Shown here: positions 1-30,821 of the stretch, in pieces
Position numbering within the stretch: the first letter of the stretch is position 1
Layout: the number at the start of each line of letters is the position of its first letter
Origin: a virus
Lineage: Duplodnaviria; Heunggongvirae; Uroviricota; Caudoviricetes
Virus record (IMG/VR): IMGVR_UViG_2713896904_000004
Length of the DNA: 30,821 nucleotides
Strand: one strand, 5' to 3'
Notes under the pieces: model-generated
Told to the model about the DNA's origin: nothing
Database searches by the model: none
The model's input: the letters and a program-made list of their open reading frames with translations, nothing else
Position numbers and translations under genes: made by a program

Positions 1-337
1 GATCTGGCAGCCTGAGTTCACAGATAAAACACTCTCCAGGAAACCCGGGGCGGTTCACAGCTTTGCTAATTCCGGGTAAATCAAGAATCAGATTCGCAAC
101 TTCAACCACCCTTTGGTACAACTTACCGCCTTTTTTCTCCCCATACTGTGGTTCTACATTCTTCAGATAACCGCAATCCGCCAAGGCGAGAAACGTTGCC
201 CTTGGGCATCCCTTCTTTCTTGAGGATTCGCTTTTTGTAACCTTAGCAACAGCGGCGTCCCAAGCCTCACGAGGAGACATTGATTTATCGGCAACCAAAT
301 TATAAGCAATTAAAGCGGCACGAGCGTATTGAGACAT
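1..337 (-). CDS. Hypothetical protein, 5' part only (ORF runs off the window start); begins MSQYARAALIAYNLVADKSMSPREAWDAAV
   Basis: Hand translation of the minus strand from ATG at 337..335 to position 1 gives 112 codons with no stop; absent from the ORF track because no stop lies inside the window. No family recognised. Confidence 0.4.
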   Translation of the reverse strand, partial: MSQYARAALIAYNLVADKSMSPREAWDAAVAKVTKSESSRKKGCPRATFLALADCGYLKNVEPQYGEKKGGKLYQRVVEVANLILDLPGISKAVNRPGFPGECFICELRLPD

Positions 338-922
338 AATGCATCCATATAAAAAATCTTATGATAAGACTTTTCTAATATGAACACTGTGATCTCACAT
401 ACTCTTGCAGGCTATTCAATTGGTTAGTTATGGTTTCGATGCGCTCACTGAGGACGAAAGAATCCCATTGAGCGATGTCAGTAAGTCTGAGACTGAAAGC
501 ATCATCCACGCCGGAGATGGTGCAGCATCTGGCGACCTGAGTTCATCACTAACCGATACAACCAAATAATATCATCGTAGAATTATTATTTATTTCCCCA
601 CTCCTTCTGCCATCTGCACCCAAATAGCGATCATTCCGACACAGATTTTCCTTTACATTACAAAAAATACCGTTCAAAAATGTAAACTCTTCCGGGTTAT
701 ACTCCCCCATCATCCACAATTTGCGCCACTCTTTGCCTGATACAGATAATATACAAAAAACATGCATCGTAGGGTCAGAAGTTCTGGTATTAACATCCAC
801 GATAATAAAAATAAAAGAAAGTAATTGCCGCCATTGTATGAAGAAGAAAAAATAACTAAAACGTCGAAAGGAACTGTGAACACGTTAAGGGAAAAATAAA
901 ATCAACGTATCATCAAGCAAAA

Positions 923-1822
923 CTAAACAGCGCCTTTATACTTCAGCCTATCTATAAATAAGGAGAATGCCGAGCCAGCATGTCGACGATGCGGATAGTA
1001 CAGGTGATAACCGGGTAAATCTGGTGTGAATTTATCCAGAACACGTATCAGTTTTTTTTCTTTAATCGCCCGCTCAACCTGATCATGAGGTAGATACGCT
1101 AATCCGTGCCCATCAATTGCAGCATCAATGATCAGGTCTATCGTATTCAGTAAAAGCTGACCTTCCATGCGAACACGAACTTCGCGTCCACCGCGTATTA
1201 ATCTCCAGCGATTTGCTGTACCCGATGTGGGAAGATACAAATTAATGGCCTGATGATCTATTAATTGTGACACTGACGTTGGAACACTTCGGCGGGAAAA
1301 ATAATCCGGTGAGCCAACAATAGCCATTGGTATATCTGGCCCGATTCGAATGGCGATCATATCTTTATCCATCTCCCCACCCAGACGGACGCCTGCATCA
1401 AAACGCTCAGAAACGACATCAGTCAAACCATAATCAATGATAAGCTGAATATCAATTTCAGGGTGTGATTTCAGGAATGTGCGCATGGCTGGTAACAATA
1501 TCGTTTTTGCTGCATGTTCTACAGTAGTAATACGTATTGTCCCGGATGGGCGATTCTGCAGCTCACTCAGGGATGACAGGGCAGAATCTATGTCATGCAG
1601 CATAGGGCCAAGAACAGACAAAAGATGCTCGCCCGCTTCAGTTGGTACAACACTGCGCGTGGTTCGCGTCAGAAGCCGCAATCCCAATCGTTCTTCTATA
1701 CGGCGCACTATCTGGCTTAAAGCTGACTGCGCCATGCCCAGGCGGACTGCTGCGCGAGTGAAGCTACGCTCCTCTGCAACGACGACGAATGCCATCAGAT
1801 CAGCGATTTCTTCACGTTTCAT
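923..1822 (-). CDS. LysR-family transcriptional regulator (299 aa)
   Basis: N-terminal HTH typical of LysR regulators (FVVVAEERSFTRAAVRLGMAQSALSQIVRRIEERLG), length typical of LTTRs with a C-terminal substrate-binding domain, divergently arranged with the neighbouring hydrolase gene. Confidence 0.85.
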   Translation of the reverse strand: MKREEIADLMAFVVVAEERSFTRAAVRLGMAQSALSQIVRRIEERLGLRLLTRTTRSVVPTEAGEHLLSVLGPMLHDIDSALSSLSELQNRPSGTIRITTVEHAAKTILLPAMRTFLKSHPEIDIQLIIDYGLTDVVSERFDAGVRLGGEMDKDMIAIRIGPDIPMAIVGSPDYFSRRSVPTSVSQLIDHQAINLYLPTSGTANRWRLIRGGREVRVRMEGQLLLNTIDLIIDAAIDGHGLAYLPHDQVERAIKEKKLIRVLDKFTPDLPGYHLYYPHRRHAGSAFSLFIDRLKYKGAV

Positions 1823-1846
1823 TCTGTATCTCTATACAATCTATTA

Positions 1847-1860
1847 ATCATTTAAATGAT
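1847..1860. promoter_or_regulatory. Perfect 14-bp palindrome ATCATTTAAATGAT in the divergent LysR/hydrolase intergenic region; candidate LysR-type T-N11-A operator
   Basis: Palindrome seen directly in sequence, 25 bp upstream of the LysR start codon and between divergent genes, where LTTR boxes normally lie. Confidence 0.3.
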
Positions 1861-1959
1861 AGGTCCAATCATGATTTTGGGTCTAATCAACTTAATGATC
1901 AATATCTATAGTGATATCACCAGCCGTTAAAACGAACCGGCAACGCCATGAGGAACGGA

Positions 1960-2880
1960 ATGATGAATAATAAAGTCAGCTTCACTAACAGCAATAATCC
2001 AACCATCTCTTTGTCTGCTGTGATCTATTTCCCTCCCCAATTTGATGAAACCCGTCAGTATCCGGCAATTGTGGTATCTCACCCCGGTGGAGGCGTTAAA
2101 GAACAAACAGCCGGAACCTATGCCGAAAAACTGGCGGAAAAAGGATTTGTCACCATCGCTTATGACGCCTCTTATCAAGGTGAAAGTGGCGGCGAGCCGC
2201 GTCAGTTAGAAAACCCATACATTCGTACTGAAGACGTCAGTGCCGTAATTGATTACCTGACAACACTTTCTTATGTCGACAATGCCCGAATTGGTGCGAT
2301 GGGAATTTGTGCCGGTGCAGGATATACAGCCAATGCTGCAATTCAGGATCGCCGCATCAAGGCCATCGGTACCGTTAGTGCGGTCAATATTGGTTCGATG
2401 TTCCGCAATGGTTGGGAAAACAATGTGAAATCTATTGATGCTCTGCCACACATTGAAGCTGGCTCAAACGCCCGAACCAGCGATATTAGCAGCGGAGAAT
2501 ACGCCATTATGCCACTGGCGCCAATGAAGGAGGCCGATGCGCCGAACGAAGAACTGCGTCAGGCCTGGGAGTATTACCACACCTCTCGCGCGCAGTATCC
2601 AACAGCACCGGGTTACGCTACTTTGCGCAGCCTTAACCAGATGATTACCTATGATGCTTACCATATGGCGGAAGTGTACCTGACTCAGCCGATGCAGATT
2701 GTGGCGGGCAGTCTGGCAGGAAGTAAATGGATGAGTGACGACCTGTACGATCGAGCATCAAGTCAGGATAAACGCTATCACATTGTTGAAGGCGCTAACC
2801 ATATGGACCTCTATGACGGCAAAGCCTATGTGGCTGAAGCGATTTCAGTATTAGCTCCATTCTTTGAGGAAACTCTGTAA
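1960..2880 (+). CDS. Alpha/beta hydrolase, dienelactone-hydrolase-like (Cys nucleophile)
   Basis: ORF track 1948..2880. Start moved to ATG 1960 because GAGGAA at 1950-1955 is a Shine-Dalgarno for the ATGs at 1960/1963. Motifs HPGGG, a GICAG nucleophile elbow with Cys, and a C-terminal ANHMDLYD His/Asp fit a DLH-type Cys-His-Asp triad. Confidence 0.75.
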   Translation: MMNNKVSFTNSNNPTISLSAVIYFPPQFDETRQYPAIVVSHPGGGVKEQTAGTYAEKLAEKGFVTIAYDASYQGESGGEPRQLENPYIRTEDVSAVIDYLTTLSYVDNARIGAMGICAGAGYTANAAIQDRRIKAIGTVSAVNIGSMFRNGWENNVKSIDALPHIEAGSNARTSDISSGEYAIMPLAPMKEADAPNEELRQAWEYYHTSRAQYPTAPGYATLRSLNQMITYDAYHMAEVYLTQPMQIVAGSLAGSKWMSDDLYDRASSQDKRYHIVEGANHMDLYDGKAYVAEAISVLAPFFEETL

Positions 2881-2968
2881 ATACCGGGTTATCGTAGATA
2901 TCAAAACAGCATAGAAAATAGCCAGTTTTGGGTAAAGTTTTGGGGAAGATTTTACATCATCATAAAAC

Positions 2969-2991
2969 AACGGGCGTGTTATACGCCCGTT
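2969..2991. terminator. Bidirectional rho-independent terminator hairpin (AACGGGCGT-GTTAT-ACGCCCGTT); terminator of the icd fragment on the minus strand
   Basis: Perfect 9-bp GC-rich stem with 5-nt loop; on the minus strand it is followed by GTTTTATG, 24 nt after the icd-fragment stop. It also lies 89 nt after the hydrolase stop on the plus strand. Confidence 0.6.
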
Positions 2992-3014
2992 ATAATATTT
3001 AACACATGTGGTAA

Positions 3015-3179
3015 TTACATATTTTCGATGATCGCATCACCAAACTCTGAGCATTTCAGCAGCTTAGCGTCGTCCATCAGACGTTCGAAGTCATAGGTTA
3101 CGGTCTTGGCGTTGATTGCACCTTCCATACCTTTAACAATCAGGTCTGCAGCTTCAGTCCAGCCCATATGGCGCAGCAT
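3015..3179 (-). pseudogene. icd: 3' fragment of isocitrate dehydrogenase gene icd (54 codons plus stop), the displaced copy at the prophage attachment junction
   Basis: Minus-strand translation [54 protein letters not shown] matches the C-terminus of enterobacterial Icd. The reading frame is closed by an in-frame stop two codons upstream, so homology ends at about 3180. Same 165-bp size as icdC beside e14 in E. coli K-12. Confidence 0.85.
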
Positions 3180-3412
3180 TAGTTAGATAACTAAATCGTA
3201 ACTATTTGACATAGCAGCATAATTTTACTAATTTGCATATAACTCATTAGCTCTTAGCATTTCCATAACTCATTGATTATCAACATGTGTTTTTGAGTTT
3301 TGATAACCATTTTTAGCATAAAAATAGCAGTTAACATTTGCAGAAGTTAAGATCAGAGAAAATTTTTACCCTGTAGGGTATTACGTCTTAAATGTGACTT
3401 TAATAAACAATT

Positions 3413-4246
3413 TTATTTCTGTAATCGATTTATATTAACGTAAAGCATCTCGATTAGTTCTTTTGCATTTTTACTATAGTGCAATTCTCTATGGCAATTC
3501 GGACAAAGGGCAACACAGTTATCTGTTGTATCAGCACCACCTGAAGACAGGGGAATTACATGATGCACTTCCAAGTATGGGCTTCCATCATTTAAATAAA
3601 ACGGAGCATTTTTACCACAGTTTTCACATATACCTTTACTTTGCTGTAAAATCCAAGCTTTTACCATCGGATCTCGGACATAAACTTTTTGTAGTCTTTC
3701 TACCTCAACTGGTTTCCTGGAGCCCTCGGGCTGACTCAACGTTTTCTTAATTAATTTACTAACCCTCATATTCAGAAGCGATTCATCATCTGTAGGCTGA
3801 GAAAGCTCTGATAGTTCTCCACGTATTATAGACACCCAAAAACTGTCACTATAAATACCTGGAACATTTATCAATATTCGTTTCGTTCTATTGCCGGAAG
3901 GAATTTCCTTTCTCCCCGTACGACTAAAATAAGCCTGATAACCACACATCTTCAAGCGTATATCGCGGGGGCTATTACCAATCAAAGTAAAATATTCACC
4001 AGGATGGATTTTTCTTTCATCCAAAGAATGCATATGTTTTCTGACTGATGATGACGCCAGATATACTACGACTTGGGATACACCAGAATCAACCAACCGT
4101 TCAATGATATAATCAAGAGCGATATTGTAATCTTTGTTTCTGTCACCCGGCCCCCACGACTCAAGGATTAGACCATAAACACCATCCTCTTCACCTATCA
4201 AACACTCAGCTTTCAGTTCAATTCCATTATTATCAAAAACATGCAT
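3413..4246 (-). CDS. mcrA: McrA, type IV (modified-cytosine) restriction HNH endonuclease, 277 aa
   Basis: Full-length match by recall to e14 McrA, including the C-terminal HNH motif (CENCGKNAPFYLNDGSPYLEVHHVIPLSSGGADTTDNCVALCPNCHRELH). AT-rich gene at the prophage end beside pin, as in e14. Confidence 0.9.
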   Translation of the reverse strand: MHVFDNNGIELKAECLIGEEDGVYGLILESWGPGDRNKDYNIALDYIIERLVDSGVSQVVVYLASSSVRKHMHSLDERKIHPGEYFTLIGNSPRDIRLKMCGYQAYFSRTGRKEIPSGNRTKRILINVPGIYSDSFWVSIIRGELSELSQPTDDESLLNMRVSKLIKKTLSQPEGSRKPVEVERLQKVYVRDPMVKAWILQQSKGICENCGKNAPFYLNDGSPYLEVHHVIPLSSGGADTTDNCVALCPNCHRELHYSKNAKELIEMLYVNINRLQK

Positions 4247-4352
4247 AATATTAATCTTTAATCAATTTTTTACGACAATACTACTTTTATTGATAAAATT
4301 GCAACAAGTTGCTGTTGTTTTATTTTCTTTTGTACACAAAGTGACTTTAACT

Positions 4353-4907
4353 TTATTTATCCCCTGCAGGAAACATCTTATACAAAGTTGACACACCAAC
4401 ATCATAGATGATCGCCACCTTCTGGCGAGGAACTCCTGATGCAATTAATCGTCCGGCCTGTTCCCATTGTTCTGGTGTAAGTTTGGGACGACGTCCACCA
4501 ATTCGTCCCTGTGCGCGAGCAGCTTCCAGTCCAGCTTTTGTTCGTTCAACAATCAGTTCACGCTCCATTTCAGCCAGGGCACCCATCACATGAAAAAAAA
4601 AGCGCCCCATTGGGGTACTGGTATCAATTGAATCCGTCAGACTACGAAAGTTAATGCCTCGTTCGCGCAACTCCTCCACCAGCACGACAAGATGCCGCAT
4701 ACTGCGCCCCAGTCGGTCCAGTTTCCAGACCACCAGCGTGTCACCTGCCAATAATGTCCTGAGCAGTTTTTTCAGTCCTGGTCTGTCGGACTTAGTTCCA
4801 CTGATTTTATCCTCAAAAATCCGCTCACATCCCGCGCAGTTCAGTGCATTACGTTGCAAATCGGTGTTCTGGTCATTTGTTGACACGCGTACATAGCCAA
4901 TAAGCAT
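4353..4907 (-). CDS. pin: Serine recombinase, DNA invertase Pin (Gin/Hin/Pin family), 184 aa
   Basis: Starts MLIGYVRVSTNDQNTDLQ with the catalytic Ser-containing resolvase N-domain and a C-terminal HTH; the track ORF 4353..4913 has two extra N-terminal codons. Adjacent to the invertible segment. Confidence 0.9.
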   Translation of the reverse strand: MLIGYVRVSTNDQNTDLQRNALNCAGCERIFEDKISGTKSDRPGLKKLLRTLLAGDTLVVWKLDRLGRSMRHLVVLVEELRERGINFRSLTDSIDTSTPMGRFFFHVMGALAEMERELIVERTKAGLEAARAQGRIGGRRPKLTPEQWEQAGRLIASGVPRQKVAIIYDVGVSTLYKMFPAGDK

Positions 4908-4934
4908 GATCATCCCTCTGAATAAAAACCAGAG

Positions 4935-5324
4935 ATGATGCCAGTTAGCCGTTATTTCTGCATTTTCATAAACGTTGGTTTGGGAGAAGCGGCAAAACGG
5001 AATGTGGGAACAGGAGAAAATCAGAAACCAGATATGTCTGCATTTCCATCTGGCAAAAACTGGTTTCAGTTACCAAGTGGTCATATTGTTCAAATGTTTT
5101 CGATGAATGTTTATGGGGCGGACACTAACGGAACTACTGGTAATTTCCCTATTGCATTTCCTTCAGGTGCACTGGCTGTTAGTGCCTTATGGTCTGATGG
5201 CACATTAACGGCTGCTCCGACCTTTAAACTTATGGGGTACACGACAACAAGGACATCAGTAACCTTAAAAGTATCAACCGGAAATGGTTTGTATGGAACT
5301 ATGATTATCGCAATAGGAAGATAA
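4935..5324 (+). CDS. Alternative tail-fibre C-terminal exon (silent orientation; would fuse to the constant N-terminal part after inversion)
   Basis: ORF in the invertible segment; NVGLGEAAK at its 5' end is encoded by the crossover site, and it is followed by its own tfa gene. Functional coding starts at the crossover (4963), not at the track ATG. Confidence 0.6.
   Translation: MMPVSRYFCIFINVGLGEAAKRNVGTGENQKPDMSAFPSGKNWFQLPSGHIVQMFSMNVYGADTNGTTGNFPIAFPSGALAVSALWSDGTLTAAPTFKLMGYTTTRTSVTLKVSTGNGLYGTMIIAIGR
4963..4988. repeat. 26-bp Pin crossover site, left (TTTTCATAAACGTTGGTTTGGGAGAA), inverted repeat partner of 6823..6848
   Basis: Its reverse complement TTCTCCCAAACCAACGTTTATGAAAA matches the site at 6823..6848 at 21 of 26 positions and resembles gix/hix sites. 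Confidence 0.8.
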
Positions 5325-5325
5325 T

Positions 5326-5769
5326 ATGAATCAATATATTTATTCCCCTTCGGAAAATGCATTTTATGCTGTTAATTTAAAAAATACTTATGAAGTAAAT
5401 GGAACATGGCCCGCTGATGCATTAGATATTCCTGATAACATTTTTGTAAAATATATAGCGGAACCGCCACAAGGGAAAATCCGAGTTGCAGGGGTAAATG
5501 GTTTTCCCACATGGGCTGAAATACCTCAACCATCACATGAAGAACTTATTCAACAGGCAGAATCAGAAAGAAAATTATTGCTTAATCAGGCCAACGAACA
5601 CATGAACAGTAAGCAATGGCCCGGTAAAGCCGCTATTGGTCGTCTGAAAGGTGAGGAACTGGCGCAATATAATTTGTGGCTGGATTATCTGGACGCACTG
5701 GAACTGGTCGATACTTCCAGTGCTCCAGATATTGAATGGCCTACGCCTCCGGCAGTTCAGGCCAGATGA
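5326..5769 (+). CDS. Tail fibre assembly protein (Tfa/Mu U-like), partner of the silent tail-fibre exon
   Basis: 147 aa, immediately downstream of the alternative fibre exon inside the invertible segment; its C-terminal DTSSAPDIEWPTPP mirrors the convergent tfa C-terminus DTSTAPDVIWPELP. Confidence 0.75.
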   Translation: MNQYIYSPSENAFYAVNLKNTYEVNGTWPADALDIPDNIFVKYIAEPPQGKIRVAGVNGFPTWAEIPQPSHEELIQQAESERKLLLNQANEHMNSKQWPGKAAIGRLKGEELAQYNLWLDYLDALELVDTSSAPDIEWPTPPAVQAR

Positions 5770-6343
5770 CATCCGGCGCGGTGCTGGTATCTGTTACCGT
5801 CACCGCGTCAATGTAATCCAGCACGGCGTTAAGTCGGGTTGTTTCTGCCTGCGTCAACTTCCGTCCGGCCTGCGATTTCAGTTGAATCAGACTAATGGAA
5901 GCCATTGCAGTATCAATCAGTGACTGACGTTGTGCTTCTGCCGCGTCTACTGCGGCGCTATGCTGTGCCTCGGTATCCGTCACCCATTTCTCACCATCCC
6001 ATTTATCGTATGGCGTTAACGGGGCGATAGTGGTTGTTTTTTCGGGGTAATCACCCGGAGTTGTGATTTCTTTGGCGTCTCCCGTTTCGGTGTTATAGAC
6101 GATTTCACCGCGATGGTCTGGCACATATTCCCATGAGTTTAAATCCATCGAACGGCAGATAGCATAACCAGCCTTATATGTGCCTGGTGCATCTAAACAG
6201 GAACATGCAGGAATACCGACACCCACAGCAAGATATTCATTTGAAGTGGAAATATATTCCCGGGTTTCACTATCATAGTTATATACTGTAATATTCCCTG
6301 CTTTGGTGGCGATAATCTCGCTATTTAATATGGCGTTATCCAT
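5741..6343 (-). CDS. Tail fibre assembly protein (TfaE-like, 200 aa), partner of the expressed tail-fibre variant
   Basis: Directly downstream of the tail-fibre gene with a 1-nt stop/start overlap, inside the invertible segment; same 200-aa size as e14 TfaE. Confidence 0.8.
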   Translation of the reverse strand: MDNAILNSEIIATKAGNITVYNYDSETREYISTSNEYLAVGVGIPACSCLDAPGTYKAGYAICRSMDLNSWEYVPDHRGEIVYNTETGDAKEITTPGDYPEKTTTIAPLTPYDKWDGEKWVTDTEAQHSAAVDAAEAQRQSLIDTAMASISLIQLKSQAGRKLTQAETTRLNAVLDYIDAVTVTDTSTAPDVIWPELPEA

Positions 6344-7125
6344 TATGCAGCCCTCACAATATAGTTAAATGCAATATTCCTTGGTCGAACCCTAAAACCA
6401 GCCCCTGCGCCTGCTCCAGTTGGTGGCAATTCGATAGAGGGGTATGCTGTTGCAGGGGAATATAGACCTTCACGGGAATCATAATCAGTCGTCATATAGT
6501 TAGACGTATTATCAGAAACAGTTTCTGTCGGTCTGGTAACCAGACGATAAGAGCCAGTGGTTGGTGATCTGACCAGACCAAAACTTTCAACCAGAGTGGC
6601 TTTTTGAAAGCTTAATAATCCCCGACCACTGTCAGCTCCACGCCCGTCATCCCAGCCACGAATAAACTCACCGCGTAAATCAGGTAATTTATTTGCCGGA
6701 TAAGCCTTTGCCAGTTCCGGGTATTCTTCAGCAGAAAATGCCGCACCGTTGCATTTCAGCCAGCCTGTTGGCGGAGTGGCAGAAGGCCACGGAACAGGCA
6801 CTCCAACGGGTAATGCCGAACCTTCTCCCAAACCAAGGTTTTCGAGAGCCGTTTTCACCGTGCCATCCGATTTGATATCGCCAAACGGATTATTGCGGCT
6901 TAACAGCAGCGCGCGAAGTGCGGTAAGCAACTGATCGTGCCGCCCCTTCTCCAGGCTGGCACCGGATGCCTCCACCACGCTGCAAAGCTCCTCCTGCAAC
7001 ATGTCAAAGTAGTCATCATCCAGATCGGTGGCAGGCGTGCCGGTCTGGGGGTTACCACGGGTAAAACCGTTCTTACCCGCGCCGAACTTATCCTTCTGCG
7101 CGGTTTTCGTGTCTATACGATGCAT
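6343..7125 (-). CDS. Tail fibre protein (constant N-terminal part plus variable C-terminal part in the expressed orientation), 260 aa
   Basis: N-terminus [21 protein letters not shown] is a typical Mu S / P2 H-like fibre N-terminus; the gene spans the right crossover site; Gly/Pro-rich C-terminal half. Confidence 0.8.
6823..6848. repeat. 26-bp Pin crossover site, right (TTCTCCCAAACCAAGGTTTTCGAGAG), inside the tail-fibre gene
   Basis: Inverted repeat partner of 4963..4988; encodes the ENLGLGEG junction of the tail-fibre protein. Confidence 0.8.
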
Positions 7126-7128
7126 GGA

Positions 7129-7713
7129 TTACTCCGGATATTTAAAAATTACGTAGGTATGCGACGGGCAGAGTTTGTTAAGCACACACTCGACAACGGT
7201 GTCACCCCAGATACGCAGTGCGGAATCACAGGGATCGCCACATGTCATCCAGGTGGTGTTGGCGGCGGCTGGCATGTTGACCTGCCAGTAATACCGCCAT
7301 TCCGGCGCATTCACAGCGTCAGTACAGGCCGATGAGCAGGTGAACGTGCTTTTGTCGTATCGCGTGATGGTGGCATCCGGTCTGCCCAGGGCAGCAAGCT
7401 GTGCAAGATAAAAATCCTCGTTGATGCCGCCCGCCAGGTTAACCTTCGCATCCAGCCGTTGCTGACGCTGGCGAAGGGTCTGTGTCCCTGCGGGAATACA
7501 TTCATCCGGCAGACCGCACAGACGCTCCCAGCGGTTTATCAGTTCATTGGTGGTGCGCGGATCCAGCTCCCGCATCAGGGCATCCGCACGCTGATGAACG
7601 CGGGTTAATGACGGTGCCGCACCGGCAATCGCCGGATCGCTGGCTGACCACGCCGGACCGGGGGGCAACAGTGCCGACAACAGACGGATGTAATCATCGT
7701 TTGTCACGTCCAT
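7129..7713 (-). CDS. Baseplate/tail protein (Mu gp48 / e14 YmfQ-like, DUF2313-type), 194 aa
   Basis: Position between the baseplate J-like gene and the tail fibre gene, overlapping the upstream gene; size and order match Mu gp48 / P2 gpI-like proteins. Assigned by synteny and recall. Confidence 0.65.
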
Positions 7714-8762
7714 GAAATCGTCCCCAGTACCGCCAGTTCATTTTTTGCAATGGAGATATTGTCTGCCGGTGCAAGCAACTGATGGCTGTATTCCCCGTTC
7801 GCACCGGAAATCGCCTCACTGATACGCGATACCTTCAGTTCTCCCTGCGGATAACCATCACGCAGCAGGAACGAACGCAACTCCGCGGTAATGGCAGCCC
7901 GTATTTCCGGTGTGTCCGGCGTCACACGGATATGAAAATCCACCGTATGTGCCACCGGCCTGAATACATACAAATCAGAGCCTGCCACCGGGGCCAGTGG
8001 CCCGATATGTTGTCTTGCTGCCGTTTCCGTTGATTCTTCCGGAATGGGATTAATCAGGTCACTGCTGGCAATCATCACACCGACAGTTCCCGTTCCCATC
8101 CAGTGACGGTATGTCCATGCGCGGGTAATGCCGGGCACTTCTTTAGCCCAGACGACATAGTCCCCGTCAGCCCCGCCCTGAGGCGTCCAGTAATACCGCT
8201 CAATGACGCGGGCGCGCCACGTTTCCAGCTCTTCAGTATCAAATCCACCTGTCAGGGTATCTGCCACGCCGGAAGACGGCAGACCATTAACCGGCGTGAC
8301 CAGGATTAATGCCGTACCGTCGTCAGCGTTACCGACCGCGCCTGCACTTGAGCAGGCGATCGGCACGCGCAGGACACCACCGGAGCTGGTTGCATCGGCA
8401 GTTGCCGTGTACTGAACCAGGTCATCGCGCTGAATAACACTCCCGGCGGTCACCTTCAGGCCATCGCTGACACCTTCCCAGCGCATATACCCGCTGGCAG
8501 CCGTGGCCCCCTTGCGCGGACACCGTTTCATCGCAGCATGTCGCGCCAGCCAGGACTCATCGCACAGGTCAGGCAGCATGTTCATTGCCAGATAATCGAT
8601 GTATCCGTAAACTGTATGCAGCGCCGCCGCATACACCTTTGCCCGCACGTCTTCATCCATGCGCCGGAGCGTGTCGCTGACGTCCAGCCTGGCGAATAAA
8701 TCGTTACGGAGCATACTGATATTTTCTGCCAGCGTCGGGCGCTGAAATTCACTGTCCGCCAT
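7704..8762 (-). CDS. Baseplate J-like protein (Mu gp47 / P2 gpJ family), 352 aa
   Basis: Size and position in the baseplate operon between the gp46-like and gp48-like genes; overlapping start/stop codons typical of the module. Confidence 0.75.
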
Positions 8763-9177
8763 GCGTTATCGCACTCCACAGATCATCAAAAGAAATCATT
8801 ACCGGTCCGTCACGACGCCAGAGAGTGATACTGTTACCCAGTTCATTAATCCCGGTGCGGCGGATATCCAGATCAATACGGGACACCACGCCGTCATCAA
8901 TCATCCATTGCAGGCATTCGCGGATATACCCCCTTACCGTCAGCACCAGCTGATTGGTCAGTTTGCTGCGCTGAAGCAGCCACAGCCGGGAGCCGTAACG
9001 GTCATTCTGTACCGCAGGCCAAGTATCCCCCCACCATCCCATCGGGACGTCGGCGTTGTCATCAGGCTCCGCCCGCCGCCAGGTAAACAGGGAAATCACC
9101 ACGGCGCGGGTCAGCGGATCCAGCGGTGCGCTGGCGCAGGTGCGTTTACCGTTCACCGTCAGCCACAGTTCCATCAT
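8749..9177 (-). CDS. Baseplate protein (Mu gp46 / P2 gpW-like), 142 aa
   Basis: Small protein between the spike gene (gpV-like) and the J-like gene with 4-nt ATGA overlap upstream; synteny with Mu/P2 baseplate operons. Confidence 0.65.
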   Translation of the reverse strand: MMELWLTVNGKRTCASAPLDPLTRAVVISLFTWRRAEPDDNADVPMGWWGDTWPAVQNDRYGSRLWLLQRSKLTNQLVLTVRGYIRECLQWMIDDGVVSRIDLDIRRTGINELGNSITLWRRDGPVMISFDDLWSAITHGGQ

Positions 9178-9722
9178 GCCTCCATCGCTTTATCCGGTTT
9201 GTCGGTGTTACTGCCCTGACCGTTCTCTCTGTGACGATGCCCGTTATAGGCAAGCCGCATCGCTGACATGGTGGTGCCGCCGGAGTCGCACAGGTCTTTC
9301 ACCTGTCCTGTCACTTCCAGGTCCATTTCAAAACGTGCTTTAGGTGAATTGCGAAACGTGATCGTTTTACCTGCACCGTCCACCACGATCCCCTCCCGGG
9401 TCAGCGTCACGGACTGCCCCTGATCGTCATAGACCGCCACCTCACCCGTCTGCAGCCCTTTCAGGCGGTAGCGCCGGTCCGACACCGTAACAACCACCGC
9501 ATGAGAACGGTCGCCATCCGGAAACAACACCACCGCTTCCGCACCGCTGTTTGCCCTTGCGGTAAAACCGTAGGGTTCAAGATGTTCAACCCCGGCTTTG
9601 GGTTCACCGGCAATCAGGGACACATCCACGGTCTGACATTTCGTGGCGGCACTGATGCTTTTCACCACTGCCCGCCCAATCAGGCCGAGAAGTTGTCGCT
9701 GCATGGCTTCAATCGTCCTCAT
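9174..9722 (-). CDS. Baseplate assembly protein V-like (central spike, Mu gp45-like), 182 aa
   Basis: Size and position immediately downstream of the hub gene; Gly-rich OB-fold-like N-terminal half. Confidence 0.65.
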   Translation of the reverse strand: MRTIEAMQRQLLGLIGRAVVKSISAATKCQTVDVSLIAGEPKAGVEHLEPYGFTARANSGAEAVVLFPDGDRSHAVVVTVSDRRYRLKGLQTGEVAVYDDQGQSVTLTREGIVVDGAGKTITFRNSPKARFEMDLEVTGQVKDLCDSGGTTMSAMRLAYNGHRHRENGQGSNTDKPDKAMEA

Positions 9723-10801
9723 CAGAACGGGTCCTCCTGTACTCTGGCTTTTTTCTTTTTCCGCGCGCCGGGGTCTTCAGGTTCAGGCAGATAAGCATCA
9801 GGCGGGCCGACACGGATTTCCGTCAGGGTGCCGTTCTGGTCCTGAGTAAACGTGACTTCCGAAACAAGCAGTTCGGTATTGTCAAAACCACAGACCGGAT
9901 CAAAGACAATCACCCGCTGGTTGGGTTGCCACAGCGTACCGTTACCCTGTCGCCAGCCCTGCACCACATAGGTGGTTTCATCCGTCCGCGCCGCCCGTTG
10001 CCGGGCTTCAAAGTCAGCACGCGCAATACAGCCTGCCCCCGTAGCCTGCCCTGTCTGCCTGATATACATCGGACGGTAACGGGCAATAAATGCGTCCTCT
10101 GTGCGGGCCCGCAGCGCGGTGGTGGTGGCCTCACCGAAATCATCGTCGTTTCCGGCACGCTGCCCCGCCACCTGGTAAACAGAAAACCGCTCCCGGATAC
10201 TCTTCTCCGTATCGCAGGAAAGGATGTTTTCCCCAAGTACCAGCGCGGTATGTGCCCGCGTTGAGCCAATACCACCAATCACCAGCCTGCCGTGCGGGTC
10301 GTCGTAAGCCAGCGCCTGCTGCTGACCGAGTATTTTGTTGATCACCTCAATCACCGTTTCACCGTGATCAGGCTGGACATCAGGAATAACACCCGACGGC
10401 GCACCGCTGTTCACCACCTCAATGCCGAAAGGCGCAGCAAGCGCCTGCGCAATCTGTACCAGCGATCGTCCGTTAAACTGTGTCGGTTCGGCTGCACAGT
10501 CAATCAGGTCAGCGGTCAGACTACGTCCGGCAATACCGGTGCTGACCGAACGGGCATCGTAACGAACGGGCGTCGCCTCCACCCAGCCGGTGATCACCAG
10601 CTCATCACCAATCAGCACCTCCACTTTTGAACCGTTTTTAATGCGCGACTGAAGCGTGGTAATACCCTCATCTCCCGGCCACTGGCGGGTGATCTCCACA
10701 CTGAAATCCCGCGCCAGTCGTTCAACACCGGCACCGATGCGCACCGATGTCCAGCCATTCCACTCCCGGCCATTTACCCGTAGCGTGACGTTATCGTTCA
10801 T
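9722..10801 (-). CDS. Baseplate hub / tail protein (Mu gp44 / P2 gpD-like), 359 aa
   Basis: Located between the DNA circulation gene and the spike gene with overlapping stop/start; size matches gpD-like tail proteins. Confidence 0.7.
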   Translation of the reverse strand: MNDNVTLRVNGREWNGWTSVRIGAGVERLARDFSVEITRQWPGDEGITTLQSRIKNGSKVEVLIGDELVITGWVEATPVRYDARSVSTGIAGRSLTADLIDCAAEPTQFNGRSLVQIAQALAAPFGIEVVNSGAPSGVIPDVQPDHGETVIEVINKILGQQQALAYDDPHGRLVIGGIGSTRAHTALVLGENILSCDTEKSIRERFSVYQVAGQRAGNDDDFGEATTTALRARTEDAFIARYRPMYIRQTGQATGAGCIARADFEARQRAARTDETTYVVQGWRQGNGTLWQPNQRVIVFDPVCGFDNTELLVSEVTFTQDQNGTLTEIRVGPPDAYLPEPEDPGARKKKKARVQEDPF

Positions 10802-12126
10802 TGCACTGGCACCTTCAGAGGGATCACCGGCACAAAGCCGGGATGCGTAATGGCATTACGCCGGATAATGTCCGCGTCACGCGCCGCGTTATCAAACCAG
10901 GTCGCCGCCAGCACCAGCGCGGGTAAAACCTCATCCGGCGTGCGCTGAATGATCCGTGCAGACTGTTCAAGGCGCGTGTTGATATCCGCATTCAGATCTG
11001 CTTTCACCCGGCGCAGCGCCAGAAACAGCGCATCACTGGTTGTACGGGACAACTCCTTATCAATTGCCGTATTCAGTGTGTCGCGAATGTCGGTCAGTTC
11101 TTCCCACGTTGGCAGGTCAACCGTGTTTTTCACCGCCGGTGCATTGTTCAGTGCCGGATGCGTGACAGAAGGCCAGCCGGTGCTCTGCGCGGGTGTTGTT
11201 GACTGCCCCACTGTGGCATTCTGCATCACCGCGGAAGTTGTGGGCGCAGGCAATCGTGTGACGGCATACGCCGCTTCGCTGATTGCGGTCGTACGAAGGG
11301 TGCTGGCAACCACGTTACGCTGCTGCGTCGCCGTGGCGGTGGTTTTACTGTCCGTTTTCCAGACGCCGCGCGGTTGCAGATCGCTGCCGAGGCTGACACC
11401 GGAAAGCGTTTTGATTATGGTGACCAGGTCGCTGGCGTTACCATAAAGGCGTTTCCCGGTACGCCACATTTTCTGCACCTGCTCAACGAAATTTTTGCCT
11501 GACGATGGCGGCGGCAGAAGTACCGAGATATCCCCCTGCAACAGCCTGGCGGCATCCGATACGGCAGAATCCACCACTTTCATCGCATCAGAAACATACC
11601 CAAGCATTGTGCTGGCATTACCGACGACGTCGTTCTGCACAAAATCTGCCACGCCATCGATACTGAAACCACTGAAGCTGTCACTGATGCAGTCATCCAG
11701 TGCAGAACAGGATGACATCAGCGTCTGCGCCGTCGCCGCACCTGAAGTGGGGTAAGAGAGTTCTCCCGCTTCGACAAACTTCAGGTCAAAGCGGACAATA
11801 CGCCCTTCACTCTTCGATGTGCTGACCCGAACTTCCCCGTCAACACAGACTTTCAGCTCACCGTAAGTCGGATGGACAAGCGTGCCGGGACCGGGTTTAT
11901 TCAGCGCGTCAATCAGGCGATCGCGCTGGTCAAAGCAGTCATCTCCCACCACATAAGCTGTGATGGACGGGCGGAAAGTGATTTTCCCCAGGTCTTCGGT
12001 ATAGGGTTTGTCGCGGTTCGGATATTCGTGTGTTTCCACACGACGGCCGGTTCCCGCACTTTCTTCTTCAACCTTAAACGGCACACCGCGAAATGACGCG
12101 TCCTGAAGTCTGTCTTTCCACGTCAT
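10798..12126 (-). CDS. DNA circulation protein (Mu N / gp43-like), 443 aa from ATG 12126
   Basis: Conserved N-terminal block WKDRLQDASFRGVPFKVE typical of Mu N. The track ORF starts at 12168, but ATG 12126 has a GGAG Shine-Dalgarno and leaves the upstream hairpin intergenic. Confidence 0.75.
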   Translation of the reverse strand: MTWKDRLQDASFRGVPFKVEEESAGTGRRVETHEYPNRDKPYTEDLGKITFRPSITAYVVGDDCFDQRDRLIDALNKPGPGTLVHPTYGELKVCVDGEVRVSTSKSEGRIVRFDLKFVEAGELSYPTSGAATAQTLMSSCSALDDCISDSFSGFSIDGVADFVQNDVVGNASTMLGYVSDAMKVVDSAVSDAARLLQGDISVLLPPPSSGKNFVEQVQKMWRTGKRLYGNASDLVTIIKTLSGVSLGSDLQPRGVWKTDSKTTATATQQRNVVASTLRTTAISEAAYAVTRLPAPTTSAVMQNATVGQSTTPAQSTGWPSVTHPALNNAPAVKNTVDLPTWEELTDIRDTLNTAIDKELSRTTSDALFLALRRVKADLNADINTRLEQSARIIQRTPDEVLPALVLAATWFDNAARDADIIRRNAITHPGFVPVIPLKVPVQ

Positions 12127-12141
12127 ATAAACTCCGTACAT

Positions 12142-12162
12142 AAAAAATCCCACCGGAGTGGG
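12142..12162 (-). terminator. Short hairpin plus T-tract (CCCAC-TCCG-GTGGG-ATTTTTT on the minus strand) between tape-measure and DNA-circulation genes; possible attenuator
   Basis: 5-bp GC-rich stem with tetraloop followed by six T on the transcribed strand, in the 60-nt gap between stop 12187 and start 12126. Confidence 0.3.
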
Positions 12163-12186
12163 ACTCATTAACAGATTAATTTTTCA

Positions 12187-14022
12187 TTACCTGCCAAAGC
12201 GCGTATAGCCAACATCATGGCTGACATCAAAACCGCTGGATCGCGTTTCCATAACCCGCATCCCCGGAGGCGAATTCACAAAAGAGACCTTGATCTCACC
12301 ATCAACTTTTGGCGCAGAAGCTTTGTTAATCATGAAGGGATTCGAGCCTGTGGCATCGGAGGCGTTGTTTGACTGAGCCGGATCCACCGCCGGATAAGGT
12401 GTGTATCCCCGCGCCGGTATTCCCGTCCCATAAGCATCATAAGCACCCGCGCCCCACTGCGCAGAGTTAATGGCATCGACCGTGTCACCGGAACTGTCGG
12501 TAAACCACTCAATAATTGGCTTCAGCTTGTCCCACATATCCTGAAACCACTTAACAACCGGTCCCCAGTTATTGATTACCATCCCCAGCGGCGACCAGGC
12601 AAAAACCTTCTTCAGAAGTTCCCAGCCAGCCTCAAAATAAGGACCAATGGTTTCCCAGAGTTTCTTAAAATAAGGTCCGACAACATCCCAGTTAGTGATA
12701 ATTAATCCCGCAGCCAGGGCTATCGCCGTCGCAATCATGCCAATCGGCGTCATCGACATGATCCTGCTGACAATACTGATGGCACTGCCCACGCCCATCA
12801 ATCCCAGTTTCAGAATCGCAAGACCGGCAGCAAGCCCGACGACGCCGCGAATAACCCGGGGATTTTCATCCGCAAACTTCGTGAATTTTTCCCCCAACTC
12901 CCCCAGCCATTGCGTGATATTTTTAGCGTCACCAGAAAATGCGCCGCCAATAGCTGCAAGACCGTTAGTTGCGGTCCCCGTCATTGCCTCCCACAGGTTG
13001 GACAGCGTACCAAGCTGTGCCTGAACACGTTTATTCAGGCTGGCCTGTTTATTCATCTTCTGCTGGATCTGATCGTAACCATCCTTTCCTTTATCGATCA
13101 GGGCATTGACCACCTGAAGGGTTTCGGCATCATCACCAAATATTGCCTTAAGTACACCTGTTCGCTTAACGTCGGTCAGTTTTCGCAGCTTTGCCAGTTG
13201 CTTAAACATGTTATCAAGACCGCCAAAACTCCCTTTGCTGTCAGTAAAATCGAGCTGCACCCCGAGTTTCTGGCGGGCCATGACTTTATTGACGTCCCTG
13301 ATTTTCTTAACGCTTAATCCGGACTGGATAACTTTTCGCAGGGCATTACCTGCCGACTCCCCATTCATCCCCATCTGATCCATCATGACGCTGATAGGGG
13401 CAAGGCTCTGTGCAGCCTGAAGACCGTCCTTATTCACCATCTTCAGAACAGAACTGGTTTTAGTGAAGAAGGACAACATGTTGGTATCGTCAACGCCCAG
13501 ATAAAACGCCTTCTGGATAGTGTCGAACAGCCCCATCATGTCTTCTGACGCCGTTCCGGTAGCATCCTGCATCTTTGCAGCAAACTCAGCAGCCGCTTCC
13601 GGTGTTTTTTTCAGTTGTACCGCAAGATAAGCTGTCGCTTTACCCACACCACCCAGAATGTTTTCTGCCGGGATCCCCTGACGCACCAGCATCTGCATCA
13701 TGTTCTGGAAATCAGCCGTTGTACCGGGTAGCTGGTTACCCAGACCAATAGCCAGTTTATTGATGTCCTGAAAGCTCTTTCCAACCTCGCCGTTCGCATC
13801 CATCATGGCGACTTTCAGCCCGGTGGCGGCGTTTTCCTGATCGGCATAAGATTTCAGGGAAAGCGTCAGACCCGCTGCCAGTCCGCCACCAAGCGCCAGC
13901 CCACCCTGTGACGCTTCTTCCGCCTGGCGTTTAAATCCCCGGATTTTCTTTTGCATTTTCGACAGCGCGGGAGAAAGCCTGTCGACACCGGTGATCAACG
14001 CCTTAAGCTCAAATTCAGCCAT
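12187..14022 (-). CDS. Tail tape measure protein, 611 aa
   Basis: Long Ala/Gly/Met-rich protein with hydrophobic glycine-zipper-like segments, directly downstream of the frameshifted chaperone pair and upstream of baseplate genes. Confidence 0.85.
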   Translation of the reverse strand: MAEFELKALITGVDRLSPALSKMQKKIRGFKRQAEEASQGGLALGGGLAAGLTLSLKSYADQENAATGLKVAMMDANGEVGKSFQDINKLAIGLGNQLPGTTADFQNMMQMLVRQGIPAENILGGVGKATAYLAVQLKKTPEAAAEFAAKMQDATGTASEDMMGLFDTIQKAFYLGVDDTNMLSFFTKTSSVLKMVNKDGLQAAQSLAPISVMMDQMGMNGESAGNALRKVIQSGLSVKKIRDVNKVMARQKLGVQLDFTDSKGSFGGLDNMFKQLAKLRKLTDVKRTGVLKAIFGDDAETLQVVNALIDKGKDGYDQIQQKMNKQASLNKRVQAQLGTLSNLWEAMTGTATNGLAAIGGAFSGDAKNITQWLGELGEKFTKFADENPRVIRGVVGLAAGLAILKLGLMGVGSAISIVSRIMSMTPIGMIATAIALAAGLIITNWDVVGPYFKKLWETIGPYFEAGWELLKKVFAWSPLGMVINNWGPVVKWFQDMWDKLKPIIEWFTDSSGDTVDAINSAQWGAGAYDAYGTGIPARGYTPYPAVDPAQSNNASDATGSNPFMINKASAPKVDGEIKVSFVNSPPGMRVMETRSSGFDVSHDVGYTRFGR

Positions 14023-14197
14023 GTGTGCGTTTCTCCTGCTCTATCCTGTTTGCCTGACTGACCAGCAAGGGAATTTCACTGATCGGCATATTCAGCAATT
14101 CGAAGGGATTAATGCGCCAGTAGCTGGCGCAGTCAAAGAAGCGATCAGTGAGGTATTCAGCCGTCAGGCCTGGAGGAAAAAACCGGCCACAAGCCAC
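14015..14197 (-). CDS. -1 frame extension of the tail assembly chaperone (GT-like fusion product made by frameshifting at 14176..14182)
   Basis: ORF in the -1 frame relative to 14164..14433, overlapping it across the slippery site and ending 8 nt inside the tape-measure start; the conserved G/GT arrangement. Confidence 0.55.
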   Translation of the reverse strand: MACGRFFPPGLTAEYLTDRFFDCASYWRINPFELLNMPISEIPLLVSQANRIEQEKRTHG

Positions 14198-14433
14198 GCC
14201 GCTGCATTCAGGTCTGCCGGAGACATCTGGTCGACAGAGCTTTGCGGCACTTTCGCCAGCCGCACAATGTATTTCGACACCACATGCGCCAGAAGTCTGA
14301 CGGACTCATCCTGATTCATCTGGTAGGGATACCCCAGCTCGCGGACATCCTTCCCGGTGGGTTCATCAAACTCCAGTACGGAGAGTGTCTCGCCATGAGC
14401 AATAATCGGTTTCTTTAACTCAAGCTCTTTCAT
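14164..14433 (-). CDS. Tail assembly chaperone (G-like), 89 aa; 5' ORF of a programmed -1 frameshift pair
   Basis: Position between tube and tape-measure genes; ends 10 nt after a T_TTT_TTC slippery heptamer. Confidence 0.7.
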   Translation of the reverse strand: MKELELKKPIIAHGETLSVLEFDEPTGKDVRELGYPYQMNQDESVRLLAHVVSKYIVRLAKVPQSSVDQMSPADLNAAAWLVAGFFLQA

Positions 14434-14789
14434 TACTGGTAATCCCCTTCTTCACCGTGGAACTCAAGATCAACCGTGCCTTCTTCGGCATTATGGTTCG
14501 CTTCGCCGTGCAGCCAGGCAGACGACAGTACATAGACCTGACCGTTCGCCAGCTCGGCAGTGATTGTCATCTCATCAGACGAGGTGATTTTGCTCACCGG
14601 AAAATTCTTCGGCACCTTGAAGGTCCCTTTGACATAAGGCGCACGGTGAGTTTCCTTGCGGTCCACTGAACCGTCCAGGCCGATGATGTCATCATTGACC
14701 GTCCTGTTCATGGGCACCTCAATGCCGCCGGTCAGCGATAGCTGCTGACCGTCAATTTTGAAATAACAGGTTCCCCCGATACGGGCCAT
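14433..14789 (-). CDS. Tail tube protein (Mu M-like), 118 aa
   Basis: Small protein immediately downstream of the sheath gene with 1-nt stop/start overlap; canonical sheath-tube order. Confidence 0.75.
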   Translation of the reverse strand: MARIGGTCYFKIDGQQLSLTGGIEVPMNRTVNDDIIGLDGSVDRKETHRAPYVKGTFKVPKNFPVSKITSSDEMTITAELANGQVYVLSSAWLHGEANHNAEEGTVDLEFHGEEGDYQ

Positions 14790-16285
14790 TATGCGGACTC
14801 CTCTGAATACTGAAGACGGAACTGGTTAACCACGGCAAAGACACGCAACTGGTTAACATAGTCAGGCGGGAACAGCGTGTTCAGGCGGTTCGGATCGCTG
14901 GCATCACGCTCCACAACCAGGTACTGCTTAAAAAGTTCGTAGTTTTCCACGATCCCCGCACGCTCAAGCTGACGGTAGGTTGCCAGCAGTTCCCCTTTGA
15001 TCACCGCCGGGGTGACAATCGCCTGACCGGGACCAAAGCGGGTACCGTCGCTGGCAAGCTTGTGACGCCCGTACTTACTGGTAATGACGGATTTCAGTTT
15101 GCGCAGTACATACGCACTGGTATGCAGCGTCTCGCTGTCGAGGTAGCTGTTATCCGCAACCCCGTAAGCATTTTCCCTGTACGTGGTGACATCACGCTGA
15201 ATGCGCAGCACCCCGCTTTCGACATACGCCGTTGCCACGCCATGAGACAGCAGGGTCTGCTGCTCGGTCATCGTGAACCGTTTCCCCTTCGGCGCAGGCA
15301 GCATACCCACCAGCTCACCGGTCTGCGTGGGACGTGCCGGATCGTTGCGGATAAACACCGCTGCGCGGGCGGTACGGCTTGCCGCCAGCTCGTCGGCAGG
15401 CGTCTGGGTCTCTTTTTCGTACCCCGCCAGGGTGATGTGCTGCTGGTTAAACTGGTCACCTGCGGTCACCAGTTCTGACAGCGTGCCGATCTTTGCCGTA
15501 TACACATGACCATACAGCTGACGCGCATAGCTCCAGCGACCGCTGGTATCGTTCATCTCGGTCACCAGCGTGTTAACGGAGGCCGTGTCGTTGAACGGCA
15601 GACCGATATAATCAAACGGCTCATCCGCCATTGCAGCCACCGCACCGGTGAGAACCGGAGCGCCCGTTCCGGCGGTCCCCGTCGCCACGGCAATCTGTAC
15701 GCCCGCTGGCAGCACTTCGCCCCCACCAAAGCCGTAGTAATTGAGGCTGACAGGAATTTCATTCCCGCAAAGCCCCTTATGACGCGCGGTCAGTGTGACC
15801 ACGCCTGCCGAAGATGAGGCCGTAAACGGCAGGGCCGGAACGGCATTGATGGCATCCTGGATACTGCTGGCAATCGTCGTGACGTTATCGCCGTTGGTCA
15901 CCGGTGCCTGCACGCGGGTACGTCCCACATAAACATTCACCGTGCCGGTTTCGGTTGCTGCTCCGGTCACCGTCAGCGTAACCGTTGCCGCCGCGCCTGT
16001 GGCTTCCGGAACGGCAATCACATACAGCTCGCCAAACGGGTCGGTCTGGCGATAAGCCTCGACCATACGCGCCAGCTGACTTCCCGCACCACAAATCTGG
16101 CGTGCATAGTCTGCCGACGGCATCAGCACCAGACTGTTGGCAACAATCTCTGCACCGTTATTGGCGTGACCAATCAGCAGCGATGCTCCGCTGTCCTGTG
16201 CAGTATTCGCCGCCTGGTTATCCATTTCCGCATAAAACAGCGGAACCAGCGTATTCGACGGAATGGTGTTAAAGCTTATCGTCAT
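14789..16285 (-). CDS. Contractile tail sheath protein (Mu L-like), 498 aa
   Basis: Size and position at the head of the tail operon, followed by tube, chaperones and tape measure. Confidence 0.85.
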   Translation of the reverse strand: MTISFNTIPSNTLVPLFYAEMDNQAANTAQDSGASLLIGHANNGAEIVANSLVLMPSADYARQICGAGSQLARMVEAYRQTDPFGELYVIAVPEATGAAATVTLTVTGAATETGTVNVYVGRTRVQAPVTNGDNVTTIASSIQDAINAVPALPFTASSSAGVVTLTARHKGLCGNEIPVSLNYYGFGGGEVLPAGVQIAVATGTAGTGAPVLTGAVAAMADEPFDYIGLPFNDTASVNTLVTEMNDTSGRWSYARQLYGHVYTAKIGTLSELVTAGDQFNQQHITLAGYEKETQTPADELAASRTARAAVFIRNDPARPTQTGELVGMLPAPKGKRFTMTEQQTLLSHGVATAYVESGVLRIQRDVTTYRENAYGVADNSYLDSETLHTSAYVLRKLKSVITSKYGRHKLASDGTRFGPGQAIVTPAVIKGELLATYRQLERAGIVENYELFKQYLVVERDASDPNRLNTLFPPDYVNQLRVFAVVNQFRLQYSEESA

Positions 16286-16439
16286 CGGTGTTCACCTTTT
16301 TATTCACGCGCCGGATATCACCCGCGGCTTCACGGCGCAGCCAGTAGTTGTTCTCATCAACATTTCGCCCCTCGGCGGGCAAAAGGTCGCCGCGGGCAGG
16401 GTCAGGAACTGACCGCCCTTTAACAGGTTTCACAAACAT
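16269..16439 (-). CDS. Small hypothetical phage protein (56 aa), not in the ORF track
   Basis: Hand translation from ATG 16439: MFVKPVKGRSVPDPARGDLLPAEGRNVDENNYWLRREAAGDIRRVNKKVNTDDDKL*; fills the otherwise gene-free 160-nt gap and overlaps the sheath start by 17 nt. Confidence 0.3.
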   Translation of the reverse strand: MFVKPVKGRSVPDPARGDLLPAEGRNVDENNYWLRREAAGDIRRVNKKVNTDDDKL

Positions 16440-16447
16440 GAAGATTC

Positions 16448-17008
16448 TCAGGAAGGAAGGGTTATTTCGGTGTGATGTTCGATATCGCCGTCAGGCCCGT
16501 TACCGGGCTCGAGATAATCAACATCAATCGCCAGCGTTTGCAGTTCATCCAGACTGTTCAGATCATCCTGCTGGCGGGTATCGTCTTCAGTCAGCTCGCT
16601 GATGACCGAAAAATCGAACTGATAAATCAGCTCATGACGATTCAGATCCAGCAGCGTGCCGCCGTCATAGGTAATCGGGTTACCGCACGCCTCCGGGTTC
16701 CAGCCCAGCAGAGCCTTAAAGAGCATCTGCCGGACATCGTCCACCACATCATACGAGGCAAACTGACCGCGCTCATCACGCCCGTTACTCAGTATGACAA
16801 CCACGGAGAAACCCTCTTTCAGCTCCTGCCAGTAGTCGGTCTGGCTTTTGTTTTCTCCCGGAGAGTCATCACCCGGTACCACATACGCCGCCGGGAGTCT
16901 CAGCTTTCCGACCTCCGGCAGATTTTTGAACTGTGCCGCGCCTGCCACCCGGTTTTCAAAATACGGGCAGCGGGCACGCAGCGCAGCAATAACAGGCGTC
17001 AGTTTCAT
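16448..17008 (-). CDS. Tail-associated structural protein (tail terminator/completion candidate), 186 aa
   Basis: Position between neck genes and sheath gene; 4-nt overlap with the upstream gene; no motif recognised. Confidence 0.5.
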   Translation of the reverse strand: MKLTPVIAALRARCPYFENRVAGAAQFKNLPEVGKLRLPAAYVVPGDDSPGENKSQTDYWQELKEGFSVVVILSNGRDERGQFASYDVVDDVRQMLFKALLGWNPEACGNPITYDGGTLLDLNRHELIYQFDFSVISELTEDDTRQQDDLNSLDELQTLAIDVDYLEPGNGPDGDIEHHTEITLPS

Positions 17009-17511
17009 CTGTGTCGTCGCTCCGGCTTCAGTGATTTACGCAATTCCCGCGCCAGAAAATAGCGTGTCCAGCTGCGGTTCTTTTCAAGCGTTTCCACCAT
17101 GAAGTTATTACGTGGAGCCAGTCGCCAGCCGCTGCCACCGGATGCACCACGATGATGACTACGACGACGTTTTGCTCCTCCCCGGACACCAAAAAACAGA
17201 AACGCCGGATAGAAGTCACCAGAGATCATCCGGTTCCCCTTCCCGTTGCGCTGGTTAGGGGCAATGCGTGTCATAAAACCGGCTCGCTTTTTACTGGCTC
17301 TCGGCACCATATAACCAATCGAACGAGCCAGGCGTCCGGTCTGATAACCGGGGTTTTCACCCGGTGCCGACCGCGCACGGCGCATCACCAGCCGACGGGC
17401 ATCACGCATATGACGCTGCCCAATCGTGACAAACGCCCGCCGGACACGGGCGCGGTTAAAGCGCATCTCGGCGGGCTGCTGAACATCAACGTGAAAAAAG
17501 GGAGTCGCCAT
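17005..17511 (-). CDS. Neck/tail-completion protein (HK97 gp10-like candidate), 168 aa, Arg-rich
   Basis: Position after the head-tail adaptor genes; very basic composition; assignment by synteny only. Confidence 0.45.
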   Translation of the reverse strand: MATPFFHVDVQQPAEMRFNRARVRRAFVTIGQRHMRDARRLVMRRARSAPGENPGYQTGRLARSIGYMVPRASKKRAGFMTRIAPNQRNGKGNRMISGDFYPAFLFFGVRGGAKRRRSHHRGASGGSGWRLAPRNNFMVETLEKNRSWTRYFLARELRKSLKPERRHR

Positions 17512-17896
17512 TGCTGCCTCCGTGACTCTGCCTACATTCGCCCAGCTCCGTACACTCCAGCAGCAGAAAGCGCCGCGCCCCGTTCAGATCACGCTGACGT
17601 TTCACCCGGTACACACTGTCATCACAGACCACCTCATAATCAGCAGTGATCCCCCGGCGGTAACGAATGGTGATGTAATGGGTGATGGCGTCCCCGGTCT
17701 GCGCGGTCTCCTGCCAGGTGGTGGCACTGGTCTGGATAACCTTCGCACATGTCCGGAACGTAACCGGGTATTGAGGCTCCACGCCAAAGTTATCCGCGGG
17801 CATATCCACCCGCTGGCGGATCAGGACGCGTTTATTCAGTTCACCGGGGTCCGGCAGAATGTAGGTTGCGCTGGTCTGCGCCTGACGAATTTTCAT
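17486..17896 (-). CDS. Head closure / head-tail adaptor protein, 136 aa
   Basis: Downstream of the gp6-like connector gene with 4-nt overlap; typical size. Confidence 0.6.
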   Translation of the reverse strand: MKIRQAQTSATYILPDPGELNKRVLIRQRVDMPADNFGVEPQYPVTFRTCAKVIQTSATTWQETAQTGDAITHYITIRYRRGITADYEVVCDDSVYRVKRQRDLNGARRFLLLECTELGECRQSHGGSNGDSLFSR

Positions 17897-18216
17897 TGCG
17901 GAAAGTACCTGTACGGGCCGACAAGCCAGCCAAAACTCTGCGGCATGTCGAGTTTCTCCACTTCCGTAACCGACGAGCGGTTTTCGTAAAAATGGCTGAT
18001 AAGCATCAGCATCCCCAGACGAATATCATCCGGCAGGTGCAGCCCGTCCGGATCGCTGTCCGGAATGGATTCATCCGGTGCATAGAGCTTCCGGTTCAGA
18101 TACGTTTCCGTCCGCTTTTGCGCCGCACAGGCCAGCAGTTGCAGATGGCGGTCATCAGCATCGAAATCCTCATCCAGCCGGAGTTGGGCTTTAATCTCTT
18201 CCATTGTCAGAAGCAT
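17893..18216 (-). CDS. Head-tail connector protein (gp6-like), 107 aa
   Basis: N-terminus MLLTMEEIKAQLRLDEDFDADD resembles the conserved start of gp6-like connector proteins; located just after the capsid gene. Confidence 0.7.
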   Translation of the reverse strand: MLLTMEEIKAQLRLDEDFDADDRHLQLLACAAQKRTETYLNRKLYAPDESIPDSDPDGLHLPDDIRLGMLMLISHFYENRSSVTEVEKLDMPQSFGWLVGPYRYFPQ

Positions 18217-18218
18217 AC

Positions 18219-18419
18219 TCAGCTCTCTTTACTGGTCGTGGCTTTTTTCTCTTTTGCCGCTTTACTGCTTTTTGCACTGGTTCCGCGCTCAGCTAACCCG
18301 GCCTGAAGTGCAATCTCCTGCACCCGGGCAGGAAGCGCCCCGTCGTCATACTCACCGGCCCGAATGACCTCAACACGCATACCGTCCGGTGACCATTTCA
18401 GATCTTGTTTCAGGATCAT
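18219..18419 (-). CDS. Small phage protein (66 aa) with Lys-rich C-terminus, between capsid and connector genes
   Basis: ORF tightly packed between the capsid stop and connector start; function unknown. Confidence 0.4.
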   Translation of the reverse strand: MILKQDLKWSPDGMRVEVIRAGEYDDGALPARVQEIALQAGLAERGTSAKSSKAAKEKKATTSKES

Positions 18420-18468
18420 GATTCTTCACCCGTCAGGACAGGGGACGCGGTTCCGCGCCCCTGAATGA

Positions 18469-19674
18469 TTACGCCGCTGCAATCTTCAGCAGTTTGATGG
18501 CCTGCGAATCGACCAGCATCCCGCCGGTGCGCTTGGTGGTATAAAAACCGACAAACGGTTTATTGGTGTACGGATCACGCAGAATGCGGGTGCCGATACG
18601 GTCAACGATGGTGTAACCCCGTTTGAAGTTACCAAATGCAATGGCTTTCGCATCAGCGGCGATATCCGGCATCTGTTCGTTTTCAGCGATACCGTAACCC
18701 GCCAGAGAGGACGGCTGCCCCAGTTCCAGCCCCGGACGCCACAGATAATTACCCTCGGTGTCTTTCAGCAGACGGATGGCAAACAGGCTGTTGTTGTTCA
18801 TCATGAACTTCGCGCCAGTGCGGTGTGCCTTTCGCAGCGTGTAAATCAGTTTGATAATGGCGTCTGCGGTCACCGCAGTCGCGTCGCCGGATACAATATG
18901 CTGAAGTTTGCCGAACGCCCGGACCTTATCGGTTTCATCAGTGGATTCATACGCCAGGAACCCTTTTGGCTTCTTGGTGCCATCGCCGGAGGTAAAGGCA
19001 ATTTCTTCCTGTTCGGCAAATTCGGTTGCCAGCTCGCTGTTGATCCAGGCCTCCACGTTGAAAAAGGCATCGTCCAGCATTTTCTGGGTGGCCTGCGGGT
19101 TACCGTAGATTTCCCCCATGAAAGGTTCAATCAGTCCCAGTTTTGAGGTGGCAGTCTGAGAGCGCGCGTCAGTCTCGCCCACCCATCCGGAAGCCGTGCC
19201 GCCCAGATTCACCAGTTTTTTGTAGTCGGAACCGCCAACAGTGATCACCGTGGCTTCCTGGCGCATCACCACTTCATCTTTCAGCAGGGTGAGAATGTTG
19301 CGATCCAGTGCTTCCGGCACGGCATAGCCACCGTCTTCATCGGTGCCCACCTGCAATGCCTTGCGCTCCAGATCGCGCAGACCGTCTTCACGGCCTTTAC
19401 GCAGAAAGCCCACAAACGCCTCTTTGTGCTCTGTGGCCAGTTTATTTTGCGCACCACCTGCCGGACGTTTCAGCTCAAGCAGCTCTTTTTCAAGGTCGCT
19501 TTTGAGATTTTCCAGCTCGCTGAGTTTCCCGTTCAGGGTTTCCACCTGCCCGGCAAGTTTGCCTTTTTCCTGCTCAATCGCATCCACGCGCTTGTCATTC
19601 TTTGCCTTGAAGTCGTCAAACTTCTGCTGCAGCTCCTGCGCGACCTGTTCCACATCTTTAATATCAACCGCCAT
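18469..19674 (-). CDS. Major capsid protein, HK97 family, with N-terminal coiled-coil delta domain, 401 aa
   Basis: Follows the prohead protease; N-terminal 70 aa is coiled-coil-like (scaffold-like delta domain); size typical of HK97-fold capsids. Confidence 0.85.
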   Translation of the reverse strand: MAVDIKDVEQVAQELQQKFDDFKAKNDKRVDAIEQEKGKLAGQVETLNGKLSELENLKSDLEKELLELKRPAGGAQNKLATEHKEAFVGFLRKGREDGLRDLERKALQVGTDEDGGYAVPEALDRNILTLLKDEVVMRQEATVITVGGSDYKKLVNLGGTASGWVGETDARSQTATSKLGLIEPFMGEIYGNPQATQKMLDDAFFNVEAWINSELATEFAEQEEIAFTSGDGTKKPKGFLAYESTDETDKVRAFGKLQHIVSGDATAVTADAIIKLIYTLRKAHRTGAKFMMNNNSLFAIRLLKDTEGNYLWRPGLELGQPSSLAGYGIAENEQMPDIAADAKAIAFGNFKRGYTIVDRIGTRILRDPYTNKPFVGFYTTKRTGGMLVDSQAIKLLKIAAA

Positions 19675-19688
19675 CGTATTTCTCCTGA

Positions 19689-20375
19689 TTAGAAGTTCAG
19701 ATTTTTAAGTGCATTCAGTGCAGAGCCCACATCCTCAGCGTCGCGCAGGGACAGTGCGCCATAGCCCCCGGCCATGAATGCTTTGGCCTGGGTACGGGAG
19801 AGTCCGACATCACGCAGGACTCTTTCGATTTTTTTCTGTTCGGGGATTTCCCCGCGGGCCAGCGCGTTCTTGACGTTGCTGATCCGCGCCTCGTCGTTAG
19901 ACGGGAACGTCACCAGACTGACTTCCCAGAGGTCGATTTCTTTCAACAGAAAGGCTTCTTTGCTCCGATCATATTCCCAGTCTTTCAGGACGTACCCAAT
20001 AGAAAGGCCGGTTAACGAACCGGCCTTCATGTGTGCATGTGCGCGTTTTGCGAGGGGATCATCATCAATGAGCAACCGTCCCCTGACGTAAAGCCCGACA
20101 TCGTCTTCCTTCATTTCGGTGTAAACACCGATGGGTTCATCCATGCGGTGCTGCCAGAGCAGCGCAGGTAACGTTTTTCTGTCACTCCACGCCCGCAGGG
20201 AAGCAGCAAATGCCCCGGACATCACCACATCATCGTGGCTGTCCTTTACACCAAAGACGGAGCCATACCCTTCAAACTCACCGGAGTCACTGACAGATTT
20301 CAGACTCAGCGGTACATCAAGACGTTGTTTCGTCTGCATTGGCGTTATCCTTCTGCTTACCGGCTTTACTGCCAT
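19689..20375 (-). CDS. Prohead protease, HK97 family, 228 aa
   Basis: Between portal and capsid genes; motif GYGSVFGVKDSHDDVV typical of the HK97 protease family; start may be at a downstream Met because of the 58-nt overlap with the portal gene. Confidence 0.8.
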   Translation of the reverse strand: MAVKPVSRRITPMQTKQRLDVPLSLKSVSDSGEFEGYGSVFGVKDSHDDVVMSGAFAASLRAWSDRKTLPALLWQHRMDEPIGVYTEMKEDDVGLYVRGRLLIDDDPLAKRAHAHMKAGSLTGLSIGYVLKDWEYDRSKEAFLLKEIDLWEVSLVTFPSNDEARISNVKNALARGEIPEQKKIERVLRDVGLSRTQAKAFMAGGYGALSLRDAEDVGSALNALKNLNF

Positions 20376-21558
20376 CGGAGGGTTTCGTGGTCATGTTCAT
20401 CGGTGTGAGATAGACATCACCACCGGGACGCGGATTCATATCTTCCAGGTCGCGGCAGTCATTGGGAGAGTAAATTCCCCAGTTAATCCCGGTGGCGTAG
20501 GCTTCAAAACGGGACTTCATATCCCCGCGCAGTAACGCCCCGGTGTTAAATTTGGCGTAATAAACGCCCTGCTTACTTTTTCGTACCAGTCCGGTGTTGA
20601 TCCGCTGTTCGATGCGGGTCAGATACGGCACCAGTGAATAGTTGATAAATCCCAGCCCCAGCTCTTCGATATTGTTGAAGGTGGCGCGATCGGTGTTCTG
20701 CACCATGTGCAAGGGCACACGGAACAGACGACAGATTTCTTCAAGCTGAAACTTGCGGGTTTCCAGGAACTGGCTGTCCTCGGCGTTCAGCGCCATCGAC
20801 TTCCAGTCCAGCCCCATCTCAAGGATCATCGGGCGGTGAGCATTGCCAAGCCCGGTGTGACGCTCCTCAAAATCTTTCTTCAGGCGCTCATAAGCCTGAT
20901 CCGACAGCGTCTGCTCTGTACGCAACACACCGGACGTCACCGCGCCATTGCTGAACAGTCTGGCACCGTGCTCTTCAGTCGCTGCTGCCAGCGATATTGC
21001 CTCGCGGGCATAGGCGATGGGATTCAGTCCCACCAGACCGTCCAGCGTCAGCGTGCGCACATGCCAGATATCCTCCTGGGTCAGCACATCCGTTGAGCCG
21101 TCCGGGAATGTGACCTGATAGACCGGCTCCCAGCTACTGTTAAGCTTCGGTACCACACAGCCGGGATCGACGGGCAGCAGTTCAGCCACTTCGCCAAATG
21201 CTTTCACTTTGTAGGCGTAAAAGTTGCCCCGCAGGCACAGACAGGTGACCACCAGCTCCCAGAACTCCTGCGGCGTCATATAGCCATTAGGATGCGAGGA
21301 GATCAGCTTATGCAGACGTTCGCCAGTGGCTCTCTGCTTCAGACTGCCATTCAGGTGATACAGGTTGCAGGGCAACATCCCGACCGACTCCGCCAGCACC
21401 CTGACGCAGGAAAAAACCGCCGTCAGTCGCATGGCCCGCTGACTGCTGATCTGCTTTCCGGTATAGGTGTCGTAGGACAACCCGATAGCATCCGCCAGCT
21501 CTGCTGGCGTGGTCACCGGTGCGTCACTTTTTCGTTGAAATAATCCCGAAAAGAACAC
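20317..21558 (-). CDS. Portal protein, HK97 family, 413 aa (GTG start)
   Basis: Size and position after the large terminase; acidic C-terminal tail. Confidence 0.85.
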   Translation of the reverse strand: MFFSGLFQRKSDAPVTTPAELADAIGLSYDTYTGKQISSQRAMRLTAVFSCVRVLAESVGMLPCNLYHLNGSLKQRATGERLHKLISSHPNGYMTPQEFWELVVTCLCLRGNFYAYKVKAFGEVAELLPVDPGCVVPKLNSSWEPVYQVTFPDGSTDVLTQEDIWHVRTLTLDGLVGLNPIAYAREAISLAAATEEHGARLFSNGAVTSGVLRTEQTLSDQAYERLKKDFEERHTGLGNAHRPMILEMGLDWKSMALNAEDSQFLETRKFQLEEICRLFRVPLHMVQNTDRATFNNIEELGLGFINYSLVPYLTRIEQRINTGLVRKSKQGVYYAKFNTGALLRGDMKSRFEAYATGINWGIYSPNDCRDLEDMNPRPGGDVYLTPMNMTTKPSDGSKAGKQKDNANADETTS

Positions 21559-21740
21559 TATTTACCTCCACCATCAGACAGCTGTGTACGGTCGAGATAT
21601 CGCGCCACCAGCCACGACCAGAACAGACACAACGCCCCGGCAACAACAAACCCCGCCGGGGGATAAATCAGCCAGGCACCATACGCCAGCAAAAGCGCAC
21701 CCAGCACGCCCACCAGAGGCGCGAGAATCAGCATGATCAT
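21558..21740 (-). CDS. Small hydrophobic protein (60 aa, two predicted membrane helices) between terminase and portal genes
   Basis: [49 protein letters not shown] is almost entirely hydrophobic; fills the gap precisely (stop overlaps the portal start). Confidence 0.4.
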
Positions 21741-21751
21741 AATTACCTCAG

Positions 21752-23485
21752 TTAAAGCGAGCGGATCCCATAGGACTCAATGTGGTCAGACAGCGTGTCT
21801 TCTTTCTCGTACAGCATGGCTCTGCCAACCGCCATAATCAGCGCAACTGCACCGTCAATTTTGTTTTCCGCCTGCTCTTTGACGGGCTTCACCACATCAT
21901 CGTTACCCGGAATAGTTTTGCCGACCACGTTGCCGATACACCAGGTCATGATGGGATTGCCATCATGATGAAAGCGCCCCGATTCAATTGCCGCTTCCAG
22001 CTCTTTCATCGGGTCGGACATGTTGGTGTAGTTCTGAATGATAGTGATGGGGTTCAGGTCTTCATCAGCAAGGTCATGTGACAACCCGGTCGCCCCGAAG
22101 GGGTCGATGGGTGACTCACTGACCGGGCTGATTTTGTTCGCCGCTTTGGCCTCCTCGAGGATGTAGCGATAATCCACCTCCGCACCATCGGTAACGGTCA
22201 GAACGCCCATTTCCACCCATTTCTGAAAGCGTTCGGCTGTCCGTCGATCTTCATTTTTCTCGACGCTGTACACCGTGTCATACGGTACCCAGAAACGCGG
22301 GGCCACACTGTAGTAATGCGTTTTACCGTCAATCTCGCGGGTATAAAGTCGCGCCATGCTGTTCATATCCAGCTTACGCGCCAGGTCAAAGGCCAGAATG
22401 CACGGCTGCCCCTCGAACTGCTCAAGGGTCAGTGATTTATCCTCGCAGCTCTGCCAGCTCACCAGGTTGAAATACGCCGAACGCGCCGACACCCAGATAT
22501 TGAGGTGTTTTGTTTTAAAGACGTTTGCCAGACGGGCGTTATTTTTCGCACGCTGCTGCTGACTTAACAAAAATTCGCGATAAACCGACACGCCAATATT
22601 TGGATTGGCTTTTTCCAGCACCTGCGGGTCGGTCCAGTCGTCACCTTCATCAACGGTATAGATGATCCCGAACAGTTCATCGTTAGGCACCGAGCCGTTG
22701 AGCATCTCGATGACTTCCCGCCGCTTGTCGTAGCACGGCCCCTCAATGTTGTACCCGGCGGTGGTGATGGCCCACATCAGTGGCTGACGTCGCGCCCCCA
22801 TCCCGGTAAGCATCGTGGTGTAAAGCGCATCTGTGGCGTGCTCGTGATATTCATCCACCACCGCACAGTGGGGTGATGAACCATCACCGGGGTTACCGAT
22901 CAGCGGTTCAAAACGCGCACCATCCTCCGGACGGTTCATGTTTGAGGCGTTAACCTCAATCCCGAACGCTTCCGTCAGCATGGGTGTGCGTTTACACATC
23001 AGTCTTGCCGGACGAAAGACTTCCCATGCCTGTTTCTCCGTCGTGGCACCGGAATACACTTCCGCGCCGAACTCGTTATCACAGGCAAAACAATACAGGG
23101 CGACACCGGCAGAGATTGCCGATTTGCCGTTCTTACGGGGGATTTCGGTATACACCTCACGGAAGCGGCGCAGCCGGGAGCCTTTATTGACCCAGCCAAA
23201 CGCGCAGCAGATCACAAAGAGCTGCCACGGCTCCAGCGTGATGGGCATCCTCTTGAATGCCCACTCACCCTTGGTGTGCGGCAACAGCTGAATAAATTTG
23301 GCGGCCCGTTCAGCCAGGTCCTTGTCGAAGCGGTAACGAAACGACTTACTTTTTTCCGCCATCAGGTCATCAAGATGGCGCTGGCAGGCCTGAATCACAA
23401 ACTGGCAGGCCACAATCTTTCCGCGCACGACATCACGGGCATACTGATTGGCAGCATTTACGTTGGGGTAAGATTTCCGGCTCAT
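21752..23485 (-). CDS. Terminase large subunit, 577 aa
   Basis: Size and position (ATGA overlap with the small subunit gene, followed by portal); N-terminal ATPase and C-terminal nuclease-length domains. Confidence 0.9.
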
Positions 23486-23985
23486 GATTCGATAATTTTC
23501 AGAAACGGGTTAGTGGCTTTCTTCTGCCCCGCCAGGCCAATCAGACGCTGGCGGCTGCTGGGGTCGAGTCCGAGCATTGCCCCCGTACTGCTCATCTCGG
23601 ACTCCTGTTCTTTTTTGGCGGTCAGCTCCGGATTTTTGACCATACCGCCCATTGCACCGGTGATGGTGTTGCCCTGTCTGGCAATATTTTTCACGGCACG
23701 TCGCCAGAACTCATAGGCCACACACCACCGCTCAAGCACCGCGAGGTCAGTCACGCACAGCAGGCCCTGACCGCAGAGTTCTTTGGTTGTCAGTTGCCAC
23801 ATGATCGTGGCGAGAGGGAGATCTTCTTCAGCGAACCACTCCGGTGGCTCAACACCTTTGATGGGCGTAAAAACAGGTTCATCTTTATTCAGGGCTCGCT
23901 TGCCGGGGTTTCCGGCCAGCGCCTTGCGCGCCGTTGGCTTGGGGCGACGCCCGGAACGCCCCGCCGTTCCAGCCATATGCGGCAC
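23482..23985 (-). CDS. Terminase small subunit (P27-family-like), 167 aa
   Basis: Basic N-terminus [29 protein letters not shown] typical of P27-type small terminases; directly upstream of the large subunit. Confidence 0.8.
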
Positions 23986-24101
23986 TCCTGGTTAAATTTC
24001 ATTTTTCGCGGGTATAAAAAAACGATGGGGCGGGCAGTCCGGAAGACGTCAGGCCGCAGGGATTTGACCCGCCCCTCCCCTCAGGCAGTTGAGAATTATT
24101 A
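23986..24101. other. Candidate cos region between the HNH endonuclease and small terminase genes, with inverted repeat GGGGCGGG (24026..24033) / CCCGCCCC (24067..24074)
   Basis: HK97-like phages place cos between the HNH gene and the small terminase gene; a GC-rich inverted repeat is visible in this 116-bp gap. Confidence 0.3.
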
Positions 24102-24452
24102 TCACTTCAACCGTTCACGGGCCGTCTTCGCCTTATGACACGGCCAGCACAGACTCTGCAGATTACAGTCGGCATCAGTGCCGCCATGCGCTTTAGGGAT
24201 GATGTGGTCAACGGTTTTCGCCTCGCGCACCACACCAGCACGCAGGCACAACTGGCACAGGCCTTTGTCACGCTTGAGCACACGTTCACGGATAACATCC
24301 CATTTCGAACCATAACCGCGCTGGTGTCGGGACTGGCCTGGCTTGTATTGCTTCCAGCCTTCGCTTTTGTGGCTTTCGCAGTAGCCTGACGGGTCAGTAG
24401 TGGTATGGCGGCAGCCGCGAACACGGCAGGCTTTTGGGGTTCGTAGGGGCAT
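24102..24452 (-). CDS. HNH endonuclease (terminase-associated), 116 aa
   Basis: Cys/His-rich: CRVRGCRHTT, CESH, and HIIPKAHGGTDADCNLQSLCWPCH. Start chosen at ATG 24452, which has an AAGAGGA Shine-Dalgarno; the track ORF extends to 24515. Confidence 0.8.
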   Translation of the reverse strand: MPLRTPKACRVRGCRHTTTDPSGYCESHKSEGWKQYKPGQSRHQRGYGSKWDVIRERVLKRDKGLCQLCLRAGVVREAKTVDHIIPKAHGGTDADCNLQSLCWPCHKAKTARERLK

Positions 24453-24602
24453 TGCATAATCCTCTTGGATGGTTCGCGTACGATACGTGGCATCCTTCTC
24501 AGAATCGAATCGCACTCCATTCCGGTTTTGCCATAAACGATCTTTTATGCTTCGCTGGATGTAGTTGATAGTTGTTGAAACTCAATGAACAGGAGTTCAC
24601 AA

Positions 24603-24938
24603 ATGAATAGTTATGAATGGGAATGGCTTTTGAACAAAGATGACACCCTATACTTTTTCCCCGTAGGCCATTCTGTAGAAGGTAATTACAAAATTCACTT
24701 TGAGTTGAGCGGTAGTTGTAACCTTAGAGTCTCAGATGCTGAATGGCATGGTAAACCTGTACTGCTGTTCGAATACTTCGATGAAGATGATGACCGCCCT
24801 GCAATAATCGAAATATTAGAAACAACCACTACAACTGTGGAGGCGATGATCGCACATCTGAATAGTATCGATAGTATTTACCATGAACCGATTTACAAAG
24901 CTGTTTACGAGTGGGCTGTAAAGTTTTTCTATCGATGA
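24603..24938 (+). CDS. Hypothetical small acidic protein (111 aa), cargo gene 1 of the Rz-cos island
   Basis: ATG 24603 is preceded by AGGAG at 24591..24595 with 7-nt spacing (track start 24585). AT-rich, opposite strand to phage late genes. No family recognised. Confidence 0.6.
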   Translation: MNSYEWEWLLNKDDTLYFFPVGHSVEGNYKIHFELSGSCNLRVSDAEWHGKPVLLFEYFDEDDDRPAIIEILETTTTTVEAMIAHLNSIDSIYHEPIYKAVYEWAVKFFYR

Positions 24939-24981
24939 TACTTCGTTATCTTTCTGGTATTCACAATACCTTTACATATTA

Positions 24982-25608
24982 ATGACATGCCAGCACAATA
25001 CTGTCACTTACAACCGTTCGGATTACCTAGAGAAAAGTATGATTCAGGATTTACTGATCGAAGCAATTAGTCACGATAGGATGCATAAAAAGTTAAATGA
25101 ACTGAATGGCTACTTCTACAATCGCAAACATGAAACACAAATACGTGATGAGTTAGTTGTTATACTCAATCAAATCAGCACACTAACTGCTTTAAGTGAG
25201 CATCCAAAACTCGGTATCGGCGCTGTTGACATATCACTTTATAACCAGTCGATATTAACGTCTGAACATAATGGCAATGTTGCAACCATCGAGATAAAAC
25301 ACCATTACCCAAAGGATTTACTTTATCGGCAAGTTCAAGAAGACATCATTTCCGATATTTCAAGAGTAATAGTTTCACCAACTACACATTTTATCCATAT
25401 AATCCAGCAAAGAACCAGGATTAATACTCCTTCTTTTGGCCAAGTGAAATTCCTTGAACGTGATGCAAGTGATATCAGCACTTATGTGCAATACCTTGAA
25501 GAGCTAAGTTCATTTCCCAGTAATTTTCATAAAAAAAGTATATGTATTGAGGTACTTGGTGAAATTATGTCGACATATACCTTTAACGTATATTCATTTG
25601 ACAACTGA
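24982..25608 (+). CDS. Hypothetical protein (208 aa), cargo gene 2 of the Rz-cos island; possible PD-(D/E)xK-like nuclease motif
   Basis: AT-rich ORF. GIGAVDISLY followed 21 residues later by TIEIKHH gives a hydrophobic-D ... E-x-K pattern. Alternative start at ATG 25039 (MIQDLL). Confidence 0.55.
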   Translation: MTCQHNTVTYNRSDYLEKSMIQDLLIEAISHDRMHKKLNELNGYFYNRKHETQIRDELVVILNQISTLTALSEHPKLGIGAVDISLYNQSILTSEHNGNVATIEIKHHYPKDLLYRQVQEDIISDISRVIVSPTTHFIHIIQQRTRINTPSFGQVKFLERDASDISTYVQYLEELSSFPSNFHKKSICIEVLGEIMSTYTFNVYSFDN

Positions 25609-25629
25609 TCAATTTGACAATTTTATTGC

Positions 25630-25887
25630 TTAATGGTTAGTTCTCTCTGCATCTATTTTACGAATATCAGCTTTATCCCGATTGCAGTTAGCCAGTGCAG
25701 ACAACAGACTCACATTCAGCTCCAGGCTGGCACCATACGTCAGAGGATTTGGTATGAACGGTACAGGTGTTTCAGAAGTCAGACTAGTCGGTAATGTTGT
25801 AGCCGGAGTGCTCACGTAAACTGTCCGCGTACTTCCGCAACCGCTCAGCAGCGGCAGCAGGCACAAGGCGTGCAGCACAATCATCAT
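25630..25887 (-). CDS. Rz1-like outer-membrane spanin lipoprotein (o-spanin), overlapping the 3' end of Rz in another frame
   Basis: Signal peptide with lipobox MMIVLHALCLLPLLSGC, then a Pro/Thr-rich mature region; starts inside the Rz-like gene and runs past its stop. Confidence 0.6.
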   Translation of the reverse strand: MMIVLHALCLLPLLSGCGSTRTVYVSTPATTLPTSLTSETPVPFIPNPLTYGASLELNVSLLSALANCNRDKADIRKIDAERTNH

Positions 25888-26164
25888 CCGCAACAGCCAC
25901 TTTGATATCTTTCTGGGTTCTCTGTGACTCCAGTGCGATCTGCTGTTTTGCATGCTGGTTAACCTCTATAACTGTATTGACGATTTGCAGTGATTGCAGG
26001 ACGTTACGGGTAATGGCTGTTGCAGATTCAGCATTTTGTACAGCCTCATCAGCACGTTTCTTTTCGTGCTGATATTTGCTGTAGTAGTGGTTGGCAGACC
26101 AGATGAAAGAACCGATGACAGTAAAGATGAATGCAGAGATAGCCAGCTTATAGCTCAACTTCAT
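25784..26164 (-). CDS. Rz-like inner-membrane spanin (i-spanin), 126 aa
   Basis: N-terminal transmembrane helix LAISAFIFTVIGSFIW followed by a charged coiled-coil-like region; immediately downstream of the endolysin with overlap. Confidence 0.7.
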   Translation of the reverse strand: MKLSYKLAISAFIFTVIGSFIWSANHYYSKYQHEKKRADEAVQNAESATAITRNVLQSLQIVNTVIEVNQHAKQQIALESQRTQKDIKVAVADDDCAARLVPAAAAERLRKYADSLREHSGYNITD

Positions 26165-26624
26165 TTACCACCCCACCAGCCTCTTTAAACCGGGAAATCA
26201 GGTCACCGATTTTATGTTCATACTGACCGTAACCTGCACCAGGTAACGACGCCCAGATATTGCTGCAACGATCGATAGCCTGACGAATATCGCCGCGATC
26301 AATCATCGGTAAAGCGCCACGCTCTTTAATCTGCTGTAATGCAACAGCATCCTGGCTTTTAGGAGAGAAGTCTGTCAGCCCTAACTGCTTGCGGTAAGCA
26401 TCCCACCAGCGCGAAAGAAGTTGATAACGGCCTGCAGCTGTTGATTTGAGTTTCGGGTTTAGCGTGACAAGCTTGCGAGGGTGATCGGAGTAATCAGTGA
26501 AGAGTTCTCCACCGACAATAACATCATAACCGTGGTTACGTGTCGGTTGTCGCCCGTTATCCGTTCCTTCTGACCATGCCACCATATCGAGGAAAGCTTT
26601 ACGCTGGGAATTTAGTACCTGCAT
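26148..26624 (-). CDS. Endolysin, lambda R-like lytic transglycosylase, 158 aa
   Basis: Near-identical by recall to lambda R (NQRKAFLDM-AWSEGTDNGRQ-TRNHGYDVIVGGELFTDYSDHPRKLVTLNPKLKST-AGRYQLLSRWWDAYRKQLGL-DFSPKSQDAVALQQIKERGALPMIDRGDIRQAIDRCSNIWASLPGAGYGQ) and the same length. Confidence 0.88.
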   Translation of the reverse strand: MQVLNSQRKAFLDMVAWSEGTDNGRQPTRNHGYDVIVGGELFTDYSDHPRKLVTLNPKLKSTAAGRYQLLSRWWDAYRKQLGLTDFSPKSQDAVALQQIKERGALPMIDRGDIRQAIDRCSNIWASLPGAGYGQYEHKIGDLISRFKEAGGVVNEVEL

Positions 26625-26627
26625 AAA

Positions 26628-26954
26628 TTACTCCTTAGAGCCACCAAACTTATTACCGATTACTCTCATTGCAGCCCCACGAATAGCATCGACCCCGATC
26701 AGCCCAACGCCGCCACCAATGGCAACAGAAAGAGATTTAGGCCATCCGACATACTCAAGAGCGGATGCAAAAGTCAGCGTCAGAGCACCACAGAGCAAAA
26801 TCTCGAGCGTTTTTCGTTTCCAGCCACCACCACCGCCAAAATAGGCAATGCGCAAGCCAGCCATAACGATCGACATAATCACTGCGCCCAGCGGTGTGTC
26901 TCCACGCCACCAGCTCTGGACCAACTCCAGCCAGGTATTTGGGTTATGAGGCAT
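26628..26954 (-). CDS. Holin (class I-like, three predicted membrane helices), 108 aa
   Basis: Immediately upstream of the endolysin with a 3-nt gap; three hydrophobic helices and a charged C-terminus. Not lambda S by sequence. Confidence 0.7.
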   Translation of the reverse strand: MPHNPNTWLELVQSWWRGDTPLGAVIMSIVMAGLRIAYFGGGGGWKRKTLEILLCGALTLTFASALEYVGWPKSLSVAIGGGVGLIGVDAIRGAAMRVIGNKFGGSKE

Positions 26955-27106
26955 TTGTAGTTATCTCTCACCTCGCTGATACAGCAGGTGCAAATTGAGG
27001 AAACATCATGTACCGCAAATCAGATGCGGAAACGTCAAAGAAGCCGAGTCAATGGATAACTGCGGGATAGGCTAGGACCAAGGAATCCCCAGACCCAGAA
27101 ACGACA

Positions 27107-27128
27107 AAACCCGCTCGATGGCGGGTTT
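27107..27128 (-). terminator. Hairpin AAACCCGC-CATCGA-GCGGGTTT followed by TGTCGTTTC on the minus strand; candidate tR'-like terminator upstream of the holin
   Basis: 8-bp stem, 6-nt loop, U-rich tail only in the minus-strand orientation; lies in the 290-bp gap between the cargo operon start and the holin start. Confidence 0.4.
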
Positions 27129-27192
27129 AAGCTGTGTGGCGAAGTGAGCACACTTAACAGATTACGATATTTTTTGCGTACGCGTTAGTGTT

Positions 27193-27233
27193 TTGATAGA
27201 ATTTTCAGCCACATAAAAATTCATTCTTATAAT
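27193..27233 (+). promoter_or_regulatory. Candidate sigma70 promoter elements for the cargo operon (TTGATA at 27193..27198 with AAAAAT 17 bp downstream; TATAAT at 27228..27233)
   Basis: Hexamers seen directly in the AT-rich region just upstream of ATG 27246; spacing for the TATAAT hexamer relative to TTGATA is non-canonical, so the exact promoter is uncertain. Confidence 0.3.
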
Positions 27234-27245
27234 TCGGGATATATA

Positions 27246-28421
27246 ATGGATATAACTTGTTTAGAATGTGGCAATGTTCTTGACGACCCAACTGTAGCTT
27301 GCGATAAATGCGGCGCCACGCCTCATGTTGTAGTGCTGGGCAAACAATCGTACTTTCCTATTGGTGCTGTAACAGCAAATCTTGAAAAAAATGATTCAAG
27401 AGCATTTGATTATCGATTAGGTGAAGTTTGGGATCTAAAAAATGAAGTCACATCTGAATTCATAACCAGAATTGAGAAAAAATTTAGCCGAAAAAACAAA
27501 TTTCATAACTTCCTAGACTCAGATCACAACCCTTCATCCATTCCTACGATCCTAAAAAAATACATTAATAAAAATAATGAATTCATTGATTTATCTAGAG
27601 CTATAATAGAGAAGCTTAAACATAATGCTAATAACGAATCGAGAGTTGCCCAACTTCAGGGGGGGAGCGTTGTTTTCATCCACTATAAGTCTACCGAACC
27701 AGAGGATTTGGGAAAACTTCTAATCGTAATGGTTGATAAACAAAGCGCCTATGACTTTGATTCGGATAAGTTGACCCCAACAAGATTAAATCCAATTAAT
27801 ACCGATGCCTTACGGCAGGCTGCGATGTTCGATTTAACTTTATTCGAAGCCAGTTATCCAGAAAACAAGGGTGACTCATATGTACATTTCTTGCAAGGTA
27901 AATCTAAAAGCGATTTTTTCAAAGACTCATTAGGTTGCCGACATGATTCGGACAATAAAAGAAGCATTCAGCAATTATTCAGTGCTATAGATATTTTTGC
28001 TAGTAAAAACTCACTCGGTCGTGTACTGCGTGATACTATTGACAATGAAGTTAAATCCTTACTGGAAAAAAAATCAAAAGATAAATACGGAAATAAGTCC
28101 GTTAAGATAGAGGATATTTCAAAAATAATTGACTCATGCCTGACTGATTCACACAAATGTAAGGGAACGTTTGTCGATTTTGTTAATCTTAATGGTTTCC
28201 AGATTGATCCTCAATTTGAACCAACTCCTAAAGCAGCTGAAAGCGCGCTTACAATTGAAGTGGCAGATAACGACAATAATTTTAAGTTGAAAATAATGCG
28301 TGGAGCTATTGGAGACGAAAAGTCAAATAAGCCTGTAATTCTCACTGACAACAAATGCGAAATTGTGATAAAATTGAGTCAGGCAAATTATGATGAACTC
28401 AAAAGATATAGAGACAGCTAA
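27246..28421 (+). CDS. Cargo protein A: N-terminal Zn-ribbon (CxxC-x10-CxxC) protein with possible NA37/YejK-like nucleoid-associated domain, 391 aa
   Basis: Clean ATG start; AT-rich; Cys5, Cys8, Cys19, Cys22; blocks GGSVVFIHY, LLIVMVD, NPINTDALRQAAMFDLT and YVHFLQGKSKSDFFKDSLG resemble, from memory, conserved blocks of NdpA/YejK. No hydrophobic helices, no Walker A. Confidence 0.75.
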   Translation: MDITCLECGNVLDDPTVACDKCGATPHVVVLGKQSYFPIGAVTANLEKNDSRAFDYRLGEVWDLKNEVTSEFITRIEKKFSRKNKFHNFLDSDHNPSSIPTILKKYINKNNEFIDLSRAIIEKLKHNANNESRVAQLQGGSVVFIHYKSTEPEDLGKLLIVMVDKQSAYDFDSDKLTPTRLNPINTDALRQAAMFDLTLFEASYPENKGDSYVHFLQGKSKSDFFKDSLGCRHDSDNKRSIQQLFSAIDIFASKNSLGRVLRDTIDNEVKSLLEKKSKDKYGNKSVKIEDISKIIDSCLTDSHKCKGTFVDFVNLNGFQIDPQFEPTPKAAESALTIEVADNDNNFKLKIMRGAIGDEKSNKPVILTDNKCEIVIKLSQANYDELKRYRDS

Positions 28422-28423
28422 TA

Positions 28424-29638
28424 ATGACAATTGCTGATGACTTATCAAGATTAGCGCAGATTATTAACGGAGCCTCAAGCAGAGTTGAGGGCTACTACAC
28501 TGTCATAAGTCTTGAAGAAAGCATTGTTATTGTAAATAGTTCTGAAATAATTAGACTGTTACAATCTATAGGTTATAAAAAGGCAACAAACTGCATCGAA
28601 AATAATGAAATTTGGCTAGATCGCCAAGCTTCATCTTGGGATGACGCTATAATTTATGAGAATGTTGAGTCTTTTTGGTCTAGAGTAAACACCCAAAACG
28701 CTCTTCCGAAAAATTATATCATCGGAACGCCGTTAATACTCCCTACTTCTAAGAATGAAAGCATCGAAAAAATCCATATTTTCTTTATGTGGAAAGATAT
28801 CCTTTCATTAATTGCTGATCATCATAACAGTGACTGCTCTGTCTTATTTTTCACCAATGAAGACAAAAGTTATACAGTCGAACTCACGCATTTTTTACAA
28901 TATAGCGAGATTAATCGCTTATCGAACTCGTCTCTTAAATATGAAATTATAAAGGAGCTTCTCGACACAATAAAAATCAATGATTTACACAAAAGCGAGC
29001 GCAAGCTCGTTATACGTTCAGCCATAAACGAAGTATTTAAAGCAAATGGTACATTCAATTTCTTTGACTTGCTTAACTCTACTGAACTCGTCAGAAAAAA
29101 ATATGATGAACTATATGAGATTTACACAAAGAGGTTTTCTGTAAATAAAATTCTTAACGAACTCGATGAGAAAAATCTTGAGTTCACGAGTAAAATTAAC
29201 GAATTCATATCATCTAATCAGACAAAAGCATTGACTATTCCCGGTGCATTAATAGCAGCTGGTGGCTTAGTGAAGGCTAATGAAACAACCGAAGCAATAT
29301 TGATTATCGCAGGACTTTGGATGATAAAAAAAGTCAATTACATTTCTATTGAGATATTCAATGAAACATTCGACAACTTACGTTCTCGAGTGGAGTCCGC
29401 TTTCGATAAGTATTTAAAGTTTGAAGAAAATAAAGAAATCAAAGATAATGCAGATAGTATTAAGAGTAGCATTACAGGTTTGATTGATAAAGCTAAAAAA
29501 AGGATGAGAACTGTTAAATATCTCGCATCAGCCATGTTTTATGGAGGCCTTATTTACGTTGGATATAAACAGTTCCCAGTCTTTTTTGAAAAATCGGCAG
29601 TAAATCTATTTTATTTTTTATGCCATACTATAAGCTAA
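28424..29638 (+). CDS. Cargo protein B: 404-aa protein with C-terminal hydrophobic segments (putative membrane effector), translationally coupled to A
   Basis: ATG 2 nt after the stop of A; hydrophobic stretches at residues 269-301 (ALTIPGALIAAGGLV / AILIIAGLWMI) and 366-388 (YLASAMFYGGLIYVGYKQFPVFF); no catalytic motif recognised; 3' end overlaps the Q gene on the other strand. Confidence 0.75.
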   Translation: MTIADDLSRLAQIINGASSRVEGYYTVISLEESIVIVNSSEIIRLLQSIGYKKATNCIENNEIWLDRQASSWDDAIIYENVESFWSRVNTQNALPKNYIIGTPLILPTSKNESIEKIHIFFMWKDILSLIADHHNSDCSVLFFTNEDKSYTVELTHFLQYSEINRLSNSSLKYEIIKELLDTIKINDLHKSERKLVIRSAINEVFKANGTFNFFDLLNSTELVRKKYDELYEIYTKRFSVNKILNELDEKNLEFTSKINEFISSNQTKALTIPGALIAAGGLVKANETTEAILIIAGLWMIKKVNYISIEIFNETFDNLRSRVESAFDKYLKFEENKEIKDNADSIKSSITGLIDKAKKRMRTVKYLASAMFYGGLIYVGYKQFPVFFEKSAVNLFYFLCHTIS

Positions 29639-29974
29639 CATTGCTAAACAGCCGTCAACAAACCCCATGGCAGTCTGCAATTCCTTCCTAATTGTGCCAT
29701 CTGAACATCTTCTCTTCTTGGCAATAGTGCGTAATGAGATACCAATAACAAAGTGAGCTATGAGCAGCTCATATTCCTCTGGTTTATACTTTCGCAACCG
29801 AGCCACACAACCGTCTATCATGATGCCTTCATCATCATCACACTGGAGACGTGACTTTTTACCGTGTGGTAAAAGTCCCTTGAAACCAGCCGCTATCGGC
29901 TGCCAGTCCACACCACTATTTTCTGCTGCAGCCCATGCTCCCCAGCGGTCCAATACTTCATACATATCACGCAT
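29618..29974 (-). CDS. Late-gene antiterminator Q (QuuD-like family), 118 aa from ATG 29974
   Basis: MRDMYEVLDRWGAWAA...WQPIAAGFKGLL...CDDDEGIMIDGC...CSDG matches, by recall, DLP12 QuuD (MRDIQMVLERWGAWAA...SIAAGFKGLI...). Located upstream of the lysis cassette. The track ORF has 5 extra N-terminal codons. Confidence 0.7.
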   Translation of the reverse strand: MRDMYEVLDRWGAWAAAENSGVDWQPIAAGFKGLLPHGKKSRLQCDDDEGIMIDGCVARLRKYKPEEYELLIAHFVIGISLRTIAKKRRCSDGTIRKELQTAMGFVDGCLAMLAYSMA

Positions 29975-29991
29975 CAACTTTCTCCACAAAA

Positions 29992-30821
29992 TCAGGCCAG
30001 CACGCCAATTGCCAGCGCACGATCGATAAAACGAAATATCAGCTCCAGCTGGGAGCCATACTTCTCTTCAAATGCCACGGTATCCGCATGCAGCTCGTCG
30101 TGATGCTTTCTGCACAAAGGCAACACAAAAAGGTCATGCGCTTTTGTTCCCATTCCACCCTGACCGTAACCTATCAGGTGATGGGGATCATCAGCGGGCC
30201 TTCCACAACATGCACACGGCTGTGTCTTAACCCAGCGCGTGTACTTTTCATTAACCCAGCGGCGACGTTTGGGGCGTAACATAAAAGACTCCGGCGACTC
30301 CGGATCCACTTTCAGCGCCAGCACCTTTTTCGCCTTATCCAGGATGATGCTGGTGGCAGGAACCGAAGGCACAAGGTCACTTTCCCGGGTGACAGACGGC
30401 ACAACAGGCTTCGGTAATCTCAGTGCCTTACGGGCTGCACTTTCCGGTAAGGCATCCGCCAGATCATTACGAATCAGCCACCAGCACAGTTCCGGCATTG
30501 TCACAACGTGACTGTCATCAAAACCGAGATCCCGACGCACAACAGACAACACCCAGCGGGCACAGTTATCCGTTGCCATTGTTTCCAGCCGTTCCGTGAA
30601 CTGATCGCGCAGCTGGTTATCGCAGTGCCAGCACAGACGGATTGCTCCCGGAGCGTGCCGCATTGTGGTCATGTTCTCGCTGTGCCAGTCGGAATGAGGC
30701 CACTGACAGCCCTTTTCACGAAGTAACCAGCTTTCAAGACATTCCACGCCACCAGCACGACGGATCACTGCCTCATAGCGGAACACGGCCCGAACGGCAG
30801 GATCATCCGCCAGCGGTTGTG
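29992..30821 (-). CDS. DUF968 (YdfU-like) phage protein with C-terminal Cys/His-rich HNH-like motif; 5' end probably outside the window
   Basis: C-terminus CACCGRPADDPHHLIGYGQGGMGTKAHDLFVLPLCRKHHDELH. The track start at 30786 is a GTG with open frame upstream to the window edge. Lies just upstream of Q, as ydfU does beside quuQ in Qin. Confidence 0.5.
   Translation of the reverse strand, partial: QPLADDPAVRAVFRYEAVIRRAGGVECLESWLLREKGCQWPHSDWHSENMTTMRHAPGAIRLCWHCDNQLRDQFTERLETMATDNCARWVLSVVRRDLGFDDSHVVTMPELCWWLIRNDLADALPESAARKALRLPKPVVPSVTRESDLVPSVPATSIILDKAKKVLALKVDPESPESFMLRPKRRRWVNEKYTRWVKTQPCACCGRPADDPHHLIGYGQGGMGTKAHDLFVLPLCRKHHDELHADTVAFEEKYGSQLELIFRFIDRALAIGVLA

Follow-up and report, generated by a model that had tools for sequence, protein, structure and literature searches.

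On the evidence of its sequence, the 30,821-nucleotide stretch of DNA analysed here (the window) very probably carries a DNA inversion switch of the Hin/Gin/Cin/Pin family, in which Pin would act on pix sites at the right end of a myovirus prophage, SfV-like and of the e14 type, that is inserted in icd of Escherichia albertii; we put the probability of this reading at roughly 0.85. The switch is a known mechanism found in another member of its family, and it is confirmed here rather than discovered. Its parts are in place in the window, the exchange of fibre C-termini is in frame, and both orientations of the segment occur in apparently isogenic relatives with identical pin genes and crossover sites. 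The invertible segment itself (4976..6835; 1,860 bp), assigned from alignment with K-12, simulated inversion and flipped counterparts in other genomes, holds two convergent cassettes, and with both sites included it spans 1,886 bp (4963..6848).

The segment is bounded by two 26-bp sites in inverted orientation: the pin-proximal, pix-type site L (4963..4988; TTTTCATAAACGTTGGTTTGGGAGAA), with the core TT at 4975-4976, and the fibre-embedded site R (6823..6848; TTCTCCCAAACCAAGGTTTTCGAGAG), with the core AA at 6835-6836. As in the Hin/Gin/Cin/Pin family, each has a 12-2-12 layout of imperfect 12-bp half-sites around a 2-bp core; the central dinucleotide is the same in both sites, in inverted orientation, and the inner half-site of both is TTCTCCCAAACC. 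Their coordinates, and their identity at 21 of 26 bases after reverse complementation, reproduce exactly what an earlier note on this DNA had given, and the 14 bases nearest the interior of the segment are all identical. The description of the sites in that note as gix/hix-like is borne out by comparison with the gix sites of Mu (NC_000929) and the cix sites of a P1-type phage (NC_031129), which have the same layout. Both sites are also identical, at 26 of 26 bases, to those of K-12 e14 (L beside pinE, R within stfP), and site R recurs unchanged as an orphan site in SfV orf21. In an inverted-repeat search the site core was recovered as a 20-nt pair of 95% identity (I1), which by its size alone is unremarkable, since a comparable pair (I2; 20 nt, 90%) lies in the same 5.5 kb. 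The significance of the sites stems from the uniqueness of their consensus matches, from their identity to the K-12 e14 sites and from natural inversions in related genomes, the breakpoints of which fall exactly at sites L and R. A search of the 30.8-kb window with a relaxed invertase-site consensus, allowing up to 3 mismatches and controlled with 100 shuffles, matched sites L and R only and gave no match in the shuffled sequences. No extra crossover sites, as would indicate multiple inversion of the shufflon or Min type, were found window-wide at up to 3 mismatches, and with only two consensus matches in the window this type of system was rejected.

Site R lies inside the 260-aa tail-fibre ORF (6343..7125, minus strand) and is translated in that frame. 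As the earlier note had proposed, it splits a constant N-terminus (6849..7125) from two alternative C-termini, of which cassette A (6343..6822) is currently attached. Residues 1-105 of the fibre are 96% identical to K-12 StfP, and its current C-terminus is 59% identical to K-12 StfE. Cassette A contains a Pfam Collar domain at fibre residues 108-155 and is related to T4 gp37 (2XGF, 6e-16) and gp12; the exact 260-aa protein is on record from E. albertii. The start codon of the cassette A chaperone gene (5741..6343, minus strand; 200 aa; Pfam Caudo_TAP, 6e-31; phrog_105) overlaps the fibre stop at 6343. Its product is of the TfaE type, 89% identical to K-12 TfaE, and as judged from this arrangement it is the chaperone currently expressed downstream of the fibre.

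At the opposite end of the segment, site L encodes FINVGLGEAAK within the plus-strand ORF 4935..5324, which contains the NVGLGEAAK reported earlier for this exon. This pin-proximal ORF (129 aa, or 128 aa from the second ATG) consists of a short leader encoded outside the segment followed by cassette B. Its residues 46-129 form a Gp53-like_C domain in Pfam, a C-terminal receptor-binding domain, with a weak match to the R1-pyocin fibre 6CXB and 31% identity to the K-12 StfP C-terminus; the 128-aa form is present in RefSeq from E. albertii (WP_059259341.1). The cassette B chaperone gene (5326..5769, plus strand; 147 aa; Pfam Caudo_TAP, 3e-33; phrog_188) starts 2 nt after the cassette B stop, and its product is 48% identical to K-12 TfaP. 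The description of this exon as silent needs amending: it does become the alternative fibre C-terminus on inversion, but at present it belongs to a complete ORF, the conserved ATGATG start of which lies outside the segment.

When inversion is simulated, both sites are regenerated, both frames stay open and the result is an in-frame 212-aa fibre with the cassette B C-terminus, followed by the 147-aa chaperone. This in-frame fusion, together with the Caudo_TAP gene in each cassette, upholds the proposal that inversion swaps the fibre C-terminus along with its cognate chaperone. The crossover is placed inside the fibre ORF, between two alternative C-termini that each have their own assembly chaperone, and the difference between the tips is structural, with cassette A collar-, gp37- and gp12-like and cassette B Gp53-like and R1-pyocin-like. 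A 177-aa chimera exactly as predicted for the inverted segment is on record in E. albertii (WP_059228811.1). The exact predicted 212-aa fibre of the flipped state was absent from a collection of 15 billion proteins, probably because the cassette B exon carries a SNP at 5026 relative to its E. albertii relatives.

The pin gene (4353..4907, minus strand; the mechanical ORF call reaches 4913) encodes a 184-aa DNA invertase of the small serine recombinase type, as assigned by Pfam, alignment with Gin and identity to PinE. The protein contains Resolvase (2e-51) and HTH_7 (4e-14) domains in Pfam, matches PHROG 125 (DNA invertase; 1e-97) and can be aligned over its full length with crystallised Gin (3UJ3/4M6F; E about 1e-95, about 77% identity). 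Its Ser9, in MLIGYVRVSTNDQ, aligns with the catalytic position of Gin, where 3UJ3 has Ala and 4M6F has Ser. Pin is full length and identical to K-12 PinE at 176 of 184 residues (96%), and like the Hin/Gin/Cin/Pin enzymes it combines the catalytic Ser with a C-terminal helix-turn-helix; the segment does, as had been claimed, adjoin a Pin-type serine invertase. Of the five alleles compared, only that of the window has L29R and S53L, and both positions vary in Gin and P1-type Cin as well. The pin coding sequence also contains a slippage-prone T9 run.

A candidate Fis-bound recombinational enhancer is located at 4823..4886, inside the 5' end of pin. It comprises two G-N13-C 15-mers at pin nucleotides 22-36 and 71-85 that together span 64 bp; measured centre to centre, they lie about 97 and 146 bp from site L. 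This geometry fits the published arrangement, in which an element of 65 bp is bounded by two Fis sites and lies about 100 bp from hix (PMC3798978), and suggests that the element could serve as the Fis enhancer of this system. The G-N13-C register is kept in all five invertase genes compared (three pin alleles, Mu gin and P1-type cin); because this conservation is inseparable from coding constraint, the enhancer assignment is unproven. A naive Fis-motif scan of pin (GNNYAWWWWWTRNNC) missed the candidate and returned no more than one weak pair, about 205 bp from site L, which was rejected as uninformative, such motifs occurring about 8 times per kb; the scan was replaced by the register comparison across pin, gin and cin.

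The window contig itself shows one orientation, which is opposite to that of MG1655: the flanks align antiparallel and the interior parallel. Inversion with breakpoints inside the sites was found, by comparison, in three pairs of near-identical genomes. The loci of E. coli MEI3A-1023 and MEI1-1023 show 0 differences in 8,863 bp after inversion of the segment between the two site centres, and those of E. coli ET670 and ET979 differ only in their first bases, outside the segment, where one has an IS. In E. albertii, JAWJKF...007 and JAWJKG...007 (both 302,071 bp) have flanks that are 100% identical over 8,647 bp each and an interior that is flipped. Between the window and JAWJKF...007 there is no difference in mcrA, pin, the gap, either site or the fibre, and within the segment the two differ by only 4 SNPs; the Pin of the window is 100% identical, in protein and DNA, to that of the E. 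albertii loci seen in both orientations. The earlier note had named a single orientation together with an inactive pin as evidence that would count against the switch; what is found is both orientations in relatives with identical pin and sites, and a retained Ser9. These comparisons show that the sites work, whichever invertase acts on them. Inversion of the e14 segment has been demonstrated in vivo by whole-genome sequencing and PCR (PMC4272514) and by qPCR with PinE, PinQ and PinR (PMC12529663, Kirigo et al. 2025).

In the mechanism that we propose, Pin dimers would bind the two 26-bp sites and, with host Fis on the enhancer in the 5' end of pin, would synapse; Ser9 would then cut at the central dinucleotide, with rotation and religation leaving 4976..6835 inverted. 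The flipping is probably carried out by the adjacent Pin rather than by a trans-acting invertase, and is likely to depend on Fis and the enhancer, the family being characterised by a requirement for supercoiling and Fis and by cross-complementation with Gin, Hin and Cin. Reading of the late operon would pass from ymfQ to the 100 constant codons of the fibre N-terminus and continue into the cassette adjoining them. At present this would give the 260-aa fibre with the cassette A collar tip and then the 200-aa TfaE-type chaperone; in the other state it would give the 212-aa, SfV-orf21-like fibre with the cassette B Gp53-like tip and then the 147-aa chaperone. The two tips probably bind different receptors, in which case a lysogen population would release virions of two receptor specificities. 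Host-range switching has been demonstrated for Mu and P1, and by analogy with these phages a flip would be expected to alter host range here; to our knowledge, no difference in host range has ever been demonstrated between e14-type fibres. As the two fibres are short, at 260 and 212 aa, other receptor-binding proteins may have a part as well.

The switch might instead be kept mainly as a defence of host and prophage rather than for virion host range, which we regard as unlikely, although it is compatible with a fibre switch. The cassette facing pin would then be translated from the ATGATG outside the segment as a free receptor-binding-domain protein; the present product, the 128/129-aa Gp53-like protein, would mask outer-membrane receptors and block the adsorption of other phages. 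By its architecture, the pin-proximal ORF is the positional analogue of K-12 StfE2, which has the same pin-proximal start and a Gp53-like domain at residues 47-125. StfE2 is reportedly expressed and lowers T2 adsorption to 3-12%, with T2 resistance reported for the inverted state (PMC12529663). The window is likewise in the 'inverted' state, and its ORF runs in frame from a start external to the segment into the Gp53-like_C domain. All nine loci examined (the window, K-12 and six other E. coli/E. albertii loci, both states) have the ATGATG start, the pin-proximal frame is open in both orientations, and the leader is moderately hydrophobic. However, coding constraint on the site would by itself be expected to keep a frame open across it, and gene callers extend similarly in Mu (Mup52) and in the P1-like phage SJ46. 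The leader, with a Kyte-Doolittle mean of 1.6-2.2 over 11 residues, is unconvincing as a signal peptide and was rejected as one. The Gp53-like domain of the window is only 31% identical to that of K-12, and the ORF has no match in PADLOC. A sigma-70 promoter and terminator scan of 4200..7800 gave 7 promoter-like sites against 5.4 expected, none of them useful for pin or the pin-proximal ORF, none facing that ORF and none upstream of 4935. The published StfE2 effect rests largely on plasmid overexpression and docking (PMC12529663), and a role in the fibre is the simpler explanation in an intact phage. The recombinase-activated phage inhibition described for PinQ and StfE2 (PMC12529663) has the same segment, sites, pin-proximal ORF architecture and producing state as the window, but the window contains no PinQ or second invertase, and its carrier is an apparently intact phage as opposed to the cryptic remnant of K-12. 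It is a distinctly unlikely extension that the Pin switch of intact e14-type phages is bifunctional, changing both the virion tip and the tip made as a free protein in the lysogen from the ATGATG between pin and the crossover site: by analogy with StfE2, a free receptor-binding protein of 128-177 aa may mask surface receptors, and a flip, if this is true, would toggle virion host range and the phage-exclusion profile of the lysogen reciprocally.

That the segment is flipped by a trans-acting enzyme encoded elsewhere (PinQ/PinR-like or P2-type), with the adjacent pin silent or weak, appears quite improbable. In K-12, overproduction of PinQ gave 88% inversion versus 49% for PinE, and PinQ and PinR, which are encoded by other prophages, both act on the segment with greater efficiency than PinE (PMC12529663); Pin-family enzymes, PinE included, cross-complement according to work cited in the same paper (PMC12529663), and related invertase-plus-segment modules of 87% identity occur in P2-like phages. 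Against this, the segment is locked in one orientation both in a K-12 pinE mutant and in a pinE pinQ double mutant (PMC12529663). The Pin of the window, moreover, is intact with all catalytic features and is encoded 55 bp from site L. Finally, it is highly improbable that the switch has become a frozen relic, with repeats and pin still there but no longer recombining, and that assembly artefacts or RecA events lie behind the differences in orientation: the contig shows one orientation only, pin has its T9 run and the enhancer is a candidate only, but the same T9 allele, with identical pin DNA and sites, is present in E. albertii assemblies of both orientations with 100% identical flanks, the breakpoints lie exactly within the 26-bp sites in three independent pairs, and repeats of 20 bp are too short to recombine efficiently through RecA and, being shorter than typical assembler k-mers, should not be collapsed or arbitrarily oriented.

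As judged from its gene content, the carrier of the Pin switch is an apparently intact, SfV-like myovirus, an e14-type prophage at icd in E. albertii. The last constant late-operon gene upstream of the fibre is ymfQ (7129..7713, minus strand), encoding a Mu gp48-like baseplate protein (Pfam Phage_Mu_Gp48; 97% identical to K-12 YmfQ), and the Mu-like baseplate genes upstream of the fibre comprise homologues of gp44-gp48. On the other side of pin lie mcrA (3413..4246, minus strand; 99% identical to K-12 McrA; PADLOC mREase_IV, 2e-200) and icdC (3015..3179, minus strand), the duplicated 3' end of icd that marks the right end of the prophage. The suggestion that the switch is complete in a full prophage is correct for the late operon, which is intact from Q to the fibre with all genes full length, but only the late half lies in the window; the early region is beyond the contig end and is seen in close relatives, with repressor and replication genes. 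The prophage may be inducible, but this is unproven, since some close relatives have damaged structural genes, for instance a 498-aa TerL or a split baseplate J in CP045690. Among complete E. coli genomes, none has the region above about 94% identity. ON470584 (vB_EcoM-689R6) was considered as a sequenced e14-type phage and rejected: the record is a prophage region stitched together, with host genes included and a break at the invertible segment, and as such is no evidence of virions.

The P-segment inversion system of K-12 e14 comprises PinE and the stfP-tfaP and tfaE-stfE cassettes (Plasterk and van de Putte 1985, as cited in PMC4272514). Both prophages have their right end in icd and the gene order ymfQ, fibre, segment, pin, mcrA, icdC, and they share identical sites and an orthologous invertase, with identities of 96% for Pin, 96% for the fibre N-terminus, 97% for YmfQ and 99% for McrA. 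The cassette content is not the same: identity falls from 89% for the TfaE-type chaperone to 59% for the StfE-type tip, 48% for the TfaP-type chaperone and 31% for the StfP-type tip, and 4990..5613 and 6379..6637 have no match to K-12 e14 at the DNA level. By these comparisons, the scaffold is common to the two prophages and the receptor-binding modules differ. K-12 e14 has also lost 12.7 kb of tail and head genes that the window keeps (8491..21151), and the lysis-to-Q region of the window is non-homologous to it at the DNA level. The earlier identification with the known e14 P-inversion is thus right as to the type of switch, but the window is not K-12 e14 itself, having an E. albertii host, the segment in the orientation opposite to MG1655 and different tips.

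The G segment of Mu (Gin/gix; S-U vs S'-U') and the C segment of P1 (Cin/cix) have the same 12-2-12 sites, the crossover inside the fibre ORF, two convergent tip-plus-chaperone cassettes and an invertase gene abutting the segment; Mu further resembles the window in its Gin, about 77% identical to Pin, and in the Mu-like baseplate upstream. In contrast, the Mu segment is about 3 kb long, compared with 1.86 kb in the window, and its core dinucleotide is TC rather than TT. The fibres of the window are much shorter (260 and 212 aa, against about 500 aa), and its prophage is lambdoid and integrase-dependent, not transposing or plasmid-borne. DNA inversion of this kind is textbook material, with e14 a known example since 1985, and there is little new in principle in the present case. 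Its modest value lies in its context, with the same switch (identical sites, 96% invertase) on the apparently complete late region of an SfV-like myovirus, in a lineage caught in both orientations. The complete-looking late region and the presence of both orientations therefore make this a natural test system for two functions side by side, namely the long-assumed host-range role of P inversion and the recently proposed adsorption blocking by the pin-proximal product.

The serotype-converting phages SfV, SfI, SfII and SfIV of Shigella flexneri, which are viable myoviruses, share baseplate genes and a fibre N-terminus that are 97-98% identical to those of the window, and the homology to these phages begins exactly at 6822. 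SfV orf21 contains an identical 26-bp site and has a C-terminus that resembles cassette B (GLGEAAKR..., 216 aa vs the predicted 212 aa). Unlike the window, the 10.4-kb SfV locus examined has no pin, second site or second cassette, but one fibre gene and one chaperone, after which come gtr genes and int. By this comparison, these phages behave as a fixed version of the alternative state of the window. P2-like modules (e.g. NC_041848, E. coli O157:H43 T22) share the invertase and the whole segment at about 87% DNA identity, including the TfaE-type and 147-aa chaperones and near-identical sites; they differ in being joined to a P2 baseplate and to an H-type P2 fibre of 499 aa, and their sites differ at 3 to 7 positions. 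The fibre-embedded site is an exact module boundary common to SfV-family and P2-like phages, which bears on the origin of tail-fibre mosaics.

The earlier note had placed two inverted 26-bp crossover sites in the window, and both lie where it put them: the pin-proximal site (site L, 4963..4988, TTTTCATAAACGTTGGTTTGGGAGAA) and the fibre-embedded site (site R, 6823..6848, TTCTCCCAAACCAAGGTTTTCGAGAG) agree at 21 of 26 bases after reverse complementation. An inverted repeat of such length is not rare per se, since a repeat search found a second 20-nt pair at 90% identity within the same 5.5 kb. Judged from sequence, the significance of the pair comes from consensus uniqueness, identity to the K-12 e14 sites and the gix/cix layout, and not from repeat length. 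A relaxed invertase-site consensus, allowing up to three mismatches, matches only at sites L and R in the 30.8-kb window and had no match in 100 shuffles. Both sites are base-for-base identical to those of Escherichia coli K-12 e14, and their gix/hix-like nature is borne out by the 12-2-12 layout common to them and to Mu gix and P1-type cix, as extracted from phage records. Both sites have TT/AA as core dinucleotide and TTCTCCCAAACC as inner half-site, so that inversion recreates the same two sites. In a scan of species representatives, exact pix-type sites occurred almost only in Escherichia and Shigella. The plant-pathogenic Pectobacteriaceae strain Lonsdalea quercina NCCB 100490 also has exact matches to this site pattern (L018 and L019), one of which lies 90 bp from the end of its contig; this is a hint of a similar invertible fibre segment beyond Escherichia and Shigella.

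The minus-strand late operon passes through the baseplate J gene (Mu gp47-like, 7704..8762) and ymfQ (7129..7713) to reach the fibre gene (6343..7125), which encodes 260 residues with a C-terminal tail-collar domain related to T4 gp37 and gp12. The first 100 codons of this gene share 96% identity with K-12 StfP; as had been proposed, site R lies inside the gene and encodes ...ENLGLGEG.... A TfaE-type chaperone gene (200 aa, 5741..6343, minus strand) follows directly. The opposing plus-strand cassette comprises a pin-proximal ORF (4935..5324) with a Gp53-like C-terminal domain and, downstream, a second chaperone gene (147 aa, 5326..5769), which converges with the TfaE-type gene and overlaps it by 29 bp (5741..5769). 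An 18-nt inverted repeat (83%; 5679..5696 and 5805..5822) within the segment has its source in the conserved C-terminal ends of these convergent chaperone genes, ...LDY(L/I)DA...DTS(S/T)APD...WP.... Inversion had been claimed to swap the fibre C-terminus together with its chaperone, and flipping 4976..6835 in silico does so, giving an in-frame 212-aa fibre with the 147-aa chaperone directly after it. This fibre combines the constant N-terminus with the Gp53-like cassette and is closely like SfV orf21 (216 aa), while the pin-proximal ORF becomes a 177-aa protein with the collar cassette at its end.

Comparison with K-12 MG1655 gives antiparallel flanks and a parallel interior, with breakpoints within the sites; the window segment is therefore opposite to the MG1655 reference orientation. 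Among complete E. coli genomes, 11 matched the native version and five the simulated inverted version at a coverage of at least 80%. The chromosomes of E. coli MEI3A-1023 and MEI1-1023 are equally long, and after inversion of the segment between site centres they differ at 0 of 8,863 bp; ET670 and ET979 are likewise related by a clean flip, within and around the segment. Escherichia albertii relatives fetched from exact protein matches comprised two assembly pairs. JAWJKF010000007 and JAWJKG010000007 (both 302,071 bp) match at 100% identity over 8,647 bp of flank on either side of a flipped 1.87-kb interior. The window equals JAWJKF010000007 throughout mcrA, pin, the gap between pin and site L, both sites and the fibre gene, and within the segment only four SNPs separate them (5026, 5444, 5744 and 5874). 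Every cis or trans component visible in the window thus occurs in a lineage seen in both states. The 177-aa chimera predicted for the flipped state has an exact match in E. albertii (WP_059228811.1), as does the 128-aa pin-proximal protein. A single fixed orientation with an inactive Pin had been named as the pattern that would speak against switching; both orientations are found in the E. albertii and E. coli pairs, and Pin is intact with Ser9. Inversion of the e14 P segment in vivo has been reported by whole-genome sequencing and PCR in an MG1655 derivative (PMC4272514) and by qPCR (PMC12529663); the qPCR study also reported the P segment to be inverted in 33% of the 562 E. coli genomes it covered. 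PinQ and PinR, invertases of other K-12 prophages, act on the same K-12 segment (PMC12529663), so the E. albertii flips may be the work of the adjacent Pin or of another such invertase.

The pin gene (4353..4907) is full length, with Resolvase and HTH_7 domains, and its product gives an end-to-end alignment with crystallised Gin and shares 96% identity with PinE of K-12 e14. L29R and S53L are the only residues unique to it among the five proteins compared, and both positions also vary in Gin and P1-type Cin. A Fis-dependent enhancer is a defining feature of this invertase family. A loose Fis-motif scan for it was uninformative. Two G-N13-C registers (nt 22-36 and 71-85) are kept in all five sequences compared (three pin alleles, Mu gin and P1-type cin), a conservation not separable from coding constraint. 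They span 64 bp (window 4823..4886), and their centres lie 97 and 146 bp away from site L. The published enhancer is 65 bp long, with a Fis site at either end, about 100 bp from a hix site (PMC3798978); the candidate at 4823..4886 fits this geometry, with coding constraint as a confounder. Within pin there is also an uninterrupted A9 run (4593..4601; T9 in the pin sense, codons Phe-Phe-Phe), found in each of the eight E. albertii loci; the E. coli alleles have TTTTTCTTT instead. It could be a slippage tract able to switch pin off; the run is in frame in the window pin and in the lineage seen flipping.

The earlier note had described the sequence at site L as the start of a silent exon. Site L does encode ...NVGLGEAAK... 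near the N-terminus of the pin-proximal ORF, but this is a complete ORF with an ATGATG start outside the segment, present in all nine loci examined, and it may be expressed. For the P segment a different function, adsorption blocking, has been proposed (PMC12529663), and in position and architecture the ORF at 4935..5324 corresponds to K-12 StfE2, which is reported to block T2 adsorption, with the window in the published "inverted" state. A StfE2-like role for the pin-proximal product is compatible with a fibre switch. However, the Gp53-like domain is only 31% identical to that of K-12, the defence-model search returned no match, a promoter scan found no promoter-like site upstream of the ORF, its leader is unconvincing as an export signal, and in Mu and P1-like phages, too, gene callers run ORFs through the sites. 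We therefore retain the fibre switch as the main reading. Sites, Pin, in-frame exchange and flipped relatives agree on the e14-type P inversion first proposed, with the refinements described. Its mechanism is that of a well-known invertase family, of which this locus is a new member, with a different species, an apparently intact phage and different receptor-binding cassettes. The locus is a natural system in which roles of P inversion in host range and in adsorption blocking can be tested side by side.

The viable Shigella phages SfI, SfII, SfIV and SfV have a baseplate and fibre N-terminus 97-98% identical to the window, with homology beginning exactly at 6822, while in P2-like phages it is the invertase and entire segment that are related (~87% identity). 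The fibre-embedded site (6823..6848) thus marks an exact module junction in a mosaic. SfV carries an identical orphan 26-bp site in orf21 (L008, 4002..4027), without pin or any invertase, partner site or second cassette in the 10.4-kb locus examined. Two database records break near this region. JAEWTL010000032.1 ("MAG: Bacillota bacterium", 5.8 kb) is 98% identical to window 6822..12462 and starts 154 bp ahead of the crossover site; this is probably enterobacterial phage DNA that was mis-binned, its assembly having broken at the variable or invertible region. ON470584.1 (Escherichia phage vB_EcoM-689R6), deposited as a partial phage genome, includes the host genes icd, mnmA and hflD and joins the invertase and mcrA directly to a truncated fibre gene, the invertible segment being missing; we set it aside as a sequenced phage, as it appears to be a prophage prediction stitched together and interrupted at the segment.

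The gene order is that of K-12 e14 in mirror image, the right prophage end being made up of pin, mcrA (3413..4246) and a duplicate of the icd 3' end (3015..3179). The prophage had been called apparently complete, which is supported for the morphogenetic half: the late region is uninterrupted from Q, holin, endolysin, spanin, small and large terminase, portal, protease, major capsid and adaptors to sheath, tube, tape measure, Mu-like baseplate and fibre switch. The rest is plausible from the early genes of E. albertii relatives, since the window ends within a DUF968 gene, beyond which close relatives carry KilA-N, RusA, Dam, replication, CII-like and Cro-like genes and an S24 repressor gene. 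Some relatives have damaged structural genes. K-12 e14 lacks window 8491..21151 (12.7 kb: baseplate, tape measure, tube, sheath, connectors, capsid, protease and portal), the flanks meeting at the jayE'/aaaE' pseudogenes, which makes it a deletion derivative of a window-type phage. In the E. albertii contig PDHK01000008.1 (L030, 1..2300), homology to the window ends inside the sheath gene (~15713) and gives way to Mu-like transposase, Ner-like and repressor genes, which suggests a Mu-like prophage inserted in an e14-type prophage.

Between holin and Q, two opposite-strand genes (27246..29638, plus strand) encode an NA37-like nucleoid-associated protein (391 aa) and a 404-aa protein (phrog_5023). 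PADLOC gave no match for either; the pair is conserved in E. albertii relatives and looks like a moron or accessory cassette. The first 57 bp of the window have no match to an otherwise collinear E. albertii relative, and the part of 1..3000 outside a host-gene block (826..2880) is matched at 99% identity or more in ~1,600 E. coli records; the end at 1..826 is probably an IS-like or otherwise repeated element. Next come host genes for a LysR regulator (pgrR) and an alpha/beta hydrolase; their identity to E. coli is only ~96%, consistent with an E. albertii origin.

Follow-up and report, generated by a model that had tools for sequence, protein, structure and literature searches.

Organization of the operon

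What a two-gene, AT-rich operon contributes to a prophage when it lies between the antiterminator Q and holin genes is the question raised by the window analyzed here, i.e., the whole stretch of 30,821 nucleotides of viral DNA held in IMG/VR record IMGVR_UViG_2713896904_000004. The operon is a real feature of this DNA, and it is surrounded by the following elements, in which the two genes already bear the names assigned to them below:

26628..26954, minus strand: lambda-family holin, the first lysis gene (PF05106, E 5.7e-25; also a holin in the annotation of the sibling loci L001 and L002)
26955..27200, minus strand: holin-proximal intergenic segment, kept whatever the cargo (comparison with ~240 E. 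coli genomes)
27193..27234, plus strand: candidate sigma-70 promoter region (consensus match only)
27246..28421, plus strand: DS-1A, YejK-like (NA37) anti-phage protein and presumed sensor, 391 aa (NF053868.1, PF04245)
28424..29638, plus strand: DS-1B, anti-phage partner and presumed membrane effector, 404 aa (NF053869.1, phrog_5023)
29618..29989, minus strand: antiterminator Q (PF06530, E 2.6e-47)

The two plus-strand reading frames meet at a TAA-TA-ATG junction, which leaves a gap of 2 nt between the DS-1A and DS-1B genes. Given the operon's own base composition, stop-free runs of 391 and 404 codons have probabilities of 4e-14 and 1.5e-14, respectively, and the longest stop-free run in the remaining four frames of the operon is at most 83 codons. 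The GC content of the operon amounted to 0.346; the late genes reach 0.555 and the immediate flanks 0.46-0.55. Both the coupled arrangement of the two frames and a GC content far below that of the flanking phage DNA had been reported in a preliminary description of this locus and were reproduced here. Upstream, a TTGATA-16-AAAAAT element at 27193-27220 and a perfect TATAAT 12 nt 5' of the ATG provide a candidate promoter for DS-1, as judged by consensus match.

Identification of the operon as DS-1

The cargo that occupies the Q-holin slot on the opposite strand is almost certainly a DS-1 allele, DS-1 being an anti-phage system of two genes that has already been published. The first protein passes the NCBIfam equivalog NF053868.1 (DS1_1_antiphage) with a score of 451.2 bits (cut-off 330; E 2.5e-135), its residues 10-377 aligning with positions 3-369 of the 369 in the profile. 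Likewise, the second protein passes the equivalog NF053869.1 (DS1_2_antiphage) with a score of 375.4 bits (cut-off 315; E 2.5e-112) and covers profile positions 1-337 of 337. The system was reported by DeWeirdt, Mahoney, and Laub (DefensePredictor, bioRxiv 2025 / Science 2026; PMC13092281; 10.1101/2025.01.08.631726), and its entry in the tables of that work, DS-1/D390, consists of WP_000355468.1 and WP_000150292.1, with the sequences printed, at NZ_RRVY01000002.1 220602-222994, 2393 bp (PMC13092281). Our DS-1A is identical to WP_000355468.1 at 390/391 residues (Y281 here, H in the reference) and DS-1B to WP_000150292.1 at 403/404 residues (N56 here, T in the reference), both substitutions lying at variable alignment positions; the operon DNA matches the reference at 2383/2393 nt, i.e., with 10 differences.

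The resemblance to the reference extends to gene content, order, and lengths (391 and 404 aa; 2393 bp), to the Q-holin position, which is also found in RefSeq genomes carrying the exact reference accessions, and to the domain labels given to the reference, namely zinc finger and YejK for protein A and TM/coiled coil for protein B. The difference consists of the two substitutions (A Y281 for H, B N56 for T), and the phenotype data discussed below are those of the reference allele. DefensePredictor treats genes on the same strand and at most 30 bp apart as one transcriptional unit (PMC13092281); with both genes on the plus strand and 2 nt apart, the operon is one unit under this definition. Additionally, gene B is called "anti-phage protein" in newer RefSeq records.

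The preliminary description had presented the pair as a candidate undescribed defence or lysogenic-conversion system, a view that by its own terms would fall if both proteins proved confidently homologous to a defence system already bearing a name. Such homology was found: both equivalog cut-offs are passed, and each protein is one residue away from its DS-1 accession, so the claim of an undescribed system is refuted. A PADLOC check, also proposed at that stage, returned no family at E up to 1 for either protein in PADLOC-DB 2.0.0 (2023), including Rex-type pairs; however, this database is older than DS-1, and the null result was therefore rejected as a sign of novelty. A literature search with the two accessions and alternative system names returned nothing beyond the DefensePredictor paper and the PANGU preprint discussed below. 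Since DS-1 has already been named, experimentally validated, and incorporated into NCBI annotation models, the locus carries little weight as a discovery.

Published anti-phage activity

The reference DS-1 was cloned with its native upstream region on a low-copy plasmid in E. coli MG1655, where it protected against T1-like (Bas1, >10^7-fold), T5-like, and T7-like phages (PMC13092281). The -log10 EOP values were 7.6 for Bas1, 2.7 for Bas26, 1.7 for Bas3, 1.7 for T3, 1.0 for T5, and 0.9 for T7, and Bas1 formed no plaques, corresponding to a reduction of at least 10^7.6-fold (PMC13092281). T4, RB69, and Candy have no rows for DS-1 in Table S7, i.e., no recorded effect, and none is recorded for lambda; the paper reports a phage spectrum for DS-1, and the mechanism was not dissected (PMC13092281). 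Among these phages, Bas01 belongs to the Drexlerviridae and Bas26 is T5-like. The DS-1-sensitive T1-, T5-, and T7-like phages all degrade host DNA; lambda does not.

These published experiments, performed on proteins that differ from ours by one residue each, back the defence reading of the operon. DS-1 has a strong phenotype, exceeding 10^7-fold against a T1-like phage, and its spectrum is the reverse of that of the NAP-based systems with a known trigger, which makes it a good test of the generality of nucleoid-loss sensing.

Protein A: NA37 domain and zinc ribbon

Two regions were delimited in DS-1A:

27258..27311, plus strand: CxxC-x10-CxxC zinc ribbon, residues 5-22 (cysteine spacing)
27435..28373, plus strand: NA37 domain, residues 64-376 (Pfam PF04245)

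A resemblance of protein A to NA37 (NdpA/YejK), suggested in the preliminary description, proved to be real, since residues 64-376 match Pfam NA37 (PF04245) with 84.2 bits (E 1.4e-23), well above the cut-off of 24.6. Within this domain, the blocks IEKKF.RKNKFH and DALRQAA.FDLTLF are invariant in the DS-1A alignment, and a profile built from homologues of DS-1A retrieved 9BE2, the solved structure of YejK (E 1.3e-19). DS-1A thus has the Pfam family NA37 in common with the housekeeping YejK of E. coli (NdpA, PDB 9BE2), but it differs in bearing an N-terminal zinc ribbon and in being AT-rich prophage cargo that is always accompanied by a partner gene. It also fails the YejK equivalog NF001557.0, reaching 80.7 bits against a cut-off of 341, and was consequently rejected as a YejK orthologue.

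The N-terminal CxxC-x10-CxxC motif is present as described earlier, with cysteines at residues 5, 8, 19, and 22. Pfam zinc-ribbon models gave sub-threshold matches only, and the HHpred search of the DS-1 authors placed a NinF-like zinc ribbon at DS-1A residues 3-26 (PMC13092281). Among Enterobacterales, homologues as little as 41% identical retain the ribbon, which is missing from Pseudomonas and more distant homologues; it is clade-specific, a point that is new in this analysis.

Protein B: domains and putative membrane segments

DS-1B matches phrog_5023 (E 4e-158) and was divided into three regions:

28424..29077, plus strand: N-terminal soluble alpha/beta and helical domain, residues 1-218, mildly acidic
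29081..29341, plus strand: family signature, in which a juxta-membrane helix (220-269) runs into a hydrophobic helical hairpin (267-306) (conservation, hydropathy, model)
29522..29575, plus strand: C-terminal hydrophobic helix, residues 367-384 (family-averaged hydropathy)

The Pfam profile search of DS-1B found no domain, including no toxSAS domain, in line with the earlier remark that the protein lacks a recognisable catalytic motif, and its sequence had no match in the PDB. The AF2 model reached a pLDDT of 84.8 overall and 92.8 in the soluble N-terminal domain, which is without a known fold relative, a further point new in this analysis. The N-terminal part carries a net charge of -8 over 268 residues (pI 5.3; family mean -7.7), an acidity far weaker than in classical DNA mimics.

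Family-averaged hydropathy peaks at 267-306, with a further segment at 367-384, and the hydrophobic segments noted previously at residues 269-301 and 366-388 are conserved in the family at these positions. The model places helices at 220-269, 271-282, and 288-331. The juxta-membrane helix and the hairpin form the best-conserved block of the DS-1B family, P273 being invariant among 43 distant members, and the hairpin arms are short (~11-17 residues). DS-1B is presumed to be a membrane protein, with the hairpin 267-306 and the helix 367-384 as putative TM segments. Membership in the ClyA family of alpha-pore-forming toxins was considered and rejected, as there was no significant structural similarity to any family member.

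Comparison with PANGU and Rex systems

Judged from the published description of type II PANGU (Pag2A + Pag2B, PANGU-Ecu, from E. coli UPEC), DS-1 has the architecture of that class. In both cases, a YejK-like NAP forms a two-gene operon with a partner whose N-terminal domain is soluble and whose C-terminal part has membrane segments (putative ones in DS-1B), and the system originates from E. coli and has anti-phage activity. The PANGU preprint recognizes NAPs by an NA37 HMM match at E <1e-10 in a protein of 300 aa or more, and operons as bicistronic units with neighbouring genes <40 bp apart (10.64898/2026.04.06.716658); DS-1A (E 1.4e-23, 391 aa) and the DS-1 operon (2-nt gap, partner in 18/18 loci) fall within these limits.

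According to the preprint, YejK-like NAPs bind the chromosome non-specifically, need DNA longer than ~200 bp, and leave the nucleoid once T4 nucleases degrade the chromosome; the released NAP then binds the acidic domain of its partner with nanomolar affinity and activates it, and the infection aborts (10.64898/2026.04.06.716658). In type II, the NAP and the TM protein are both needed for defence and neither is toxic alone, Pag2A-GFP departs from the nucleoid on infection, the KD is 19 nM, and the system acts as abortive infection, from which nuclease (denA) mutants escape (10.64898/2026.04.06.716658). The type I pair is toxic when its NAP is DNA-binding-dead, both systems studied restrict T4 but not T1 and T5, and the response of PANGU-Ecu to T4 is EndoII-dependent (10.64898/2026.04.06.716658).

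In contrast to PANGU-Ecu, with its effect on T4 and none on T1 or T5, DS-1 acts on T1-, T5-, and T7-like phages, and for T4 no effect is recorded; the former was expressed from pET28a with IPTG and the latter from its native promoter on a low-copy plasmid. A zinc ribbon is found in DS-1A, whereas none is mentioned for Pag2A, and the PANGU partner has a strongly acidic N-terminal DNA-mimic ("DMK") domain, whereas DS-1B shows no more than mild acidity at its N-terminus (net -8). Type I PANGU (Pag1A + GRel toxSAS Pag1B) resembles DS-1 in the NA37/YejK-like family of its sensor. Its mechanism has been solved by experiment, with nucleoid release followed by a 2:1 complex with the acidic domain of the effector; this effector is a cytoplasmic alarmone synthetase, while DS-1B is a presumed membrane protein without a toxSAS domain.

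Another two-gene prophage system, expressed from the lysogen, is lambda RexAB, in which RexA, a cytoplasmic DNA-binding sensor, activates the inner-membrane protein RexB and the cell is depolarised. RexA does not belong to the NA37 family, RexB forms a channel with four TM segments, and comparison through PADLOC models gave no sequence relationship to either DS-1 protein.

Conservation of the gene pair

Genes encoding NA37 proteins were located directly upstream of the DS-1B homologue, on the same strand, in 18/18 loci spanning Enterobacterales, Pseudomonas, Colwellia, and Thalassotalea. The A-B pairing is obligate, which is new in this analysis. Relatives of the pair adjoin AbiEii, AAA_15/21, and BstA genes, and homologous pairs are also situated outside prophages, beside other defence genes. 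The pair persists in Pseudomonas and in other distant relatives, where the zinc ribbon is absent. A record search additionally revealed a single E. coli genome with IS1 inserted in gene A and an intact gene B. In a Photorhabdus locus (L021), both genes have decayed together.

Pairing of this kind invites comparison with a toxin-antitoxin-like or addiction module, in which DS-1B would be constitutively toxic and held by DS-1A until phage shut-off of host expression depletes the latter. The 2-nt coupling and the 18/18 pairing are what would be expected of such pairs, and the joint decay in Photorhabdus would agree with it. Nevertheless, we regard this explanation as very unlikely, as DS-1A, at 391 aa, is far above the typical antitoxin size and has a complete NA37 domain for which DNA binding has been shown in relatives, type II PANGU genes are singly non-toxic and both required for defence, and the IS1 insertion with gene B left intact, a single case, would be hard to square with a protein B that is toxic alone.

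Prophage context and the Q-holin slot

The element that hosts the operon is an e14-like prophage. The 3' ends of Q and DS-1B are convergent and overlap by 21 nt, the same overlap being annotated at the sibling loci L001 and L002, and the flank includes a GH24 lysozyme, a name taken from sibling-locus annotation. On the holin side, the query 26955-27245 (291 nt) was matched by ~240 E. coli genomes over only its first 233-250 nt, and different cargo follows this conserved segment in both genomes examined (n=2 of ~240). Within the segment, the minus strand has a terminator-like, GC-rich hairpin and T-run (27128..27107), which is a candidate leader/terminator of the late operon. The DS-1 cassette was found in two distinct prophage backbones, and in K-12 DLP12 the slot is filled by non-defence cargo, the porin gene nmpC. 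From these sequence comparisons, the Q-holin slot is a cargo-swap hotspot, which is likewise new in this analysis.

The preliminary description had equated this location with the slot used by stx, which holds for the interval but not for the exact position: stx is co-directional with the late operon, downstream of the late promoter/terminator, whereas DS-1 runs opposite to the late operon and lies between Q and the ~240-bp conserved holin-proximal segment. Its statement that the operon runs opposite to every phage late gene stands with respect to the late operon, but not all other genes are on the minus strand; for example, two small plus-strand ORFs adjoin the Pin invertase, 4935..5769. The presence of mcrA and of a second cargo island in the same prophage was confirmed:

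3413..4246, minus strand: mcrA (PADLOC mREase_IV over 277/277 residues, E 1.9e-200)
24585..25608, plus strand: second AT-rich island, contents of no assigned function (ORF list and GC)

The GenBank phage collection, searched with the operon DNA and proteins, gave no match, and DS-1 is therefore known only from integrated elements and not from isolated phages. The window presents DS-1 in a natural lysogen, near McrA and another AT-rich island and in a swap slot, a setting useful for studying the trade of immunity genes among temperate phages.

With Q on one side, the conserved leader next to the holin on the other, and an orientation opposite to the late genes, the operon could also serve the prophage itself through lysogenic conversion, DNA structuring or silencing, or antisense modulation of late genes, the phage resistance conferred from a plasmid being a side effect. 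NAPs can silence AT-rich DNA, and the occupation of the same slot by nmpC in K-12 DLP12 would be compatible with such a role. We consider it extremely unlikely, however, in view of the protection of up to 10^7-fold by the cloned operon alone, outside the prophage, the homologous pairs that lie outside prophages beside other defence genes, and the behaviour of the operon as a swappable cassette in two different prophage backbones.

Proposed mechanism

With the identity of DS-1, its published activity and spectrum, the NA37 domain, the obligate A-B pairing, and the hydrophobic segments established, we lean slightly towards a mechanism as in PANGU, in which release of DS-1A from the nucleoid would activate DS-1B and lead to abortive infection. 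As a YejK-like NAP, DS-1A would reside non-specifically on chromosomal DNA in uninfected cells and would be freed by the early destruction of the host chromosome by T1-, T5-, and T7-like phages. Free DS-1A would bind the cytoplasmic N-terminal domain of DS-1B, which is predicted to be anchored in the inner membrane by the hydrophobic helical hairpin and the C-terminal hydrophobic helix. This binding would turn DS-1B into a membrane-damaging form, and the infected cell would no longer support phage growth. That DS-1A resides on the nucleoid and is released, that it binds DS-1B, and that membrane damage and an abortive outcome follow, we infer from the PANGU analogy.

The mechanism draws on the type II-like order of an NA37 gene followed by its partner with a 2-nt gap, on the N-terminal domain modelled at a pLDDT of 92.8, on the C-terminal hydrophobic helices, on the NA37 gene upstream of B in all 18 loci, on the defence genes beside relatives of the pair, and on the degradation of host DNA by the sensitive phages. 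Against it stand the only mildly acidic N-terminal part of DS-1B and the short hairpin arms (~11-17 residues), the zinc ribbon, which has no part in the scheme, and a phage spectrum opposite to that of the two PANGU systems studied. Furthermore, T4 degrades the chromosome too, yet no DS-1 effect on T4 is recorded, so simple nucleoid-loss sensing fails to explain the escape of this phage. The preliminary description had proposed a DNA-binding sensor coupled to a membrane effector; a defence operon with a DNA-binding NA37/YejK-like protein bearing a zinc ribbon and a presumed membrane-associated partner was indeed found, and the pair probably acts by abortive infection, as suggested by analogy with PANGU.

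The behaviour of T4 also bears on an explanation by direct sensing or exclusion, in which DS-1A would recognise phage DNA (unmodified, linear, or in a DNA-protein complex) or a phage protein, maybe via the zinc ribbon, and the membrane-anchored DS-1B would act there to stop genome entry or the early steps of phage development; the cell would survive, as in superinfection-exclusion-like direct immunity rather than abortive infection. The DS-1-sensitive phages all have unmodified DNA, and T4 and RB69, whose DNA is heavily modified, are without recorded effect; the lack of T4 restriction despite chromosome degradation counts against a pure nucleoid-loss signal. The total protection from Bas1 (at least 10^7.6-fold, no plaques) fits an early block better than leaky abortive infection, and the ribbon is an addition of which the descriptions of PANGU proteins make no mention. 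Even so, we judge this explanation unlikely. The sensitive phages belong to three unrelated families with different receptors and injection machineries, a poor fit with an entry block, and type II PANGU, which is related, acts through abortive infection, from which denA mutants escape. Moreover, since the A-B pair persists in Pseudomonas and other distant relatives that have no zinc ribbon, the ribbon cannot be the core sensor.

The identity with DS-1 combined with a PANGU-like mechanism is the best explanation overall, and we consider it fairly probable. It is possible, though doubtful, that DS-1 represents a mechanistically distinct branch of nucleoid-protein-based immunity, which would be set apart from type II PANGU by four features: the clade-specific zinc ribbon; the N-terminal domain, which has no known fold relative, together with the juxta-membrane helix and hairpin (P273 invariant); a spectrum covering takeover by T1-, T5-, and T7-type phages but not by T4; and the Q-proximal antisense hotspot of e14-like and DLP12-like prophages. 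Under this reading, late transcription from an induced prophage could switch DS-1 off, thereby sparing the phage's own lytic cycle.

Identification of the operon as DS-1

The low-GC operon of the window encodes an NA37/YejK-like protein (protein A) and a partner (protein B), and its sequence identifies it with near-certainty as DS-1, a published, named and validated system.

27246..28421, plus strand: DS-1A, 391 aa (protein A)
28424..29638, plus strand: DS-1B, 404 aa (protein B)

Both reading frames are real genes, since stop-free runs of 391 and 404 codons have probabilities of 4e-14 and 1.5e-14 at the operon's own base composition, and recorded contigs already carry the exact sequences of protein A (220 contigs) and protein B (67 contigs). 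The longest open run in the remaining frames of the interval was at most 83 codons. The GC content was 34.6% in the operon, 55.5% in the prophage late genes and 46-55% in the immediate flanks, while the A-B junction reads TAA-TA-ATG, a 2-base gap; the two plus-strand frames, low GC and 2-nt coupling of the preliminary description are thus borne out.

When searched against NCBIfam release 20, protein A scored 451 bits on NF053868.1 ('DS1_1_antiphage, nucleoid-associated anti-phage protein'; cut-off 330) and protein B 375 bits on NF053869.1 ('DS1_2_antiphage'; cut-off 315), curated equivalog models covering exactly this pair. The name originates with DeWeirdt, Mahoney and Laub ('DefensePredictor'; bioRxiv January 2025, 10.1101/2025.01.08.631726; Science 2026, PMC13092281), whose supplementary tables place DS-1 (working id D390) at NZ_RRVY01000002.1 220602..222994, 2393 bp, a length equal to that of the operon interval in the window. 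Its proteins are WP_000355468.1 (391 aa, with YejK/NA37 over 42-382 and a NinF-like zinc ribbon over 3-26) and WP_000150292.1 (404 aa) (PMC13092281). In L001, a RefSeq genome with these exact accessions, the pair occupies the same position between antiterminator Q and the holin, and the operon differs from that of the window at 10 of 2393 nt and one residue per protein, namely Y281 in A (H in the reference) and N56 in B (T in the reference), both at positions variable in family alignments. The system had been proposed as undescribed; with both proteins above the equivalog cut-offs and one residue each from the published ones, this homology to a named defence system overturns that part of the proposal. 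Neither protein matched PADLOC 2.0.0, because that database is older than the DS-1 paper. Most of the operon was present in 106 of 5426 complete E. coli genomes (~2%), and gene B is already labelled 'anti-phage protein' in at least one recent RefSeq record.

The published assay tested DS-1 in MG1655 from a low-copy plasmid carrying the native promoter, using a panel of 24 phages (PMC13092281). According to its Table S7, -log10 EOP was 7.6 for Bas1 (no plaques), 2.7 for Bas26, 1.7 for Bas3, 1.7 for T3, 1.0 for T5 and 0.9 for T7, SECphi27 formed smaller plaques only, and no effect is listed for T4, RB69, lambda or the remaining panel phages (PMC13092281). Bas01 belongs to the Drexlerviridae (T1-like) and Bas26 to the Markadamsvirinae (T5-like). 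The earlier guess of a defence function was thus a good one, as the cloned operon gives phage resistance, and a reading of DS-1 as prophage housekeeping is less likely. The YejK domain was named as newly validated in defence, the mechanism of DS-1 lying outside that study (PMC13092281).

Genomic setting in the Q-holin interval

The flanking genes agreed with the Q and holin assignments of the preliminary description.

26628..26954, minus strand: lambda-family holin (PF05106), followed by a GH24 lysozyme according to sibling-locus annotation
26955..29640: interval with the DS-1 cargo on the plus strand
27128..27107, minus (late) strand: GC-rich hairpin AAACCCGCCATCGAGCGGGTTT followed by a T-run
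29618..29989, minus strand: antiterminator Q (PF06530, E 2.6e-47)

DS-1 was found in this slot in two prophage backbones, one DLP12-like (L001) and one e14-like (L002 and the window). The Q-holin interval of both prophage types is a hotspot for swapping of cargo that runs opposite to the late genes, and siblings with other cargo there have almost identical holins and an antiterminator of the Q family, as in the following loci:

2030..4326 of L009 (K-12 DLP12), opposite to late genes: porin pseudogene nmpC
3901..5628 of L022, opposite to late genes: TIGR04255-family gene and two hypothetical genes
3797..5128 of L023, opposite to late genes: KAP-family NTPase

About 240 bp beside the holin (26955 to ~27200) is conserved whatever the cargo, which sits between this segment and Q. 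The segment includes the hairpin, which may be a tR'-like terminator for the late leader; a consensus promoter scan found no minus-strand promoter matching it. We infer a late promoter, leader and terminator within the conserved segment, in which case the DS-1 cassette would lie upstream of it and antisense, in contrast to Stx genes, which are co-directional with and downstream of the late promoter and terminator. DS-1B and Q converge and share their final 21 nt (29618..29638), an overlap annotated in both backbones, which suggests joint movement of Q and the cassette and no space for a late promoter immediately behind Q. DS-1 was absent among 50,697 GenBank phage records.

Protein architecture and conservation of the pair

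A clear Pfam NA37 match covered residues 64-376 of protein A (E 1.4e-23), preceded by cysteines at 5, 8, 19 and 22, so that the NA37 resemblance and N-terminal cysteines of the preliminary description both held. The zinc ribbon is kept throughout the Enterobacterales clade, and Pseudomonas and more distant homologues have an unrelated extension in its place. As the partner of the ribbonless Pseudomonas protein is still clearly homologous to B (hhalign probability 100%, E 2.9e-56), the ribbon is accessory and not part of the system's core.

Protein B contained no Pfam domain, and a PDB sequence search returned no relative. Its AF2 model was confident (pLDDT 84.8) and comprised an alpha/beta plus helical N-terminal domain of ~218 residues (pLDDT 92.8 and pTM 0.86 when modelled alone), a very long helix (220-269) leading into a hydrophobic helical hairpin (267-306) with arms short for membrane-spanning helices, and further long helices with a second hydrophobic stretch (367-384). 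Conservation across the family is highest in the juxta-membrane helix and first hairpin arm: P273 does not vary among 43 distant members, and K257, F238, S239, K242, E246 and Q266 each exceed 80%. Candidate contact residues standing out in the N-terminal domain are D187, E192, E203 and the invariably positive R193. Fold searches with full-length B gave generic helix bundles; ClyA-family pore-forming toxins ranked first in Foldseek with a best E of 0.35, far from significance, and are a lead only. A profile search collected 780 representatives at E <= 1e-3 and 377 at E <= 1e-10, nearly all of ~400 aa.

An NA37 gene lay directly upstream on the same strand in 18 of 18 loci with a B homologue, drawn from Enterobacterales, Pseudomonas, Colwellia, Thalassotalea and Pseudoteredinibacter, and AbiEii, AAA_15/21 or BstA genes adjoin some pairs. 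In Pseudomonas aeruginosa (L006-L008, 5001..7422), the pair immediately adjoins a Pf-like filamentous prophage (Zot, DUF2523), with an NA37 protein devoid of the zinc ribbon, a 425-aa partner and genes overlapping by 17 nt. Natural knock-outs were also observed: IS1 splits the NA37 gene of E. coli NZ_OZ547033.1 (1466973..1470547), where B is annotated 'anti-phage protein', and in Photorhabdus viridis (L021, 3594..4972) A is truncated and B is broken up over three frames. The sole non-proteobacterial match was a 2641-bp contig (JAATEZ010000277.1, L011; 38% identity to B) from a metagenome bin labelled Lactobacillales, probably a binning error; a genuine label would make it the only evidence of spread beyond one phylum.

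Comparison with PANGU and possible mechanism

DS-1 is already known, and its class has been given a plausible mechanism in a preprint of April 2026 by Li et al. on YejK-like proteins in two-gene defence operons, named PANGU, which does not cite DS-1 (bioRxiv 10.64898/2026.04.06.716658). There, the NAP binds the chromosome non-specifically, requiring DNA of more than ~200 bp, leaves the nucleoid once T4 nucleases, EndoII first, degrade the chromosome, and then binds the partner's acidic DNA-like ('DMK') domain with nanomolar affinity, whereupon the partner, an alarmone synthetase in type I, arrests the cell; type I with a DNA-binding-dead NAP is toxic without phage (bioRxiv 10.64898/2026.04.06.716658). 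The type II partner combines a DMK domain at its N-terminus with a transmembrane domain at its C-terminus. In the E. coli type II system, PANGU-Ecu, both genes are required and each is non-toxic on its own, Pag2A-GFP departs from the nucleoid upon infection, DMK binds Pag2A with a KD of 19 nM, T4 escapes via denA mutations, and the membrane protein's action is stated by the authors to be unknown (bioRxiv 10.64898/2026.04.06.716658).

DS-1 has a comparable architecture, a NAP with a putative membrane partner, and may be either a type II PANGU or a separate type. By analogy, DS-1A would be released, bind DS-1B and activate it, and the activated DS-1B would damage the membrane, resulting in abortive infection. 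We lean only slightly towards this model because of several points: the spectra are opposite, T4 escapes DS-1, the N-terminal part of B is only mildly acidic, with a net charge of -8 and a pI of 5.3 (mean charge in the family -7.7, range 0 to -18), and the hairpin arms are short. The two PANGU systems studied restrict T4 and not T1 or T5, whereas DS-1 restricts T1-, T5- and T7-like phages with no effect listed for T4, a contrast that is suggestive and not decisive since PANGU was expressed from pET28a with IPTG and DS-1 from its native promoter. T4 also degrades the chromosome, so a pure 'nucleoid gone' signal leaves its escape from DS-1 unexplained. The main rival, in which phage DNA or a phage protein is recognised directly and infection is blocked early at the membrane, is rather improbable beside the release-and-activation model, and a toxin-antitoxin reading is also less likely.

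Other cargo of the prophage

Additional cargo was located in two regions:

3413..4246, minus strand: McrA, full-length type IV methyl-directed restriction enzyme
4353..4913, minus strand: Pin-like invertase, adjoining the McrA gene
24585..24938, plus strand: AT-rich island ORF, 117 aa
24982..25608, plus strand: AT-rich island ORF, 208 aa

The AT-rich island (GC 0.37-0.39), between HNH/terminase genes and the Rz/Rz1 lysis genes, is uncharacterised cargo, unlike DS-1: its ORFs had no match in Pfam, NCBIfam r20 or PADLOC and are annotated 'hypothetical protein (x2)' in the 73-82 E. coli genomes with the island, and the island is missing from the otherwise collinear prophage L002. The mcrA gene reported in the preliminary description matched its PADLOC model end to end (E 1.9e-200), and its placement side by side with the invertase is the e14 arrangement. 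Counting the full-length McrA, the prophage has at least two defence functions in addition to one unknown island.

Follow-up and report, generated by a model that had tools for sequence, protein, structure and literature searches.

The window, i.e., the whole stretch of 30,821 nt that was analyzed, carries the region that controls late expression in a lambdoid prophage resembling SfII. A gene of the DUF968/HNH-like YdfU family (29992..30786, minus strand; PF06147, E=2.4e-80) adjoins upstream the gene encoding the Q antiterminator (29618..29974, minus strand). The lysis genes follow at a distance on the same strand and include holin S (26628..26954; PF05106, E=5.7e-25), endolysin (26148..26624) and Rz/Rz1 (25630..26164), with homology to the lysis genes of SfII, SfIV, and SfV. 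DUF968, Q, holin, endolysin and Rz thus succeed one another on a single strand, which agrees with the placement of Q21-family genes between the nin/DUF968 region and the lysis genes, in the orientation of the late genes. We found that the DUF968-Q arrangement is also present in SfII, SfIV, Stx phages and one Klebsiella phage, DUF968 being the usual partner of this type of Q.

The window Q protein consists of 118 aa when read from the ATG at 29974, or 123 aa when counted from the TTG at 29989 (open reading frame 29618..29989). It matches the Phage_antitermQ family (PF06530) over positions 1-115 of the 118 in the model (E=2.6e-47, 160 bits, cut-off 26) and shows a weak but specific match to the solved phage 21 Q chains in the PDB (E=0.002), pointing to distant kinship. 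Judged by its sequence, it belongs to the Q21 family, within which it represents the short "type A" form. Comparison of the tails across classes placed the end of the conserved part at about ...GFVDGCLAM; the terminal LAYSMA was seen only in the class that carries the cassette described below.

Between Q and the holin gene, the plus strand harbors two co-oriented genes separated by 2 nt, both of which pass the NCBIfam equivalog cut-offs. Gene A (27246..28421, 391 aa) encodes the nucleoid-associated, YejK/NA37-like anti-phage protein DS1_1 (NF053868, E=2.5e-135, 451 bits, cut-off 330; Pfam NA37, E=1.4e-23), and gene B (28424..29638, 404 aa) the anti-phage protein DS1_2 (NF053869 DS1_2_antiphage, E=2.5e-112, 375 bits, cut-off 315). 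The latter match covers only residues 46-378, the final 26 residues falling beyond the family model; no Pfam domain was found in the gene B product, which bears the PGAP name "anti-phage protein." Neither cargo protein had a match in PADLOC (2023), and it was NCBIfam that later gave the DS-1 name. On the basis of these family assignments, the two genes are a DS-1 defense system, for which a protective role of the window allele is predicted. A YejK-domain system was validated as anti-phage in the DefensePredictor study (PMC13092281), and when set against the DS-1 system (DefensePredictor), the window pair is an ordinary member, with nothing notable differing. The GC content of the cargo (0.30-0.39 vs. 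~0.5 elsewhere) marks 27246..29638 as a low-GC insertion. Its promoter is predicted in the region 27193..27234 (plus strand), with TTGATA-16-AAAAAT (27193..27220) as the candidate from a consensus scan and TTCAGC-18-TATAAT (27204..27233) as one recognized by eye.

As stated in the sequence-only reading, the 3' ends of Q and gene B share 21 bp (29618..29638), an observation that the open reading frames and the sequence itself bear out. This tail-to-tail overlap, located at the left junction of the cassette and inside the variable Q tail, comprises six sense codons and the stop codon of each gene in antiparallel codon register. It is unlikely to be a frameshift artefact, as the arrangement recurs at ~98% identity: 104 of the 5426 complete E. 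coli genomes have it, as do 32 of the 80 IMG/VR loci. From these 104 genomes, the prophage setting appears to be the usual context of DS-1. The DNA homology of the window Q to other Q genes breaks off near 29647, and the sequence of the Q tail varies along with the cassette. We tabulated overlaps and gaps for 17 cargo classes drawn from IMG/VR loci, named phages and DLP12. Within the DS-1 class, the overlap amounts to 21 bp in some variants and to 30 bp in others, where the gene B stop codon is mutated. Overlaps of 8 and 11 bp with the Q stop are formed by other cassettes, and one of 4 bp by a further cassette of DS-1 length (locus L068); the remaining tabulated classes, with the exception of DLP12, have gaps of a few tens of nucleotides or less. 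In our interpretation, the left junction of the cassette would lie inside the last non-conserved codons of Q, so that Q extends six codons into cassette DNA, while gene B would continue to the first stop encountered; together with the Q read-in, this would yield the 21-bp overlap. Beyond a junction created by recombination, a reading frame merely continues until a stop codon is met; the overlap is no more than expected by chance and is a by-product of the cassette junction. The claim that the overlap itself implies displacement of the late promoter is not supported, as the two proteins overlap in tails that are not conserved, the length ranges from 21 to 30 bp among DS-1 variants and most other cassettes have no overlap.

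The DS-1 pair is one occupant of a recurrent, general insertion slot. We detected around 20 different cassettes at this position, mostly antisense to Q and mostly defense-like, with 3' ends that abut or overlap the variable Q tail. The earlier view of the insertion as a one-off event thus needs to be abandoned: the slot architecture is already known since the descriptions of nmpC in DLP12 and lc in PA-2. What bounds the slot on its far side is a conserved unit of ~95 bp, situated at ~27100..27193 on the minus strand just upstream of the holin gene and ending in a hairpin, which we read as the putative pR'/qut/tR' of this Q family. The window has 2.4 kb between the Q stop and this unit, which therefore does not immediately follow Q. 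The unit was found 3' of Q in 75 of the 80 IMG/VR loci bearing this Q; four of the other five end at or within ~900 nt of Q and the fifth has an IS3-family insertion. In the IMG/VR loci, the Q-to-unit spacing ranges over 16 classes from 3 nt to ~2.96 kb. The unit is kept in SfII, SfIV, Stx2a_1447, and mEp460, though both the upstream cargo and the downstream genes differ (holin vs. orf and methylase), and it is also present in DLP12, PA-2, 434B, and Klebsiella phages. A comparison with cargo-free relatives, which had been proposed earlier, is informative: in three such loci (L045-47) and in the Stx2a phage Stx2_EH2201, the unit starts within ~10-16 nt of the Q stop. In the stretch from Q to the late genes, no further element proved to be shared by the different classes. 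Rfam, queried at gathering thresholds and also with E up to 1, gave no family match for the unit, and full-text literature searches with its sequence and with the K-12 coordinates of the predicted start returned nothing relevant.

Several elements can be discerned within the unit, all on the minus strand. The most upstream is the palindrome GCGTACGC (27176..27183), a candidate Q-binding element for type A Q, which sits within the invariant CTAACGCGTACGCAAAAA (27171..27188). The best -35 candidate is CTAACG (27183..27188). The hexamer TAATCT (27159..27164) may serve either as the -10 element, with a start near 27152, or as a sigma-dependent pause element, with a start near 27165; it follows the pattern (T/c)AnnnT before GTTAAG, the second base being A and the sixth T in all variants, while the inner bases vary. 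A position-weight scan of 44 variants, with phage 21 as positive control, along with the alignments, indicated CTAACG-18-TAnnnT as the most consistent sigma-70 pairing. The window variant is weak (2.8 bits), as compared to 7.8 for DLP12, with its stronger TTTACG-16-TATGCT pairing, and 11.0 for the annotated phage 21 promoter; in PhiR40_1, TTTACA-16-TATGCT was recognized by eye. Each register has its shortcoming: no clear -10-like pause element was seen downstream of a start near 27152, and the -10 is poor for a start near 27165. Imposing the exact geometry of phage 21 (a -35-like hexamer 36 nt before TAnnnTG) was rejected, as the -10 then falls on the palindrome, with spacers of 14 or 20 nt. 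A simple consensus scan of 26600..30100 gave 12 promoter-like sites vs. 9.8 expected, which is no significant excess, and did not flag the unit.

The hexamer is followed by a near-invariant leader, GTTAAG(T/A)GTG..CACACAGCTTAAAC (27125..27158), which is 94-100% identical across all Q types. A leader hairpin formed by TTAAG/CTTAA and GTGGT/GCCAC is possible; in a covariation check among related sequences, pairing amounted to 95%, with only one compensatory change (A-U to G-C). The GTTA..GTTA direct repeats of the leader were discarded as a Q site, because the second copy is not conserved. The unit ends in a predicted intrinsic terminator (27098..27128), the candidate tR', in which AAACCCGC-CATCGA-GCGGGTTT is followed by TGTCGTTTCT, as indicated by the terminator scan and RNA folding. 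The scan recovers the minus-strand hairpin noticed earlier (27128..27107), with 8 pairs, 5 of them GC, and a T-rich tail. Most relatives with a different terminator sequence likewise have a predicted GC hairpin with a U run, although the picture is ambiguous for the most divergent variants.

The role of the unit is also indicated by its co-variation with Q. Four Q types, 45-56% identical to one another, pair with four palindromic elements, namely GCGTACGC, GCGGTCCGC, TTTAC-n4-GTAAA, and GGAATTCC, and the pairing holds irrespective of the cargo, also where cargo is absent. In its upstream half, the unit follows the type of Q and not that of the cargo, and the next 36 nt stay 94-100% identical. 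The palindrome is likely a Q-type-specific candidate Q-binding element placed beside or in the putative promoter. The co-variation covers four Q types only and might also reflect linkage by descent.

Taken together, we consider it probable that the DS-1 cassette occupies a recurrent slot between Q and an intact, cognate late unit, and that late transcription starts downstream of the cargo. The palindrome GCGTACGC with its A-tract would be the likely Q-binding element, overlapping a weak -35. RNA polymerase would start in the unit and, unless Q loads, give a terminated RNA of ~50-65 nt; with Q loaded, it would read through into holin, endolysin and Rz. The late promoter and that of the cassette would be arranged back to back, with late transcription leading away from the cargo, whereas early-right transcription through Q would converge on the cassette, whose own transcripts would enter Q in antisense. 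The sequence-only reading rightly noted that the position directly after Q, where pR'/qut normally lie in lambdoid phages, holds antisense cargo. From the two locations that it offered for the late promoter, the conserved unit favors the gap at 26955..27245, where the hairpin is present. Displacement of the putative promoter by the cargo is correct to the extent that 2.4 kb now separate it from Q, yet the promoter was not lost, the unit being intact. Since an intact unit is present just upstream of the holin gene, late transcription should not need to cross the cassette, and the proposed passage through 2.4 kb of antisense cargo is disfavored, the late promoter being most plausibly downstream of the cargo and directed away from it. 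For the same reason, interference between the cargo and the late genes is not predicted; only early transcription through Q would converge.

A location of the late promoter and the Q site inside the 3' end of Q or gene B, with a late RNA that runs 2.4 kb antisense through DS-1 and a unit acting merely as distal terminator and leader, is very improbable. It has some appeal, as a -35-like TTGA(C/T)G is dictated by the (V/I)DG codons conserved in Q. In the cargo-free locus L045, this hexamer has TATCAT as its partner, with a spacer of 18 nt; the window counterpart, TTGACG (29653..29658), precedes TATAGT (29627..29632), within the overlap, with a spacer of 20 nt. However, this -10 partner is not conserved across cargo classes, a 20-nt spacer is beyond the usual range, and the consensus scan called no promoter there. 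Furthermore, the sequence beside the Q stop is unrelated between cargo classes; as the DNA past the Q core differs wholly between classes sharing the same Q, a Q-specific site cannot reside next to the Q stop. Such a promoter would also leave unexplained why the upstream half of a distant unit tracks the Q type, and in cargo-free relatives, as in phage 21, the whole unit is found directly after Q.

We regard with equally strong doubt the notion that the unit is a general insulator, i.e., a terminator with a site for a host factor such as CRP, which stops early read-through and controls the cargo, while the real late promoter lies elsewhere. The PA-2 record does annotate a CRP site within the unit, the downstream half of which is identical whatever the Q type, and DLP12 has a separate RpoE promoter upstream of it. 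Yet, in cargo-free phages the unit directly follows Q with no cargo to regulate, its upstream half changes with the type of Q rather than of cargo, and nothing else from Q to the late genes is conserved across classes. The DLP12 promoter also speaks against our preferred model of a late start within the unit: the published RpoE-dependent lysis promoter, the +1 of which was placed indirectly via the primer published in PMC7918800, maps ~350 nt upstream of the unit. At least in DLP12, other promoters also feed the lysis genes.

A third alternative assigns a function to the overlap itself, in that convergent transcription or translation across 29618..29638 would couple DS-1 to Q, so that antisense RNA would silence Q in the lysogen and DS-1 would be shut off upon induction. 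We deem this unlikely, if less so than the two preceding proposals. The terminator scan predicted no plus-strand terminator 3' of gene B, so cassette transcripts should enter Q in antisense; an antisense promoter, paQ, is located inside Q in phage 21 and lambda; in phi80, Q-driven transcription lowers expression of an antisense defense gene (PMC11364771); and the cassettes, with few exceptions, run antisense and sit close to the Q stop. On the other hand, the length of the overlap is not conserved (0, 4, 8, 11, 21, or 30 bp), most cassettes have none, it sits in unconstrained tails of both proteins, and convergence is possible without any overlap.

The reading of a late promoter in the unit is best appreciated against the canonical late cassette of phage 21 (bioRxiv 10.1101/651190; PMC6606751). 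In its curated record, the -35, QBE, -10, start site, SDPE, and terminator occupy a span of 85 nt that opens 7 nt past the Q stop. Several features are shared: Q also belongs to PF06530, the unit is compact (85 nt vs. ~95 nt here) and, in cargo-free relatives, located a few nucleotides after the Q stop, a specific element precedes a -10-type hexamer, the TAnnnTG motif resembles the phage 21 SDPE TAAGCTG, and a terminator would likewise end the RNA after ~50 nt. In contrast, the window Q is only ~26% identical to that of phage 21 and 44 residues shorter, the candidate Q site is a single palindrome instead of two 8-bp direct repeats, the -35 is weak, and 2.4 kb of cargo intervene between Q and the unit.

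Closer in layout are DLP12 (qsr'), with its quuD-nmpC-essD arrangement, and PA-2 with lc, which share with the window a short Q, an antisense non-phage gene (porin), the same unit and the lysis genes. Their cargo is a porin and not a defense system; in addition, the Q of DLP12, which is 46% identical, belongs to type C and goes with a different palindrome, TTTACGTACGTAAA, and a gap of ~190 nt after quuD precludes an overlap. The 434 hybrid and Lambda_4C10, deposited as complete phage genomes, have a DLP12-like layout, which suggests that it is compatible with phage growth. The slot also resembles known moron and defense hotspots (stx between Q and S, P2/P4, and phi80 Tai; PMC11364771), which likewise hold interchangeable, low-GC, independently transcribed accessory or defense genes in a fixed position of the backbone. 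In contrast to stx and phi80 Tai, which lie downstream of pR' and within the late transcript, the slot described here lies upstream of the putative pR', between the gene of the regulator and the DNA that the regulator targets, and in nearly all cases the occupants of the slot run antisense.

These results have several implications. When phages with a Q of this widespread clade are annotated, the conserved unit, rather than the Q stop, is where to look for the late promoter; among the members are Stx1, Stx2a, and Stx2e phages, whose pR' drives toxin production. The practical message as regards the overlap is deflationary, in that a junction by-product gives no reason to assume a particular conflict of the late operon with the cargo. 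New defense cassettes can dependably be sought in the interval from Q to the unit, several of the ~20 being without known domains. The four pairs of Q type and palindrome offer a ready specificity-swap set for the study of DNA recognition by Q in a clade without a solved complex. More speculatively, short Qs of the QuuD/SfII clade may recognize a single Q-type palindrome in place of direct repeats, with the slot systematically parting the regulator from its target and antisense occupants being on in the lysogen, their antisense RNA entering Q, and off on induction through early-right transcription. If true, which we hold to be a tentative idea at best, the slot would link the expression of immune cargo with the lysis-lysogeny state while leaving the late operon unexposed.

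We found that the ORF of the antiterminator gene Q (29618..29989, minus strand) encodes a complete Phage_antitermQ protein (PF06530, E=2.6e-47), which most plausibly starts at the ATG at 29974, giving 118 aa, and whose sole solved relative is the Q of phage 21 (E=0.002). The convergent overlap between Q and cargo gene B (28424..29638, plus strand; NCBIfam DS1_2 'anti-phage protein') is borne out by the ORF table and the sequence. The two ORFs have 29618..29638 in common, and these 21 bp hold the six final sense codons and the stop of both genes, whose codons are in register on the two opposed strands. A sequencing artefact is unlikely: among 5426 complete E. coli genomes, 104 carry the same 3.5 kb at ~98% identity. 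GC content is 0.30–0.39 across ~27160 to 29650, against ~0.5 on both sides. Past the conserved motif G(F/V)(I/V)(D/E)G-x-(L/I) the Q tail is cassette-specific, with the stop 18–60 nt further on, which places the left cassette junction inside the final Q codons. Across the slot, i.e., the cassette-filled space downstream of Q, overlaps of 4, 8, 11, 21 and 30 bp were seen, and the non-overlapping cassettes of the main tabulation (DLP12 excepted) have their 3' end a few tens of nt or less from the Q stop. Four variants of the DS-1 cargo (L008, L009, L067, L070) have a mutated B stop, so that B is longer by KHC (...CHTISKHC vs. ...CHTIS) and overlaps Q by 30 bp; their Q tail is altered as well (LTYSMA, LAQCMA). 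On the side of gene B, the DS1_2 model ends at residue 378 of 404, and the final 26 residues, overlap included, thus lie outside the conserved family core. Judging from these comparisons, the overlap is incidental to a junction that falls within two tails under no constraint, and it carries no signal in itself. Its proposed role as a sign of promoter displacement is not supported, as its length varies with the cassette and it falls in tails of Q and B that are free to vary.

In SfII and SfIV, Q is of the kind seen in the window and the holin is the same, but the antisense genes between the two differ. When the DNA 5' of the first late gene was aligned for the window, SfII, SfIV, Stx2a_1447 and mEp460, a ~95-nt block was found to be kept in all five (~27193..27100 in the window, minus strand). 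It ends in the terminator-like hairpin at 27107..27128, noticed earlier on the minus strand and now called as an intrinsic terminator in the terminator scan. The flanks of the block vary: the cargo side is different in each of the five, and the other side is taken by the holin gene or by a small ORF and a methylase gene. In a sample of 80 viral contigs encoding this Q (88–100% identical), 75 have the block downstream of Q; of the other five, four reach the contig end at Q or no more than ~900 nt from it, and the last has an IS3-family insertion. This last contig is the single full-length locus without the block (L051 8388..10020); by our reading an apparent IS3-family transposase gene adjoins the slot there, suggesting that an IS caused the late control unit to be lost or rearranged.

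Spacings between the Q stop and the block group into 16 discrete classes over the 80 contigs, the shortest being 3 nt and the longest ~2.96 kb. The 3-nt class (L045–47) has nine bases and then the conserved block core after the Q stop, and all later genes are co-directional with Q. The Stx2a phage Stx2_EH2201, also cargo-free, has Q, the block, a small ORF, a methylase gene, tRNAs and stx2AB in this order. The comparison with cargo-free relatives proposed in the sequence-only reading thus finds the block right after Q. The curated GenBank record of phage 21 lists -35, QBE, -10, start site, SDPE and terminator within 85 nt, beginning 7 nt past the Q stop. Together, the cargo-free order and this annotation put the block in the canonical place, and at the canonical size, of the late regulatory cassette pR'/qut/tR' (described in bioRxiv 10.1101/651190, PMC6606751). 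Just 5' of the block in the window, ATTCTATCA (27194..27202, minus strand) is identical to the three codons (I-L-S) that close Q in the cargo-free L045 allele, and the bases before it are likewise similar to the L045 Q tail. By its sequence, this stretch resembles the remnant of a former Q 3' end, kept at the right-hand edge of the DS-1 cassette.

Comparison of Q proteins and blocks over all loci revealed four types of Q, which are 45–56% identical between types. Each type has its own element at one shared position of the block, followed by an A run (T in SfIV): AAC-GCGTACGC in type A (the window, L045, SfII), GCGGTCCGC in type B (SfIV, Stx2_EH2201), TTTAC-n4-GTAAA in type C (QuuD of DLP12, Lambda_4C10, PhiR40_1) and GGAATTCC in type D (phiP27). 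All four elements are palindromic, and the 36 nt that follow (GTTAAGAGTGG...CTTAAAC) are 94–100% identical in all types. The pairing of Q type and element is constant over differing cargoes and cargo-free forms; SfIV with its 2.5 kb cargo and EH2201 with none have one common element. An element that follows the type of its regulator despite a variable insert between the two behaves as would be expected of a Q-binding site, here over four types only, and it is mainly on this ground that we read the block as containing qut. We consider it quite probable that the block is pR'/qut/tR' and the overlap a product of the junction. The Q of SfII (L001 3759..4070) is 103 aa long and is devoid of ~15 residues (the AENSGVDWQPIA region) found in every other type A Q, cargo-free ones included.

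The hexamer directly 5' of GTTAAG (TAATCT in the window, 27164..27159, minus strand, by alignment) is invariant at its second (A) and sixth (T) positions and variable in between (TATCGT, TACTGT, TATGCT, TAAGCT and CAGTAT in other variants). A position-weight promoter scan of 44 variants, which recovered the annotated phage 21 promoter at 11.0 bits, gave CTAACG-18-hexamer as the most consistent sigma-70 pairing, with weak scores in type A (2.8–4.6 bits); DLP12 scores better with TTTACG-16-TATGCT (7.8 bits), and PhiR40_1, read by eye, has TTTACA-16-TATGCT. Two registers are possible. The hexamer could be a candidate -10, with a start at ~27152, the palindrome at ~-31..-24 and a terminated RNA of ~50 nt. 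Alternatively, the hexamer and the next G could mimic the phage 21 pause element TAAGCTG, to which one block variant is identical, with a start at ~27165; the palindrome centre would then lie ~15 nt 5' of the pause element, close to the spacing in phage 21, whose pause element is 17 nt from the downstream Q subsite. A leader hairpin candidate (TTAAG/CTTAA around GTGGT/GCCAC) is 95% paired, and its one compensatory change mildly favours the pause-element register, though on slender evidence. The terminator prediction is robust: a GC hairpin with a U run is still predicted in most of the sequence-divergent relatives, with an ambiguous picture in the most divergent variants. Within Q itself, a -35-like TTGA(C/T)G is fixed by conserved (V/I)DG codons. 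Its -10-like partner, TATCAT at 18 nt in L045 and TATAGT at 20 nt, within the overlap, in the window, is not conserved between cassette classes; the pair spans 29627..29658 in the window (minus strand) and 8317..8346 in L045.

As to the supposed displacement of the late promoter by the cargo, it is true that the unit no longer adjoins Q; it is most probably kept beyond the cargo as the conserved block. The placement of pR'/qut in the 26955..27245 gap, offered as one option in the sequence-only reading, is the supported one, as the block lies there and ends in the hairpin. Late transcription would start from the block and head away from DS-1, which speaks against its passage through antisense cargo. 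For the same reason, late transcription and the cargo are not expected to interfere with each other; the block and the predicted DS-1 promoter (TTGATA, 27193..27198, plus strand, promoter scan) stand back to back. Early-right operon transcription of Q would instead converge on DS-1. Since the terminator scan predicted no plus-strand terminator after gene B, DS-1 transcripts probably run into Q antisense. Precedents in kind are paQ, the antisense promoter that phage 21 has within its Q gene, and the phi80 Tai locus, where the level of an antisense defence gene drops when Q is expressed (PMC11364771).

An arrangement of Q, then an antisense accessory gene, the block and the lysis genes is already known: the K-12 cryptic prophage DLP12 (quuD, nmpC::IS5, essD) has it, and so do PA-2 (lc), a 434 hybrid and Lambda_4C10, all with the same block. 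Lambda qsr'/nmpC recombinants have been known since the 1970s–80s, and Rueggeberg et al. in 2013 reportedly placed the essD promoter under control of the DLP12 Q. Positioned indirectly through the published primer Pdlp12Fw (L086 ~5375; NC_000913.3 ~576,874), the RpoE-dependent +1 that has been reported for the DLP12 lysis operon is located ~350 nt 5' of the block, just outside nmpC, so its transcripts would need to pass the block terminator. In the literature searched, we found no statement that the slot sits specifically between Q and its qut unit, or that the late unit bears Q-type-specific palindromes.

The slot holds ~20 different cassettes, counting 17 spacing classes in the main tabulation (GC 0.31–0.46) and extras in PhiR40_1, a Klebsiella phage, phiP27 and L068. 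Nearly all are antisense to Q: they begin beside the block, and at the other side their 3' ends abut the Q stop; rare exceptions are the GIY-YIG nuclease gene of phiP27 (L091 2235..3464) and a Dcm methylase gene of the 2950-nt class (L073 8418..9470). The contents include: caspase with a ThsB-type TIR protein, RelA/SpoT with a second NA37 protein, Dam methylase with a PD-Lambda-5_A relative, Dcm with HEPN and GmrSD_N, PDC-S42, PDC-M53A (in SfII), DS-1, and the porins nmpC and lc; several cassettes show no known domains. The 1576-nt class cassette (L038 8348..8365; L054 right junction) is flanked on both sides by TTATGA, and its Q tail is identical to that of the cargo-free allele; the insertion point may thus show a target duplication or a microhomology. 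A second low-GC island in the window (24520..25650, GC 0.32–0.41) has two plus-strand ORFs, 24585..24938 (117 aa) and 24982..25608 (208 aa), which run opposite to the HNH gene and Rz/Rz1 on either side and have no match in Pfam, PADLOC or NCBIfam. As Rz1 and the HNH gene are ~27–290 nt apart in SfV and SfIV, this island looks like a further antisense cargo slot.

In the window, gene A (27246..28421, plus strand) encodes DS1_1, a YejK/NA37-like 'nucleoid-associated anti-phage protein'. Neither its product nor that of gene B was recognized by PADLOC 2023; both exceed the NCBIfam equivalog cut-offs. DS-1 originates from the DefensePredictor study, in which a system with a YejK domain is reported as experimentally validated (PMC13092281); it is a known system, found here in what seems to be its usual context. 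In one slot cassette (L049 8387..10464), Pfam supports an NA37/YejK-like protein next to one with a RelA/SpoT domain, and another, of DS-1 length (L068 8348..10768), has an ORF whose tail resembles that of gene A. Both may be relatives of DS-1 gene A, and a family of YejK-based defence systems may be common to this slot.
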